This document shows, in pieces, positions 1-64,000 of a stretch of DNA of 64,000 nt. Under the pieces are notes generated by a model. It searched no databases. It saw only the letters and a program-made list of their open reading frames with translations, and was not told the DNA's origin. The stretch spans positions 576,001-640,000 of the forward strand of contig CAXXIN010000007.1 in the NCBI GenBank assembly GCA_963665275.2. Direction: 5' to 3'. The translations under genes and the position numbers were made by a program. The stretch is from Negativicutes bacterium (GTDB lineage Bacteria; Bacillota; Negativicutes; UBA1444). Numbering within the stretch: position 1 is the stretch's first letter; the number at the start of each line of letters is the position of its first letter.

Positions 1-2
1 TA

Positions 3-944
3 TTATCTGACATCAGAACCACTTCCTTCGGAGGACAGGATCTGCGAAATGAATACATCTTCGAGGGATGGTACGACAATTTCCGTTTCCGCCTGTACTC
101 CCATCTCAGCCATCATTTTTTTTACTGCGGACAGTGCCTGTGACGCTTCCCCGTCCAGCACGAGATGGATTTTTGCGCCGAATAGCCCTGCAGCTACGTA
201 TGTCATACTTTCTCGCAAGGAGGCAAGCACTTGTCTGGGTTCGTTGCAGCGGATTTCGACTAGGGCACCGCGCATATGCGCCTTCACTTCGTCCGGCGTT
301 CCGGAAAGAATCATTTGTCCCCGATGTAAAAGGCCGATTCTCGCGCAGCGTTCGGCTTCGTCAAGATACGCCGTGGATACAAAGATCGTGACCTTTTCTT
401 CAAGCAGCCTATACAATATGCGCCAAAAATCCCGTCGGGACAGAGGATCAACGCCATTGGTGGGTTCGTCCAGCAGGAGCACCTTGGGTGTATGAACCAA
501 GGCACAGGCAAGCGCCAATTTCTGTTTCATGCCGCCGGACAGGTTCCGCGCCTGGCGGTCCCGAAACGGCGTCATGTTGCTGAATGAAAGGAGTTCGGCG
601 ATTTTTTCTTTTCTCTCTTTGCGCGAAACATTATACAAGTCCGCGTAAAAATCGATATTCTCCTGTACCGTCAGGTCCGGATAAAGCCCGAAGCGCTGGG
701 GCATATAACTGATATGAGTTCGTAGTTGTTCTGCTTCATTCACAGTATGGCAACCATAGACCCAGGCATCTCCAGCGCTCGGAGTCATCAGTCCCGCGAG
801 CAGGCGCATCACGGTCGTTTTCCCTGCGCCATCCGGCCCCACCAGACCAAAGACTTCCCCTTCTTTGACGGTCAGCGTCAGATTGTTTACTGCCGTGTTC
901 TCACCAAATTTTTGCGTCAACCCCTGGGTGCGAATGGCATCCAT
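3..944 (-). CDS. ABC transporter ATP-binding protein (YbhF-like efflux)
   Basis: Walker A GPDGAGKT, signature LSGGMKQK, Walker B LLLDEP; follows the HlyD adaptor gene. Confidence 0.9.
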   Translation of the reverse strand: MDAIRTQGLTQKFGENTAVNNLTLTVKEGEVFGLVGPDGAGKTTVMRLLAGLMTPSAGDAWVYGCHTVNEAEQLRTHISYMPQRFGLYPDLTVQENIDFYADLYNVSRKERKEKIAELLSFSNMTPFRDRQARNLSGGMKQKLALACALVHTPKVLLLDEPTNGVDPLSRRDFWRILYRLLEEKVTIFVSTAYLDEAERCARIGLLHRGQMILSGTPDEVKAHMRGALVEIRCNEPRQVLASLRESMTYVAAGLFGAKIHLVLDGEASQALSAVKKMMAEMGVQAETEIVVPSLEDVFISQILSSEGSGSDVR

Positions 945-947
945 GAC

Positions 948-1940
948 TTATTCCCCGCCCAGTTGAATCAATGCGTCGGCAGGCATGCCGGGTTTCAGCT
1001 CCCGGGTGGTGTTATCGAGGGTAATCTTGATGCGGTATACCAGTTTCACCCGTTCTTCCGCTGTTTGGATGCTCTTGGGGGTAAATTCGGCTTCCGATGC
1101 AATAAAACCAATGTTTCCTTGGTAGACCTTGCCTGGATAGGTATCTGTTGTCACTGCCACTTTTTGTCCGAGTTTAACTTTGCCGAGATCAGTTTCGGCA
1201 ATATATGCTTTGAGCCAGACCTGGTTTAAATTCCCAACCGTCACCACTGGAGTTCCCGGCGATACATATTCGCCGGCTTCAATGTTTTTGGACAATACCA
1301 CTCCATCGACCGGCGCTGTAATCTGAGCATAGGACAACCGGGTTTGCGCCAGTTTCAGAACCTGTTTGGCCTGTTCCACCCGCGCGGCGGCCAAGTCGAT
1401 TTCTTCCTGCCTGGGGCCTTCCACTGCCAGGCTGAGTTGCTGCACGGTTTGGTCAGCGCGGGCGTTTGCCGTTGCATAGGCAGTTTGACTTCGATCGCGG
1501 TCCTGCGCGGCTATTGCGCCTTTGGCAAAAAGCTGCTGCATGCGTTGATACTCCACCGCTGCATTGTTTCTGTCCGCTTCGGCGCTACGAACTACCGCCC
1601 GGGCTACTGAAACGTCCTGCGGACGCGAACCGTTCGTCAACTGCGCAAGAGTTGCTTGGGTTGCAAGCAGTTGTGCATTGGCATTGGCCACATCCAGTTC
1701 AAGATCGGCAGTTTCCAGTTTGGCCACGCTCTGTCCCTTCTTGACACTCTCGCCTTCGTCCACCAGTCGACGGTCAACATGGCCGGCAATTTTGAAACCC
1801 ACTCCGACCGTGGTGACTTCAATGTTGCCGGATACCTTGACCTGGTTTGGATTGATTTCCTTTTTGAAGTATAGGAAGTATGCGCTGGCCGCCACTGCAA
1901 TGACCAAAATGGGGATCAATATTTTCAGTCTTTTTTTCAT
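948..1940 (-). CDS. HlyD/YbhG-family efflux membrane fusion protein
   Basis: N-terminal TM anchor, lipoyl half-motifs (VDEGESVKKGQ; ITAPVDGVV), coiled coil, AEFTPK..QT..ER motif. Confidence 0.9.
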   Translation of the reverse strand: MKKRLKILIPILVIAVAASAYFLYFKKEINPNQVKVSGNIEVTTVGVGFKIAGHVDRRLVDEGESVKKGQSVAKLETADLELDVANANAQLLATQATLAQLTNGSRPQDVSVARAVVRSAEADRNNAAVEYQRMQQLFAKGAIAAQDRDRSQTAYATANARADQTVQQLSLAVEGPRQEEIDLAAARVEQAKQVLKLAQTRLSYAQITAPVDGVVLSKNIEAGEYVSPGTPVVTVGNLNQVWLKAYIAETDLGKVKLGQKVAVTTDTYPGKVYQGNIGFIASEAEFTPKSIQTAEERVKLVYRIKITLDNTTRELKPGMPADALIQLGGE

Positions 1941-1999
1941 GTCTGCTCCTCCAAATTTTCAGGCTCACACATTGCGTTACGATAGGCAATTATGTATAA

Positions 2000-2025
2000 T
2001 ATAAGTGAATATACTTTCACTTATA
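2000..2025. promoter_or_regulatory. Perfect 10-6-10 palindrome, likely repressor operator for the efflux operon
   Basis: TATAAGTGAA-tatact-TTCACTTATA in the divergent intergenic region. Confidence 0.6.
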
Positions 2026-2166
2026 ATTTAACACAATACTTTTGCCAATGCAATAGCAACGTTACTCGCACTTTAACTTGCAAAACCAAGATCATGCAGG
2101 GAATGGCGTCAAAATGGAGAATTTCATCTTAAATCCGCATTTAACAAGTGAGGGAACAAGCATCTG

Positions 2167-3381
2167 ATGAAAATTTACTCTTCTCATAACCCCTGGACTC
2201 AGAAGTATCTGCTTGCTTTGTGTTCAACGGCGATCCTGCTCGCCATCATCACATTGACGACACATTACAACATAGAACTGCAAAAAGATAATGCACTGAT
2301 GATCAATCAGAGCGGCAAACAGCGAATGCTCGTAAAAGAAATCGCGTTGAAAAGCTTGCAAATCACATCGAACCCGGTACCTGGCACCGAAGAAAAGCTG
2401 AAAGACGAGTTGTTGACAGCACTGGCTCAACTGCAAAAAAGTCATTCCGAAATGAGCCGATCCAAAATCCCGGAAGTGAAAAAAATTTATTTTTCATCGC
2501 CTAATTCGCTGGATCGCCAAGTTCGCCGCTTTATTGACGATGGCCTGGTATTCGCGGGAAAACCTGTGGAGGATCTGGAACACCAAAAGTCCCGTGTTGA
2601 ATCTTTGCTTATTTCAGCTTCCGGAGAACTTTTGGTTACACTGGAAGAGGTAACCTATCTTTTTCAGCTTGAAAGCGAGAAAAAGACTTTAAACCTTCTG
2701 CGCATTGCTCAGGGTTCTTTGGTCATTGCACTGTTTGTGCTGCTTCTGCAGGGATTGTATATTTTTCGCCCAATGATTCATACAATCGCACAGGAAAAGG
2801 AAGAACTCCTCAAACTGAACGAAGATCTGGCACAGCAGGCGTCCATTGATGGTTTGACAGGAGTAGCCAATCGCCGCCGTCTGGACGAATTTGTACAGCG
2901 AGAACTGGCCCGCTCTCTTCGTGAGAGAACCTCGATGTCCGTCATCATGGTGGACATCGACTTTTTCAAAGCCTATAACGATGTATATGGGCATCTTGCG
3001 GGCGATGAATGTCTCAAAAAGGTAGCCCATGCATTGACTGTAGCTGCCAGACGTCCCACTGACCTAGTAGCCCGTTATGGAGGCGAAGAATTTGCAATCG
3101 TATTGCCGAACACCGATTTTCCAGGGATGGCGCTGATCGCCGAGGCCTGCAGGAAAAGCGTAGAGAGTTTGGCAATACCCCATAGCGGCTCTTTAGTCAG
3201 TGGAGTTATCACTATCAGCCTTGGACTTGCCGGCATCACTGAGGAGCAGAGAAGCATCGAAAGTCTCTTCGATGCCGCAGACAGCGCCCTGTATAAGGCA
3301 AAGAACTCTGGCCGCAATAAAGCAGTTGTTTTCGAGCCTCAACCTGACGATAATACAGCCAAGGAGTTGGTAGCTCTATGA
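2167..3381 (+). CDS. Membrane diguanylate cyclase with NarX/PilJ-like sensor domain
   Basis: Two TM segments, [10 protein letters not shown] sensor motif, RPTD I-site and GGEEF active site. Confidence 0.88.
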
Positions 3382-4277
3382 CTTGTGCCGATATTAGCAG
3401 TGAGGGATATGTATATAACCCTCCGAGCGAGGATAAAGGGTTGGTGCTCCGGGTTGCAGCGGGTTGCTCCCATAACGCCTGCACGTTTTGCGGAATGTAT
3501 CGAAACGTAAATTTTCGCGTACGGCCGCTTGATGAACTTCTTCCCCTGATTGCCGAAGCAAAAGAAAGAACACCCAACCTGCGGCGGGTTTTTCTCGGAG
3601 ATGGCAATGCGCTTGCCGCTCCCACCGCTGAATTGCTGACGATCCTGAAGCGCCTCAAATCTGCATTTCCGACCGTAAGCACGATCTCTTGCGCGGCCCG
3701 GGCGAATGACTTACTGGAGAAAGCTCCTGCAGACCTGGCGTTACTTAACGCGAATGGCCTGTCATTGATTTATTTGGGCGTCGAAAGCGGCGACGATGAA
3801 GTCTTGCGTCGAATTAACAAGGGCGTCACAGCCGATGATGTCATTCAAGCCGGGCAAGCAGCTAATAAGGCGGGTATCGAGCTTTCCACCATGATCATTC
3901 TCGGGCTCGGCGGTAAGGAACTCACCGAAGAACACGCGATGCACACGGCTGATATTCTCAATGCGCTATCTCCTGCTATGTTGGGGATAATGACGTTATT
4001 GCCCCGGGCAGGAACACCGTTAGAACGACAGATTGCGGTTGAGCAGTTTCAGCGCCTCAATCGTCAGGAAACGCTGCAGGAGTTGTTGAAATTGCTCACT
4101 CGTCTTGACCTGCATCGACCGTCCATCCTACGTGCAAGCCATATCTATAATTTTGTTGATCTGGCCGGAACTTTACCGGAAGATAAAGAATCTCTGCTGG
4201 CGCAGGTTCGCCAAAGACTTGAAGAAGAACCGACAACAGAGAAAGATCTGATTTACAAAAACTACGGGATATTTTGA
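3378..4277 (+). CDS. Radical SAM protein
   Basis: CxxxCxxC (CSHNACTFC), FLGDGNA, YLGVESG; ATGA overlap with the cyclase gene. Confidence 0.85.
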
Positions 4278-4463
4278 CAACTGCAAATAAGTTTCTCGTT
4301 AGCCATATGTTCCCTAACCAATAATCCGGCCGGACAAGGTTGTCTCGGGCGAATACCAGCGAATTATCAAACGGACCTCCGTTTGGTTATCATTCGCGTC
4401 TGGTTATCCTTCACATTTGCCCATTTCATAAGTGTGTCTATACAACTACTCTTTAAATTTACA

Positions 4464-5741
4464 TCATTCACTTTTCCCTTTATGTCCGCCCACATAATCC
4501 GCCCGTTCAAGGAAGGTTCCACCAGCCATCGACCCAGCATAAAAAATCGTTTTTTTGCCAAATCGCTTCCGAACATCATCTACTACTCTATCCATGGCAT
4601 GTTTCTTTTCTTCTCCTTCAAAAAACAGTTCCAACTGCTCAAGTCCTTGAGGCACGATTTTCCCGGCAGTAAAATTTACCGATCGCACCGGTTCACCATG
4701 CCACCGCTTAATAAACTCCTGGCGTGTCGCTTCACTAATTATATCCGTTGAGTGTTCTGGGCGAACCAACTTAATCCGTGCAGCAAAACCCACCTGTAAA
4801 TTTCTATCCGAGTACCCGATCCCCAAATATACCTCTTGGCATTTTTCCTGGTGTTTACGTAGCCTGGCGCAAACATCTCCCACCATTTCCTTGATGACTA
4901 TTAGGATTTCTGCTTTTTCGTAGTAATCCCTCATCAATATCTGGTTTTTACTATAGGATTTACTTTTCGGCAGTACCTTCTGGCTAAGGATGCTAGCATC
5001 CAAGCCCCATGCGTGGTAATACAGCTGCAATCCCATTACGCCTAGAGTTTTATGCAACCGCATTGGATTGGTGTGTGCCAGCGCCTCAATCGTATAAATA
5101 CCCATTTGCTTGAGTTTCTTATCGTACCCTCTGGATATACCCCAAAACGCAGTCAGCGGCTGTATCTTCCATACCGTTTGCGGCACCATTTCATATGTCC
5201 ATTTTGCAATCCACGGCGGCTGCTTTTTGGCTTCATTATCCAGTGCCAGTTTCGCCAAAAGCGGATTATCTCCAATGCCTGCGGTCACAATAAGGCCCAA
5301 CTCTTCCTTCACCATCTTCAAAATGGCTTCCGCAATCGCCTCTGCGGGTCCAAACAAATTTAGCGATGCGGTAACATCCAATATGGACTCATCAATACTA
5401 TAAATGTGTAGATCTTCATCGGTTACAAATCGGCGGAATATATTCTGCATCGCCTGGTTCATATTGATATATAGCGCCATATTGGGCTCCACTACCATAA
5501 TCGGCGAACGCTTGGGGATTTCAAAGAGTCGATTTCCGGTCTTGATATTATATTCCAATTTAACCCTCGGGCTACTGGCCAATACGACAGCGCCGGTTCT
5601 CCTTAAATCCGATACTACAGCAATATAGGCTTCTAGAGGATCAAGCCCCCGCCGAACCGCCTCTACGGATGCAAAAAAAGATTTTGCGTCGATGCACAAT
5701 ACGCTTCTGCGAGGAAAGCGAGAAAAATCAACGAGCCCCAT
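4464..5741 (-). CDS. Y-family DNA polymerase (UvrX/YqjW, PolY2-like)
   Basis: CIDAKSFFASVE, YSIDES, AGIGDNPLLAKLA, clamp-like QLELF, C-terminal GGH. Confidence 0.92.
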   Translation of the reverse strand: MGLVDFSRFPRRSVLCIDAKSFFASVEAVRRGLDPLEAYIAVVSDLRRTGAVVLASSPRVKLEYNIKTGNRLFEIPKRSPIMVVEPNMALYINMNQAMQNIFRRFVTDEDLHIYSIDESILDVTASLNLFGPAEAIAEAILKMVKEELGLIVTAGIGDNPLLAKLALDNEAKKQPPWIAKWTYEMVPQTVWKIQPLTAFWGISRGYDKKLKQMGIYTIEALAHTNPMRLHKTLGVMGLQLYYHAWGLDASILSQKVLPKSKSYSKNQILMRDYYEKAEILIVIKEMVGDVCARLRKHQEKCQEVYLGIGYSDRNLQVGFAARIKLVRPEHSTDIISEATRQEFIKRWHGEPVRSVNFTAGKIVPQGLEQLELFFEGEEKKHAMDRVVDDVRKRFGKKTIFYAGSMAGGTFLERADYVGGHKGKSE

Positions 5742-5889
5742 CGCTATGGCCTTCTTGGTCTTTCATCTGCTCGTTGTGCTCAGACAGAAGCATCCCCGCC
5801 CACTTGACCATACACCGGTCGATGTAAACTATCTGAACCATCTGCTGGTAAATAGGAATACTCAGTAAATCTATAGTAGGTTCGCTCAT
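5728..5889 (-). CDS. 53-aa YolD/YqjX-like mini-protein (not in the ORF track)
   Basis: Manual translation MSEPTIDLLSIPIYQQMVQIVYIDRCMVKWAGMLLSEHNEQMKDQEGHSDGAR; GAGGTGG RBS; DRxMxKWxGxxLSEH resembles the YolD N-terminal motif; overlaps the polymerase start. Confidence 0.7.
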   Translation of the reverse strand: MSEPTIDLLSIPIYQQMVQIVYIDRCMVKWAGMLLSEHNEQMKDQEGHSDGAR

Positions 5890-5917
5890 TACTATCCACC
5901 TCTATAGTAATATTATC

Positions 5918-5931
5918 AGAACATATGTTCT
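5918..5931 (-). promoter_or_regulatory. LexA (Cheo/SOS) box
   Basis: AGAACATATGTTCT (GAAC-N4-GTTC) in the 17-bp spacer of a minus-strand TTTACA/TAATAT promoter upstream of the Y-polymerase operon. Confidence 0.85.
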
Positions 5932-5975
5932 GTGTAAATGTCATAGACTTACCATTTGCGAGCTGGACGGAAATG

Positions 5976-6022
5976 AAAAAAGCCGGCAAAGATGGTCCTC
6001 AAAACCACCCTAGCCAGCTTTT
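5976..6022 (-). terminator. Intrinsic terminator after the recombinase pair
   Basis: Minus strand AAAGCTGGCTAGGGTGGTT..GACCATCTTTGCCGGCTTTTTT, long stem with G-U pairs plus U-tract. Confidence 0.65.
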
Positions 6023-6067
6023 CTTTCACTTCACCCCACTTATAACAACGCCTAGGCTTTTATCTAC

Positions 6068-7486
6068 CTAGAAACTCGTCGCATCACACTCAATCTCCGT
6101 TCCATCAAGCAAGCTAACAATCACTTGCTTCCTGCCAACCACTGTTATTTTCTCTACCAAGGCAAAGTATAGATCAATAACAAACTCGTCAATTTTCGAC
6201 CGGCTCAACACGATCTCTATGAACTGCCTAGATTTATATCGTTTCAGCAGGTTATCGCTTTTCAAACCCTCTTTCCACGTTCCAATAAAATAAGCCTTGT
6301 TCTCAATCATCGCATTAAACACATCAACAAAAGTCTGATACAAAACCCCATCGTCAATATGCTGGCTCTCACATCCTTTTTCACCCTTCACCACATACTT
6401 GCCGTTGCAGCGCCAGACGATCCGTCTGAACCGATCATCGGTTGAATTCCATACTTTTCTGCCATAAGCATGGCCGCAGGAACCGCAAATCACTCGGCCT
6501 GCAAAGGGATTATCCTCTGTCGCACATTCAAGTTTCTGAATGCCATACTTCAGAGCAAAATTCCGACGTCGTTCCATCTCCAGCTGCACCGCTTCCCACA
6601 TCTCCTTGTCGATGATCGCGGGATGACTATCCTCCACATAATACTGCGGCACCTGACCGGTATTGTCCGCCCGCTTTTTGTTCAAGAAATCCACGGTGTA
6701 GGTTTTTTGCAGCAATGCGTCTCCCATATATTTTTCGTTTGTCAGCATTTTTCGGATGCTGTTTTCGTACCATTTTGCTTTGCCATTCCAATTGGGAACG
6801 CGGTCTTTTTCTAGGTCCCGCGCAATTCGATTAGCCCCTTTTCCGTCGAGAAATTCTCTGTAGATACGCCTGACGATTTTAGCCTGCTTTTCATTGATCA
6901 CCAGATTGCCGTTTTTGTCTTTGTCATAGCCAAGGAACTTGGTAGCGTTAATAAAGAGCCTTCCCTGCTCAAACCGCCGCCGGATTCCCCAGGTACTATT
7001 CTCCGAGATCGACCGGGACTCGTCTTGCGCCAGCGAACTGAGAATCGAAAGCAAAACTTCGCCCTTACTGTCGAGCGTAAAAATCGCCTCTTTCTCGAAG
7101 GTCACCCCGATGCCCAAGTCTTTTAGCAGCCGAACAAAGTTGAGGCAATCCAGCGTATTACGGGCAAACCGCGAGATGGATTTCGTAATGATCATGTCGA
7201 TCTTGCCGGCTTTACAGTCTGCAATCATCTTATTGAATTGATCACGTTTTTTTGTGGAAGTGCCGCTAATGCCTTCATCGGCATATATCCCAGCGCACTC
7301 ATAATCCGGCTGCTTTTCAATATAGGTAGTGTAGTAGTTAACCTGGGCTTCGTAGCTTGATAACTGTTCTTCCTGATCGGTCGACACCCGGCAATACGCT
7401 GCTACGCGTTTTTTCTTCGGCTCCAGGTTTTCCGCAAGGCTGGTGCGATTGGGCCTTGCGGGTATAACGGTAATGTTTCTCGCCAT
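6068..7486 (-). CDS. Large serine recombinase
   Basis: AAYCRVST catalytic Ser, ITKSISRFARN, recombinase domain, Zn ribbon CGSCG. Confidence 0.95.
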   Translation of the reverse strand: MARNITVIPARPNRTSLAENLEPKKKRVAAYCRVSTDQEEQLSSYEAQVNYYTTYIEKQPDYECAGIYADEGISGTSTKKRDQFNKMIADCKAGKIDMIITKSISRFARNTLDCLNFVRLLKDLGIGVTFEKEAIFTLDSKGEVLLSILSSLAQDESRSISENSTWGIRRRFEQGRLFINATKFLGYDKDKNGNLVINEKQAKIVRRIYREFLDGKGANRIARDLEKDRVPNWNGKAKWYENSIRKMLTNEKYMGDALLQKTYTVDFLNKKRADNTGQVPQYYVEDSHPAIIDKEMWEAVQLEMERRRNFALKYGIQKLECATEDNPFAGRVICGSCGHAYGRKVWNSTDDRFRRIVWRCNGKYVVKGEKGCESQHIDDGVLYQTFVDVFNAMIENKAYFIGTWKEGLKSDNLLKRYKSRQFIEIVLSRSKIDEFVIDLYFALVEKITVVGRKQVIVSLLDGTEIECDATSF

Positions 7487-8639
7487 ATCTCATAACCTCC
7501 TCGACCATGGTTTCGTTTTGTATATTCAACCTGCTGACCACGGAATCATCAACTGTCGTGCCTTGGCAGGCGTCTTTGCCGTTCTTAACATAGTTGCTAC
7601 ATTGCCAGACGATCTTTTTGCAGGCATGGTTGCTGTTCCATGTCCGCCGACGTAGGGGAGAGCCGCATTTACTGCAAAACAGCAGGCCGGTCAGCGGATA
7701 GCCGGTTTGGTACTTCGCCCGTATTTCTGCCGAGTTCCCTTTAGCCTTTCCGCGTAGTGCAATTTGCCGCTGCGACTCCTCCCACACGCCGCGAGGAATA
7801 ATCGGTGGGTGGTTATTTTCAATGTAATAGCTTTCGATTTCGCCGTGGTTCACGCACTTCTTTTTGCGCAGATGGTCCGCGCTGTAGGTCTTTTGAAGCT
7901 TGGCATCTCCCATGTACTTCTCATTTTTGAGGATGCCCAGGATCGTGCTGGAATGCCACCTACCACCGGCAACGGTTTCTACTCCTTCAGCGTTTAGGTC
8001 TTTTGCGATAACAAAGCTTCCCTTGCCGCCGATATAGTCGTCAAAAATGCGCTTGACCACGCTGGCTTGTTCGGCGTTGATCACAAGTTCCCCGTTCTTG
8101 TTTTTGTCATAGCCGAGGAACCTTGTGGTGTTGACGACAACTTCCCCTTTTTGAAACTTACGCCGGTATCGCCACTTCAGATTGTCACTGACATTTTTGC
8201 TTTCTTCTTGGGCAAAAGCAGAGAGGACGGTCAGCATCAGCTCACCATCCCCGTTACTACTGGATATTTGCTCTTTTTCAAAGAATACTTCCACGCCCAG
8301 TTCTTTTAGTTCCCGCACCAGTTCAAGCACAATGGCTGTGTTTCTGGCAAACCGGGAAATAGACTTTGTCAGGATCAAGTCGAGCTTCCCTGCTCTCGCA
8401 AGCGCCAGCATCTTCCGAAACTCTGGCCGGTCGTCTTTGGTCCCTGTGATTCCCTGATCCGCAAATACGCCTGCGTACTCGTAGTCCGGATTTGCTTCGA
8501 TCAAGCCTTGGTAATACTGTGTCTGGTTTACCAGCGACTCGCCCTGCGCCTCACTGTCTGAAGATACCCTGGCATAGGCGCAGACCCGTTTGCGTTTGGC
8601 TGTCATCGCTGGTAATGGTTCGATGATTCTGACCCTCAT
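7338..8639 (-). CDS. Large serine recombinase (second, tandem)
   Basis: CAYARVSS, TKSISRFARN, Zn ribbon CSKCG; start placed at MRVRII after an AGAAAGGA RBS. Confidence 0.93.
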   Translation of the reverse strand: MRVRIIEPLPAMTAKRKRVCAYARVSSDSEAQGESLVNQTQYYQGLIEANPDYEYAGVFADQGITGTKDDRPEFRKMLALARAGKLDLILTKSISRFARNTAIVLELVRELKELGVEVFFEKEQISSSNGDGELMLTVLSAFAQEESKNVSDNLKWRYRRKFQKGEVVVNTTRFLGYDKNKNGELVINAEQASVVKRIFDDYIGGKGSFVIAKDLNAEGVETVAGGRWHSSTILGILKNEKYMGDAKLQKTYSADHLRKKKCVNHGEIESYYIENNHPPIIPRGVWEESQRQIALRGKAKGNSAEIRAKYQTGYPLTGLLFCSKCGSPLRRRTWNSNHACKKIVWQCSNYVKNGKDACQGTTVDDSVVSRLNIQNETMVEEVMRYGEKHYRYTRKAQSHQPCGKPGAEEKTRSSVLPGVDRSGRTVIKLRSPG

Positions 8640-8769
8640 AGTCTCTGTCCTTTCTATCAACTGTCATGACTATACATCACTCTGCGGCCGGGTTAAGTCA
8701 AGTTAATAGAGCCGATAAACTGCCGAACGCAGGACATTCTTCTAGGATGGCAGAACATTATCAAACGAG

Positions 8770-9314
8770 GTGATGGCCATGTCGACTGGCGATATCTTGC
8801 CGGATGTGTTAGCTCCCAATCTTAAACTCGTGATCTGCGGCTCCGCTGTCGGTGCCGAGTCCGCCCGTGCGGGTTCTTACTACGCAGGAAGAAACAATCT
8901 GTTCTGGCAAATACTCCATGAAATAGGCCTTACAGACCGTGTTTTGCACACTTCGGAATACCGCAACCTGCTTCAGTACGGAGTCGGCTTGACTGATGCC
9001 GCCAAGAAGGTCTCTGGGGTGGACGCCAATATCAAAACAGAGGATTATGATGCAGGCGCTTTTGTGCAGAAATGCTTTTCTTTCAACCCCAAATCATCTG
9101 TTTCAATGGCAAAAAGGCCGCCGCAAATTTATGTTCCTGGCAGCATCAGCACAATTGCAGAACAAAAGAAATCGGCTACGGAATCTACCCACACCCGATC
9201 CTGCCAAATGGCTCCACCCTATTCGTAGCCCCTTCGACCTCTGCAACCGCCAAGAGATATTGGCAGCCTGACTATTGGCGTGAACTGGCCGCATTACTAA
9301 AGCAACTGCCTTGA
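8770..9314 (+). pseudogene. mug: Mismatch-specific (G:U/T) DNA glycosylase, MUG family, frameshifted near 9072
   Basis: DILPDVLAPNL..ICG..G..SA..G.YYAG.NNLFW, then IICFNGKKA..PSTS in another frame; one extra A in AGAAATG rejoins them (possible sequencing error). Confidence 0.8.
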
Positions 9315-9498
9315 CCAAGCAGAATGCTGATTGAAACACCGGCGAACAAAACAGAACCCGCCGCAGTTTGCAGACGGGTTGAGAACCTATTGTCTTTTTT
9401 CAAGACATCTCTTTTCTTCACTTCACCCAGCATTCTTTCTGCATAAAGGATTCGCCAAAATAGGCAGAATAAGGCTTGGCTATGCAGAAACCAATTAC

Positions 9499-9819
9499 CT
9501 ACAAGATATCCAGATACTTGCTCGCCCCAAAGAGAACGCGCATGATCACAACCTGTTTGCCTACTTCATCGACCAGATAAAATATCAAATAGTTATCCAC
9601 GACGACTTTCCGATATCCCTTAGCTCTAAGAGGTTCTTCAAGTACATACGAACCGGAAAACGGAAATACCGTCAGCCGCATCGTCGCCTTTTCTATTTGC
9701 TCAAACAAATCATCGGCGGCCTTTGCAGCTGAAAGCGTATTGAAAATATAGCCATAGATCGCATCGAGATCTTCTGCCGCTTTCGGAGCAACTCGCACGC
9801 AATACTTATGCTCTGGCAT
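9499..9819 (-). CDS. RelE/ParE-family toxin
   Basis: AAEDLDAIYGYI, FPFSG, YRKVVVDNYLIFY, V.IMRVLFG. Confidence 0.88.
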   Translation of the reverse strand: MPEHKYCVRVAPKAAEDLDAIYGYIFNTLSAAKAADDLFEQIEKATMRLTVFPFSGSYVLEEPLRAKGYRKVVVDNYLIFYLVDEVGKQVVIMRVLFGASKYLDIL

Positions 9820-10078
9820 ATTTTGTCCTCAGTTTTTTAAACACTTCTTCACCGTCTAGTAGCGGTACCCCATCAGCAATTTGCTTTTCCGCTTCAGCCA
9901 GTTTTTGATACACGTCCAAAAGCGCCATTTGTCGTTCGTATGTTTTCATGCTCATAACCACCAAGTCCCCATAGCCATTCTTGGTAATAAAAATGGGCTC
10001 TTGCTTTTTATGACAAAGTTCAGATATCTCATTGGTGTTTCGCAAATCCGTAATCGGCCTGATTTCCGGCATAGCCAA
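9806..10078 (-). CDS. Phd/YefM-family antitoxin
   Basis: IRPITDLRN, EPIFITKNGYGDLVVMS; overlaps the toxin start. Confidence 0.9.
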   Translation of the reverse strand: MAMPEIRPITDLRNTNEISELCHKKQEPIFITKNGYGDLVVMSMKTYERQMALLDVYQKLAEAEKQIADGVPLLDGEEVFKKLRTKYARA

Positions 10079-10115
10079 CCCTCCTCGGTGTTTTTACATC
10101 ATTATTATAGCATAA

Positions 10116-10571
10116 TTACGTACAAATACCCACGCCAGCCAACTCATCTTCGCTCCAAAACCTCGCTTTGATATAACAAGCATGGCAACAATACTTCCGC
10201 TTCTTATCCCCATAAGCTCGGAAGGGTTTGCCGCAATGCCGGCAAGTAAACGAATATATCGCCGCTTCGCTTTTACATTGTGCCTCAGGATGCTCATTCC
10301 ACCATTTTCGGCGACAATCCGCTGAACAAAAGCGGCGGCTTCTGCCTTTCAGGTTTTTCTTGAAGTCTTGACCGCAGGCAGGGCAGAAAAAATTGTTCTT
10401 CCCTGATTCAACAACAGTTAGCGATACAGCTTTTGAGCCTCCCTCAAACCCCTTCTTTTTACAAATGCCACGAACCGTATCCCGTGAAATTCCCATGACT
10501 GCTGCAATAGCTTTATATCCGGCTCCCTGGAGCCGAAGGTCATGAATTTGCTGTTTTATGGCTTCGGTCAT
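10116..10571 (-). CDS. HTH plus zinc-finger protein of mobile elements
   Basis: N-terminal HTH (LRLQGAGYKAIAAVMGISRDTV), CPACG..FCSADC and CRHCG..YCCHAC; AAAGGAG RBS. Confidence 0.75.
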   Translation of the reverse strand: MTEAIKQQIHDLRLQGAGYKAIAAVMGISRDTVRGICKKKGFEGGSKAVSLTVVESGKNNFFCPACGQDFKKNLKGRSRRFCSADCRRKWWNEHPEAQCKSEAAIYSFTCRHCGKPFRAYGDKKRKYCCHACYIKARFWSEDELAGVGICT

Positions 10572-10808
10572 CAGCCGCACTCCTTTCTATATTTACGTAG
10601 GCAAAGTACAACCGCTAGTTGGCATTGCCTTTTATTTTGCGCCGGCAACGTCCAATACCCCCTAGTTCTGTTTTGCGAAATTTCACGTGTGCCTGGGGCG
10701 CGCTCTACAAACTTAAAAGCCCCAAGGAAATGACCCCCTATGGGGTCTGAAAGTGATAGCATAGGCCCACGATCGTTCTGTAATGGCATCCTCTGAAGCA
10801 CTCAGTGC

Positions 10809-11087
10809 CTACTGCAACTTTTGTTTTCTAAGATGATAATCATCTACCAAGTGCTCCATCTTATCCCTTATCAGCTCAATCACGCCAGTAACAAACATTG
10901 CAGCTTGCTGCGAAGAAAAGCCGGCTGCTTCCAGTATCGCTCTTGCTCTCTCCACATGAATCGCCTCAATCCCCACAGCAAGAAAAATCATTCCATCTGC
11001 CTGCGGAAATACGTCTAGTCTTGCGTTTTGCATGATTAATGTATTAGCGTCTCGGATTGCTTGTTCTCTTTTCGCTATACGGTCCAT
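10809..11087 (-). CDS. Hypothetical protein
   Basis: 92 aa with a GGAGG RBS, co-oriented in the element. Confidence 0.6.
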   Translation of the reverse strand: MDRIAKREQAIRDANTLIMQNARLDVFPQADGMIFLAVGIEAIHVERARAILEAAGFSSQQAAMFVTGVIELIRDKMEHLVDDYHLRKQKLQ

Positions 11088-11112
11088 AATTTCGCCTCCA
11101 TTTTTTCAAGAC

Positions 11113-11238
11113 GACAGCGCATCTTTTTGAATGACAGCGCATTTTACCTATTTTCACCTTTTTTTCACATGAAAGAGTAGTAGTAAAAAAACATGGAAAG
11201 TGCCTAAAATGCGCTGTCACTTGTAGAAATGCGCTGTC
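11113..11238. repeat. Iteron-like inverted repeat array, putative replication origin
   Basis: GACAGCGCAT at 11113 and 11133, its reverse complement at 11209 and 11229 (both pairs 20 bp apart), flanking an AT-rich core, directly after the helicase stop. Confidence 0.75.
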
Positions 11239-11242
11239 TTTG

Positions 11243-13057
11243 CTACAGGCCTGCAATGTCATTGAAATCTTGCGTGCTTTGTGGCCGAAGTTTTAGACCC
11301 ACTACGCATCGTTCTCCGCTGCTATTCATTGCAAGTTTTACCCCTTTGGTTTTTAATGTTTCACTAAATTTTCTCCGACTAAAAAAACACCTCATCCCGT
11401 TTTTCACTACCCAGTCCCGAAAGTTCTGGAATAAATCAACGGTTTTGGTCTTGATGTTTGGTGCCTCCTCGCAACATTCATCCAACCAATCTGTAAATAC
11501 ATCATTTTCAGAACGATATTCCTGCGTTGCTTGAATCACATCCTCCGGGGGATTCAATCCTTCCTTTTGCCATTGAAGACAACCCTCGACCATCCAGCGA
11601 AGAATGCCTGGCCATTCTTGCCGAAGATTTTCTTTCAGCAGGTTGTCCCGAGCCGCGCCCTCAAATTTCTCCGTGAACGGTATCAGCCTGATTCGACGCC
11701 AAAAGGCGCCATCTTCTCCGCTGGCAGCCGGCTTATGATTGGTCAGTAGACACAGTTTAAACGACGGTGTAAAATCAAAAAATTCACAGTGCAAGAAGCG
11801 TGCTTTAATCACGTCCTGCCCAGTTAACTGCTTTACAAGCGCCATATTCATTTTCCGGCCTTCAATCGTTTCGCTGGCCAACACAAAGCGCGAACCCCGC
11901 AGAGCCGCAATGTCGTTGTTGATGCCTTCATTCCTTTTCACAAGCAAGGTTTCCGCCGGCGTTGTGGTGGCGTAATCCCCCATTATCGACTGAACTACAT
12001 TGAATAACGTGGATTTGCCATTCGCACCCGTCCCCCACGCAATGGCCAGGATTTGTTCTCGACAGTCACTTGTCAAACAGTATCCCAAAAACTTCTGCAC
12101 GAATCGGATTACGCTCGAATTCCCGCCCCCGAGTATGGTATCTGGAAAAATTTCCTCTAAAAACTGTGTGAACCGTGGACACCTTGCTACCGGGTCATAC
12201 ATCACCGGCGCTTGCTTGGTAATCAGATCAGTGTTGTCATGCGGCAACAGGGTTCCACTTTTCAAATCGATGGTTCCATTTTGCACATTGAGCTTCCATG
12301 GACTGCGATCAAAAGCGTCCACTGTGACACTCAATTTATACGAAGCCCCCTCGGCCATGGCTTTCATCCGAACAAGCGCTTCTGATTTGTTGGCATGCAA
12401 AGCAATGGCTTTCCTGTCAGCAGGTTCGGTGGCGGCGGCCGCCTCCGCGTAAATGGATCGAACACATTCAGCAGCCAATTTCATGATCTCGTGCGATTCA
12501 TCCCGTCGCCAGCACCCACCGGAATAAACGAACCAGGATTTAAGTTGTGGACAGTGCAGCACCCGGCCTTGGAACCTTCGGGCGAAACGCGATGCATTGC
12601 CCAGGTCCGTCAAATGTTTCGCCTGACTATATTCAGGATCATAATGCGCCGTTTGTTTTTCCTGTGCCCTTGCAATGGTCATAGCTCCGTAGGTCTTTTC
12701 TCCGTGCTGTTCGTCCCACTTGGGCCGGTATAGCTCCGATTGCCGAAACAATCTGTCTATCTGCTCAGAATCCTGCGTCCAAAAGGCAAGAATCATACAG
12801 AGTGCGGAATCCGCTTCAGATTGGGAAGTGTACCGGTCCGGATAATCCTGCCAACGCCCTTCCCATAAATCCATAAATAGAAAACTGTTGCGCTTGGCCC
12901 CCTGTGCTCTACTTACGATTTCATCGTCCGTCAGAAGATTTCCGTCCCCCTTTACCAGCGATTCATCTTGCGTCGGTGGCGGCTGAGGAGGATCAGCGGC
13001 GAAGATTTTAGCGTAGAATATGTTCAGTACATCCTGCCGGCTTGCAATCTCTTTCAT
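11243..13057 (-). CDS. NrS-1-like helix-bundle domain plus P4/D5-type SF3 helicase
   Basis: SQSEADSALC..LAFWT..IDRLFRQS..RPKWDE, TDLGNA.RF, Walker A GTGANGKST, VKQLTGQD.IKARFL, FWRRI. Confidence 0.9.
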   Translation of the reverse strand: MKEIASRQDVLNIFYAKIFAADPPQPPPTQDESLVKGDGNLLTDDEIVSRAQGAKRNSFLFMDLWEGRWQDYPDRYTSQSEADSALCMILAFWTQDSEQIDRLFRQSELYRPKWDEQHGEKTYGAMTIARAQEKQTAHYDPEYSQAKHLTDLGNASRFARRFQGRVLHCPQLKSWFVYSGGCWRRDESHEIMKLAAECVRSIYAEAAAATEPADRKAIALHANKSEALVRMKAMAEGASYKLSVTVDAFDRSPWKLNVQNGTIDLKSGTLLPHDNTDLITKQAPVMYDPVARCPRFTQFLEEIFPDTILGGGNSSVIRFVQKFLGYCLTSDCREQILAIAWGTGANGKSTLFNVVQSIMGDYATTTPAETLLVKRNEGINNDIAALRGSRFVLASETIEGRKMNMALVKQLTGQDVIKARFLHCEFFDFTPSFKLCLLTNHKPAASGEDGAFWRRIRLIPFTEKFEGAARDNLLKENLRQEWPGILRWMVEGCLQWQKEGLNPPEDVIQATQEYRSENDVFTDWLDECCEEAPNIKTKTVDLFQNFRDWVVKNGMRCFFSRRKFSETLKTKGVKLAMNSSGERCVVGLKLRPQSTQDFNDIAGL

Positions 13058-13554
13058 GCACTCCCCTCCGGCAACAGGTTTCCGGTGATGGTGAAATAGT
13101 GGGCGCAGTCATACATTTCAATCCGGCCACCGCGCTTTTTGCATTTTGGACCTGGCTTCTTGCCCTTGATAATGATATGCAGCCCACTCCCACTCGGGCT
13201 AATTTCCGTATAGGAATTAAACTGCTTCACAATGTCGAGCGCCCAAGGTTCTATTTCACCCGTTTGAGGGTTTCTGCATTTGTCCAGGTCAATTCCGCAG
13301 TAGGCGTCGGTCGCAGCAAATACAAATCCTATGCCAGAAATGTTATTGATCTTTGTCATGGCTTCCGCTGCTTCCGTATATCCCCCCCAGGTGTTGGGGT
13401 CTGTAGGATCTGCATTGCTGCCTGTCTTTAGGTTTACCGGTGTTTTGTCAACCATCACTCCTTTGCTGTTTTTGCGCGGTCCCCACACAACCCACTGGGG
13501 TCGGTCTTTCAGCTCCTGCGGTATGTTCTCATAGGATATGTTTTGTGTAAGCAA
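13054..13554 (-). CDS. NrS-1-like primase-polymerase catalytic domain
   Basis: IPQELK..PQWVVW, GIGFVF, GIDLDKC, SYTEISPSGSGLHI, IEMYD..HYFTITG. Confidence 0.85.
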   Translation of the reverse strand: MLTQNISYENIPQELKDRPQWVVWGPRKNSKGVMVDKTPVNLKTGSNADPTDPNTWGGYTEAAEAMTKINNISGIGFVFAATDAYCGIDLDKCRNPQTGEIEPWALDIVKQFNSYTEISPSGSGLHIIIKGKKPGPKCKKRGGRIEMYDCAHYFTITGNLLPEGSA

Positions 13555-13627
13555 CTTTTATGCACCCCATCGCTAGCCCCGCGTGGCAGCGGGACTTTTT
13601 CTTTTGGGAATAGAGAAGGCGACGCAT

Positions 13628-13813
13628 TTACGCGCCGCCCCAGGGTTCACTCGCCGGCCAATATCCGGCTTGGCTGATAGTCTGCTTTTGTTCCGTAATA
13701 ATGTCCTCCACCGCAAGCCTTGGTACTGGGTCTTTTACATCGTAGACGTTTTTCCACTCAAGCGCTTTTTCGATCCACACCTTTGTCCGGTTCTTTTTCC
13801 TGTCTCTGGACAT
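13628..13813 (-). CDS. Small hypothetical protein
   Basis: 61 aa, AGGAGGTG RBS, lies between the HTH gene and the primase. Confidence 0.55.
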   Translation of the reverse strand: MSRDRKKNRTKVWIEKALEWKNVYDVKDPVPRLAVEDIITEQKQTISQAGYWPASEPWGGA

Positions 13814-13870
13814 AACTCACCTCCTGCTCCGTCGGCAATGCTCCTGCAACATCAACGGGTTCTTTCTTTG

Positions 13871-14059
13871 TTATCGGCCGCTTATCTTGTCACTATTGGG
13901 GGCAGTTATCTTGTTCACCCAATATGCCGGGATGAACACGCGTCCTCCTATACGCACACTGGGCACTTCCCCACGCTTGATCGCCTGCCACATGCCGCTT
14001 CTGGACAAAGGAACAATCTTGAGCGCCTCTTTGATTGTGAACAGCTTTGTGTCTACCAT
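13871..14059 (-). CDS. Excisionase/AlpA-like HTH protein
   Basis: LFTIKEA..LSRS.M..AIKRGEVPSVRIGGRVFIP; GGGAGG RBS. Confidence 0.8.
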   Translation of the reverse strand: MVDTKLFTIKEALKIVPLSRSGMWQAIKRGEVPSVRIGGRVFIPAYWVNKITAPNSDKISGR

Positions 14060-14148
14060 CTCTCAGCCTCCCGTTTTCTAAACTCATTCAATGTGTTTTG
14101 TTTCCCTAAGTAAATGGCGCTTTCACGCCCTAAACTATTTCTCTCAAT

Positions 14149-14862
14149 TTAACTCTTTCGCTTCTTGAACGGTTTCAATATGAGTCGTATATCTGTTTGG
14201 ACATCGCGCAAAACGATTTCATCTTCAAGAATCCTGGAGTGGGTTTCCACTTTTTTTATATACCAATCCACAAACACCGTATGCATTTTACCACCCCAAC
14301 CCTGCTCTACGGTTCTCGTGTCATCACCGTAGCCTTCCGCACCTTGCGCAATTTCCCAGGATGCACGATATTCAATTTGAACCTGAGCTGGAATATCAAA
14401 AGGAATACCATATTCCGCTTTATATCTGGCCATAATCCACGAAAAAATCATAGAATCAACATTTAGATCATTTTCATAGAGCGGAGAATCCGAGGCATCG
14501 AGAAATACTTCCCTGCATTTATCGGCAGGCTCGTTTACTTCTGGCTCAGGATAAATCTCCACGTTTCCCTTTTGCCATTTCTCAAATTCAGCAAGGATAT
14601 CGCTCAATTCACCCTCGCAGATTTCGGCGATGAAACCTCTAGCCGCTGCCCTGACTTCTGCCACTTGTTTCATACTGTGGGCCTTCAAAAGGTGCGCCGC
14701 CGCCGCAATTTCCCACTTGGTTTCAGGCGGATATTCGCTCCACTTTCCTCCGGCACGTCCCTTATTTCCTCTTTGCGGCGTGGGAACCAGCCCTGCGTTC
14801 ACCCATCGGCGCAAGGTTTCACAGGAGATGGATGCATTTTGCAATACTTCCTCACGTGTCAT
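14149..14862 (-). CDS. MerR-like HTH regulator with unknown C-terminal domain
   Basis: IS.ETLRRWVNAGLVPTP.R winged-HTH pattern; start placed at MTREE after GAGGG. Confidence 0.65.
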   Translation of the reverse strand: MTREEVLQNASISCETLRRWVNAGLVPTPQRGNKGRAGGKWSEYPPETKWEIAAAAHLLKAHSMKQVAEVRAAARGFIAEICEGELSDILAEFEKWQKGNVEIYPEPEVNEPADKCREVFLDASDSPLYENDLNVDSMIFSWIMARYKAEYGIPFDIPAQVQIEYRASWEIAQGAEGYGDDTRTVEQGWGGKMHTVFVDWYIKKVETHSRILEDEIVLRDVQTDIRLILKPFKKRKS

Positions 14863-14882
14863 TGATATATCCCTCAATATTT

Positions 14883-14938
14883 CAAAACACATTATGTGTG
14901 TTTTGTTTTAATTATATCACTCGCGCTATTGCTGTCAA
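14883..14938 (-). promoter_or_regulatory. Consensus sigma-A promoter with downstream operator palindrome
   Basis: Minus strand TTGACA-16-TATAAT with TG extension (14938-14911); CAAAACAC-N7-GTGTTTTG at 14883-14905. Confidence 0.7.
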
Positions 14939-15047
14939 TAAGCAGGAGCTTTTGTTCATAGATTTTTTTGTGTTTATCCTATATTAATATATCCCTTATC
15001 TCCGCATCCATAACATTTTTAAAGCAATTAAAATGCAGATTCAATAA

Positions 15048-16061
15048 CTAATCGCCTTTTAAATACTTCTTCATCGCTTTGTCAAAATTCGAGATATACT
15101 CTTTATCTTGTTTTTCCCTAAACCTTTCATACTCACTTTGTGCTTTTGTAATGGCTGCCTCATGACTAATTTTTCCTGCATCTTTGAGAACTTCCTGCCG
15201 ATTATACTTTAAGAATTCATCTGTAATATCCAGCCAATCCTTCATGGTCATAATCTGTTCGTTCAATGCCTGAAATTCAGCATAATCAATATACATTGTC
15301 ACTATTCTGTTAAGGCGATCCAGCTCTTTTTCATTGAGGTAATTTTTTGCCACCGTAATATCGCTTTTCAAAATCTTTCCGGCAGGAGATGCTTTCCAGT
15401 TAGTTAGTCCCATTGTCGGGCGTGCGCTGTCAGCTCTATCATGAATTATTTCCGCCGCAGTTTTTCCGGTTATGGCAAAGTGCATTTTATTCTGGACAAA
15501 AGCATAGAATGCCCTCGTTTCCTCTGAACCCGAATTATAATCGCTACTGCACTGTTCAAATACATCGGCAATTTTCTGGTAAGCCCTACGTTCAGAAGCC
15601 CTGATCTCCCTAATGCGCTCTAACAGCTCATCAAAATAATCCTTGCCAAATGGTCTTCCGTTTTTTAGCATCTCATCATTCAATACAAAGCCTTTTAAAA
15701 TGTACTCCTTTAATGTTTGAGTTGCCCAGATTCTAAACTGAGTAGCCTTTATCGAATTCACCCGGTACCCGACTGCAATAATGGCATCAAGATTATAAAA
15801 TTCGACATTGCGTTTTATATTTCTTTCGCCTTCGTTTTGAACTGTTTCCATAACGGAAACAGTTGCATTTTTTTCAAGTTCACCGGATTCATAGATATTT
15901 TTAAGATGCTTAGAAATGGCGGCTTTCTGAACATCGAACAGTTCTCCCATGGCTTTTTGTGTCAACCAAAAATTTTCATCAGTAAAATAAACACTGACTT
16001 TTACTTTGCCTTCATCAGTTTGATAAAGTATTATTTTATTTTCTTTAGATGAATTATCCAC
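15048..16061 (-). CDS. RhuM-family protein
   Basis: WLTQKAMGELF, ISKHLKNIY..GEL, YNLDAIIAVGYRVNS..ATQFRIWAT, DYFDELLERIREIRASER; GTG start after AAGGAG. Confidence 0.9.
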   Translation of the reverse strand: MDNSSKENKIILYQTDEGKVKVSVYFTDENFWLTQKAMGELFDVQKAAISKHLKNIYESGELEKNATVSVMETVQNEGERNIKRNVEFYNLDAIIAVGYRVNSIKATQFRIWATQTLKEYILKGFVLNDEMLKNGRPFGKDYFDELLERIREIRASERRAYQKIADVFEQCSSDYNSGSEETRAFYAFVQNKMHFAITGKTAAEIIHDRADSARPTMGLTNWKASPAGKILKSDITVAKNYLNEKELDRLNRIVTMYIDYAEFQALNEQIMTMKDWLDITDEFLKYNRQEVLKDAGKISHEAAITKAQSEYERFREKQDKEYISNFDKAMKKYLKGD

Positions 16062-16361
16062 CGTTCGACCTACTCCTTTCCTCGTTCTCTTGCAAAAGCT
16101 GCTTCTAATTCCACTATACGCCTTAAACACGGCATCTTCCGCACTCTGGCAGAAGATGATATCGAAACAATCAAGGCGAAAGACACGATTGCCAGCTGCA
16201 TATCGGCCACGAATCTCTATAATCCTAATCCTTATTCAGCGGGCTTCTTACCTTCAACATGATGCTCCCTTTGCGTGCCACACGGGCTAACATCAATACC
16301 CCCCGAGGGTTATTCGGCCGCTCTCTTGTTGCTGTCATAATTTGCGTAACTCAGGGCAACT

Positions 16362-17201
16362 TCACCAAACAAACGATTCTTCTGGGATGTTCGTAATAAC
16401 CAATTCTTTACCCTTAACACTGACTCTGGCGTTATGCTGAATATCGTACCCAGTCACCATGTACTGTTTATAGATATCCCTTATTAGATCGCAGTCATCA
16501 TAAGTAATAATCCACGGAATATCCCTAAGGTGTTCGGTTATAACCTGCTCAAGATTTCTGTGATCAGATTCTTTGAAGTAATTTGTATATAGCCGGCTCC
16601 CTTTAACTACGTATGGAGGATCAATATTTAAGAAAGCAGTATCGTTTGGGAAGTCTAATTGGTTAATAATCAAATCACTGGCATCGTAGTTATACAGCGA
16701 AATGCGATCCTCTAGCAAAGCAATATCCGTGATTTTCCTTTTTATCTCTTCCTTATTGAATCGACAATCCAGCTTATATTCGCCTTTCTGCATCAATCCG
16801 CCAATTGAGCCGCCTTTGATGATGCCAGAAAAGTTCACGCGATTTAAAAACAATGTTGCGAAGCCATCGCTCAAAGCATCTGCAGCACTGTCTTTGTACA
16901 CTGCCTTTTGTTTCTCTCGTTCATCAATTGTGATGGGCGTATCTGTAATTTTTCTAAGCAAATCGTCGGTGCTGTAAAGCACGGAATGCCAAAAATGATA
17001 TATATGCGAATCGAAATCATTTAATACAACGGATTGCACAACGTTATCGCATAACAAACCAATCCCTATTCCAAACCCTCCCGCAAAAGGCTCAACATAG
17101 GTTCTATCGCCCAGTGAATTGGTTTCAACAAGGTGCTTAACCTTGTCATAGATTTTTGATTTTCCGCCTGGATAGCGAAGCGGCGAAAGCGATTTAGCCA
17201 T
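16362..17201 (-). CDS. DNA N6-adenine methyltransferase (Dam/D12 class)
   Basis: SPLRYPGGKS, YVEPFAGG (motif I), LFLNRVNFSG, DPPY (motif IV). Confidence 0.92.
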   Translation of the reverse strand: MAKSLSPLRYPGGKSKIYDKVKHLVETNSLGDRTYVEPFAGGFGIGIGLLCDNVVQSVVLNDFDSHIYHFWHSVLYSTDDLLRKITDTPITIDEREKQKAVYKDSAADALSDGFATLFLNRVNFSGIIKGGSIGGLMQKGEYKLDCRFNKEEIKRKITDIALLEDRISLYNYDASDLIINQLDFPNDTAFLNIDPPYVVKGSRLYTNYFKESDHRNLEQVITEHLRDIPWIITYDDCDLIRDIYKQYMVTGYDIQHNARVSVKGKELVITNIPEESFVW

Positions 17202-17204
17202 TGT

Positions 17205-20200
17205 CTACCTCTCACACACCAGATTTCTGTATGTCATAAACGCATTAGGAAGCCAATCCGACAAATCATAAGGATTCAAGTATATCTTTGTCCTTGTGTT
17301 ATCGAGTTTCTTCCGTATCGCAGGTACAACTTTAAAGTCGACTGAAGGATTAGGTTGAGGCGTGCCGATGTCCTCTGATATCAGCTTCCTCAGTGGCACG
17401 AGATACTTTTCTTGTTCGCTGTCATCGTATTCGTCTGGCAACTGCCCATATTGAGAATAGTCGAGAAGCTGCAGCCCTAAATGTCTGTCGAAAAATTGGT
17501 GGTTTCTCTGATTCCAGTAGTTGTCCAGACAATTCTTACAGGAATGCGAGCATTCACATTCTGAAAGAATGCTCCTTGCCCTATCGAGAACCTTATCAAG
17601 AATTGAGCCTATCAGCGATGAGTATCCCGCGCCGCTTGTGAGGTTGTCATAGAAGAACATTTCAATGTGCGATTTTCCGTCGCTCTTGATTCTCGGACGC
17701 CAACCGCCGCTGATTTCATTATAGTCAATGTCCAAGACAAGCGAAATAGATTTCTTGAGTGCTTCGTGCAAGGTTGTCACGGCCGCCCTAAGTATGCTTT
17801 TTTCTTCTGCATTGCTATTACCAATGAGTTTGGATGAGTCGTAAAAAATGTCCAACATAAACATATCCGTCAAAAATTCATACCCCAAATAGATACCAGT
17901 AGTGACAGTCCCCTCGTGGCGGCATAGTGGACGGCTATCGTGGTATGGTTGCGAGAAAGAAAATGCTCCTGAATTTGTGCCTGCAACCTCTGCACCGCCG
18001 CATTTCCTGCAAACATTGAAACCGTTCTTGCTTTTCCCCATGTTCACGGTCAAGACTTTTCGGTCAGGAAGATTGGCGAAGCGGATATTGCTCCGCCCGA
18101 ATTCTTCCATCCGTATGTCTTCTGGAACATAGGAATAATACGGAGCCTCCGCATAGGTGTATTGCTCATCTTCATCCTCGAACTTTACCTCATCGCCTTT
18201 GACGGGTGAAAAGCCCCAAGGCCGCAGCATTTTATTCTTTACAATGGGCACGCCACAATACGGACAAACTAATTGGTGTGAATCCTCTTGCTCCAAGCCA
18301 AACCAGTTGCACTCAGAACAAACGTAGATATCTTTATAATAGTCCGTGTTTTTGAAGTAGAATTCGGCCTGATTCGTTTCAAAACCTCTCGGACGAGGGT
18401 TGGCATAGAGTCCACCGCTCTTGAATTTTTTCTTGTCAATCGTTACAAAGCGTCCAGGGGCATATTCACTGAGGGCGACGGCGATATCCCGCTCCGGCGC
18501 ATATTGAATATCTCGCGGTGCGTTCCGTCCGCGTTCAGATTCCTTCTCAATGAAAAACCTAACAACATTTTTGGGGAACGAGTACGACGGAATAAAGCCT
18601 TCACGGTAAAAGACATCAAATGCAGGAGTTTCTTTGTCGTTGTTAATGTATTCATCGCGTTTGCCTTCAGCTAAAACTCTTTGGCATATTTTGCGGAAAC
18701 GAACAATGGTCACATCAGTAGATAATTTTGATGATTTCGCAAATGTTTCCGCAAATTCAATGAAATTTTCACTGTACAGTTCGCAGAACGATATTATACC
18801 TATGTCAACGATGCCGTCAAATTGGCCGCTCATGTCCGGTGTTGACATAAACCCATTCAACGCCAGCATATTGACATGACGTTGCTTTATTTTCGGATTA
18901 TCCCGGTCAATCCACGGCTTGCGCGGCGAACCGGAAATCATCTCGTCTGGATGCAAGAAGTAATGACTGTCGTGTGTTCCTCCCGAAGCGTATGTTACGA
19001 TCGTAGAGATTCCTGCATTCTTACGTCCAGCACGTCCTGCTCTTTGCTGGTAGTTTTCTCTCATAGGCGGTATGTTGCGAAGGCCGACAGCGGTTAAAGA
19101 GCCTATATCTATACCTACTTCCATAGTTGTCGTGCAACTTAAAACATCAATTGACTCCTCACCTTTTTCGCCTGCATTGATGTCTTGGAAGCGCATTTCA
19201 TACTTTTCTGTACGGCTCCAAGTATCACTGCGGATTTCTTTATGGGAAAGTTGCGCAGTATGTTCTTCAGTGTTTATTGTGTGAATGCTATCGATTTTAC
19301 TTAAGGCATTGAGAACCGGAAGGCGCCAAAAATCAAAGCGAGATAAGTCGGATTCGCCGATTGCCACTAAGTCCGTCGATTCAAAACAAGCACCGCAATA
19401 TTCGCCAATCTTGAATGGAGACAATTTCCCGCACCTAACACAACGAAACCATATGATGTCTTTGTCAGCAAACTTAATTTTTACCGCACGCAGCTTGATG
19501 TGGAAGCGACCAACTGAAGAGGAAGCGAAAAACAGGTCACGCACCTTATCGATGGTTTTTACTAAAGCGGTATTGTCAAGACAAAGGCGCTCTTGAATTC
19601 GTTGGAGGAATGTCTTATCCAGTGCGGCTGCGAAGTCAAAACTCAATCCGAATTCATGTGCTTTACTGCGTCCAGGCAGGCCCTTTCTAACATCATCTGG
19701 AATTGTTTCTCCCAAAGCTGCGCTGTCGTCCATTACATCCCAGAATAGTAACACAAGCAGCTGATAAAGGGTACTATTATCAACGCCGATTCCGGCGTCC
19801 TCTAATAAATCATCCACACAATCATCAAGTTCTTTTTGCATAGGGGCTAAAAAACCGATACCTATATCCTTGAAAGAGCGTGGACTTTCTGTGAAGAAAG
19901 TAAGCAACTGCTCATAGTAATCTTCAGGCAGCGACTGATATTCAAAGGCAATCGCCGAATAGTTAATAGATTTTCCTCGCCGTTCCGCTCTATTTTTTTC
20001 AATGCTGAATTTTCGTTGGTCATCTCTGAACTTATTTTTGCTTGTCCCGCTAAAGAAAGATAGGTTGTTTTGGATACAGACATCCAAGAACGCGGGGTAA
20101 AGATCAAACAGAGAGTGTTCATTTCTGTCGACTTGTAGTAGCAGAGATGCAAGCATAACCGCCTGGCGGAATGCGTCTGCATCAGATGATTTTGACAAAT

Positions 20201-22436
20201 CCAAGGCTAATTTCGCGGCGTTTTGGCGCGAGTCGGAGAACAACAGAACCTTCTTCCCTTGATTAATTAGTTCTGACTTCGGAAGTTTTGGCGGCTGAAG
20301 TTCAAACTGCGCTTTTGTAAGATTGTAGAATGGCACATTGCCTTTTGTTGATAAATCCACAGGCTTCTTCAAAGGCATTGATTTTTTACACTTGGGACAA
20401 ACGCCAAAGTTGAACGACTGCGACTTCGAGTCAAATTGATTGCTATAGACAACGGCGAGCAAGCTTTCATCGTCGTGGGGAGACGCATAGAGTTTTCCCG
20501 TCAAAGGGTCAAGTGCACCGATTTTATCATTCTTTTTTTTCTGATAGTTTTTAGGAATTACATAGAGCAACATCTCTTCAAGAGAATTTGCATCGCCATT
20601 TAAGCCTCGTTGCGGGAATACATACCAATAGGGCTGTCCTTCGATTTTCTGCAAGAAGACGCGTAGATACAGTCCACCGCACTTAATGTGGTTAACTAGC
20701 TCATATATCCTTCCACCACATGAGCAGTTATCTCGCGGCATTGAGATAATTTTACCAAGAGGGAGTTTCTCGCTTACAGAATATTTTGCGCAGGTGCATT
20801 GGGGGTTAGAACATGCATATAGCCCTTGAATCCCTCGCAAGAACATATGAAGACGCACGGGGAAAAGAACATTTCCATCTTTCGCGGCAAGTGCCACCAA
20901 CGCTAATAGAGCGTCGAGCGCTTTTTCGGCATTAGAAGCATCGCCAAATATTATGTTCTTTATCTCATTGTATGACTTTGCGCCATCACGACACAATCGA
21001 TTCAATTTGACGAAAGCTTCGTATTGGGGGAGGTTGTCGTTAAGCCATTCTTGTGCTTGAGATGGGCTGATATCTTCCGGCAAATCATAACGGAAAACAG
21101 CTGTAGCGAAAGCCTTAATTCTGTTGGAAACTTCTTCACCTTGAACTTGATCGGAGCCAAGTGAGGCTAACGCATCAATATTTATCTTAACCGCATACTC
21201 TTCAGATATATGGTCTTTTGAGCCGACCAAAAACTCACAAAAGGATGCGTTCTTTCCTGTGAGCCCTGTGTAGAAGTCATTTATCGCAGTTTGCTCGCCT
21301 TGGGGCATACTTGCAGTAGTAAGGATAAACTGAACTCTATCCTTTGAAATCCCCAAACGGTAAAACAGACGTTCCAACAAGAGCGCGATTTCTCCACCGG
21401 CAGAGCCGCGATACATATGCGCTTCATCCAAAACTATGAGGAGCTTGTTATCCGCCGATTCATCAAGCCATTCTTTTGTCTTATCCCAGATGTTGGCTTC
21501 ACGCTGGCGCATGAGCATATACTCCAACATTGAGTAGTTCGTAATCAAGATGTCCGGCGGACACCCCTGCATCTCAAAGCGAGTAATGTACTCAGCGTCG
21601 TAAGGCGATGGGTTGTGAATGTTCTTCTCAAGATTTTCAACGAAAACTTGAAGTCCGTTTTTTCCATATCGGGCAGGGTATTTATTGATGCGCTTTAACC
21701 CACCTATGTTGTTGGTTTGCCTCCTTTGCACATCTTTATCGGCAGTTTCGTCAATTAAATAGTTTTCTCGAAAAGTCGCAGCCAATTCGCGGCTACTTGC
21801 AAGTTTTGCATCCCCGGAGTAAGGGGTTCTGCCTGTATACATCCCGAAATGAGGTATCCTTGTTGCCTGAGTATCTCTCATGAAAATGTCTTTGAACTGT
21901 TCACTACCGATAATTTTTCTAAATCTGGCCAATTGGTCGGAAACCAGAGCATTCATTGGATAAATGATGAGCGTTCGCACCGCTTCCTTTTTGAACGCTC
22001 TTGAACGATTTTTCGCTTCTCCGAAGCATTTAGCAATAATTGGCCAAAGGAAACATTCGGTTTTACCTGAACCGGTGCCGGTTGAAACGAAAAGGTCTCT
22101 GCCTGACAGGAAGAATTCCAGTGCCTTAACCTGATGTTCAAACGGGTCAGGGAATATTCCGAGATTCTCTTTAACAAGTTTTAGCAGAGAATCTTTTACT
22201 CCCTGTTCAATCTGCTGGGAGTTCCTGATCCCATCAACTATTTTCTTGTATGAAGCCGAAGTTTCAATGTATGGTTCGCGCGCAATGTTCGTATGCTCTG
22301 AGCATAGTTCCCCCAGAAGGTCATCGACATACAGCAACAGCGTTTCGCTGTTGGCCAAATAGTCGGACTTTATGTAATTCTCCAGCCTGTCCCTAATAGA
22401 CTTATAATATTGCTGAACCCCGTTTGAGCTATTCAT
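17205..22436 (-). CDS. Large SF2 DEAH helicase with C-terminal DUF1998-like domain (DruE-like)
   Basis: [67 protein letters not shown], several CxxC pairs, terminal [11 protein letters not shown]. Confidence 0.9.
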
Positions 22437-23445
22437 CCACGCAGCCTCCCTTTACCTCGATGCCGATGTTGGTAAGCGCAGCAATTGCTTCCCGCAATAA
22501 GTCATTCCGTATCAAAAAGTTGACCTTGTCAAAAGCATTGTTCTCAGGCCAAGACAAAAGCAACAGGTAGTAGTATTCACGGTTGGGCAAGTGTCCCCCT
22601 ATTCTTATTTTTGAATACTCCTCGTCTTGCTTTGCAATGGTGGCTTTAAGGGGCTTTCCGTAATGCGCTTTTAAGGCAAAATACAGCCGCCTATACTCAT
22701 ACGAGGTAAAGCTGTCGTTCTGCGGTTCAACAGTTTCTTCAGCAAATTGCAGGGCATCGTCCACCAACATAACCCTATAAAATGGACCAATTTCACTTTT
22801 CCGAGCTACGGTGCAGTCTGTTTCCATCTTTTTCCCCCAAGACTGCGACGGAACATTGTTTGATTGGGGATTAAAGAACTCAAGCTCGGAAAGGCTGATG
22901 TCTCTGTCATAGAAATCTATAGAGTCAAACCGTGATTGAAAATACATTTCACGAGTTAAGTCGTCTCTAATCATAAACTCTTTCACAAAAACTCTGTATG
23001 CTGTGGGGCTTAAAAAAGCGCCTAGTCCGTTAACATTATAAGCTGAATTGGGCACTCCAAAGAACAACGCTGTATTCCCAAGCGGCAAGCTTCGCCCGTA
23101 GTTGGCTATTCGGTTGCGGTTACTGTTATCAGTCAGAAGATAACCAGTTTCCTCGTAGACCCTCCTGATGTGAACAGGGAAGTTCACCAGTTGATTTCCG
23201 GTGTCAATGAATCTTTCTGAGATAGGAGGAAACAATTCCACAAACCGCGCCATCAAGTCATTCAGCACGATTGTCTGGTTATGCTTTGTTGTTCCGATAA
23301 CGCCGCCCGATAAATTTTGCGCCGTGCAAAGGCACCACTGTCCAAGAGCTGAGTAGCAGAGCCTATAAACAAAGGAGTCTTCGGATTCGCCGCGAAAACT
23401 GCTGATGCCCATATCTGATGACATTGTGGTTAACAAATTATTCAT
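22429..23445 (-). CDS. Hypothetical protein, DruD-like in position and size
   Basis: 338 aa from the ATGA-coupled start at 23445; overlaps the helicase start; C-terminal [14 protein letters not shown]. Confidence 0.7.
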
Positions 23446-25031
23446 CCCGCAAACCACCGCCTGAACAGATTCTTGTATTGACATCTTCCGGCATCTCCGG
23501 AATACTTAATCAACCGCTCGGACGTGTTATAAGGTGCAATCCGCATTACATCCACGCAGTAAGGTAAAATGTCGAATGCCAGTACACGGCATAAATCCAT
23601 TTCGGAGGATACATAAATGCACTTATGCTCGACCAAACTTCGACGAAAACCAAACTCGCTAAGCATATCTCTGAGCGATTGAGAATACCGTGTGCCCGGC
23701 AACACACATTGAAGGTTAGCCTCTTTTTCCTCGACCGTTGATGGATCTTCCGTTAAATCGGCATTGCCCAATAACGCTTCAATGCGATTAAGATTAAGAT
23801 AATGGCAATACCGCAAAAATTCTTCAGAAATATAGTATAAAGTTCTATCATAGGCGACCGTTAAGAAAATAATTTTATCCCTATGACGCTCAAATAGCGG
23901 TAATAGTTCAGTTTCATTAAAACTTCCGATGAAGTTATCCAAGCAAACAACGCGCCCGTCAATCGATAAGAATTTTTCTACATCTTGCGCCGAAAGGTCT
24001 TTGCAAAATGCAAGTGTCCTCACATTTGAAGTCGATACTAGCGCATTCGCGATGCACTTCATTAAGATCATGCCCACGCCCCGATTTATAACTACAGGTA
24101 CCCCTTGAAACAGGGTACAGCACAGATGCTCTTTCAATATGGCAAAGTATTCTGAGTTGCTTGGTACACCTAAGTTCTCTAAGTTGTATCCCAAATAATC
24201 CTTAAACTCATCCATATTATTGGGGCATTTTGGCTTTACAGCAGCTTCTTGTTGGGCTGCTTTGATATTTTGCTGTTTTTTCAATTCAGCTCTGATTTGG
24301 GCTTCAATTTGTTTTTTGCTGTCTATTATTTCTGTCAATTCTTTCCTAAGTTGCTGTATAATTTCTTCTCGATCATGTATTTTGGATTTGAAAGCCGCAA
24401 TTGATTCTTCGTTGCTTTGTATGGCGGCGCTCATTTTTTCAAGGCTTGCATTAGTACGTTTAAGGTCCTTAATCTCAGATGAACACTCATTAAGCTTTGT
24501 ACCAGTTCTAAACAATTCTAATTGAACATTTTCAAATTGTCCTTGCAACTTCTTTATTTCAGAAGCTTTGTCTTTTATCTCATTATCGAACTTCTCCCGC
24601 TTGCCATCGGAATCTTTAATAGCCTTTACTGCCACACTCAATAATGCAATGAATTCTTCCGAGTACTCTTCATTGACAAGTTTGAGAAACAAACCGATAT
24701 TGTCCGCAAAGAAACAGTTCGGCAATGTATGCAAAAGCGCAGCTTCTTTGCTATCGCCATCATCTATTCTTTGGGTTATGCATCCTTGAATCTCCTCCAT
24801 CCACCTACTAATATGTTTTTCAATGAAGGACGTGATAAAGGGCTGGTTGCGAAACCTATAGAGCAATGTATTTACTTGCGCCTGATTTTTCATGCTTGTT
24901 GCGCGGAATCCGGGCATAACTTTTGCGAAGTCTTTCGGGTAATGCTTGAAATAGCAAACCGATTCTTGAAGCGGGATTACTGAGCATATATAACGCACTT
25001 CGTCTTCGGTAAGTTGAGGAAGATACTTCAT
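23442..25031 (-). CDS. Hypothetical coiled-coil protein with possible degenerate ATPase domain (DruB-like)
   Basis: Long central heptad-rich region; VVCLDNF Walker-B-like; ATGA overlaps on both sides. Confidence 0.7.
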   Translation of the reverse strand: MKYLPQLTEDEVRYICSVIPLQESVCYFKHYPKDFAKVMPGFRATSMKNQAQVNTLLYRFRNQPFITSFIEKHISRWMEEIQGCITQRIDDGDSKEAALLHTLPNCFFADNIGLFLKLVNEEYSEEFIALLSVAVKAIKDSDGKREKFDNEIKDKASEIKKLQGQFENVQLELFRTGTKLNECSSEIKDLKRTNASLEKMSAAIQSNEESIAAFKSKIHDREEIIQQLRKELTEIIDSKKQIEAQIRAELKKQQNIKAAQQEAAVKPKCPNNMDEFKDYLGYNLENLGVPSNSEYFAILKEHLCCTLFQGVPVVINRGVGMILMKCIANALVSTSNVRTLAFCKDLSAQDVEKFLSIDGRVVCLDNFIGSFNETELLPLFERHRDKIIFLTVAYDRTLYYISEEFLRYCHYLNLNRIEALLGNADLTEDPSTVEEKEANLQCVLPGTRYSQSLRDMLSEFGFRRSLVEHKCIYVSSEMDLCRVLAFDILPYCVDVMRIAPYNTSERLIKYSGDAGRCQYKNLFRRWFAG

Positions 25032-26467
25032 ATCCGCCCCTCCATGATAAATTGTTTTGCGGCCGAGTTTATCAAACCATACGATTCACATTTTTCTATG
25101 TATTGAAAAGCGATTTCACTGAGATCGCATAAATCAAAAACATCTGCTGTGAAAGGTTCTGTTCGCCTGTAATGAGAGATCAGGTCGTTGAGCAACTGCT
25201 CACCAATCAATTCATTATGTTGCCGAGGGTAAATACAACCGTCAAGATAGCTAAACATATAGCGCCTTATTACACATCCCGGAAATAGTGAAATGGACTG
25301 TCCTTTGCTCACAGGCGTAACGCCGGAGCGGCTGAACAAGTAGTGTTTGCTGTCATTCGACACATTATATACGCTTTCATATCTTTCCGCTATTTGAAAG
25401 TCGTCAAAGCCGATAGAGTGTTGTTCGCCCTTGGCAATTATAATCTCGACATTATTTTTGCACACTTTTGTTTGTGCCTTAACCGACACTCTTGAAATAC
25501 TACTTGAAACCTTCTCAATATCTTCGGAATGGGCATTTATATTGCCGTGAGCTTGCAGTGCAAAACTCGAATACAAAAAGACGTTATTGGATTCGATTAC
25601 TGCAACGTCTTCGACCTGTACCGCCGGCGGCCATAATAGGGTCAGCGTTTCGGAGGCTTCTAGCTGATAACCCCACGCTGCCACTAATGAATCCATATAG
25701 GCAGTCTTGCTCTTGAATATCAAATTTTTACCTAAAAAATTCCTTCCCATCGTTTGGAATTGAAATGTTTCATCCACTTTAATCTCGTTTGGCAGGCTAC
25801 TATCATAAGGTATCGAATATTGGCTTTGAAATGCAACGAAATATTGCACATTTGTGTACAACACAGTACTGCGAACCAGCTTTGCTTTATAGTTTTCATC
25901 ATTTCCTTGTATCTTAAAAAAAATGGGCGCATTGGTATCGAAAGATCGAAAAACCTCGTACTTCCGTTTAATCCCATTAAAAGTGTTCGATAAGAAATAA
26001 TTATGAGAGAAACGCATAATGTAAATCGGCGTGGGGGCATTTGGTGCAAAATTCTTATGGTTAATCAGCAATGAATCAAAAGGTTGTTCTTGAGCAGAAG
26101 CCCTCAACTCAAACCTAGTTGATAACTGCTCATAAGCAATTATCTCATCATCGCTAAAACTAAGTCCCAGATAAAACATCTTGGAACGCTTGTCAAAATA
26201 AAATTCCGCTCTCTCATTCTTGCTTTTCCTCGAATGTGGTTCTGTGCTTATTGCGCTGTATTGCCCGAGATAATCTTCACATCCTACATCATTGTTGCCG
26301 CTACGATGCCTAAAATGCGGAATCATGCTTATGCTTCCCACAGCAGCAATGCGGACTTCCTCGCCGCAATGAGCGCACTCGTAACGATACCGTTCCAGAC
26401 CACCACTTTGGGCGGCCAACTCCGCAGATACTTCGGATTGAAGAAAAGTATCATACGCCTTTCGCAT
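25028..26467 (-). CDS. Hypothetical protein with N-terminal zinc finger
   Basis: YECAHCGEEV..PHFRH..C motif; start placed at MRKAYD after GGGAG. Confidence 0.7.
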   Translation of the reverse strand: MRKAYDTFLQSEVSAELAAQSGGLERYRYECAHCGEEVRIAAVGSISMIPHFRHRSGNNDVGCEDYLGQYSAISTEPHSRKSKNERAEFYFDKRSKMFYLGLSFSDDEIIAYEQLSTRFELRASAQEQPFDSLLINHKNFAPNAPTPIYIMRFSHNYFLSNTFNGIKRKYEVFRSFDTNAPIFFKIQGNDENYKAKLVRSTVLYTNVQYFVAFQSQYSIPYDSSLPNEIKVDETFQFQTMGRNFLGKNLIFKSKTAYMDSLVAAWGYQLEASETLTLLWPPAVQVEDVAVIESNNVFLYSSFALQAHGNINAHSEDIEKVSSSISRVSVKAQTKVCKNNVEIIIAKGEQHSIGFDDFQIAERYESVYNVSNDSKHYLFSRSGVTPVSKGQSISLFPGCVIRRYMFSYLDGCIYPRQHNELIGEQLLNDLISHYRRTEPFTADVFDLCDLSEIAFQYIEKCESYGLINSAAKQFIMEGRI

Positions 26468-26738
26468 TCCCGCAACACTCCCATTCAATAAAATGATGGT
26501 TAGAAATTGCCAGCTTTCTCCAGCGTTTTGTAAGTCAAGTGGGGAGAAAATTACTGTACTTACCATTATTTACTCTTCCATACTTTTCCGCGAATCCCTC
26601 CCAAATTCCGCCAATTTATCGATTTTCGCGTATTCGTAGACCCCGGGGGTCGGAAAAATCGCCTGAACCTAAGTCCAGGCGAACATAAATCTAACCTATT
26701 CGAAATACCCCAAGGCCGCGAAGCCTTATTATTCGCGC

Positions 26739-28139
26739 CTACTGCTTCTCTATCAACGCTATGCACTCCACATGATACGTCTGCGGAAACATGTCGACAG
26801 GCTGGATCTCGCTTGCCCGATACCCCATCGGTTCGAGCAATGCCAAGTCTCTGGCCAAGGTCGCCGGATTGCAGGACACATACACCATACGAACCGGTGC
26901 CATCTCTGCTGCCGTTCGCAGAACAATCTCGTCACAGCCAGCCCGCGGTGGATCGAGAACAATCACATCGGGGCGAACCCCTGCGTTCTTCAATTCAACG
27001 ATTTTTTCCGCCACATCTCCGGCGATGAACGAAACATTGCCAATTCGATTGGCCGCCGCATTACGTTCGGCGTCAGCCACAGCTGCTGTCGAATATTCAA
27101 TCCCATAGACCTCTGCAGCGCGTTCCGCCAGAAATAAGCTGATTGTCCCTGTGCCGCTGTATAGGTCAAACACCGTTTCACTGCCGGTAAGCTTAGCTTT
27201 CGCAACCGCCTCTTCATATAGAACTTGCGTCTGGATAGCATTCACTTGAAAAAAAGACTCTGCAGAAATTTGAAAAGAAAAATGTCCAATTTTATCGTGA
27301 ATTACTGGCGCTCCCCACAAAACATGCGTTTCTTTTCCGAGAATCACGTTCGTTCGGGCGGAGTTGATATTCTGCTGGATGGACGTCAATTCCGGCATCG
27401 CCGCCTTCAGTCGTCGGACCAGTTCCGCATTTCCCGGGAAATCCTGCGTTGCCGTCACCAGCACCGCCATTACTTCTCCGGTTGCGATTCCGACTCGCCC
27501 CATAACATGGCGCAAGACACCCTGCCCGGTTTTTTCATCATAGGGATGGACACCGACTGCCGCGGCAATCCGGCGGACTTCAACCAGCAATCGATCATTG
27601 AGCGCATGCTGAATCAGGCAGCTTTCCGTCGGGACGATTGCATGACTCCCCGCAGCAAAACAGCCGGCGACGATCTCCGATCCACTATATCCGACTGGGA
27701 ACTGCGCCTTGTTCCGATAACGCCAGGGTTCTGCCATTCCCAGAACGGGGTTGATTTTTACGTCCGTCAATTTACCGATCCTCTGTATCGCATCCTGCAC
27801 GGACTGAAATTTTGCCGACAGCTGCCCAGCGTATGAAAGATGCTGCAACTGACAGCCGCCGCAAGCCTCATATACCGGGCATGGTGGAGTGACCCTTTTG
27901 GAGTCGGGCTGTTCAACGCGCAGCAATCGTCCCCGTGCAAAATTGGCGCGCACTTCCTCGATCACGACCATCACCGTCTCACCTGGCAAAGCATAGCGGA
28001 CAAAAACAGTAAAGTTTTCGGCTCGCCCCACGCCTTCGCCGGAGTGGCCCAATCCGGTAATCGGAAAAGTATAAGTCCGGCCGAGTTGAACCGGTCGGAC
28101 TTTTTCGTTTGAATTCAGGAATTTTCGATTGCGGGACAT
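26739..28139 (-). CDS. rlmD: 23S rRNA m5U1939 methyltransferase
   Basis: TRAM domain, CGGCQLQH, YRNK, SFFQVN, DLYSGTGTI, LDPPRAG, YVSCNPATLARD, DMFPQTYHVE. Confidence 0.95.
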   Translation of the reverse strand: MSRNRKFLNSNEKVRPVQLGRTYTFPITGLGHSGEGVGRAENFTVFVRYALPGETVMVVIEEVRANFARGRLLRVEQPDSKRVTPPCPVYEACGGCQLQHLSYAGQLSAKFQSVQDAIQRIGKLTDVKINPVLGMAEPWRYRNKAQFPVGYSGSEIVAGCFAAGSHAIVPTESCLIQHALNDRLLVEVRRIAAAVGVHPYDEKTGQGVLRHVMGRVGIATGEVMAVLVTATQDFPGNAELVRRLKAAMPELTSIQQNINSARTNVILGKETHVLWGAPVIHDKIGHFSFQISAESFFQVNAIQTQVLYEEAVAKAKLTGSETVFDLYSGTGTISLFLAERAAEVYGIEYSTAAVADAERNAAANRIGNVSFIAGDVAEKIVELKNAGVRPDVIVLDPPRAGCDEIVLRTAAEMAPVRMVYVSCNPATLARDLALLEPMGYRASEIQPVDMFPQTYHVECIALIEKQ

Positions 28140-28155
28140 ATCTAGTGAACTCCTC

Positions 28156-29598
28156 TTACTTCGCGGTGAGCTTTTCTTTGAGAATCCGATTTACCACTTC
28201 CGGGTTGGCCCGTCCTTTGGTCTGGCGCATGATCTGTCCCACCAGGAATCCGATGGCTTTTTCCTTGCCGGCGTTGAAATCCACGACCGACTGAGGATTG
28301 GCTGCGATCACTGCTTCGACGATGCTGCCAAGTTCGCCCTCGTCACTCATCTGAACCAAGCCCTGTTCTTTGATGATGACCCCGGCGGTTTTTCCTTCGG
28401 TCCACATGGATTCGAATACCGACTTGGCAATCTTACCGGAAATCGTTCCTTTGTCGATCAAAGCAATCATTTCCGCCAGATTGGCCGGTGATACAGGGCA
28501 ATTTCGAATATCCAACGAGCAGGCGTTCAAATGCTTTGATACTTCACCCATCAGCCAGTTGGCTGCTGCTTTGGCATCCACTCCCGCTGCGATGAGTGCG
28601 TCAAAATAATCTGCCATGGGCCGCGCCGCAGTGATGACTTCCGCATCGTAAGCGGAAAGCCCGTGGTTGGCTATGAGACGTTCTTTGCGGGCATCCGGCA
28701 GTTCGGGCAATGCCTGACGAATTTTCTCAACCCACGCAGGATCAACGATGATCGGAACCAAGTCAGGTTCGGGGAAGTAGCGGTAGTCCTGCGCCTGTTC
28801 CTTGTTGCGCATGGATAAGGTGATCCCGCGGTTATCATCCCAGGTTCGCGTCTCCTGAATGATGCGTCCACCTTCTGAGAGAACCTCGTCCTGCCGTTCC
28901 TGTTCATACTCAAGTGCCCGTTGTACGGCTTTGAACGAATTGACATTCTTGACTTCAGCCTTGGTGCCTAGCTTCTCCTGCCCGACCGGCCGCAGGGAAA
29001 TATTCGCATCGCAACGCAGACTGCCTTCTTCCATCTTGCAGTCGGATACATCGATATAGCTAAGAATGCTCTTAATCTTTTCCAGATAGGCCTTGGCTTC
29101 TTCCGGAGTCCGAATATCAGGCTCAGACACAATCTCAAGCAGAGGAACGCCGGTACGGTTATAGTCCACCAGCGCATATTCCGAGTTGGAGATGGTGCCG
29201 GAATGAATGAGCTTTCCAGCATCTTCTTCCATGTGTACCCGGGTAATTCCGATTCGCCTGGTCTCGCCGTTGACTTCGATATCGAGGTACCCGCCTTCGC
29301 AAATCGGCAGATCATATTGTGATGTCTGGAAGTTCTTCGGTAAATCCGGATAATAGTAATTTTTGCGGTCAAATTTGCTATAGGGAGAAATCTTGCAATT
29401 CAAGGCGATCCCGGTGCGAACTGCGAATTCTAGTACTTTTTCATTCAGTACTGGCAAGACTCCCGGTAAGCCGAGGCAGACCGGACATACGTGGGTGTTT
29501 TGCTCGCCGCCGAATTCGGTGGTGCAGCCGCAAAAGATCTTGGAAGCGGTCTTTAATTCCGTATGAACCTCCAACCCGATTACTGTTTCAAACTGCAT
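28156..29598 (-). CDS. gatB: Asp/Glu-tRNA amidotransferase subunit B
   Basis: [41 protein letters not shown]. Confidence 0.98.
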
Positions 29599-29600
29599 GT

Positions 29601-31067
29601 TCAGTCCACCTCCCGGATTGAAGCCATCTGCTTGTGATAATCATGAGCCTGTTCAAAGGTATAAGCTACCTGCAAAATTTTCTCTTCCGACAGATGCGGC
29701 CCGATGATCTGCATGCCAATCGGCAACCCGCCGGCAAAACCGCACGGCAGGGACAACGCTGGGACACCTGCGAGATTGATGGGAATGGTGCAAACATCCA
29801 TGAGGTACATCGCCAATGGATCTTCGATTTTATCTCCCACCTTGAATGCCGTGGTCGGGGCCGTAGGAGCGATCAGCACATCCACTTTATCAAATACCTT
29901 ATCAAAATCCTGCTTGATCAAGGCCCGGACCTTCAACGCTTTCAAATAGTAAGCATCATAGTAACCCGAGCTCAGTGCATAAGTTCCGAGCATGATACGG
30001 CGCTGAACCTCCGGACCGAAGCCCTCCGCCCGCGTGCGCTTGTACATCGAGATAATATCGTTGCCTGCGCCTCGATGCCCGAACCCGACGCCATCATAAC
30101 GGCCCAGATTGGAACTGGCTTCCGCAGTTGCGATCAAATAGTACGTCGCCAAGGCATATTGAGTATTCGGCATCGATACTTCGACCAGTTCAGCGCCCAT
30201 CGCCACAAGTTCATCAATGGAACGGCGAATGGCGGTTTCCACTTCCGGCTGCATTCCAGCTACGAAGTATTCACGTGGCAGCCCGATTTTCAAGCCTTTG
30301 ACGCCGGTGCCGAGATTCTTGGTGTAGTCGGGAACCGGTATATCAATAGAAGTTGAATCGCGACGATCATGACCGCTGATAGCCCCGAGCACCAGCGCGC
30401 AGTCCCTGACATCCCGGGCAAACGGCCCGATCTGATCCAGCGACGAGGCGTAAGCAACGAGTCCGTAACGGGAAACACGGCCATAGGTAGGTTTCAAACC
30501 GACGATACCGCAGTAGGCCGCAGGCAATCGGATGGATCCGCCTGTATCGGACCCCAGAGACCAAATAGCCTCTCCGGCTGCAACCGCCGCGCCCGACCCA
30601 CCACTGGAACCACCAGGAACACAGTCCGTATCCCAAGGGTTCCGCGTGGTAAAAAAGCCGGAATTCTCGGTTGAAGATCCCATGGCAAATTCGTCCAGAT
30701 TCGCCTTCCCAACGATTACGGCATCGGCTGCCGCCAGTTTCTCCGTAACCGTAGCATCATACGGCGGCACAAAATTGGCCAGAATTTTTGATGCGCAAGT
30801 CGTTTTCGTTCCCTTGGTGCACATATTGTCTTTCAACGCGCCGGGAATTCCAGCCAGCGGCGAAACCACCTCGCCCCGCGCGATTTTTTCATCAACGGTT
30901 TTCGCCTTGGCGATAGCTGCTTCAGACGTCCGGGTAATGAAAGACCGAATGACCGAATCCGCTTTATCTGTCCGATCGAGTACCGACCGGGTGATTTCCA
31001 CCGCACTCACTTCGCGTCGGGTTAGTTTTTCATGCAATTCATGTGCTTTAAGCCTAAAGAGATCCAT
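29601..31067 (-). CDS. gatA: Asp/Glu-tRNA amidotransferase subunit A
   Basis: Amidase signature [29 protein letters not shown]. Confidence 0.98.
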
Positions 31068-31081
31068 TCCCGCTCCCCCCA

Positions 31082-31369
31082 CTATTCCACGATTTTCGGC
31101 ACTTTGAAGAAACCGTTCTCCGGTTCCGGTGCGTTTTGCAGTGCTTCTTCCTGCGACAGGGAAGGTTGAACGACATCAGGCCGCATCACATTTCGCACAT
31201 CCAGTACATGGGCCATCGGCTCAACTCCCGTAGTATCGACTTGATTCAAAACATCGATATATTCGAGAATCGCATCCAGCTGTCCCGTATACTTGTCGAG
31301 GTCTTTCTCCGAAAGCTCGAGACGCGACAACAGCGCCACGTGCTCTACATCTTTGCGGTTCAGTTTCAT
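31082..31369 (-). CDS. gatC: Asp/Glu-tRNA amidotransferase subunit C
   Basis: [29 protein letters not shown]. Confidence 0.97.
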
Positions 31370-31399
31370 TTCGCCACCACCTAGTTCATTATTAGTGTA

Positions 31400-33445
<2,046 letters not shown>

Positions 33446-35665
33446 CTACACCTTTTGAATCGGCGCAAACTTGACGGATAAGGACTTGATTCCCTGATCG
33501 GGAAAGGCGATTTTCACTTCCTGATTGTCGCCATTGCCTTTGACTTCCACCACGGTCCCGATCCCCCATTTTCCATGGGAGGCTTTGTCGCCAATCTTCC
33601 ATTGCGCCCCCTGAGCTGTCGGCGTTGCGAGTTTGGCAGGTGTCACCGGGCGCAACAACGTTGATGGGCTCTGCGGAACTTGCCGGGGAGGCAAATGCAG
33701 CTGCTGCGCCGGTCCGGGTTTCATGGACCGTTTTTGTTTATTTTCGAGCAATGCTTCTGGAATCTCGGACAGGAAGCGGGATGGGCGGTTGACTTGCACT
33801 TCGCCGAAAATCATACGACTCTGCGCCCGCGTCAGGAACACATTCCGTTGTGCCCGAGTAATTCCGACATAACATAGACGGCGTTCCTCTTCCATTTCCT
33901 CAGGACTGCTCAAAGTGCGAAAATGCGGGAACAACCCTTCTTCCATCCCAATCAGGAATACCGTCGGAAACTCCAGCCCTTTGGCGGAGTGCAGAGTCAT
34001 CATCGTTACCCGGTCGGTTTCCAGGTCGGCGGAATCGATATCCGATACCAGTGCAACGTGGTTCAGGAACGCTTCCAGCGAATCCTCATCTTCTCCCGCC
34101 GTGATAAACTCCCTCGCCACTGTCAGCAATTCCTGAAGGTTCTCCACCCGGCTTTGTGCTTCTGGTGTCCCTTCCTGTTCCAGTTCGGCCAGATACCCGG
34201 TCTCCTTCATGACTCGGGTGATCAGATCAGCTATCGATTCTTTGGCCGCTGCATCACGCAGATGATCCAATAAACGGACAAGTTCAGTTAAAGCTCCCTT
34301 TGCTTTAGCTCCGATTGTACTCACAGTATGCAGACGTTTGGAAACTTCATACAGGGACAATCCGGCCCCGTCAGCGGCTGCCTGCAGATGGCCCATGGAA
34401 GTATCGCCGACCCCCCGGCGCGGTACATTGACAATCCGGCGGAAACTGACAGAATCCGCAGGGTTCTGAATTACCCTTAGATACGCCAACATGTCTTTGA
34501 CTTCCTTGCGGTCATAGAATTTAACGCCGCCAACGATGGTATAGGGAAGGCCTTGTTTAAGAAACTCCTCTTCAACAGCCCGTGATTGTGCATTGGTCCG
34601 GTACAGCACAGCCATTCCGCCGTAAGGCTGCCGCTGCACAGTATTCAGACGCACCGCCTGTTCCACGACGAAGCGCGCCTCTTCCCGCTGATCGCCGGAA
34701 ACATGCACCACCAATGAGTCACCGGCGGGATTGTCCGTCCACATTGTTTTCGGTTTTCGACCCGTATTGTTATCGATAAGCGCATTGGCCGCATCCAAAA
34801 TGATCTGTGTTGATCGATAATTTTGCTCTAGTTTGATCACTGCGGCTTCCGGATAATCCTTTTCAAAATCGAGAATATTGCTGATATCCGCGCCGCGCCA
34901 GCCGTAAATGCTCTGGTCGGCATCACCGACCACACACAGATTGCGATGTTTGGCAGCCAACATCCGAGTCAGCGTATATTGGGTATGATTGGTATCCTGA
35001 TATTCATCAACAAGCACATATTTGAAGCGTTGCTGATATTTTGCCAATACTTCCGGGTATTCTTCCAGCAAGCGGACCGCCACATTCATCAGGTCGTCAA
35101 AATCCATGGCGTTGTTCGCCAGCAATTTCTTCTGATAGAGCGAATATAGCAACGCAACCTTCTGTTGATAGTAGTTATCGGCCTGCCTGTCGAACTGCTC
35201 CGGCGTGATCAACTGATTTTTGGCATTGGATATCGTCCCGATGACGCTGCCCACGGAGAACTGCCGCTCCGGGAGATCCAGTTCCTTCAGGCACTGCCGC
35301 ACCAACAGCTTGATATCCCCTTCATCGTAAATCGTAAATTGCCGCGTATACCAGCCGGTCGCCTCAATTTCCGTCCGCAGGAACCTCGCGCAAAAAGCGT
35401 GAAACGTGCTCAGCCAGATTTGTCTGGCAACCGAACCGACAATCTTGGACACCCTTTCCTTCATTTCGCCAGCGGCTTTATTGGTAAAGGTAATAGCAAG
35501 GATCTCCCACGGTTTAACCCCCTGCTCCAGCAGATAAGCGATACGGCTCGTCAGCACGCTGGTTTTCCCCGACCCAGCCCCTGCAATGATCAGCAACGGT
35601 CCGTTGATGTGTTGCACCGCTTCTTTTTGTTTTTCATTGAGTCTATTCATATAGTCGTTGTGCAC
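33446..35665 (-). CDS. pcrA: DNA helicase PcrA
   Basis: AGAGSGKT, TFTNKAA, VDEYQDTN, LEQNYRS, HSAKGLEF, EERRLCYVGITRA. Confidence 0.97.
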   Translation of the reverse strand: MHNDYMNRLNEKQKEAVQHINGPLLIIAGAGSGKTSVLTSRIAYLLEQGVKPWEILAITFTNKAAGEMKERVSKIVGSVARQIWLSTFHAFCARFLRTEIEATGWYTRQFTIYDEGDIKLLVRQCLKELDLPERQFSVGSVIGTISNAKNQLITPEQFDRQADNYYQQKVALLYSLYQKKLLANNAMDFDDLMNVAVRLLEEYPEVLAKYQQRFKYVLVDEYQDTNHTQYTLTRMLAAKHRNLCVVGDADQSIYGWRGADISNILDFEKDYPEAAVIKLEQNYRSTQIILDAANALIDNNTGRKPKTMWTDNPAGDSLVVHVSGDQREEARFVVEQAVRLNTVQRQPYGGMAVLYRTNAQSRAVEEEFLKQGLPYTIVGGVKFYDRKEVKDMLAYLRVIQNPADSVSFRRIVNVPRRGVGDTSMGHLQAAADGAGLSLYEVSKRLHTVSTIGAKAKGALTELVRLLDHLRDAAAKESIADLITRVMKETGYLAELEQEGTPEAQSRVENLQELLTVAREFITAGEDEDSLEAFLNHVALVSDIDSADLETDRVTMMTLHSAKGLEFPTVFLIGMEEGLFPHFRTLSSPEEMEEERRLCYVGITRAQRNVFLTRAQSRMIFGEVQVNRPSRFLSEIPEALLENKQKRSMKPGPAQQLHLPPRQVPQSPSTLLRPVTPAKLATPTAQGAQWKIGDKASHGKWGIGTVVEVKGNGDNQEVKIAFPDQGIKSLSVKFAPIQKV

Positions 35666-35779
35666 TTTTTCCCTCCAGCGATTCCTATCGACAGCCTCGG
35701 CTGTTCCATTTCATCCAATTTATTAACCCAACTTCATGTAGATTCTCCGCGCCGTCCATTTTTCCTGCCGAACATTTCA

Positions 35780-35818
35780 GAACATATGTTTGATTTTCTC
35801 GCGCAGGTTTCGTATAAT
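35780..35818 (+). promoter_or_regulatory. LexA box overlapping the -35 of a sigma-A promoter
   Basis: GAACATATGTTT (35780-35791); TTGATT-17-TATAAT (35790-35818). Confidence 0.75.
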
Positions 35819-35860
35819 GGTGCCGAAAGCATTATTAGCGAGCATAAGGAGGGCTTCCTC

Positions 35861-37045
35861 GTGGACAAACTTCAAAAGTTGGCTTTGCTCGGCGAAAGCG
35901 CCAAATATGATGTGTGCGCGTCATCTTCGGCTACGCCAAAAAAATTCGCCGATGCCGCCATCGGCCGAACTGTTCCCAGCGGGATCTGCCACTCCTTTAC
36001 CCCCGATGGACGCTGTGTATCGTTATTCAAAGTACTGATGAGTAATCAATGTGAAAAAGACTGCCTTTACTGCCCCAATCGCTCGGGCCGCGATGTTCCG
36101 CGCACCCGTTTTGCCCCGGAAGAGTTGGCGGAACTGTTCATGGAATTCTACCGCCGCAATTATGTGGAAGGCTTGTTTCTGAGTTCTGGCGTCATGCATT
36201 CAACGGGTCAGACAATGCAGCAGTTATTGGAAACACTTGAAATTTTGCGGTTTCGCTATAAATTCGGCGGTTACATCCACCTGAAGATACTGCCGGGAAC
36301 TGGGGAAGCAGAGACCGAAAGGGCCGTGGAACTTGCCAACAGGGTTTCGCTGAACATGGAAGCCCCTTCAGCGCTCCACCTGTCCCGCCTCAGCACTACC
36401 AAAAATTTCGCCACCGAGATCATGGGCGGCATGAGCAGGATTCACCGCCACCTTCGGAACCAGGCCGGCGTCAGCCACTCCACTCAGTTCATCGTTGGCG
36501 CCGCCCAGGAATCCGATCGGGATATCCTCGACTCCACGGTTCGCCTCTATTCAGACTATGGATTGAAACGAGCCTATTTCAGCGCATTTCAACCGGTTCC
36601 AGGCACCCCGCTAGGCGAAATCGCCGGTGCGCCGCTAGTGCGGGAACACCGTCTTTATCAGGCCGATTTCCTGTTCCGTTACTATGGTTTTCGCATGGAA
36701 GAACTTGCCTACGATCCCGGCGGTAATCTGGACCTCGCGACTGATCCGAAACAGGCTTACGCTGCGCAGCATCCGGAACGCTTCCCTTTGGAAATCAACC
36801 GGGCTACTATCGCTGAACTGTTGCGCATCCCCGGAATCGGTCCACGCTCGGCGAAAAAGATCGTCCTGCTGCGCCGCGAATGCAGTTTCCGTTCGGTTGA
36901 AGATTTGAAGCGGATTGGCGTGGTGACGAAGCGAGCGCTGCCCTTTATCCTTGTTCAAGGGAAAAATTTCACCCCCGCCCTCTCCAGAACCGCTCGCAAT
37001 GATGTGAGACACATTCAGCCTTCATTATGGGGGGATCCGATATGA
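35861..37045 (+). CDS. Putative DNA modification/repair radical SAM protein (TIGR03916-like)
   Basis: AKYDVCASS, GICHSFTPDGRC, CEKDCLYC, REHRLYQAD, HhH LLRIPGIG; GTG start after AAGGAGG. Confidence 0.92.
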   Translation: MDKLQKLALLGESAKYDVCASSSATPKKFADAAIGRTVPSGICHSFTPDGRCVSLFKVLMSNQCEKDCLYCPNRSGRDVPRTRFAPEELAELFMEFYRRNYVEGLFLSSGVMHSTGQTMQQLLETLEILRFRYKFGGYIHLKILPGTGEAETERAVELANRVSLNMEAPSALHLSRLSTTKNFATEIMGGMSRIHRHLRNQAGVSHSTQFIVGAAQESDRDILDSTVRLYSDYGLKRAYFSAFQPVPGTPLGEIAGAPLVREHRLYQADFLFRYYGFRMEELAYDPGGNLDLATDPKQAYAAQHPERFPLEINRATIAELLRIPGIGPRSAKKIVLLRRECSFRSVEDLKRIGVVTKRALPFILVQGKNFTPALSRTARNDVRHIQPSLWGDPI

Positions 37046-37815
37046 TTCTCTGCTCACCCAATCCCGAAAGCATCCTAAAAGCATCACTGCTTGCCGAGTT
37101 AACCGGATTAGCCCCTGAGTTGCGCGAGGCAAATGAGCAGCCGAACTTGTTCGCCCACGTTGACGAAGTAGATGCCGACAGCTTCGAATTTGCCAAACTC
37201 CTTGGGGAGTTATCCTCGAAAACAGGACTCGACTATGATTGGCTCAAGCATTATCAGGGACGGCGCATAGCCCTCATGATTATTTTTAACTTGCGTAACC
37301 GTTCCCGCGATTGTATCCCTGCCATTTTTGCCGCCCTGGCAGAAGCCTTGCGCCACGGACCCGGGTACTGCATCTGCGGTCGAGGTCAGGCCGGTGCGAC
37401 GTTTCGCAGTCGTAGCCGGGAGGTTGGCAGCGAGATCCACCGCATGATGGGCCTGATCCGTTTCGAGGAAACTGCGGAGGGTGATTTTGTTGCCCACCCC
37501 AAACTTTTCCATCAGACCGCCGACATCCTGCTGCGAAAATTCCAATTGCGTTACCCCAATCGCCGTCTGGTCTTCATTTTTCCTTCGGAAGCATTATGCT
37601 GTGAAGAGGGCCGTATCCGACGCATTGAAATGCAGGAGTTGACACCCGCTTTGTTGAATCCAACAGATAACTTCGCTGCGTTATGGGAGACCTATTATCG
37701 CTCCCAATATATCCCTGCGCGAAAGAACATTCGGCTTGCCTCTCATTTCATCCCCAAAAAGTATTGGGACTGGCTGCCGGAAGGAAAAATATTGGAACAG
37801 GAAGCAAAAAAATGA
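37042..37815 (+). CDS. DUF4130/TIGR03915-like DNA metabolism protein
   Basis: EIHRMMGLIRF, LWETYYRS.YIPARKN, PKKYW.WLPE; ATGA-coupled. Confidence 0.85.
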   Translation: MILCSPNPESILKASLLAELTGLAPELREANEQPNLFAHVDEVDADSFEFAKLLGELSSKTGLDYDWLKHYQGRRIALMIIFNLRNRSRDCIPAIFAALAEALRHGPGYCICGRGQAGATFRSRSREVGSEIHRMMGLIRFEETAEGDFVAHPKLFHQTADILLRKFQLRYPNRRLVFIFPSEALCCEEGRIRRIEMQELTPALLNPTDNFAALWETYYRSQYIPARKNIRLASHFIPKKYWDWLPEGKILEQEAKK

Positions 37816-38585
37816 AAGAAATTATGAGCCGTATTTGGCGTGCGATCATTGAATTTGACCTGATCGATACCGACGACCGCATAATGATAGGTCTCTCCGG
37901 TGGCAAAGACAGTTTGTTTCTGACGTACGCACTTTCCCACATTCGACGCCATTCAGCACGGCCCTTCACATTAGGCGCCTTTACCATCGATACCCGCTTC
38001 GATGCCGATTTCCCACGTGAGAAACTCCACAAATTTTGTGAATCACTCGATATCCCCTTCGACTCGACGGTGGTCGACATTCCGCAGGCCATCGCCGCCA
38101 ACAAGGCCCCTGATGCCTGCGCCACCTGCGCTTTTTTTCGGCGGGGCGCCCTGAACCGGATCGCCCGGGAACGCGGATATAACAAAGTCGCTCTGGCCCA
38201 TCACCATGATGACGCGGTGGAAACCTTCATGATGGGACTTTTTTATGCAGGCAGGCTCAAGACGTTCTTGCCGAAAACCCCTCAAGAACGAAGCGGCGTC
38301 ACGATCATCCGGCCACTTGTCTATTTTCGCGAAGCAGAAATCATCGCAAATGTCGATCGCCTTGGTCTGGAGCCGCTGAAAAATCCCTGCCCCTATAACG
38401 GGCATACCAAAAGGCAGGAAACCAAGGAAATGCTCTCGGATTTGGAAGCCAAAGACCCCGAATACTATCGCCGCTTTTCAGCCGCCATGCGGGGCGGGGC
38501 AACGGCCGAACTATGGCCTGCCCAGCCAGATCGTTATACGCTGAAGGGCAAATATCTCGATTTCATGGGCTATCCGCGCAAATAA
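37812..38585 (+). CDS. ttcA: tRNA 2-thiocytidine biosynthesis TtcA-family protein
   Basis: PP-loop LSGGKDS, CATCAFFRRG, HHHDD..ET, IIRPL. Confidence 0.88.
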   Translation: MKEIMSRIWRAIIEFDLIDTDDRIMIGLSGGKDSLFLTYALSHIRRHSARPFTLGAFTIDTRFDADFPREKLHKFCESLDIPFDSTVVDIPQAIAANKAPDACATCAFFRRGALNRIARERGYNKVALAHHHDDAVETFMMGLFYAGRLKTFLPKTPQERSGVTIIRPLVYFREAEIIANVDRLGLEPLKNPCPYNGHTKRQETKEMLSDLEAKDPEYYRRFSAAMRGGATAELWPAQPDRYTLKGKYLDFMGYPRK

Positions 38586-38612
38586 TCCGGCTTATGCTAC
38601 TGGAGGCTCAAT

Positions 38613-41057
38613 ATGTCACTGCGGCAAAAAACGCTGCTGATCATCGGTTTGGCAATCAGCGCTCTCAGTGTTATCTTGTTTTTTTCTGCCAACGCAATCT
38701 TGCTTGGCGGCTTTCGTAGCGTTGAAAATCGGGAGATGGAGTCGAGCCTCAGCCGCGCCGTCAACGCAATCACGCTGGAGACTGGCTCGCTCGCTGCCTT
38801 TGCCGAAGACTGGGGCGCCTGGGACGACAATTATCTCTTCATCGCCGGCGAGCACACTGACTTCTTAAAGAAAAATGTCACTGCATCGACGTTCCTCTCT
38901 CAGCAATTTCATTTGATGGCCTTTTTTGACGTTAAGGGAAACTTGGTTTACGGAACCCTTTTTGACCCGGTTACCAAATTTTTTACGCCTCTTCCCGACT
39001 CAATTAAAAATCAGTTGCTGACTGAATCCGAGCTATTCCCGTATGCCTCCCCCGACAGAATTGTCCGCGGGGTGGTTGCATTGCCGGGCGCTCCGCTGCT
39101 GGTAGCCTCCAGACCGATTATCGATAGTGAAAAGAAACTGCCGCCCCGCGGCATCATGATCGTTGGCAAATTCCTCACTGCACCGGTGTTGACGCAGATG
39201 TCCGCTGCTAATCATCTCTCAATCCAAGTTCAAGAATTGCAAAACCTTACTCTTCCGGTTGATTTTTCCCTAGCAGTCCAGAATTTATCTGAAATAAATA
39301 GGACGTGGATCGAACCTCTTAACGGCCAAACCATTGCAGGCTATACGATGATCACGGACCTCAATGGACGTCCCTGTCTGATTCTGCGCGTAGATTCCCC
39401 ACGCTACAGTTATCTGCAGGGGCAAAAAACTGTTCAGTACTTTTCCTTCATGCTGATTATTCTAGGTCTACTGTTTGGCATCATCAATCTATTTCTACTT
39501 GAAAAAACCATTTTGAAGAGACTCTCCAGTCTAAGCCATCAAGTTGCCGCCGTGGGCGAAAACACTTCACCGTCCCAACGAGTTCAGATCGCGGGAAACG
39601 ATGAATTGTCCCTGCTGGCAGCGGATATCAACAAAATGCTAGGTTCATTGGCAACCACCCAAAACGAGCTAAAGGAAAGCGAGACCGCAACCCGGGTGCT
39701 GCTGGAGGGATTACCCGATTTCCTGCTGCGCCTTGATCGACGCGGGATCATCCTTGATTTCAAGACTGCAAGGGATCGTTTTCTGGCAACACCGCCCAAA
39801 TTACTGCCGGGCAACTCCATAACCGATGCTTATCCGGCTTCGTTGGCTGAAAAATTTTCAACCGCCCTTGAGCAGGCGTTCGTTACTGAAAGCACCCAAT
39901 TATTTGAGCACGAGATGCTTATCAACAACCAGACCGTCAATCAGGAGATCCGAATCACGCCGATTACCGACTCGGAGGCAATCGCAATCCTGCGTGATTT
40001 TACTGAGCGCAGACAGTTGGAGAAATCCCTGCGATTCTTCAATTTGAGAGATTCTGTGACAGGATTGTTCAATCGAACGTATTGGGAGGAAAAACTAGCT
40101 GCATTTTCGCAGCAGCCAGGTTCTACGATTGGCATCCTCCTGTTTGAAATAGATGAAATGGGTTTGATCCGGGACAGCCTTGGTCCAGAACATAGCAATA
40201 CCGTACTGGTTGCCACCGCTTCGGCTCTGCGGTCGAGCCTTCCGCTTGATGCGGTCATTGCCCGGATTGGCGCGGAAAAGTTCGCAGCACTCATCCCTGG
40301 GGCCGACGAATTTGGATTAAAAATGTTCGTACGCAAAATTCGTCAGGAAGTTGAGCTCAGCGCTAAAACTGAAGCTCAATTTCTGTTTAGCCTTTCAATC
40401 GGCTTCTCTCATGGTATTGCGACAGAATCAGGCATTGCAGAAATTTTTAAAGCTGCCAAAATGCAGCTGCACCGCGAACACCTATCTCACAGTCAGGCCT
40501 CGCGCAACAATCTTTTTTTGAGCTTGCAGACGGCCCTGGAAACGAGGGATTTTGTCACTCACCAACACGCTGCCCGCCTTTGGGCCTTGGGCAAAGCTCT
40601 GGCTGCAGCCGCCGGCTTACCCGCTAAAAGTTTAACCGGACTCAAACTTCTCGCGCAGTTTCACGATATCGGCAAAGTTGGGGTTTCGGACGAACTGATT
40701 TTCAAAGAAGGCCGGTTAACCGCTGAAGAAATGAAGCAAATGAAGCTTCATGTTGAAATCGGGCATCGTATTGCCCAGTCGATACCCGATTTATTCCCCA
40801 TCTCCGACCTGCTGCTGAAGCATCACGAATGGTGGAATGGAGAAGGGTATCCACTCGGACTGCAGGGCGAAGAGATTCCTTTAGAGTGTCGGATTTTCGC
40901 AATCGTGGACGCCTTCGATGCCATGACCAATGACCGACCCGACCGCAAGGCCCTCGCTGTAAAAGAAGCGGCTGCCGAATTGCGCAGATGCGCCGGCAGC
41001 CAATTTGATCCGAACCTAGTTGTGAAATTCCTGGCCATTATTGGTGAGGAAGACTAA
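38613..41057 (+). CDS. CHASE4-HAMP-PAS-degenerate GGDEF-HD-GYP signalling protein
   Basis: DWGAWDD (CHASE4), GNDELS.LA..IN.ML (HAMP), ARIGAEKF in place of GGDEF, HDIGK and HHEWWNGEGYP. Confidence 0.88.
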   Translation: MSLRQKTLLIIGLAISALSVILFFSANAILLGGFRSVENREMESSLSRAVNAITLETGSLAAFAEDWGAWDDNYLFIAGEHTDFLKKNVTASTFLSQQFHLMAFFDVKGNLVYGTLFDPVTKFFTPLPDSIKNQLLTESELFPYASPDRIVRGVVALPGAPLLVASRPIIDSEKKLPPRGIMIVGKFLTAPVLTQMSAANHLSIQVQELQNLTLPVDFSLAVQNLSEINRTWIEPLNGQTIAGYTMITDLNGRPCLILRVDSPRYSYLQGQKTVQYFSFMLIILGLLFGIINLFLLEKTILKRLSSLSHQVAAVGENTSPSQRVQIAGNDELSLLAADINKMLGSLATTQNELKESETATRVLLEGLPDFLLRLDRRGIILDFKTARDRFLATPPKLLPGNSITDAYPASLAEKFSTALEQAFVTESTQLFEHEMLINNQTVNQEIRITPITDSEAIAILRDFTERRQLEKSLRFFNLRDSVTGLFNRTYWEEKLAAFSQQPGSTIGILLFEIDEMGLIRDSLGPEHSNTVLVATASALRSSLPLDAVIARIGAEKFAALIPGADEFGLKMFVRKIRQEVELSAKTEAQFLFSLSIGFSHGIATESGIAEIFKAAKMQLHREHLSHSQASRNNLFLSLQTALETRDFVTHQHAARLWALGKALAAAAGLPAKSLTGLKLLAQFHDIGKVGVSDELIFKEGRLTAEEMKQMKLHVEIGHRIAQSIPDLFPISDLLLKHHEWWNGEGYPLGLQGEEIPLECRIFAIVDAFDAMTNDRPDRKALAVKEAAAELRRCAGSQFDPNLVVKFLAIIGEED

Positions 41058-41058
41058 C

Positions 41059-41844
41059 TTAGCCTTGATGCAAATCGTGGTGCAGTTTTCGCACAGCTGC
41101 GCCAAAGATCATTCCTTCTGTAGCAATGGTCAAAAACTGCGCCCCTGCCGCTTTCCAGTAAGCGGCATCCTCTGCGTTCAGGCAGAATATCCCCGCCCAC
41201 TTATTCGTGCGGCGGGTTTTGTCTATTACGGAGTGAATCGTCTTCCTCAGTTCCGGGTCGTTGAACTGACCAGTTACGCCCATGGACTGTGATAAATCAG
41301 TTGGGCCAATGAAAATCCCGTCAATTCCTTCCACTGCCAAAATGGATTCTAAATTTTTCACCGCATCGATATGCTCCACTTGGGTAATCACAAGATTTTC
41401 GCGATTCGAACCTTGCAGATAGTCCGCCATTGGAACAAAACCGTATCTAGCGGCTCTGACAACACCGGCGACGCCCCGTTCGCCCTGCGGTGCATAGCGC
41501 GCTGCCCGGACTGCCGCTGCAGCCTCCGCCACTGTATTGACCTGCGGCACCAGCACGCCGGCAGCACCGGCATCCAAGGCCCGCAAAATCAATTCATGCG
41601 AATTAGTTGTAACGCGAACAAGCGGCGTTATCCCTGACACTTCGGCAGCTCGCACCAGATTCCCAACCTGCTCTGTGGTATTACCGGAATGTTCGGTGTC
41701 GATCAATACAAAATCTAGTCCAGCATAGCCGATCATTTCGACTAGAGCTGGTTCCCCTAGCATAGCGAAGGTTCCGAACGCCGAACCCCCTTCGGCAATG
41801 ATATGCCTTGTCTTATTCACCGGAAATTCAACTTTTTTCTGCAA
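41059..41844 (-). CDS. HpcH/HpaI aldolase family protein
   Basis: DFVLIDTEH, ALDAGA.GVLVPQV, QVE, IFIGPTDLS. Confidence 0.9.
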   Translation of the reverse strand: MQKKVEFPVNKTRHIIAEGGSAFGTFAMLGEPALVEMIGYAGLDFVLIDTEHSGNTTEQVGNLVRAAEVSGITPLVRVTTNSHELILRALDAGAAGVLVPQVNTVAEAAAAVRAARYAPQGERGVAGVVRAARYGFVPMADYLQGSNRENLVITQVEHIDAVKNLESILAVEGIDGIFIGPTDLSQSMGVTGQFNDPELRKTIHSVIDKTRRTNKWAGIFCLNAEDAAYWKAAGAQFLTIATEGMIFGAAVRKLHHDLHQG

Positions 41845-41898
41845 TGTATTCCCGTCCCTTCCAAATGATTAAAATACGGTTCACAGTGGTCGCTACGA

Positions 41899-42567
41899 CT
41901 ATTCTTTGAGGAATTGGAGCAGTTCAGTTGGATATTGGATGATGGAACATGCGCCGGCCTGCAGCAATTCTTCGATCGGCCGAAATCCCCAGGCAACCCC
42001 TACTGCATACATTCCGGCCGAAGTAGCGGTTCGCATGTCAGTGCTCGTATCACCAACGTACAGGATCTTGTCAGGACTGATTTCCCACATGTCGGCGATT
42101 TCCAGCGCCGCTTGGGGATCAGGCTTGATAGGAACACCGGCTCTGGCTCCGAACAGCGGCTCGAAAGTCCAGAAAGGCAACAGTTCAGGAACCATCATCT
42201 TAGTGAAAAGGTCCGGCTTGTTTGACAAAACCGCCATCGGCAGTCCGGCTGCCGTTAATTGATCAAGCATCTCCTTCATGCCGGGGTAGGGGCGGGTTTT
42301 GATATTCCAGCGCTTATCATACTCGACCGACATGAGCGCGACCGTCTTGTCGACATTTTTTTCATCAAGCTTATCGGCAGGCAATACACGCCTTGCCATT
42401 TCGCGGATTCCATCACCAACAAAATAACGATACTTTTCGATTGGATGTGTTGGAAAATCAAGTTGGCCCAAAGCCGCGTTCATCGAGTCAGCCAAGTCTT
42501 CCAACGAATCGAGCAACGTACCGTCCAGATCAAAAATCACTGCTTCATATTTCACTGGATTGTCCAT
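41899..42567 (-). CDS. HAD-family hydrolase (phosphoglycolate phosphatase-like)
   Basis: FDLDGTLLDS, SNK, KPDP, YVGDT..D. Confidence 0.9.
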   Translation of the reverse strand: MDNPVKYEAVIFDLDGTLLDSLEDLADSMNAALGQLDFPTHPIEKYRYFVGDGIREMARRVLPADKLDEKNVDKTVALMSVEYDKRWNIKTRPYPGMKEMLDQLTAAGLPMAVLSNKPDLFTKMMVPELLPFWTFEPLFGARAGVPIKPDPQAALEIADMWEISPDKILYVGDTSTDMRTATSAGMYAVGVAWGFRPIEELLQAGACSIIQYPTELLQFLKE

Positions 42568-42660
42568 ACCCCCGTCACTATTAATTCTTCCATTAGATAA
42601 CCTTCCTCTTAATGTCCCTGCCTAAAAGATTTGACATACAGAGAGCAACTTCCTGCTTTT

Positions 42661-44454
42661 TCAGGCCTTCGACCTCTGAGACTGCTCGGCAAGATACCGC
42701 TTGATGTCCCGCAAAAACTCGGCGCCGTAGCGAGCCAGTTTGACTTCTCCGACTCCTTTGATTGTGCGCATTTGCTGCTCATTTTCCGGCATGTGTTCAC
42801 AGAGTTCCCTTAGCGTACTGTCCGCAAACACAACATACGGAGGCACCTTCTCCCGAACGGCGATTACCCTGCGAAGTTTGCGCAATTGCTCGAAGAGGGA
42901 ATCATCAGGCTGTACTGCTGCTTTAATTACCCGGCACTTCTGCCATACCTGCTCCTGGTCTTTCAGCACAGATCCCGCTTTGGGCGACAATTTCAGCACG
43001 GGATATTCGCCTTCAGTCAAATGAAGAAAGTTCTCCGCAACAAGAAAATTGATGGTATCTTTGATCTCCTGCAGACTATTGCCTTTCAGTATGCCGTATG
43101 TAGACAACTGATCAAATCTCCATTGCAATACTTTTTTGTTTTTCGATCCCTTCAGGACTTCAGCCACCAGAACCATTCCATAGCGCTCTTTCATCCGAAG
43201 AACGCAGGAAACGATCTTTTGCGCCGTCACAGTAATATCCGTCAAATTGCTGTCGTCGTTGCAATTACTGCAGTTCCCGCATGAATCGGGCGAATCATGT
43301 TCATCAAAATATTCCAGAATGAATTTTCGCAAACAACGCGGCGTATGACAGTAATCCACCATCGCTTGCAGCTTGTGATATTCGTTGCTTTTTCGCTCAG
43401 GGGACAATTCGTTTTGCTCAATCAGAAATTTTTGCAGCAATATGTCCTGGGCTGAAAAAAGCAGGATGCATTCACTGTTCTCGCCATCCCGCCCCGCCCG
43501 ACCGGCTTCTTGATAATAGGCTTCCATGTTCTTGGGCATGTTGTAATGGATTACATAACGGACATTGGATTTATCGATGCCCATGCCAAAGGCATTCGTG
43601 GCAACGATAACACTAATTTCATCGTAAATAAACGCTTCCTGGTTTTTAGTCCGCTCCGCGCCTCCCATGCCGGCATGATATTTGCCACAGGAATAGCCAC
43701 GGGCACGCAGCAATTCATGCAGGTGATCCACTTCTTTTCGGGTGGCGGCATAAATAATCCCTGACTTGTTCGGGTTGGCAGCGACATGCTTTAGCACAAC
43801 GTCCCGTTTGTTTTCACCGCGCAACACGCTAAAGGACAGATTCTCTCTGTCAAACCCGGTTACGAATATACTAGGTTGGATCAGAGATAACAGTGCCACA
43901 ATATCTCTTTGCACATCTTCCGTGGCGGTAGCGGTAAATGCGCCAATAACGGGTCGATGGCGCAGCTCGTTAATAAACGGGGCTATATTGCAGTAACTGG
44001 GGCGAAAATCGTGTCCCCATTGTGAAACGCAGTGTGCTTCATCAATTGCCACGAACGAAATCTGCAGCTTTTGCAGCAACGACTTGCTTTCTTCTGACTC
44101 CAGCCGTTCAGGCGCTACATACAATAGTTTGTATTCACCTCTCAGGGCTGCATTGATTCTACGAGCCACTTCATGGCCGGAAAGCGAACTGTTTATAAAA
44201 GTCGCCGCTATCCCCAACGCTCCTAATGAATCGACCTGGTCTTTCATCAAAGCGATCAGCGGAGAAATCACCAGGGTCACGCCGTCAAAGATCAATGCGG
44301 GAATTTGGAAACACAAAGACTTACCTGCTCCAGTAGGCATAATGACCATTGTGTCTTTCCCCTGCAAAACGCTGAGAATGATTTGTTCCTGTCCGGGTTT
44401 AAACTCCGCATAACCATAATATTTATTTAATAAATTCCGGGCTTGTTTTATCAT
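42661..44454 (-). CDS. recQ: DNA helicase RecQ
   Basis: MPTGAGKSLC, DEAHCVSQWGHDFRP, QEAGRAGRDG, Zn-binding CGNCSNC, HRDC. Confidence 0.96.
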   Translation of the reverse strand: MIKQARNLLNKYYGYAEFKPGQEQIILSVLQGKDTMVIMPTGAGKSLCFQIPALIFDGVTLVISPLIALMKDQVDSLGALGIAATFINSSLSGHEVARRINAALRGEYKLLYVAPERLESEESKSLLQKLQISFVAIDEAHCVSQWGHDFRPSYCNIAPFINELRHRPVIGAFTATATEDVQRDIVALLSLIQPSIFVTGFDRENLSFSVLRGENKRDVVLKHVAANPNKSGIIYAATRKEVDHLHELLRARGYSCGKYHAGMGGAERTKNQEAFIYDEISVIVATNAFGMGIDKSNVRYVIHYNMPKNMEAYYQEAGRAGRDGENSECILLFSAQDILLQKFLIEQNELSPERKSNEYHKLQAMVDYCHTPRCLRKFILEYFDEHDSPDSCGNCSNCNDDSNLTDITVTAQKIVSCVLRMKERYGMVLVAEVLKGSKNKKVLQWRFDQLSTYGILKGNSLQEIKDTINFLVAENFLHLTEGEYPVLKLSPKAGSVLKDQEQVWQKCRVIKAAVQPDDSLFEQLRKLRRVIAVREKVPPYVVFADSTLRELCEHMPENEQQMRTIKGVGEVKLARYGAEFLRDIKRYLAEQSQRSKA

Positions 44455-44502
44455 GAACGCTCCCCTTTTCCCTGCGTATTTTTAAGGAAAACAGCAAAGA
44501 AG

Positions 44503-44532
44503 AAGCAGCCATCACCCTATAGGTTGGCTGCT
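44503..44532 (-). terminator. Terminator after the his operon
   Basis: AGCAGCCA..TGGCTGCT stem followed on the minus strand by TCTTCTTT. Confidence 0.55.
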
Positions 44533-44561
44533 CACATACCATTGCTATTTTGGAATTTGAC

Positions 44562-45221
44562 CTACTTCAGCTTCGCCGGGTCCTGCGTCTTCCCGCTACG
44601 CCGCTTGTCCAGCTCCAGCAGCAACGCCTCGATATCGATGCCATGCCATGCTAACAATACCAGACAATGGTACCATAGATCCGCCATTTCGTAAATCACT
44701 TCGCCTCGACTGTTATTTTTCGAAGCAATGATCGTTTCTGCGGCTTCCTCGCCAACTTTCTTGAGAATTTTATCCTGGCCTTTCTCAAAAAGCAGATTGG
44801 TGTAGGAACCTTCTTTCGGGTTCTGGCGGCGGTCTTCAATCACTCCATACAGTCCCTGCAGAACTCCAGCGTAAGATTTCGGTCGATCAGTCACTGTCGA
44901 TTCACTCTCGCCAAACTTCCGGCTGAAGCAGGAAAAGGTTCCTTCGTGACACGCTGCCCCCGTTTGCTCAACTTTTACCAGCAAGGTATCTCCATCGCAG
45001 TCATAGAACATTTCTCTCACCTGCTGCACATGACCGGAAGTAGCGCCCTTATTCCACAGCTCTTGCCTGCTGCGGCTGTAAAACCAGGTTGTGCCGGTTT
45101 CGATCGTCTTGTTCAGAGAATCGCGGTTCATGTATGCCAGCATCAGAACGGTTCCTGTCTCCACATCCTGAACTATCGCCGGAACCAGGCCTTTTTCATC
45201 GAAACGGATTTTATCAAGCAT
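44562..45221 (-). CDS. hisIE: Bifunctional PR-AMP cyclohydrolase/PR-ATP pyrophosphatase
   Basis: [36 protein letters not shown]. Confidence 0.96.
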
Positions 45222-45980
45222 CTATAATCGCACCTCGATTCCCTGATTTCGAAGAAATTCCTTGGTCTGCCGAATACTGAACTCGCCATAATGAAATACT
45301 GAAGCTGCCAATACCGCATCAGCTTTGCCCTGCGTTAAGGCATCAGCAAAATGTCGGAGCGTTCCCGCTCCGCCGGAAGCGATAACCGGCACCTCGACCA
45401 TTTCGGACACAGCCCGGTTCAGTTCATTGTCATAGCCGTCCTTCGTCCCGTCACAGTCCATGCTTGTCAACAAAATTTCTCCTGCGCCGAGATCTACACC
45501 CCGACGAATCCATTCCAATACATCAAGGCCGGTGGGAGTTCTTCCGCCATTGATGAATACTTCCCATTTTCCTGCCCCGCTGCGTTTCGCGTCAACCGCC
45601 AGTACGATGCACTGCCGGCCAAAACTCTTGGCACCTTCAGTGATCAGTCCCGGGTCTTTTACAGCTGCCGTATTTAGCGAAACCTTGTCCGCTCCCGCAT
45701 GCAGCATGGTCCGAATATCATCAACCGTTCGAATTCCGCCGCCGACAGTAAACGGAATGAATACCTGACTGGCAGTGCGCCTCACCACATCCACCATCGT
45801 GTTACGACCATCCGACGAAGCCGTAATATCAAGGAAAACCAGTTCATCCGCCATTTCAGCATCGTAGAACGCTGCCAGTTCCACGGGGTCACCAGCATCC
45901 CTGAGCGACACAAAATTGGTCCCCTTGACGACTCGCCCATTCTTCACATCCAAACAAGGAATGATACGCTTCGTATGCAT
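45222..45980 (-). CDS. hisF: Imidazole glycerol phosphate synthase cyclase subunit
   Basis: [29 protein letters not shown]. Confidence 0.97.
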
Positions 45981-46714
45981 TATACCGTTCCCTCCCGTGC
46001 TGCCCGCAGCGCGTCCGGCAGCGATATCGCTCCCGCATAAAGCGCCTTGCCGATGATGACTCCTTCGATGCCCTTCTGTGCCAGCGGTTGCAACGCCAAT
46101 ATATCTTCCATCCCCTTGACCCCGCCGGAAGCGATGACTGCCAACCCGGATTTTTCCGCCAGCTGCACAGTTGCGGGAATATTGACGCCGGTCAACATAC
46201 CGTCCCGTGAAATATCCGTGTAAATTATGCGTACCGCGCCAACTTCCTTCATTCGAAGCGCCAGTTCGTCGACCTGCATCAGACCCGACGTCTCCCAGCC
46301 ATCAACCGCTACTTCGCCGCCGCGTGCGTCGATACCGATGACGATCCGTTCCCCATATTCGGAGCAGACCTGCCGCACCAATTCAGGCGATCTGACTGCA
46401 ACCGAACCGAGAATCACGCGATGGATTCCAGATGCCAACACTTCCGCGACATTTTCTACCGTTCTGATTCCGCCGCCCAGTTGAATCTTAACCCCGAACG
46501 TCTTTGCAATTTCACTGACGACTTCCAGATTGACCGGCTTTCCAGCGCGTGCGCCGTCAAGATCTACGATGTGCAACCATTCGGTTCCTGCTTCAACCCA
46601 GCGGCGCGCTGCATCCATCGGTTTCTCTGCAAAAACAGTTTCCCGGTCAAAGCGGCCTTCTTCGAGGCGTACACACTTGCCGCCGCGTATATCAATCGCT
46701 GGAAAAATAATCAT
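45980..46714 (-). CDS. hisA: ProFAR isomerase
   Basis: [29 protein letters not shown]. Confidence 0.97.
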
Positions 46715-47325
46715 GCTGACATCTCCCTGAAATTCGCCAAAATTTTCAAACCCACTGTACTTGATTTTTCCGGGTGAAACTGCACTGCCTGCACCAACCC
46801 TCTGCCCACAGCCGCCGTAACCGGTCCGCCGTAGTCGGTAACAGCGGTTACGAGTGTGGGATCCGTCGGCACTGCATGAAAACTGTGAACAAAATAAACG
46901 AACGCCGGATTGGGCAGACCTTCAAACAAAGGGCTTCCACCCCCGTATTCCAGGCTATTCCAGCCCATGTGGGGAATCTTGAGACCCGGCGCAATGATCT
47001 TGCGCACCATCCCCTTGAAAACGCCGAGTCCAGGAACTCCGGGGTCCTCCTCGCTGCCTTCGAACAAAAGCTGCAATCCCACACAGATACCCAGAAAAGG
47101 TTTCCCTGCGCCAATGACTTCGTGAATCACCGGAGCCAGCCCCCGATCGTTGAGATTCTTCATACAGTCACCAAAAGCGCCAACTCCCGGTAAAACGACT
47201 TTATCCGCCTGTAGGACTTCCTTCGGGTCGCGGGTCACTGTTACACAGGCGCCGATTTTTTCAAAGGCTTTGGCGGCGCTGTGCAAGTTTCCCATTCCAT
47301 AATCAATGATTGCAATTTTCACCAT
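46711..47325 (-). CDS. hisH: Imidazole glycerol phosphate synthase glutaminase subunit
   Basis: IDYGMGN, LGICVGLQ, QFHPEKS. Confidence 0.97.
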   Translation of the reverse strand: MVKIAIIDYGMGNLHSAAKAFEKIGACVTVTRDPKEVLQADKVVLPGVGAFGDCMKNLNDRGLAPVIHEVIGAGKPFLGICVGLQLLFEGSEEDPGVPGLGVFKGMVRKIIAPGLKIPHMGWNSLEYGGGSPLFEGLPNPAFVYFVHSFHAVPTDPTLVTAVTDYGGPVTAAVGRGLVQAVQFHPEKSSTVGLKILANFREMSA

Positions 47326-47337
47326 CGTATCGACTCC

Positions 47338-47949
47338 TTACAATGACCCTTTGCTTGAGGGAACTCCCAGCACCCGTGGGTCCTTTTCCAACGATTCCGC
47401 TATGGCGCGGCCCAGTGCTTTGAAAATCGCTTCCACAATATGATGGCGATTTTTGCCAGCCAGCATCCGCACATGCAGTGTCAACCCGGCATTCACTGCC
47501 AGGGCCCGCAAAAATTCCTCAACCATCTCAACGTCAAAATCCCCCAGGCGTCCCTGTCCGAGCTCGGCCTCGAAAGCGAGATAAGGACGTCCGCTGAAAT
47601 CCACCACGACCAACACCAGCGCTTCATCCATCGGTACATAAAACTGCCCATAACGCCGAATCCCCGCCTTGTCGCCTGTAGCCTGCGCCAGAACTTGACC
47701 CAGAACGATCCCTACATCTTCCGCCGTATGGTGACAATCAACTTCGAGATCGCCGCTCGCTTTGACCTCCAGCGTGAACAGCCCATGCTTGGCAAACAGC
47801 GTCAACATATGGTCTAAGAAGCCAATGCCCGTATTGATCCGAGATTCGCCGTCTCCATCGATATCGATCGAAACCTCCACATTGGTTTCCCGAGTCTGAC
47901 GTTTCACCAGTGCAGTCCGGCGTTGGGTCAAAGTGTCGATTTTCTCCAC
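47338..47949 (-). CDS. hisB: Imidazoleglycerol-phosphate dehydratase
   Basis: RQTRET, FLDHML, DCHHTAED, NRHHIVEA. Confidence 0.97.
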   Translation of the reverse strand: MEKIDTLTQRRTALVKRQTRETNVEVSIDIDGDGESRINTGIGFLDHMLTLFAKHGLFTLEVKASGDLEVDCHHTAEDVGIVLGQVLAQATGDKAGIRRYGQFYVPMDEALVLVVVDFSGRPYLAFEAELGQGRLGDFDVEMVEEFLRALAVNAGLTLHVRMLAGKNRHHIVEAIFKALGRAIAESLEKDPRVLGVPSSKGSL

Positions 47950-47950
47950 G

Positions 47951-49024
47951 TTATCGCACCTCCTCTCCAGCTTTCAACTCATCATAATCCTTCAAACAAT
48001 CGTACACGCACATGGTTTCAACCGGATTGCCGATTGTGATCCGCAGGCATCCCTTCAACTCTGGGACATGCGAAAAGTTTCGTACGCCGATACTTTTGTT
48101 GATAAATAGTTTGTGCAACACATCCGGATCTGTTACCTTAACCATCAAAAAATTGGTTGCCGAAGGAAAAACCTGCACCGATCGCAGTTTGGCAACACGT
48201 TTTGACAAGCGATCCCGTCGTTGTACTGCTCTGCGCACTTCGATCATGACTTCGTCTCTTCCTGCAAAACACGCCTCGGCAGCCGCGAGCGAAAACGAAT
48301 TCATGTGATAAGGCAACAGTCGCTTGCCGATAGCCCTGTTGATTTCGGCTGATGCCAACAAGTAGCCCACTCGCGCTGTTGCCAGGCCGTAAGCTTTGGA
48401 AAAAGTCCTGACCACCATAAGATTCGGAAATTCGGCCAGCCAAGGGATGCAGGATTCCCCGTAATATTCCATATAGGCTTCATCCACTAGAACTGGACAA
48501 GGCGACTGTTCGATGATTTGCCGCAGATCCGCGGAAGGTGTTACTCCGCCTGTAGGATTGTTGGGATTGCACAAAATCAGCAACTTGGCGCCATTGTTCT
48601 TTGCAGCCTTTACCACCGTATCAACTGACAATTGAAACTTCTCATCCATTGGAATGGCTATCGTCGGCGAGTCAGCTATTGCCGCATAAATCGGGTACAT
48701 GGAAAAAGACGGCCATTGGTAGGCGATCAACCGCCCTGGTCCGCCAAAAGTGGCGCAAATAGCAGCGATTAACTCACTGGAGCCATTGCCGATAGAAACT
48801 TGGTCCACAGAAACTCCATATTCTTTCGCCAGCATTGCGCGCAGTTCAGTTGCTCCCATATCCGGATAGCGATGGGTTTCAATCTCGCACAACCGTTTTT
48901 GGATATTCTGTCTGACGGAACGCGGCAATTTTACCGAACGCTCATTCGCATCCAGCTTACTGATCCAGCGGGGCTCTTCACCGACCGAATAGGAAGGCAA
49001 TGCCTCCATTCCCAACCTATACAT
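47951..49024 (-). CDS. hisC: Histidinol-phosphate aminotransferase
   Basis: LDANE, GNGSSE, CNPNNPTG, VDEAY, RTFSKAYGLA. Confidence 0.95.
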   Translation of the reverse strand: MYRLGMEALPSYSVGEEPRWISKLDANERSVKLPRSVRQNIQKRLCEIETHRYPDMGATELRAMLAKEYGVSVDQVSIGNGSSELIAAICATFGGPGRLIAYQWPSFSMYPIYAAIADSPTIAIPMDEKFQLSVDTVVKAAKNNGAKLLILCNPNNPTGGVTPSADLRQIIEQSPCPVLVDEAYMEYYGESCIPWLAEFPNLMVVRTFSKAYGLATARVGYLLASAEINRAIGKRLLPYHMNSFSLAAAEACFAGRDEVMIEVRRAVQRRDRLSKRVAKLRSVQVFPSATNFLMVKVTDPDVLHKLFINKSIGVRNFSHVPELKGCLRITIGNPVETMCVYDCLKDYDELKAGEEVR

Positions 49025-50372
49025 TCCATTCCCTCCTTGCATCTACAGCTCGCGCATGGGCTGTCAGCCCTTCCGCCTCTGCCAGCCTGATGATATCGGC
49101 GGCTACTGGAACCAGGTCCTCCGCAGTGTAGCAAATCACACTCGTTGTTTTCATGAACGTATCCACATTCAGCACGGAGGCATAGCGCGCAGTGCCGCCA
49201 GTCGGAAGCACATGACTCGGTCCGGCGAAATAATCTCCGAGCGGCTCTGGTGAAAAAGCTCCCAAAAAAATCGCCCCAGCGTGCCGAATCCTGGGCAGCA
49301 GGGCTTCAGGCGAAGCAGTCAGAATCTCCAGGTGTTCTGGCGCTGCGGCATTGACACAGCACACAGCCTGTTCCAAATCGCTGACAAGGAGGATCATTCC
49401 CTGCCGGTCAAGGGCAGTCTGCGCGGTTGCCGCCCGCGGTAGTTCCAATAGCTGGTTTTGCAGTTCTCTTTCCACCTGGGCCGCCAATTCGCCGCTGGCT
49501 GTTACCAATATGCTTGAAGCCAATTCATCGTGCTCCGCCTGGCTCAGCATGTCGGCCGCTATATAGGAGGCATCAGCTCTCGCGTCGGCAATAATCATGA
49601 TTTCACTCGGCCCGGCCAGCATGTCGATGTCGCAATACCCGTAAACGGCTTTCTTGGCCAAAGTCACGAAAAGATTGCCGGGACCGACTATTTTATCGAC
49701 CTTCGGTATGGTATCCGTCCCAAATGCCAGCGCGGCTATGGCCTGCGCGCCGCCAATCCTGAAAATACGGCTCACACCGGCGACTTCGGCTGCCGCCAGC
49801 ACCAGTGGATTGACCGAGCCATCCGGAGAAGGAGGAACCATCATCACGACTTCCCCCACCCCGGCCACTATCGCCGGAATTGCCGTCATCAAGACGGAGG
49901 AAGGGTAGGCGGCCGTTCCTCCCGGAACATAGATTCCCGCACGGTCCATTGGGGTACGTCGTTGCCCGACCCAGGAGTTTTTTCCACGTGAACTCGTCCA
50001 GGGCCGATCATTCTCTTTTTGTTCCTGGTGAAACCGGCGGACATTCTCCGCGGCTTTTTTCAAGGCACCTAACAATTCAGGCTGGATGCACGATATCGCA
50101 TGTTTTTTTTCCGCCAGAGTTACTTCCAGGCCAGATGGCGCGAGCGACACCCCGTCGATCTTTGCCATATATTCCAGAACCGCAGCGTCACCCCGCGTAC
50201 GGACATCACCAACAATTTTCTCCACCAGCTTGAGTGGTGACAACGCCTCCCCGAAGGTACGGAAGATCCGTTCACGGATCTTTTCACTGATGAGGACTTC
50301 ATCAAAAGCAGGTTTGGATAGGATTTCAATGATCTCTGCCTCGCCTGCAGCTCGCAGATCAATTCTCTTCAA
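49017..50372 (-). CDS. hisD: Histidinol dehydrogenase
   Basis: YVPGGTA.YPSSVLM, GPGN, IDMLAGPSE, SQAEHD, EHLE, HVLPT. Confidence 0.97.
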   Translation of the reverse strand: MKRIDLRAAGEAEIIEILSKPAFDEVLISEKIRERIFRTFGEALSPLKLVEKIVGDVRTRGDAAVLEYMAKIDGVSLAPSGLEVTLAEKKHAISCIQPELLGALKKAAENVRRFHQEQKENDRPWTSSRGKNSWVGQRRTPMDRAGIYVPGGTAAYPSSVLMTAIPAIVAGVGEVVMMVPPSPDGSVNPLVLAAAEVAGVSRIFRIGGAQAIAALAFGTDTIPKVDKIVGPGNLFVTLAKKAVYGYCDIDMLAGPSEIMIIADARADASYIAADMLSQAEHDELASSILVTASGELAAQVERELQNQLLELPRAATAQTALDRQGMILLVSDLEQAVCCVNAAAPEHLEILTASPEALLPRIRHAGAIFLGAFSPEPLGDYFAGPSHVLPTGGTARYASVLNVDTFMKTTSVICYTAEDLVPVAADIIRLAEAEGLTAHARAVDARREWNV

Positions 50373-51040
50373 GCGGGTTCCTCCCCTTTCAGCAACGTCC
50401 GTAATTCTTCCACCATCGTGTGGATGCGGTCAAATTTCATTTTGAAACTGACCCGATTGGCAATAAAACGGGCTGTGGCCCGATGCAGATGCGCCACTTC
50501 AATCAACCGGTTTTCTTTCAACGTCCGCCCGGTTTCGACGATATCCACAATCATCTCGGCCAACCCGACCATCGGCGCCAACTCGATCGAACCGTTAAGC
50601 TTGATGATCTCCATTTGGATTCCGTTGTCGAGAAAAAACTGTTCCGCCACACGCGGATATTTCGTCGCCACCCGCAAATGAGCATAGTCGCTCAGTTTCT
50701 CCCTGCGCAATGCTTCCGGAACCGCCAGCATCAGACGACAGAGCCCATAATTCAAGTCCAGCAATTCATAGACATTCTTCGATTCTTCCAGCAGAACATC
50801 CTTGCCGATGATGCCAATATCAGCAGCGCCGTATTCGACATAGGTCGGCAAATCCATCGGCTTGGTTATGACAAATTGAATTTTCTTTGCCGCGTTGACG
50901 ATCACCAGCTTGCGGGAATTTTCCGAAAGTCCCTCTGCAGCGTATCCAAAGCGCGCCAACATATCGGCCGATGGTTGGAAGAGTTTCCCTTTAGGCAAAG
51001 CGATGGTCAGCATATCTTTGTCGGGAGAAGTCACTTTCAT
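50369..51040 (-). CDS. hisG: ATP phosphoribosyltransferase, short form
   Basis: IALPKGKL, VATKYP, GSIELAP, IVDIVETG.TL. Confidence 0.97.
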   Translation of the reverse strand: MKVTSPDKDMLTIALPKGKLFQPSADMLARFGYAAEGLSENSRKLVIVNAAKKIQFVITKPMDLPTYVEYGAADIGIIGKDVLLEESKNVYELLDLNYGLCRLMLAVPEALRREKLSDYAHLRVATKYPRVAEQFFLDNGIQMEIIKLNGSIELAPMVGLAEMIVDIVETGRTLKENRLIEVAHLHRATARFIANRVSFKMKFDRIHTMVEELRTLLKGEEPA

Positions 51041-51062
51041 TCCTCCTGTATTCGAAGTAAAT

Positions 51063-51082
51063 TACTTTAGTTATTTAAAGCA
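51063..51082. promoter_or_regulatory. Putative HisR (YerC) operator
   Basis: TACTTTAGTTATTTAAAGCA, a CTTTA-N6-TAAAG palindrome just upstream of the hisG RBS. Confidence 0.75.
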
Positions 51083-51270
51083 TTAACACGTTAATTATCG
51101 TATCATATTTTTTTTCGAGCGTCAATTATAGAATTCTTGTTCGCTGGCGTGGATCGATGCTTGGCGCGTGTCTCTTATTTTATGCTTTGCTTGTCAGTTT
51201 GGTAGGATTTTTCTTGCGCCTGAAGAATAGTATATTGGTAGTAATCATCCGTAAAAATAGGAGGAATATC

Positions 51271-52233
51271 ATGTCAGTTTCACCCAAAATTCTCATTCTC
51301 AATCCATTATCAGACCGGCAAAAAGGGTTCATCACTGCGGTCACACCGGATGCAACGATAGTTAGCACCGATATGGATCACATAGCAGACCAAATTAGCG
51401 ACGCAGAGATTCTGGTTGCTTGGGGAATGGACAACATCCAGCCTTTCTATGCGCAAGCCGGGAAGTTGCGCTGGATTCACGCGCTGACTGCAGGCGTGGA
51501 ATCTATCATCTTCCCCGAAACGCAAAACAGCTCCGTTCTGATCAGCAATTCCAAGGGTATCCATGGCATTCCCATGGCCGAACACGTCCTCGGCCTAATG
51601 CTCAGTTTCAGTCGGCGGCTGAATCTTTTCTATCGACAGCAGGCGCAACACCTCTGGAAGCGCCCGGCGATCCAAGATCTGCATGAAATCAATGGGAAAA
51701 CGTTGGCAATCGTCGGTCTTGGCTCCATCGGGCACGAAATCGCCAAAAAAGCCAAGGCTATGGATATGCATGTAATCGCTGCCAAACGGGAAATGACGCA
51801 GGAGCCATTCGTAGACCGTCTATATCGTCCCGAACAGCTCCTGGAAATGTTATCTCAGGCTGATTTTGTCGTTGTCACATTACCACTCACAGATGCAACC
51901 AGAAACCTCTTTGGCCGCGAACAGTTTGCAGCCATGAAACCAACGGCTTATTTTATCAACGTTTCCCGCGGCGGGGTCGTCCAGGAAGATCAGCTGGTTG
52001 CGGCATTGAAGGAGAATATAATTGCCGGCGCCGGACTGGATGTGTTCGTGCAGGAACCGTTGCCCGAATCCAGTCCATTCTGGGATTTACCCAACGTCAT
52101 CGTCACGCCGCACTTGTCCGCCATTTCTCCCGTCTATCTAGACCGCGCCCTGCAACTCTTCGCCAAGAATCTCGCCCATTATCTTGAAGGTACCCCCCTG
52201 CCGACTCTAATCGACAAGGAACGGGGCTACTAA
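51271..52233 (+). CDS. D-2-hydroxyacid dehydrogenase
   Basis: GLGSIG, LPLT..T, INVSRG, AGLDVF..EPL, TPH; AGGAGG RBS. Confidence 0.92.
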   Translation: MSVSPKILILNPLSDRQKGFITAVTPDATIVSTDMDHIADQISDAEILVAWGMDNIQPFYAQAGKLRWIHALTAGVESIIFPETQNSSVLISNSKGIHGIPMAEHVLGLMLSFSRRLNLFYRQQAQHLWKRPAIQDLHEINGKTLAIVGLGSIGHEIAKKAKAMDMHVIAAKREMTQEPFVDRLYRPEQLLEMLSQADFVVVTLPLTDATRNLFGREQFAAMKPTAYFINVSRGGVVQEDQLVAALKENIIAGAGLDVFVQEPLPESSPFWDLPNVIVTPHLSAISPVYLDRALQLFAKNLAHYLEGTPLPTLIDKERGY

Positions 52234-53414
52234 GAAATATATATGCACCGGCTGCAGTCCCGCTGTTTGCTAGATGCTTCCGCTTCTGCCGACGTTTGGG
52301 GCTGCAGCCCGATTTCGGCAACCTGACCGAGAGCGCGCAGGCGTTTGACTTCGGCGATTGCATTCGTCAGTTTTCCTTCTGCCCATCCAATATACAGGCT
52401 GCGGGAAGGTTCAACGGCATCCAGCCCTTGTCTTTCCAACGCCAGCAAGACTCGCTCAATCCCCATTGCAAAACCGGTTGCTGGCTGCTCCCGGCCAAAG
52501 GCTCCCGCCATTCTGTCGTAGCGACCGCCGCCGCAGATCGGGTATCCCAGACCGGAAGTATACGTTTCAAACACCATCCCGGTGTAATAATCAAAATCGC
52601 GGATGATTCCCAGATCAAACATAACGTAACGATCGATTCCGTAGTTTTCTAGCAAACTATAAATTTCAGCCAGGTTGTCCAAAGCGGCCTGGCTGATTTT
52701 ATTTTTTACCCGACTCCGTACTTCCTGCAACATGTCCATTTTTCCGTGCAGCATCGGCAGCTGCTGCAGCAGCTCACGAATCCCCGCCTCCATCTGGCAT
52801 TCCTCAAGCAACTCCGCCAGTCCGACCATATTCCGTGCAATCAGCGCCTGCTTGACCTTGCGCCCCATCGCGTCATCCAATCCAGCCTCGGCCATAATGC
52901 CGCTGATGAAATCCACCTGCCCCAGGCAGACCTGGAAATCAACCAATCCGGCTGCGAGCTGCGATTCCACAGATAATGCCACCACTTCAGCGTCAGCAGC
53001 CACGCCACCGGCGCCAAGCAGTTCGACCCCGGCCTGATAAAATTCACACTGGCGGCCCGTCTGGGCATCTTCCTGCCGGAACACGTTGGCCAAATAGAAC
53101 AGCCGCAGCGGCAGAGGACTGTCCTTCATTCGCATCACCGCCACCCGGGCGATGGGCGTTGTCATATCAGGCCGCAGCGCCAGCATACGCCCATTCCGAT
53201 CGAAGAAGCGAAAGGCGGAGTCGTCAGCCGCTTCCGGCGCTCCGGCCTTGAGAGTCTCATGGTATTCAAAAGTCGGAGTTACAACTTCCCGATATCCCCA
53301 ATTCAAAAATAGTCTGGCCAGCTCGTTCTCCACGGTCCGCTTCCGAGCCGCGTCCACCGGCAATATGTCCTTGGTCCCGTAAGGGACCTGCGGAATGAAC
53401 TCTTGTCGTGCCAT
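52230..53414 (-). CDS. hisZ: ATP phosphoribosyltransferase regulatory subunit
   Basis: P.GTKD, LRPDMTTPIAR, EFYQAGVEL, YYTG, GGGRYD. Confidence 0.95.
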   Translation of the reverse strand: MARQEFIPQVPYGTKDILPVDAARKRTVENELARLFLNWGYREVVTPTFEYHETLKAGAPEAADDSAFRFFDRNGRMLALRPDMTTPIARVAVMRMKDSPLPLRLFYLANVFRQEDAQTGRQCEFYQAGVELLGAGGVAADAEVVALSVESQLAAGLVDFQVCLGQVDFISGIMAEAGLDDAMGRKVKQALIARNMVGLAELLEECQMEAGIRELLQQLPMLHGKMDMLQEVRSRVKNKISQAALDNLAEIYSLLENYGIDRYVMFDLGIIRDFDYYTGMVFETYTSGLGYPICGGGRYDRMAGAFGREQPATGFAMGIERVLLALERQGLDAVEPSRSLYIGWAEGKLTNAIAEVKRLRALGQVAEIGLQPQTSAEAEASSKQRDCSRCIYIS

Positions 53415-53417
53415 GGT

Positions 53418-53753
53418 TTATTTTCCCGCCTTTATTTTTTCTTTTTTCACAACCACCTCGGATGCGCCAAACCGGTCCAATGCGATTTTGTAGCCATCGG
53501 CTCCGTAAAGCAGACACCGCTTCACCCGACTAATGGTCGCAGTGCTGGCGCCAGTCCGCTCCACAATGTCATCATAAATATAACCAGCCTGTACCATGCG
53601 CGCAACTTCAAGCCGTTGGGCCAACGCCTTGATTTCTCCAATGGTGCAGATATCTTCAAAAAACTGGTAGCATTCTTCTTCGTTTTCCATGAGCATAATA
53701 GCTTTGAATAGCTGATCTGTTAGTGGATCCTTCAGTTTTGGATTTGCCGGCAT
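53418..53753 (-). CDS. yerC: TrpR-like YerC/YecD (HisR) regulator
   Basis: FFEDICT..E..ALAQRLEVA, TGASTATISRV. Confidence 0.93.
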   Translation of the reverse strand: MPANPKLKDPLTDQLFKAIMLMENEEECYQFFEDICTIGEIKALAQRLEVARMVQAGYIYDDIVERTGASTATISRVKRCLLYGADGYKIALDRFGASEVVVKKEKIKAGK

Positions 53754-53930
53754 ATTTTCGCCCCCCTGTCGCATTGTGAAATGAATTCGTCATCCTGACC
53801 GGCAGTTCCTGCTTCAATCCTGTATTTCTTTATTTCGCGAAAACCTCCTGGTGTCTGCAAAATTCATCCTTGACACTTTCTCATCACTTATGTTAGCATA
53901 CGATACAATAGAATAAAATACTGACGTATT

Positions 53931-54037
53931 TTTCATCCAGAGTTGGCGGAGGGACGGGCCCGATGATGCTACGGCAACCACTCGCATTATGCGAAACGGT
54001 GCCAATTCCTGCAGGGGCATGACCCCGGCAGATGAAA
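53931..54037 (+). ncRNA. SAM-I (S-box) riboswitch
   Basis: TTCATCCAGAG..GGCGGAGGGA..GGCCCGATGA..GGCAACC..GGTGCCAATTCC..GATGAA upstream of metN. Confidence 0.95.
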
Positions 54038-54059
54038 GAACGGCTTGTCTTAAACGCAA

Positions 54060-54096
54060 TGCCTCTTCCATCTGTGAAGAGGTATTTATTTTTTTG
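54060..54096 (+). terminator. S-box expression-platform terminator
   Basis: GCCTCTTC-catctgt-GAAGAGGT plus T-tract. Confidence 0.85.
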
Positions 54097-54114
54097 GGGA
54101 AAGGAGTATCGACG

Positions 54115-55173
54115 TTGATTAGACTTGAGCATCTTCAAAAAACCTATCAAGGAGACACGGGTTCGCTGGAAGCCCTTCGGGGAGTGAGCGCTCACATAAG
54201 CGAAGGTGAGATATTCGGCGTCATCGGCAAAAGTGGCGCCGGCAAGAGCACTCTCATCCGTTGCATTAATATGCTTGAACGCCCCACCGCCGGGTCAGTC
54301 ATCGTAGACGGCGAGGAACTTACGACTATGCCCGAACGACAACTACGGGATGTTCGCAAAAAAATCGGCATGATCTTTCAACACTTTAATTTGCTTTCAT
54401 CCAGGACTGTTTATGGCAACGTCGCCTTCCCCCTTGAGCTCGCCGGCAAAAGCGCCGCCGAGATTGCAGCCGCTGTTGATCCACTTCTTGAATTAGTCGG
54501 CCTTGCGGATAAGAAACATCAGTACCCGGCACAGCTGTCCGGTGGACAAAAACAGCGGGTGGGTATTGCGCGCGCGCTAGCCAACCGGCCGAAGGTATTG
54601 CTTTGTGACGAGGCAACATCCGCCCTCGACCCGCAAACCACCCATTCGATCCTCACCTTACTAAAAGATATCAACCAGCGTTTCGGGCTAACCATCGTCA
54701 TCATCACGCACGAAATGCAGGTCATCAAGGAAATTTGTGACCGGGTCGCCGTCATTGAAAATGGGTTGATCATTGAAGAAGGCTCCGTGGTTGACTTGTT
54801 CGTACGACCCCAGACTCCGACGACCCGCGAATTCATCCGCACCATCATCAATCATGATATGCCTGATATATTTTCGGACATCAAGTTTTCACCCGTTCCT
54901 ATTTCCGGCAGTTCCCTGATGCTGCGGCTGTCCTTCATTGGAGCCAGTGCCAATGAACCGGTCATCGCCGGCTTGGTGAGACGGTTCAATGTTGAAGTGA
55001 ATATCCTGTTCGGCAACATTGATCATCTGAAGAGCACCCCTTTCGGTACCCTGCTCGTTGAGCTGTCCGGTGAAGACGCCGCCATTCAGCAGGCATTAAA
55101 CTACCTGAATGCAAAAGAACTAGGAATCGAGGTGATTGGTTATGTCGCCAGAAATGATCGCGTTGCTGGTTGA
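54115..55173 (+). CDS. metN: Methionine ABC transporter ATPase
   Basis: GKSGAGKST, QHFNLL, LSGGQKQR, CDEATSALDP, NIL domain; TTG start after AAGGAG. Confidence 0.95.
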   Translation: MIRLEHLQKTYQGDTGSLEALRGVSAHISEGEIFGVIGKSGAGKSTLIRCINMLERPTAGSVIVDGEELTTMPERQLRDVRKKIGMIFQHFNLLSSRTVYGNVAFPLELAGKSAAEIAAAVDPLLELVGLADKKHQYPAQLSGGQKQRVGIARALANRPKVLLCDEATSALDPQTTHSILTLLKDINQRFGLTIVIITHEMQVIKEICDRVAVIENGLIIEEGSVVDLFVRPQTPTTREFIRTIINHDMPDIFSDIKFSPVPISGSSLMLRLSFIGASANEPVIAGLVRRFNVEVNILFGNIDHLKSTPFGTLLVELSGEDAAIQQALNYLNAKELGIEVIGYVARNDRVAG

Positions 55174-55795
55174 ATCTTTGGGCGAAACCTTGTACATGGT
55201 TGGTGTTTCGGCAGCCATCTCCACTATCATTGGTGTTCCGCTCGGTGTCATTCTCGTCACCACCAGTCGCGGCCACATCCTGGAGAACCTTCCCGTTAAC
55301 CGGGTACTCGGCGCCATTGCAAATGCTACTCGCTCCACGCCGTTTATTATTCTAATGGTCGCAATTATCCCAGTGACCCGGGTGCTGGCTGGAACCTCCA
55401 TTGGCACCAACGCCGCCATCGTTCCCTTGTCCATCGCCGCCATTCCTTTCGTCGGACGCATCGTCGAAGCATCGCTCCGTGAAGTGGATTTTGGCCTGAT
55501 TGAGGCCGCACAGGCCATGGGAGCTTCCCCGTTTCAAATCATCAGTCGGGTTCTGATTCCAGAAGCTATGCCGTCCATAGTTCTCGGCGTGACGCTCTCA
55601 GTCATCAGCCTTATCGGTTACTCTGCCATGGCCGGCGCCATTGGCGGCGGTGGATTGGGAGACTTGGCCATCCGTTTCGGATATCAGCGCTTCCGTGTGG
55701 ACGTCATGATCGCCACCGTCGTTATCCTCATTGCACTCGTCCAGCTTGTCCAGTCTGCTGGCGACATGGTTTCACACAGATTGAATAAAAAATAA
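55142..55795 (+). CDS. metI: Methionine ABC transporter permease
   Basis: ETLYMV, RSTPFIIL, EAAQAMGA, GGGGLG. Confidence 0.95.
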   Translation: MSPEMIALLVESLGETLYMVGVSAAISTIIGVPLGVILVTTSRGHILENLPVNRVLGAIANATRSTPFIILMVAIIPVTRVLAGTSIGTNAAIVPLSIAAIPFVGRIVEASLREVDFGLIEAAQAMGASPFQIISRVLIPEAMPSIVLGVTLSVISLIGYSAMAGAIGGGGLGDLAIRFGYQRFRVDVMIATVVILIALVQLVQSAGDMVSHRLNKK

Positions 55796-55814
55796 AACAC
55801 AAGGAGAGATTATC

Positions 55815-56654
55815 ATGCATATTGCCCGAAAAACTCTAGCCCTCATTTTGTGCCTCATCTTCATTCTTGCGCTTGCGGCGGCGGGATGCGGTGGAAAAAC
55901 CGAACCAGCCAAACCCGCAGCAGCTCCGGCAGCGGATAAAGTTCTTAAGGTTGGCGTAACCCCTGGCCCACACGCGCAGATTATGGAAGTCGTTAAAAAG
56001 GTTGCCGAAAAAGATGGACTCAAGATCCAGATCGTCGAATTCAGCGACTATATCCAGCCAAACGTCGCTCTCAACCAAGGAGACATTGATATTAACAGCT
56101 TTCAGCACCTTCCCTACCTCGAAAACATGGTGAAAGACCGCAAATATGAACTCGTCATGCTGGCTAAAACCTTCACCTTCCCGATGGGGATATACTCCAA
56201 AAAAATCAAAACTCTAAAAGACCTCAAGGATGGCGCTACCATCGCCATTCCCAACGATCCAACCAATGGCGGCAGGGCTCTGGCTCTGTTCGAAAAAGCC
56301 GGGCTGATCAAACTCAAACCCGGACTGGGTCATAAAGCGTCGGTCGTCGACATCGTGGAGAACTCCAGGAAATTCAAGATTCGCGAACTCGAGGCCGCTC
56401 AAATCCCGAGAACTCTCGAAGACATGGAACTCGCCGCGATCAATACAAACTATGCCATGTCCGCCGGCCTGGTTCCCGCCAAGGATGCATTGGTTCTGGA
56501 GGACGCCAACTCTCCTTATGCCAATATTTTAGCAGTCCGCACCAAAGACAAAGAGAATCCTCTCTACCAAAAATTCGTCAAGGCTTATCAATCTGACGAA
56601 GTCAAAAAATTCGTCACTGAACAATTCCAAGGTTCTGTAATCGTTGCCTGGTAA
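55815..56654 (+). CDS. metQ: Methionine ABC transporter lipoprotein
   Basis: Lipobox AAGC, FSDYIQPN, FQHLPYL, IPNDPTNGGRAL. Confidence 0.95.
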   Translation: MHIARKTLALILCLIFILALAAAGCGGKTEPAKPAAAPAADKVLKVGVTPGPHAQIMEVVKKVAEKDGLKIQIVEFSDYIQPNVALNQGDIDINSFQHLPYLENMVKDRKYELVMLAKTFTFPMGIYSKKIKTLKDLKDGATIAIPNDPTNGGRALALFEKAGLIKLKPGLGHKASVVDIVENSRKFKIRELEAAQIPRTLEDMELAAINTNYAMSAGLVPAKDALVLEDANSPYANILAVRTKDKENPLYQKFVKAYQSDEVKKFVTEQFQGSVIVAW

Positions 56655-56678
56655 TTTGTAAATATTTTGCGCAGAATA

Positions 56679-56707
56679 TTGCAAAAATTTAAATTCTGAT
56701 CTATAAT
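56679..56707 (+). promoter_or_regulatory. Sigma-A promoter of an orphan transcript
   Basis: TTGCAA-17 bp-TATAAT. Confidence 0.75.
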
Positions 56708-56713
56708 GTAACC

Positions 56714-56975
56714 AAAGGGTAGATGGGGATGAAGAAAAGAAACGGTAGTTCCCAGACAAGGCTACCTGAAGACCGGTTAATTCCGGAATGGGGTGATTCC
56801 ATTGAAAGACCCAATGGAAAACGAACCACAACAGCATATCGGCATAGGACGGTGCATCAAGGCACTGTAAGGTACAAAACGAATTTGTACCAGCGGGGTT
56901 CAGTGGTTGAGACCCTGACTCTGCAATAGAAAGTTTGAAATGGACGGTTTCTTAAGGAAACCGTCCATTTCTATT
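56714..56975 (+). ncRNA. Candidate structured small RNA of about 260 nt (family not recognised)
   Basis: Own promoter and terminator with six consecutive hairpins between them; next gene is convergent. Confidence 0.6.
56937..56975. terminator. Perfect 15-bp hairpin, probably a bidirectional terminator
   Basis: GAAATGGACGGTTTC-ttaag-GAAACCGTCCATTTC. Confidence 0.85.
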
Positions 56976-57011
56976 CTCATCATATTCAATTCAACTATCC
57001 GGTGTGCCTTC

Positions 57012-57431
57012 TCAGCTTCCTTTATGAGGTTCTGCTCCGCAACGCCGGCAATACCCATAAATCTCGAACTGATGATTCACGGGGGTAAAACCGCATTCGG
57101 TCATAAAAGTCGATACTTCCTCCCCAATAGGACACCACGGAACTTCAGCCGTCTCACCGCAAGTCATGCATATCAGGTGATGGTGATGGACATTTCCAGC
57201 CAGCTCAAAGCGGGCTTTCCCATCAGCCAAAAGCGTTCGCCGTACCCTCCCCTGCTGAGAGTAACATTGTAGATTACGATATACCGTACCCAGGCTGACG
57301 TTGGGATATTTCTCCCTCACACGTCCGTATACTTCTTCCGCCGTCATCAATTTAGGATTGAACTGCAAAGCGTCGAGGATCGCCTGCTTTTGAAGCGTCA
57401 GGCGGGTTCCCGGTATTTTTTCATTTGTCAC
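57012..57431 (-). CDS. Fur-family regulator (likely Zur)
   Basis: VSLGTVYRNL, HHHHLICMTCG, YGYCRRC; last gene of the metal ABC operon. Confidence 0.9.
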   Translation of the reverse strand: MTNEKIPGTRLTLQKQAILDALQFNPKLMTAEEVYGRVREKYPNVSLGTVYRNLQCYSQQGRVRRTLLADGKARFELAGNVHHHHLICMTCGETAEVPWCPIGEEVSTFMTECGFTPVNHQFEIYGYCRRCGAEPHKGS

Positions 57432-57432
57432 G

Positions 57433-58254
57433 TCACTGACTGCCTCCTTTCGGCCGCAGCCCAAAACGCAGCAGAGACACCACCGCATACGTGCCGACGG
57501 CAATCAGGACAATGGAGGCTCCAGAAGCCAAACGGACCGTGTAGGAAAACCAAAGACCCGTGAGACAGAATGCGATACCCAACAATACCGACAAGCCCAT
57601 GATTTTTTTCATGTCATAGGAAAACTGCTTTGCAATGGCAGGTGGAGCAGTCAGTAGAGCAATCACCAATATGATCCCCACGACCCTGATCAACATCACG
57701 ACGGTTATCGCCACCAACACAAACAGCAAATTCTCAAGGAACCGGACTGGCACGCCAACCACACTGGCAAACTCTTCATCAAAAATATAAGCCTTAAACA
57801 CTTGGAAGAAAGCGGCCACTGCCGCCACAACCAAAATATCCAATCCCAAAATCAGCCGCAAATCAGATTTGGACACCGATAGGATATTCCCAAAGAGATA
57901 AGAAGCCATATCCGGTGGATATCCTGGTGTCAGCGCGATAAAGATGACGCCGAGAGCCATGCCCAACGACCAAAACATCCCAATCAACAGGTCTGAATCC
58001 GTCATCGCCTTGCGTTTCACCGCCGCCACCGAGATTGCCGCGAGAATCGATACGCCAAGAGCAGTTAGAATCGGTTCCACCTTTAAAAAGTACCCCAGCC
58101 CGATGCCACCGAAAGCGGTATGGGCGATTCCGCCGCTCATCATCACCAGTTTTTTTTCCATGATATAAGTTCCAATGACTCCACAGGCGACACTGGCTAA
58201 AACCGCCGCCAGGATGGCATTCTGCAGGAAATTGTATTTTAATATTGCTTCCAT
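57433..58254 (-). CDS. znuB: Zn/Mn ABC transporter permease
   Basis: GGIAHTAFGG, YLFGNIL, FDEEFA, VGIILVIALL. Confidence 0.88.
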   Translation of the reverse strand: MEAILKYNFLQNAILAAVLASVACGVIGTYIMEKKLVMMSGGIAHTAFGGIGLGYFLKVEPILTALGVSILAAISVAAVKRKAMTDSDLLIGMFWSLGMALGVIFIALTPGYPPDMASYLFGNILSVSKSDLRLILGLDILVVAAVAAFFQVFKAYIFDEEFASVVGVPVRFLENLLFVLVAITVVMLIRVVGIILVIALLTAPPAIAKQFSYDMKKIMGLSVLLGIAFCLTGLWFSYTVRLASGASIVLIAVGTYAVVSLLRFGLRPKGGSQ

Positions 58255-59027
58255 CACAGAGTTCCTCCCTCATCATCATGGCCCTGCAACACTCTATGCG
58301 GTACACCGTGTGCGATGAGATCCACCGGGCAACCGTAAACTTTTTCGACCAAACCGGCTTCCAGCTCGGTCCGGCCGTGATAAAACAGTTGCTGGTTCAG
58401 GCAGGCAATCTTATCAATATTGGACGAAACCGCACTCAAATCATGAGTCACTATCAGAATCGTCATCTCTTTGTTCAATTCCTTGAGAATCTCGTAGATA
58501 CGGGTTTTGGAAGCCGAATCTACGCTGGCGGTTGGTTCGTCCAGAATGAGGATGCGTGGTTCCACTGCCAACGCCCTGGCGATCAATACACGCTGTAATT
58601 GGCCCCCTGAAAGCTGGCCGATCTGACGATGTTTGAGATCAGCGATCTCCAGCCTTGCCAGCAGCGATTCGACCAAGATCCTATCTTTGTCGGCGAATCG
58701 GACAAACCAGGGACTGCGTCCCGCCAACCGGCCCATCAGCACCACTTCTTCCACGCTGATAGGAAAGCGTCGGTCAAAGCGTGAAAATTGCGGAACGTAT
58801 CCAATGTGGCGGCGCCCTTTTGCGCCGCTCTGCCCGAAAATCCGGATTGTACCCGCCTGCGGTTCTACCAGCCCCAGAATGGCCTTCAACAAAGTCGTCT
58901 TTCCCCCGCCGTTAGGGCCGATGATCCCCAGAAATTCGTTTTCCTGCACGTTCAGACTGATCTTTGACAGCGCGCAGTCCTCACCGTAAAATACGCTTAG
59001 ATTGTTAATTTCAAGCGCTAAACTCAT
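58254..59027 (-). CDS. znuC: Zn/Mn ABC transporter ATPase
   Basis: GPNGGGKT, GYVPQ, LSGGQLQR, LDEP, His-rich tail. Confidence 0.88.
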   Translation of the reverse strand: MSLALEINNLSVFYGEDCALSKISLNVQENEFLGIIGPNGGGKTTLLKAILGLVEPQAGTIRIFGQSGAKGRRHIGYVPQFSRFDRRFPISVEEVVLMGRLAGRSPWFVRFADKDRILVESLLARLEIADLKHRQIGQLSGGQLQRVLIARALAVEPRILILDEPTASVDSASKTRIYEILKELNKEMTILIVTHDLSAVSSNIDKIACLNQQLFYHGRTELEAGLVEKVYGCPVDLIAHGVPHRVLQGHDDEGGTL

Positions 59028-59045
59028 TTCATACCCGTCCGTCTC

Positions 59046-59930
59046 TTACTTCAATCCTGCGGCAAAGGATCGCGCCATCCGCTTGATATTATCAATGTAG
59101 TCCGTCGCCATCGGCGATACTTTTTCAGCGCTGCCGCCCAGCTCTTCGGCAAAAGTCCGCGACTGGCGGCCATCGATGTCTTCCTGATAGAAAATAATCT
59201 TGATTCCCTTCGCGCGGGCCATATCGATGATATCCCGTATCCGACGGGGGTCGGCTTCTTTTCCCTCTTCTTCCAGCGCCACCATCGTCAGGTTGTAATC
59301 ATCGGCAAAATACCCGAACGCCGGATGGTATACGATGAAAGACCGCTTTGACATGCCCTTGAGCAGCTCCATCAGCTCGCGGTCCACTGCTTCAATCTGT
59401 CCGGTATACCGTTGTGCATTGGTCTCATAAGTTCCGCGATTGGCGGGGTCCAGAACTGACAATTCCCTTGCGGTCAATTGCACCATTTCTACCGCACGCT
59501 TCGGCGATAGCCAGATATGGGGATCCTGATCATCCGGCGCAAAATAACGGGGCGCATACTTTTTCGCAACTTCATTCTGAACGTCGATGATTTTCAGGTT
59601 ACGATTCATTTCCGCCGCTTTGGGCAAAATATTGCCTCGTTCGGGAGGCAGTCCCAACGCTAAATATAAACTGGCGTTGCCGATTTTCTCCATGTCCTGC
59701 GGCGGTGGCGAATACGTCTCATGATTGGCGCCTGGCGGCAAAACCGTCACGATGTTTACCAGATCACCCGCCACTTCCCTTACAAATGTCGCTTGCGGTG
59801 CGACAGTCACGACGACCGTCGGCTTCGTACGGGCTTCCGGCAAAGCCGGCTTGCTTGTTGTGAAAACAGACACAGCAATAAACAAAATCGCAATAGTTCC
59901 GATAATAATCCATTGAGTTTTAAATCGCAT
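59046..59930 (-). CDS. znuA: Zn/Mn ABC transporter substrate-binding protein
   Basis: PPGANHETY, DPHIWLSP, YHPAFGYFA. Confidence 0.88.
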   Translation of the reverse strand: MRFKTQWIIIGTIAILFIAVSVFTTSKPALPEARTKPTVVVTVAPQATFVREVAGDLVNIVTVLPPGANHETYSPPPQDMEKIGNASLYLALGLPPERGNILPKAAEMNRNLKIIDVQNEVAKKYAPRYFAPDDQDPHIWLSPKRAVEMVQLTARELSVLDPANRGTYETNAQRYTGQIEAVDRELMELLKGMSKRSFIVYHPAFGYFADDYNLTMVALEEEGKEADPRRIRDIIDMARAKGIKIIFYQEDIDGRQSRTFAEELGGSAEKVSPMATDYIDNIKRMARSFAAGLK

Positions 59931-59946
59931 CCTTGACCCCTCCACT

Positions 59947-59971
59947 TGACGATAATAATTACTATTATTAC
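59947..59971. promoter_or_regulatory. Putative Fur/Zur box
   Basis: GATAATAATTACTATTATTAC adjacent to the znuA RBS. Confidence 0.6.
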
Positions 59972-60104
59972 TTTACCATTGAAGGAGTTATTCGTCAATC
60001 AGCAGCCGTGGGTGCCGTTGATCTGAATGCGGGTGCCCGCCGATTATTTGACGGCCCGTGTGCGTCGGGATACAATGTCAGCAGGAATTTCTTTGGGTAT
60101 ATGC

Positions 60105-61717
60105 CTACGGTTCCAGATAAGCTTCCTTCAAATATGGAACACCCAGGATTGAACGCAGTACCCCTTTAACCTGGGAGCGTATCAGTACCGGATTTGTCTG
60201 GAAAAACACCGGAGATATGACGGCTTCATCCATGAGAATTTTTTCTGCGGCATGCAGCGCCTGCATGCGACGGCTCGGATCAATACCATTCTGCGCCTCA
60301 GCGATCAATTTGTCATAGGCGGGATTCCGATAATCAGGCGCATTGTTGCTGCCACCGGAAACAAACAGATCGAGGAATGTCAGCGGATCAGGGTAGTCGC
60401 CGCTCCAACTCTCCCGCGCCATCTGAAAATTATGCCGGTCAAGCGAGTCCCAGTAGACTTTCCATTCCTGGTTGGATACTTCGACCTGAACGCCGAGAGT
60501 CTTCTTCCACATTTCTTGTAACGCTTCCGCGACCATTTTGTTGGACTCACTGGTATTATACAGGAAGGTGACGGGGGGGAAGCCCCTGCCTTCGGGGAAT
60601 CCGGCTTCCGCCAGCAGGATGCGGGCCGTGGCAACATCATTGTCTTTCAGCAAAGAGCCGCCTTTAGCGCGAAAATCTTCATCCGGAACTCCGTTGGCAA
60701 TTCCCGGCGGCACAAAGGCAAGCGCAGGCGCCTGGCCTCCCGCAATAACTTATCAGTGATTGCGGTGCGATCAATCGCCAGCGAAAAAGCCCGACGAATC
60801 TTCGGATTGTCGAAAGGCGGTTTCGCTGTCTGGAAAGATACATAAAACGTGGCTAGGAACGGATAAATTTTTACCTTTCCTTCTTTCATCAACCGCGGAA
60901 CCTCCGACGGCGGAATGCTATCCCCCATATCGAGCTGCCCGCTCTCGAACATCGACAAGGCTGTCGATGAATTATCAAGCAGAAACAATTCCATCTTTGC
61001 AGATTTCACTTTTGCCGCATCCCAGTATTGATCGTTTTTAGCTAGCTCCATCCGGCTGGACTTCACCCAGGTCGTCAGTTTGAACGGACCATTTCCAATG
61101 ACTGTTTGCGGTTGACTGGCCCACTTGCTGTTGGCTGCGACCGTTTTTGCGTGTAAAGGGTAGTAGGCATGAAATGCCGTCAACGAGAGGAAGTAGGCAG
61201 TAGGACGCTCCAACTCGACTTCTAGCGTTCTGTCATCTTTGGCTCTAACCCCCACCTGTGACGCATCCGCTTTTTTGGTGGCGTAGGCTTCACCGTTTTT
61301 CAGACAATAGAGCATATAGGCATTAGGACTGGCCAACTCGGGGTCCAGCCCCGTCTTCCAGGCATATTCAAAATCACGGGCAGTTACAGGATCGCCGTTA
61401 GACCATTTCAGTCCAGCCCGCAAAGTAAAAATATATGTGCGGCCATCGGCTGACACTTCCCATTTTTCGGCAGCCGCTGCAACAGGAAGATTTTTTTCAT
61501 CCAACGTCATCAGCCCTTCAAACAATTGAGCTTGAACCGTTGCCGCAGAAAGACTGGTTGACATGCGCGGATCAATCGATTCTGGCTCAGCCGACAATGC
61601 ATAGCGGATGTGGCTGCCGGCAACTGTTTTTTTGCCTGTGCTACAGCCTCCAATTGCAACAGTCATTGTGGCAAGCAGCAAAATCAATAGAACTACTGAA
61701 GATTGTCTGATACGCAA
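60105..61717 (-). pseudogene. oppA: Oligopeptide ABC substrate-binding lipoprotein, frameshifted near 60740
   Basis: Lipobox GGC, LFEGL, WSNGDPVTA.DF, GNGPF, then W.GDYPDP.TFL in another frame; one extra G in CGGGAGG restores LLRGGQAPALAFVPPG. Confidence 0.85.
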
Positions 61718-61784
61718 GTTAATTCACTCCTTTTTCTGATAACCACCATTATATCTGCACAAGTTTAATGAAGGGAAAGTAAAA

Positions 61785-62585
61785 ATGAATAAAGATAACG
61801 CCGCACTGAAATCACGAATTGAATCCGTGCTAAAAATGGAATCAGGAATTTTTGCCATTGCAGTTCTCAATCCCCTGACCGGCCAGGAACTTAGTATCAA
61901 TTCACAACCGATGCGTTCCGCCAGCTTGATCAAGTTGTTTATTATGGCCGAAGCCTTTGCCAGAATTTCAGAGGGCACGCTCCAAGCCGATGCAACTCTC
62001 TCCTTCATGGAATCGCATCGGGTTGGAGGGGCCGGGATACTGCAAAACCTGCCAGCAGGTACATACCACAGTATCCTTGAGCTAGTCGAACTGATGATAA
62101 CAGAAAGCGACAACATCGCGACCAACTTGCTAATTGAACATTTAGGCCAAGAGGCTATCAATGCAAGGATTCAAAAAATGGACTGCGCCGATAGTCGTCT
62201 TCGTCGCCATATGATGGACTTTGCCGCTGCGTCAGAAGGTAGGGAAAATATGACCAGTGTGCTGGATACAGCTCGCGCCCTGCAGCAAATTTTTCACAAC
62301 CAGTGCGTAGATATTGCCGCAGACTGCGCCATGCGCGAGATTCTGGGACGGCAGACAGATCGATGCAAAATTCCACTTCACCTGCCACCGGGCACGATCT
62401 GCCAACATAAGACCGGCGAACTGCCTGGAGCAGAGCATGACGCAGGAATTGTTTACAGCCCGGCCGGGCCTTATGTCATTGCGATCATGAGTGACAACCT
62501 GCCCGATCCTGAGCAGGGTCGCCAGGTAATCGCCAGATTATCACGCGAGATCTATGACTTCTTTATTGATGTGGATATGCCATGA
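61785..62585 (+). CDS. Class A beta-lactamase-like serine hydrolase
   Basis: SLIK (SxxK), SDN, HKTG motifs; no signal peptide. Confidence 0.88.
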   Translation: MNKDNAALKSRIESVLKMESGIFAIAVLNPLTGQELSINSQPMRSASLIKLFIMAEAFARISEGTLQADATLSFMESHRVGGAGILQNLPAGTYHSILELVELMITESDNIATNLLIEHLGQEAINARIQKMDCADSRLRRHMMDFAAASEGRENMTSVLDTARALQQIFHNQCVDIAADCAMREILGRQTDRCKIPLHLPPGTICQHKTGELPGAEHDAGIVYSPAGPYVIAIMSDNLPDPEQGRQVIARLSREIYDFFIDVDMP

Positions 62586-62610
62586 AAACTATTTAAGTTG
62601 GGATGTGTTA

Positions 62611-63297
62611 TTGGTGCTTGGAACGATTGCCAATGTTGCCGCCATCGTCATCGGCGGAATTGTAGGGACCCTCATCAAAGGAGGATTGCCGGGAAAAATT
62701 GCCGCCACGGTAATAAAAGGACTCGCGCTCACGGTATTTTTAGTTGGCGCCGCCAACGCTCTGAAAGTGAACAATTTGCTGTTGGTAATGCTATCGATGG
62801 CAATTGGCGGCATCGTTGGCGAATCCCTGGACATTGATCAGCGTCTGAAAAACTTGGGTGATGCTGTGGAACGACGATTCAAGGGCAGGGGCGGGAAAAT
62901 CTCCGACGGTTTTGTTACCGGCACGCTTTTATATTGCGTCGGCGCTATGGCAATCGTCGGCTCCCTGGAAAGCGGCTTATCAGGCAATCATCAAATATTA
63001 TACGCTAAATCTGTTTTAGATGGCATTGTTTCTTTAATTTTCGCATCAACGCTGGGAATCGGTATTGTCCTCTCCGCCTTCTCCGTATTGCTCTACCAAG
63101 GCTCCATCACCCTGGCGGCTTCTTCGCTTCAACCCCTGCTTTCAGAAACAATAAAGGCTGACACCTCGGCGATAGGTGGACTGTTAATTATTGGCATGAG
63201 CCTCAACATGTTGGAAATGAATAACATAAAGGTTGCCAACCTATTGCCTGCCATATTCATTCCTGTTATCTATCAGTGGCTTTCACTATTTTTCTGA
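62611..63297 (+). CDS. DUF554 membrane protein
   Basis: GTIAN..AIVIGG, LYCVGAMAIVGS, KSVLDG, VANLLP. Confidence 0.88.
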   Translation: MVLGTIANVAAIVIGGIVGTLIKGGLPGKIAATVIKGLALTVFLVGAANALKVNNLLLVMLSMAIGGIVGESLDIDQRLKNLGDAVERRFKGRGGKISDGFVTGTLLYCVGAMAIVGSLESGLSGNHQILYAKSVLDGIVSLIFASTLGIGIVLSAFSVLLYQGSITLAASSLQPLLSETIKADTSAIGGLLIIGMSLNMLEMNNIKVANLLPAIFIPVIYQWLSLFF

Positions 63298-63353
63298 ACA
63301 GCTGACACATTGGACACTTTCGTTCCATTATAATAGCTTCAAGGCAAGATGTT

Positions 63354-63403
63354 CAAAAGACAAGGGAAGCCATCTTTATTCAAGAGGCTTCCCTTGTCTT
63401 TTG
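63354..63403. terminator. Bidirectional terminator
   Basis: CAAAAGACAAGGGAAGCC..GGCTTCCCTTGTCTTTTG 18-bp inverted repeat between convergent genes. Confidence 0.8.
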
Positions 63404-63414
63404 CGACGAATATC

Positions 63415-64000
63415 TTAAACCCCTGTCAGTATCAACCTCGGATTATCCCTGTCAACCAGCCCAACCTGTACGGAAGCGCCAAATATTTGCCCGAGAAAGG
63501 CCGCCAGTTCGTCGCGTGCTGCAATGACGCTTGCCAAATTTACATGTCGGAAAATCCATCGATCGGGAAAAAATATATTCCGGCTCCCCTCCGTCACTTT
63601 GCCTTCTTCACTCTGCCGCCAGATCCAACGACGTGTCTTTACCCGTTCACCGGCTGAATAGATAAGCTCGCCCGCTTCCATCTGTTCTGCCTCGGACTCG
63701 CCAAATGGCGTAAAAATATCGCCCTGCCTGGGAAAACCGTACCTGAATATCGCCGGATGCCGCGTCGATGTCATGCGCGCCCATCGGCAATAGATATTTC
63801 AAGGACAGGGCATTCCCCAAATCAACTATAGGATTGATCGAGGGAAATCCTTTCTTCTTTTCAATTCGTGACGCCATCGCTTCAATGGAGCTTCAAGAAA
63901 CTTATTGGGATTTATTCCCAACGCGGCAAAAGCTTCACGATAGGGAGCAATTTCCAAAGACTCTTTCGCTTTTTGGGCAGCGAACCTTGTTTCCACTGCC
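63415..64000 (-). pseudogene. B3/B4-domain protein, several frameshifts, 5' end outside the window
   Basis: PSINPIVDLGNALSLKY.LPMGAHD and TRRWIWRQS motifs in different frames. Confidence 0.7.

Follow-up and report, generated by a model that had tools for sequence, protein, structure and literature searches.

The window analysed here, a 64,000-nt stretch of DNA, carries five genes on its minus strand between positions 16362 and 26467 (Table 1): druB', druC', druD', druE and a gene for a DNA methyltransferase. They are tightly packed. Overlaps of 4 nt lie at the druB'/druC' (25028–25031) and druC'/druD' (23442–23445) junctions and one of 8 nt at the druD'/druE junction (22429–22436), while druE and the methyltransferase gene are separated by a 3-nt gap (17202–17204). 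The first-pass annotation of the window had described five co-oriented, tightly coupled genes with exactly these junctions, and the coordinates agree with it throughout. No terminator-like site was found on the operon strand in the interval between druE and the methyltransferase gene. For two genes, a longer reading frame is open upstream of the listed start: the druB' start at 26467 yields 479 aa, with the alignment to the PADLOC DruB model beginning at residue 34 of the long frame, and the druD' start at 23445 yields 338 aa, with the alignment to the PADLOC DruD model beginning at residue 14. Even the longest druB' frame leaves 172 bp to the upstream core gene rlmCD, and a terminator-like hairpin stands between rlmCD and druB'.

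Table 1. Coordinates of the operon, its island and the adjoining features in the window.
Feature	Position	Strand	Remarks
druB'	25028..26467	-	479 aa; longest frame 25028-26566
druC'	23442..25031	-	529 aa
druD'	22429..23445	-	338 aa; longest frame 22429-23484
druE	17205..22436	-	1743 aa
D12-class (Dam-like) DNA methyltransferase	16362..17201	-	279 aa; 3 nt past druE
Strain-specific mobile island	6049..26562	.	Operon at rlmCD-proximal end; context, outside the system
Serine recombinases, large, two	6068-7486 and 7338-8660		Within island
ParE-type toxin gene	9499-9819		Within island
D5_N primase	11243-13057		Within island
Terminator-like hairpin of rlmCD	26659..26682	-	10-bp stem, 6 G-C pairs, then TTTTT
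RlmCD-type gene	26739-28139		Core gene upstream of druB'

The operon had also been placed in the cargo slot of an island, and the surroundings bear this out. Homology to a genome of the same genus (G044) ends at window position 6048 and restarts at 26563; in place of the intervening DNA, G044 carries an unrelated 11.7 kb. The replaced segment contains two large serine recombinases, and its G+C content is lower (0.38–0.47) than that of the flank on the rlmCD side (0.49–0.56 at 27–35 kb). A search for DruD' across relatives found it in 0 of 60. Directly downstream of the operon lies a RhuM gene (PDC-S05). Taken together, druB'-druC'-druD'-druE-methyltransferase is predicted to be a five-gene defence operon, carried as cargo by a serine-recombinase island.

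Gene products of the operon

The largest protein, DruE, matches the PADLOC DruE1 model (PDLC00013) with 1958 bits over 2–1739 of its 1743 residues; models of the other types score far lower (DruE2 612–635, DruE3 526 and DruE4 586 bits). Its Pfam domains are DEAD (100–178), Helicase_C (1082–1139) and MZB/DUF1998 (1557–1637), and its motifs include GSGKT, DEAH (residue 337) and, within the MZB region, a C..C pair. DruE is a YprA/MrfA-family SF2 helicase that carries an MZB (DUF1998) zinc domain; among solved structures, Druantia III DruE chains match it at 1e-76 and 7e-70.

The methyltransferase scores 74.1 bits against PF02086 (cut-off 22). A DPPY motif stands at residues 194–197 and a SAM motif at E37, F39–G42 and G44 (E-PFAGG-G); both are invariant in 29/29 Dru-linked homologues. 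The enzyme is accordingly assigned to the D12 class, and with both motifs intact it is predicted to be active. Its best PADLOC match is PD-Lambda-5_B (7.9e-102), followed by MTase_II (4e-81), while its score against the NCBIfam Dam subfamily (62.3 bits) falls below the cut-off of 114.85. In its own genome, it is the sole member of its family. The DPPY motif favours adenine; however, its closest relative of solved structure is the N4-cytosine enzyme M.CbeI (PDB 7M6B, E 1.6e-15), which makes even m6A a tentative assignment. We infer that the product is most likely N6-methyladenine.

The three genes upstream of druE are harder to place. DruB' aligns with the PADLOC DruB1 model (PDLC00003) at E 4.3e-206 over model positions 1–477 of 477, and matches no Pfam or NCBIfam family. 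Residues C31, C34, H54 and C63 are invariant among 32 homologues. An AlphaFold2 model (pLDDT 82.9, pTM 0.59) gives structural matches to Ig-like proteins only (Foldseek TM about 0.1; VIA Z at most 6.1). The protein is predicted to consist of (i) an N-terminal Cys/His zinc ribbon, (ii) an array of Ig-like beta-sandwiches and (iii) a small helical domain at the C-terminus. With a median identity of 47.8 % to 31 relatives, it varies more than any other protein of the operon.

DruC' has weak PADLOC matches at the level of coiled coils (JetC 6e-7, LmuB 9e-6, canonical DruC PDLC00006 2.3e-4), and matches SMC/Rad50 models far below their cut-offs, with the central coiled coil at residues about 126–314. 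Its C-terminal globular half is conserved, and the gene is kept in 32 related loci at a median identity of 49.7 %. DruD' is highly conserved: it matches the PADLOC DruD1 model (PDLC00008) at E 1.6e-160 and has 519 homologues at E <= 0.001. Its predicted structure (pLDDT 89.3, pTM 0.88) finds no match in the PDB at E <= 0.001 with Foldseek; VIA-align matches residues about 17–150 to winged-helix proteins (Z 4.5–5.9), and the N-terminal part of the model may, with low confidence, be winged-helix-like. Neither fold nor family searches gave any hint of an effector in DruB', DruC' or DruD'.

These results agree with the first-pass annotation as to the helicase, methyltransferase, zinc-finger and coiled-coil domains, which are seen in Pfam matches, motifs, the homologue alignment and coiled-coil-level matches, respectively. 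They agree also in that no separate restriction nuclease was detected: among the Pfam and PADLOC matches listed (for PADLOC, the best 25 families for each of 14 window proteins), no nuclease family occurs in the operon or its neighbours. In particular, no Pfam or PADLOC nuclease family that could represent a restriction endonuclease cognate to the methyltransferase was found in the flanking genes, although such enzymes often escape models.

Related loci and known defence systems

We compared 37 related loci from different species, of which 31 extend at least 1 kb past the 3' end of druE and could be judged for linkage. At 26 of these, a co-oriented gene for a methyltransferase of the same family lies past druE, 6–17 nt away in 16 cases; at two it precedes druB', and three loci have none. 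The association on which the first-pass annotation had staked its proposal—a methyltransferase conserved beside helicase homologues—thus holds at 28 of the 31 loci. Their hosts come from Bacillota, Bacteroidota, Thermotogota, Spirochaetota and further phyla. The mobile elements around the operon vary between loci, with Tn7-like TnsD/TnsE genes at two (L004 and L006). Mapped onto the DruE tree, methyltransferase subtype requires 7 changes, against a mean of 14.1 when shuffled (0/200 shuffles as low). RhuM occurs in 3 of the 37 loci.

The exceptions deserve attention. At three loci (L023, L026, L037), druB'C'D'E are intact and no methyltransferase lies in the flanking DNA, about 7 kb on the upstream side and about 4.7 kb on the downstream side; the assemblies, which are MAGs, contain no close family member either (0 matches for L023 and L037, one weak 44.5-bit match for L026). 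Marking may thus be dispensable, and these loci count against a strict requirement for the methyltransferase. At L012, the methyltransferase lies upstream and adjoins an OLD/PtuA-like ATPase, so that it may belong there to a separate PD-lambda-5-like pair. Two related loci are decayed: at L003, druE is cut at residue 1470, and at L015 an internal deletion fuses druD' to the druE C-terminus.

Druantia type I is said to have been described by Doron et al. in 2018 as DruA-DruB-DruC-DruD-DruE. The resemblance to type I seen in the first-pass annotation stands, with the PADLOC DruE1, DruB1 and DruD1 models matched end to end. The same matches make its "new defence system" an overstatement, since PADLOC already provides type I models, made for exactly this clade, for three of the five genes. 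Compared with DruA-type loci, exemplified by those of Ralstonia pUW163a (L039) and P. putida pKF715A (L040), the window operon has in common (i) a giant helicase of the DruE1 family (2300 bits in Ralstonia), (ii) three co-oriented, similar-sized genes of unknown function upstream of druE and (iii) carriage on mobile elements. It differs in several respects. DruE is only 33 % identical (33.6 % against the DruE of a DruA-type plasmid locus) and occupies a long separate branch of the DruE tree. DruB' and DruC' show no detectable similarity to DruB and DruC: blastp and hhalign find none between DruB' and canonical DruB, which matches another PADLOC model (PDLC00005), and an hhalign comparison of DruC' with Ralstonia DruC gives E 0.21, the two having position and coiled-coil character in common. 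DruD' has a marginal C-terminal motif that links it weakly to canonical DruD: it matches PDLC00009 at 1.2e-4, blastp aligns 53 residues at 6e-5, and hhalign gives E 0.016. PADLOC itself keeps separate models for the window clade (PDLC00003, PDLC00008) and for canonical type I (PDLC00005, PDLC00006, PDLC00009). Given these distances, results obtained with E. coli Druantia may not transfer to this branch.

A further difference concerns DruA. The DruA models PDLC00001, PDLC00002 and PF14236 gave 0 matches in the window's own assembly (92.6 % complete), whereas DruA was detected in 2/2 DruA-type plasmids used as positive controls; the earlier statement that DruA is not recognisable is supported. 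PF14236 matches occur in 3 of 37 related genomes (G001, G022, G025), none at the dru locus, and in G022 and G025 the examined match is fused to a DDE transposase. Conversely, five DruA- or DUF4338-type plasmid loci have no annotated methyltransferase within 8–9 kb, while the window operon carries its D12 methyltransferase past druE.

Types II (DruM-DruF-DruG-DruE) and III (DruH-DruE) likewise have a DruE-family helicase in common with the window operon. In type II, the helicase is coupled to a DNA methyltransferase, DruM, which is a cytosine methylase; the window enzyme, in contrast, is of the D12 class. The parallel drawn earlier to the cytosine methyltransferase of type II does not hold, given that DruE matches DruE2 at 635 bits and DruE1 at 1958. 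Models for DruF, DruG, DruH and DruM had no match among the best 25 families for each of the 14 window proteins. Two recent reports address methylation in Druantia: types I and II are stated to possess methyltransferase modules, and type III is reported to act without dependence on host methylation (10.64898/2026.05.13.724758, 10.64898/2026.05.12.722862). For type I DruA-E in E. coli, a 2024 preprint states that host DNA gains a new adenine modification, m6A at CAGCTGNC, without naming the enzyme responsible, and describes the system as having no known methylase domain (10.1101/2024.04.14.589459).

Beyond Druantia, the pairing of a methyltransferase with large helicase/ATPase machinery and no classical restriction nuclease is analogous to BREX and DISARM, and PMC12458937 places DISARM DrmA/DrmB in the YprA helicase family, like DruE. 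The window differs in that no PglX- or DrmMI-type methyltransferase, BrxC, PglZ or DrmC is among the matches listed; DrmA and BrxH models match weakly, at helicase level only, and the window methyltransferase is small and Dam-like. A methyltransferase of its family also occurs in PD-lambda-5, which is likewise carried on a mobile element. The authors of that system describe it as a compacted RM+Abi system that in E. coli required an mrr-deleted host (Vassallo et al. 2022, PMC9519451). PD-Lambda-5_A had no match among the best 25 families of the 14 window proteins; here, the partners of the methyltransferase are druB'C'D'E.

Proposed self-marking and competing explanations

By sequence comparison, the operon appears to represent a separate branch of type I Druantia that has been widely transferred, lacks DruA (DUF4338) and has a Dam-like D12-class methyltransferase as its conserved extra gene. 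No description of this variant, and no phage-protection experiment on its clade, turned up in the literature searched. On balance, we consider it probable that the locus is a widespread, horizontally moving Druantia-I variant whose Dam-like methyltransferase marks host DNA. The methyltransferase would modify a short motif wherever it occurs in the host DNA, most likely as N6-methyladenine. DruE would work in one complex with DruB' (zinc ribbon, Ig-like), DruC' (coiled coil) and the conserved DruD'. Loaded onto incoming DNA without the mark, this complex would unwind the DNA or translocate along it at the expense of ATP and so block its replication, with no dedicated nuclease taking part in restriction. 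DruB', the fastest-evolving subunit, would be the most likely one to act in sensing or specificity. Complex formation, m6A self-marking with protection by that mark, and anti-phage activity of the branch are all presumed in this scheme.

Two other roles for the methyltransferase seem to us unlikely. It may be a module in its own right, whether as an orphan or as a PD-lambda-5-like RM+Abi remnant or partner, that merely clusters with druB'C'D'E in defence islands and perhaps works with the neighbouring RhuM gene. The PD-Lambda-5_B match, the adjacent RhuM, the arrangement at L012 and the three intact dru loci that lack the enzyme all fit such a module. Yet the enzyme lies directly past druE on the same strand at 26 of 31 loci, its subtype tracks the DruE tree, and the linkage persists while the surrounding mobile elements differ; RhuM is missing from 34 of 37 loci, and neither PD-Lambda-5_A nor another conserved partner is found among the matches listed for nine neighbouring window ORFs. 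Similarly improbable is a role in anti-restriction on behalf of the mobile element, whose DNA the enzyme would shield on arrival in new hosts, or in gene regulation, where it would adjust expression, with restriction by DruE being methylation-independent. For this speak the independence from host methylation reported for type III, the mobility of the operon (0/60 relatives; island-borne here) and, again, the three methyltransferase-free loci. But across unrelated elements the enzyme is tied to the druE 3' end rather than to recombinase or transfer genes, the five DruA-type plasmid loci have none annotated, and type I Druantia is reported to add an adenine modification to host DNA (10.1101/2024.04.14.589459).

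It seems very improbable that the locus is a mere relic, inactive or in decay. Related loci do decay, as L003 and L015 illustrate, but none of the five window frames is interrupted or short in comparison with models and relatives, the catalytic motifs are intact and translational coupling is preserved. A bolder reading, possible but doubtful in our view, is that the clade is an epigenetic defence system of its own, with only DruE in common with canonical Druantia and with a modification module interchangeable across DruE-I systems. If so, the Dam-like methyltransferase would occupy here the place that DruA has elsewhere, DruA would be the adenine-modifying enzyme of canonical type I, and the non-homologous B', C' and D' would together make up a new restriction machine that recognises the mark and needs no nuclease.

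Under the Druantia-I variant reading, the branch may help to show how Druantia tells self from foreign DNA. It has a recognisable methyltransferase within the operon, retained through cross-phylum transfer, and no DruA, and so offers a clean genetic handle on the proposed self-marking. Annotation pipelines that insist on DruA may under-call the variant, or take its methyltransferase for an unrelated fragment of an RM or PD-lambda-5 system. DruA and the methyltransferase may be alternative modules for self-marking, an idea that bears on the function of DruA; DruA is GNAT-like (PMC10853773), and some DUF4338 domains match the phage Mu Mom family weakly.

The operon, its products and its island setting

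The five open reading frames of the operon are arranged in tandem on the minus strand (see the table below). Their junctions are, in order, overlaps of 4, 4 and 8 nt and then a gap of 3 nt before the methyltransferase gene. A pattern scan showed the upstream core gene to have its terminator at 26659–26682, and detected nothing terminator-like on the operon strand at the druE/methyltransferase junction. On the strength of these checks of ORFs, junctions and terminators, the first-pass annotation, which had described five co-oriented, coupled genes, proved correct in every checkable detail of that observation (ORF coordinates, overlaps and gap).

Upstream of druB' are core genes (rlmCD-like, gatB, gatA and ligA). 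Downstream of the methyltransferase gene follow a RhuM-family gene, a MerR-like gene, a D5_N/NrS-1-type primase gene and an HTH gene, and, farther on, genes for a ParE-type toxin and for two large serine recombinases in tandem. Homology between the window and a same-genus genome ends at 6048 and restarts at 26563, with an unrelated 11.7 kb in between, and the DruD' model finds no match in any of 60 relatives (11 at genus level, one at family level and 48 at class level). It follows that an integrative island of roughly 20.5 kb carries the operon as cargo.

Coordinates of the operon, of the island genes and of DruA-type transposase fusions in other genomes
Feature	Sequence	Position	Strand	Remarks
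Gene 1, druB'	window	25028–26467	-	479 aa, counted from the start that suits the family model
Gene 2, druC'	window	23442–25031	-	529 aa
Gene 3, druD'	window	22429–23445	-	338 aa
Gene 4, druE	window	17205–22436	-	1743 aa
Gene 5, methyltransferase	window	16362–17201	-	279 aa
RhuM-family gene	window	15048–16130	-	PF13310, E 1.6e-109; PADLOC candidate PDC-S05
MerR-like gene	window	14149–14892		island
D5_N/NrS-1-like primase	window	11243–13057	-	island backbone
ParE-type toxin gene	window	9499–9819	-	island backbone
Two overlapping tandem large serine recombinase genes	window	6068–8660	-	island backbone
DruA-type DUF4338–DDE_5 transposase fusion	L041 (MAG)	520–2577
DruA-type DUF4338–DDE_5 transposase fusion	L042 (MAG)	1033–3108

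PADLOC identifies gene 1 as DruB1 (PDLC00003, E 4.3e-206, whole model covered), gene 3 as DruD1 (PDLC00008, E 1.6e-160) and gene 4 as DruE1 (PDLC00013, 1958 bits; the best other Druantia type scores 635 bits). The product of gene 4 contains DEAD, Helicase_C and MZB (DUF1998) zinc domains in Pfam, with the helicase motifs GSGKT and DEAH; the C-terminal end of DruE has been described, for type I generally, as an inactivated Vsr-like domain (PMC12458937). Gene 2 gives only weak PADLOC matches of a coiled-coil level (JetC, LmuB and, at 2.3e-4, the canonical DruC model). Gene 5 matches PD-Lambda-5_B (7.9e-102) and type II methyltransferase models in PADLOC, and its D12-class methyltransferase domain scores over the Pfam cut-off. 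The DPPY and SAM-binding glycine motifs are intact in this methyltransferase and in 28/28 aligned relatives. The sole solved chain that matches it is PDB 7M6B, identified as the N4-cytosine methyltransferase M.CbeI (PMC8616854). NCBIfam supplies no name for DruB', DruD' or the neighbouring RhuM protein.

The predicted structure of DruD' is confident (pLDDT 89.3). It has zero Foldseek matches in the PDB at E <= 0.001, and a wide VIA-align search returns winged-helix-like rows only (Z <= 5.9, where the tool's noise guide is about 8); the ESM Atlas holds no usable match. The DruB' prediction (pLDDT 82.9, pTM 0.59) matches Ig-like beta-sandwiches only (Foldseek TM about 0.1, VIA Z <= 6.1), and as modelled the protein has a zinc ribbon with Ig-like beta-sandwich domains after it. 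The structure searches of DruB' and DruD' returned no nuclease or other effector fold, and neither points to a function. For DruC', the closest ESM Atlas clusters are nameless, and the named ones (AAA and AAA_5, at 0.81–0.83) are at the level of a lead. The C-terminal half of DruC' (23442–24250, minus strand) displays a strongly conserved FQG-P, a hydrophobic stretch ending in D, and IIFLT. To judge by sequence, these motifs look like a P-loop-less NTPase core, and the inactivated McrB-like CnuB of type II Druantia may be a counterpart of this half.

Related loci and inheritance of the methyltransferase

A DruD' homologue search returned 519 proteins at E <= 0.001, and a search with the DruD'-homologue alignment against contigs of one genome per species gave 37 related loci. 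Two DruD' peptide patterns served as seeds for the locus scan, which therefore samples DruD'-bearing loci only. These loci occur in Bacillota, Bacteroidota, Thermotogota, Spirochaetota and other phyla, and their flanking DNA varies. The order druB', druC', druD', druE, as determined by tblastn with the window proteins, is constant wherever the contig permits; median identity to the window is 76.9% for DruE, 62.3% for DruD', 49.7% for DruC' and 47.8% for DruB'. A distant-mode DNA search of complete E. coli genomes gave no match to 3.9 kb of druE.

The methyltransferase was counted in 31 loci. Six were excluded: five in which the contig ends at or before the 3' end of druE (L018, L020, L022, L033 and L038), and one, L003, in which druE is cut at residue 1470. 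A methyltransferase gene follows druE in the same orientation in 26 of the 31, beginning 6–17 nt past the last aligned druE codon in 16 cases and 44–493 nt past it in ten. In two loci (L012 and L016) it is upstream of druB', and in three (L023, L026 and L037) there is none; the assemblies of these three contain no close copy of the window methyltransferase, and their druB'C'D'E genes are intact.

The Dru-linked methyltransferases fall into two groups, one of 17 rows that includes the window and one of 12. A DruE tree was rooted on two DruA-type DruE sequences, from which the window clade is divided by a very long branch. Methyltransferase state requires seven changes on this tree, compared with a mean of 14.1 when labels are shuffled (0/200 shuffles were as low), and so the methyltransferase is for the most part passed on together with the operon, with a few replacements and moves. 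The change count shows clustering rather than proof of co-evolution, because kin share labels.

Comparison with DruA-type loci and the proposed role of the methyltransferase

Tblastn of DruE against plasmids gave 41 records, all below 60% identity (the best at about 33%), among which there is no member of the window clade. Five DruA-type loci were compared: Ralstonia pUW163a, P. putida pKF715A, Nitrosococcus pNWAT01, a Halalkaliarchaeum plasmid and Meiothermus pMtWR-220. In 5/5, a DruA or DUF4338 protein adjoins DruE, and in 5/5 the PLSDB gene tables, which are incomplete, list no annotated methyltransferase within 8–9 kb.

Between the window and Ralstonia, DruE is 33.6% identical, and DruD gives a 53-residue match at 6e-5 (hhalign E 0.016 over the C-terminal 85 columns). 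DruB and DruC show no significant similarity; hhalign of the DruB' and DruC' alignments against Ralstonia DruB and DruC also gave nothing, in what is a weak test with a single sequence as template. The Ralstonia proteins match PDLC00005, PDLC00006 and PDLC00009, whereas DruB' and DruD' match other PADLOC models. With DruB and DruC dissimilar and DruD marginal, the label "type I" thus rests on DruE and PADLOC naming rather than on homology that can be demonstrated for every subunit.

Two PADLOC DruA models and Pfam PF14236 found no DruA in the operon's own assembly (92.6% complete), while identical searches detect DruA on both DruA-type plasmids used as positive controls. PF14236 matches occur in 3/37 related genomes (G022, G025 and G001), none of them at the dru locus. 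A trans-encoded DruA in the methyltransferase-less genomes G022 and G025 was considered and rejected: the matches examined there are DUF4338 fused to a DDE_5 transposase, on other contigs. DUF4338 has been described as a GNAT-like domain (PMC10853773). The model of the phage Mu Mom family, PF25680, weakly matches the DUF4338–transposase fusions (2.7e-5 and 0.015, under cut-off) and, even at E <= 10, gives no match on the two plasmids with canonical DruA; a DruA–Mom relation is a lead only.

According to one report, m6A at CAGCTGNC is seen in E. coli only when DruA-E type I Druantia is expressed, and the gene behind it could not be named, there being no methylase domain in the system (10.1101/2024.04.14.589459). 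Methyltransferase accessory modules are stated for Druantia types I and II, and type III was shown to add no methylation (10.64898/2026.05.12.722862) and to be independent of host methylation (10.64898/2026.05.13.724758). In the portion of the literature searched, there is no description of a variant combining DruB-E with a Dam-type methyltransferase.

Since a coupled methyltransferase is conserved in the DruA-less clade and absent from the DruA-type loci, we consider it fairly probable that the methyltransferase belongs integrally to a type-I-like Druantia machine, as its self-marking module. Three points argue against the enzyme being strictly required or the mechanism being uniform: (i) the intact operons of L023, L026 and L037 lack a methyltransferase, (ii) in L012 the methyltransferase has an OLD-like ATPase as its partner, and (iii) DruB' and DruC' have no detectable, and DruD' only marginal, homology to the canonical subunits. 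In L012 (3750–6352), the upstream methyltransferase gene is followed by one for a 591-aa OLD/PtuA/GajA-like ATPase, and the pair looks like a separate module of the PD-lambda-5 kind beside a methyltransferase-less dru operon. PD-lambda-5 has been described as a compacted RM+Abi system for which an mrr-deleted host was needed (PMC9519451). The variant merits testing, since it offers a direct way into the question of how type I Druantia distinguishes self from non-self.

Further features of the island and of related loci

Two related loci are decayed. In L003 (3636–9210), druE stops at residue 1470 and an asparagine synthase gene comes next. In L015 (9198–13146), an internal deletion fuses druD' (to residue 295) with the C-terminus of druE (from residue 1259); the methyltransferase is retained. 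Directly upstream of druB', L004 (4762–5514) and L006 (3184–6706) carry Tn7-like TnsD/TniQ and TnsE-C genes, and in these two genomes the operon seems to ride a Tn7-like transposon. An RlmCD-type gene, 39% identical to that of the window, lies about 2 kb upstream of druB' in L011 (3609–4946).

Within the island, a perfect sigma-70 consensus (TTGACA-16-TATAAT with TG; 14911–14938, minus strand) precedes the MerR-like gene. The RhuM gene is directly downstream of the window methyltransferase gene, and RhuM homologues are found in 3/37 related loci (upstream of druB' in L002, and after the methyltransferase in L005 and L013); RhuM may on occasion accompany the operon as an accessory. The island-flanking Y-family polymerase (IMS) gene, 4467–6048, has 93.6% DNA identity to its counterpart in the same-genus sequence L048 (4118–5698), whereas the rlmCD-side flank is only about 75–83% identical to the same-genus genome, a contrast that may reflect recent exchange of the IMS gene or of an adjacent element.
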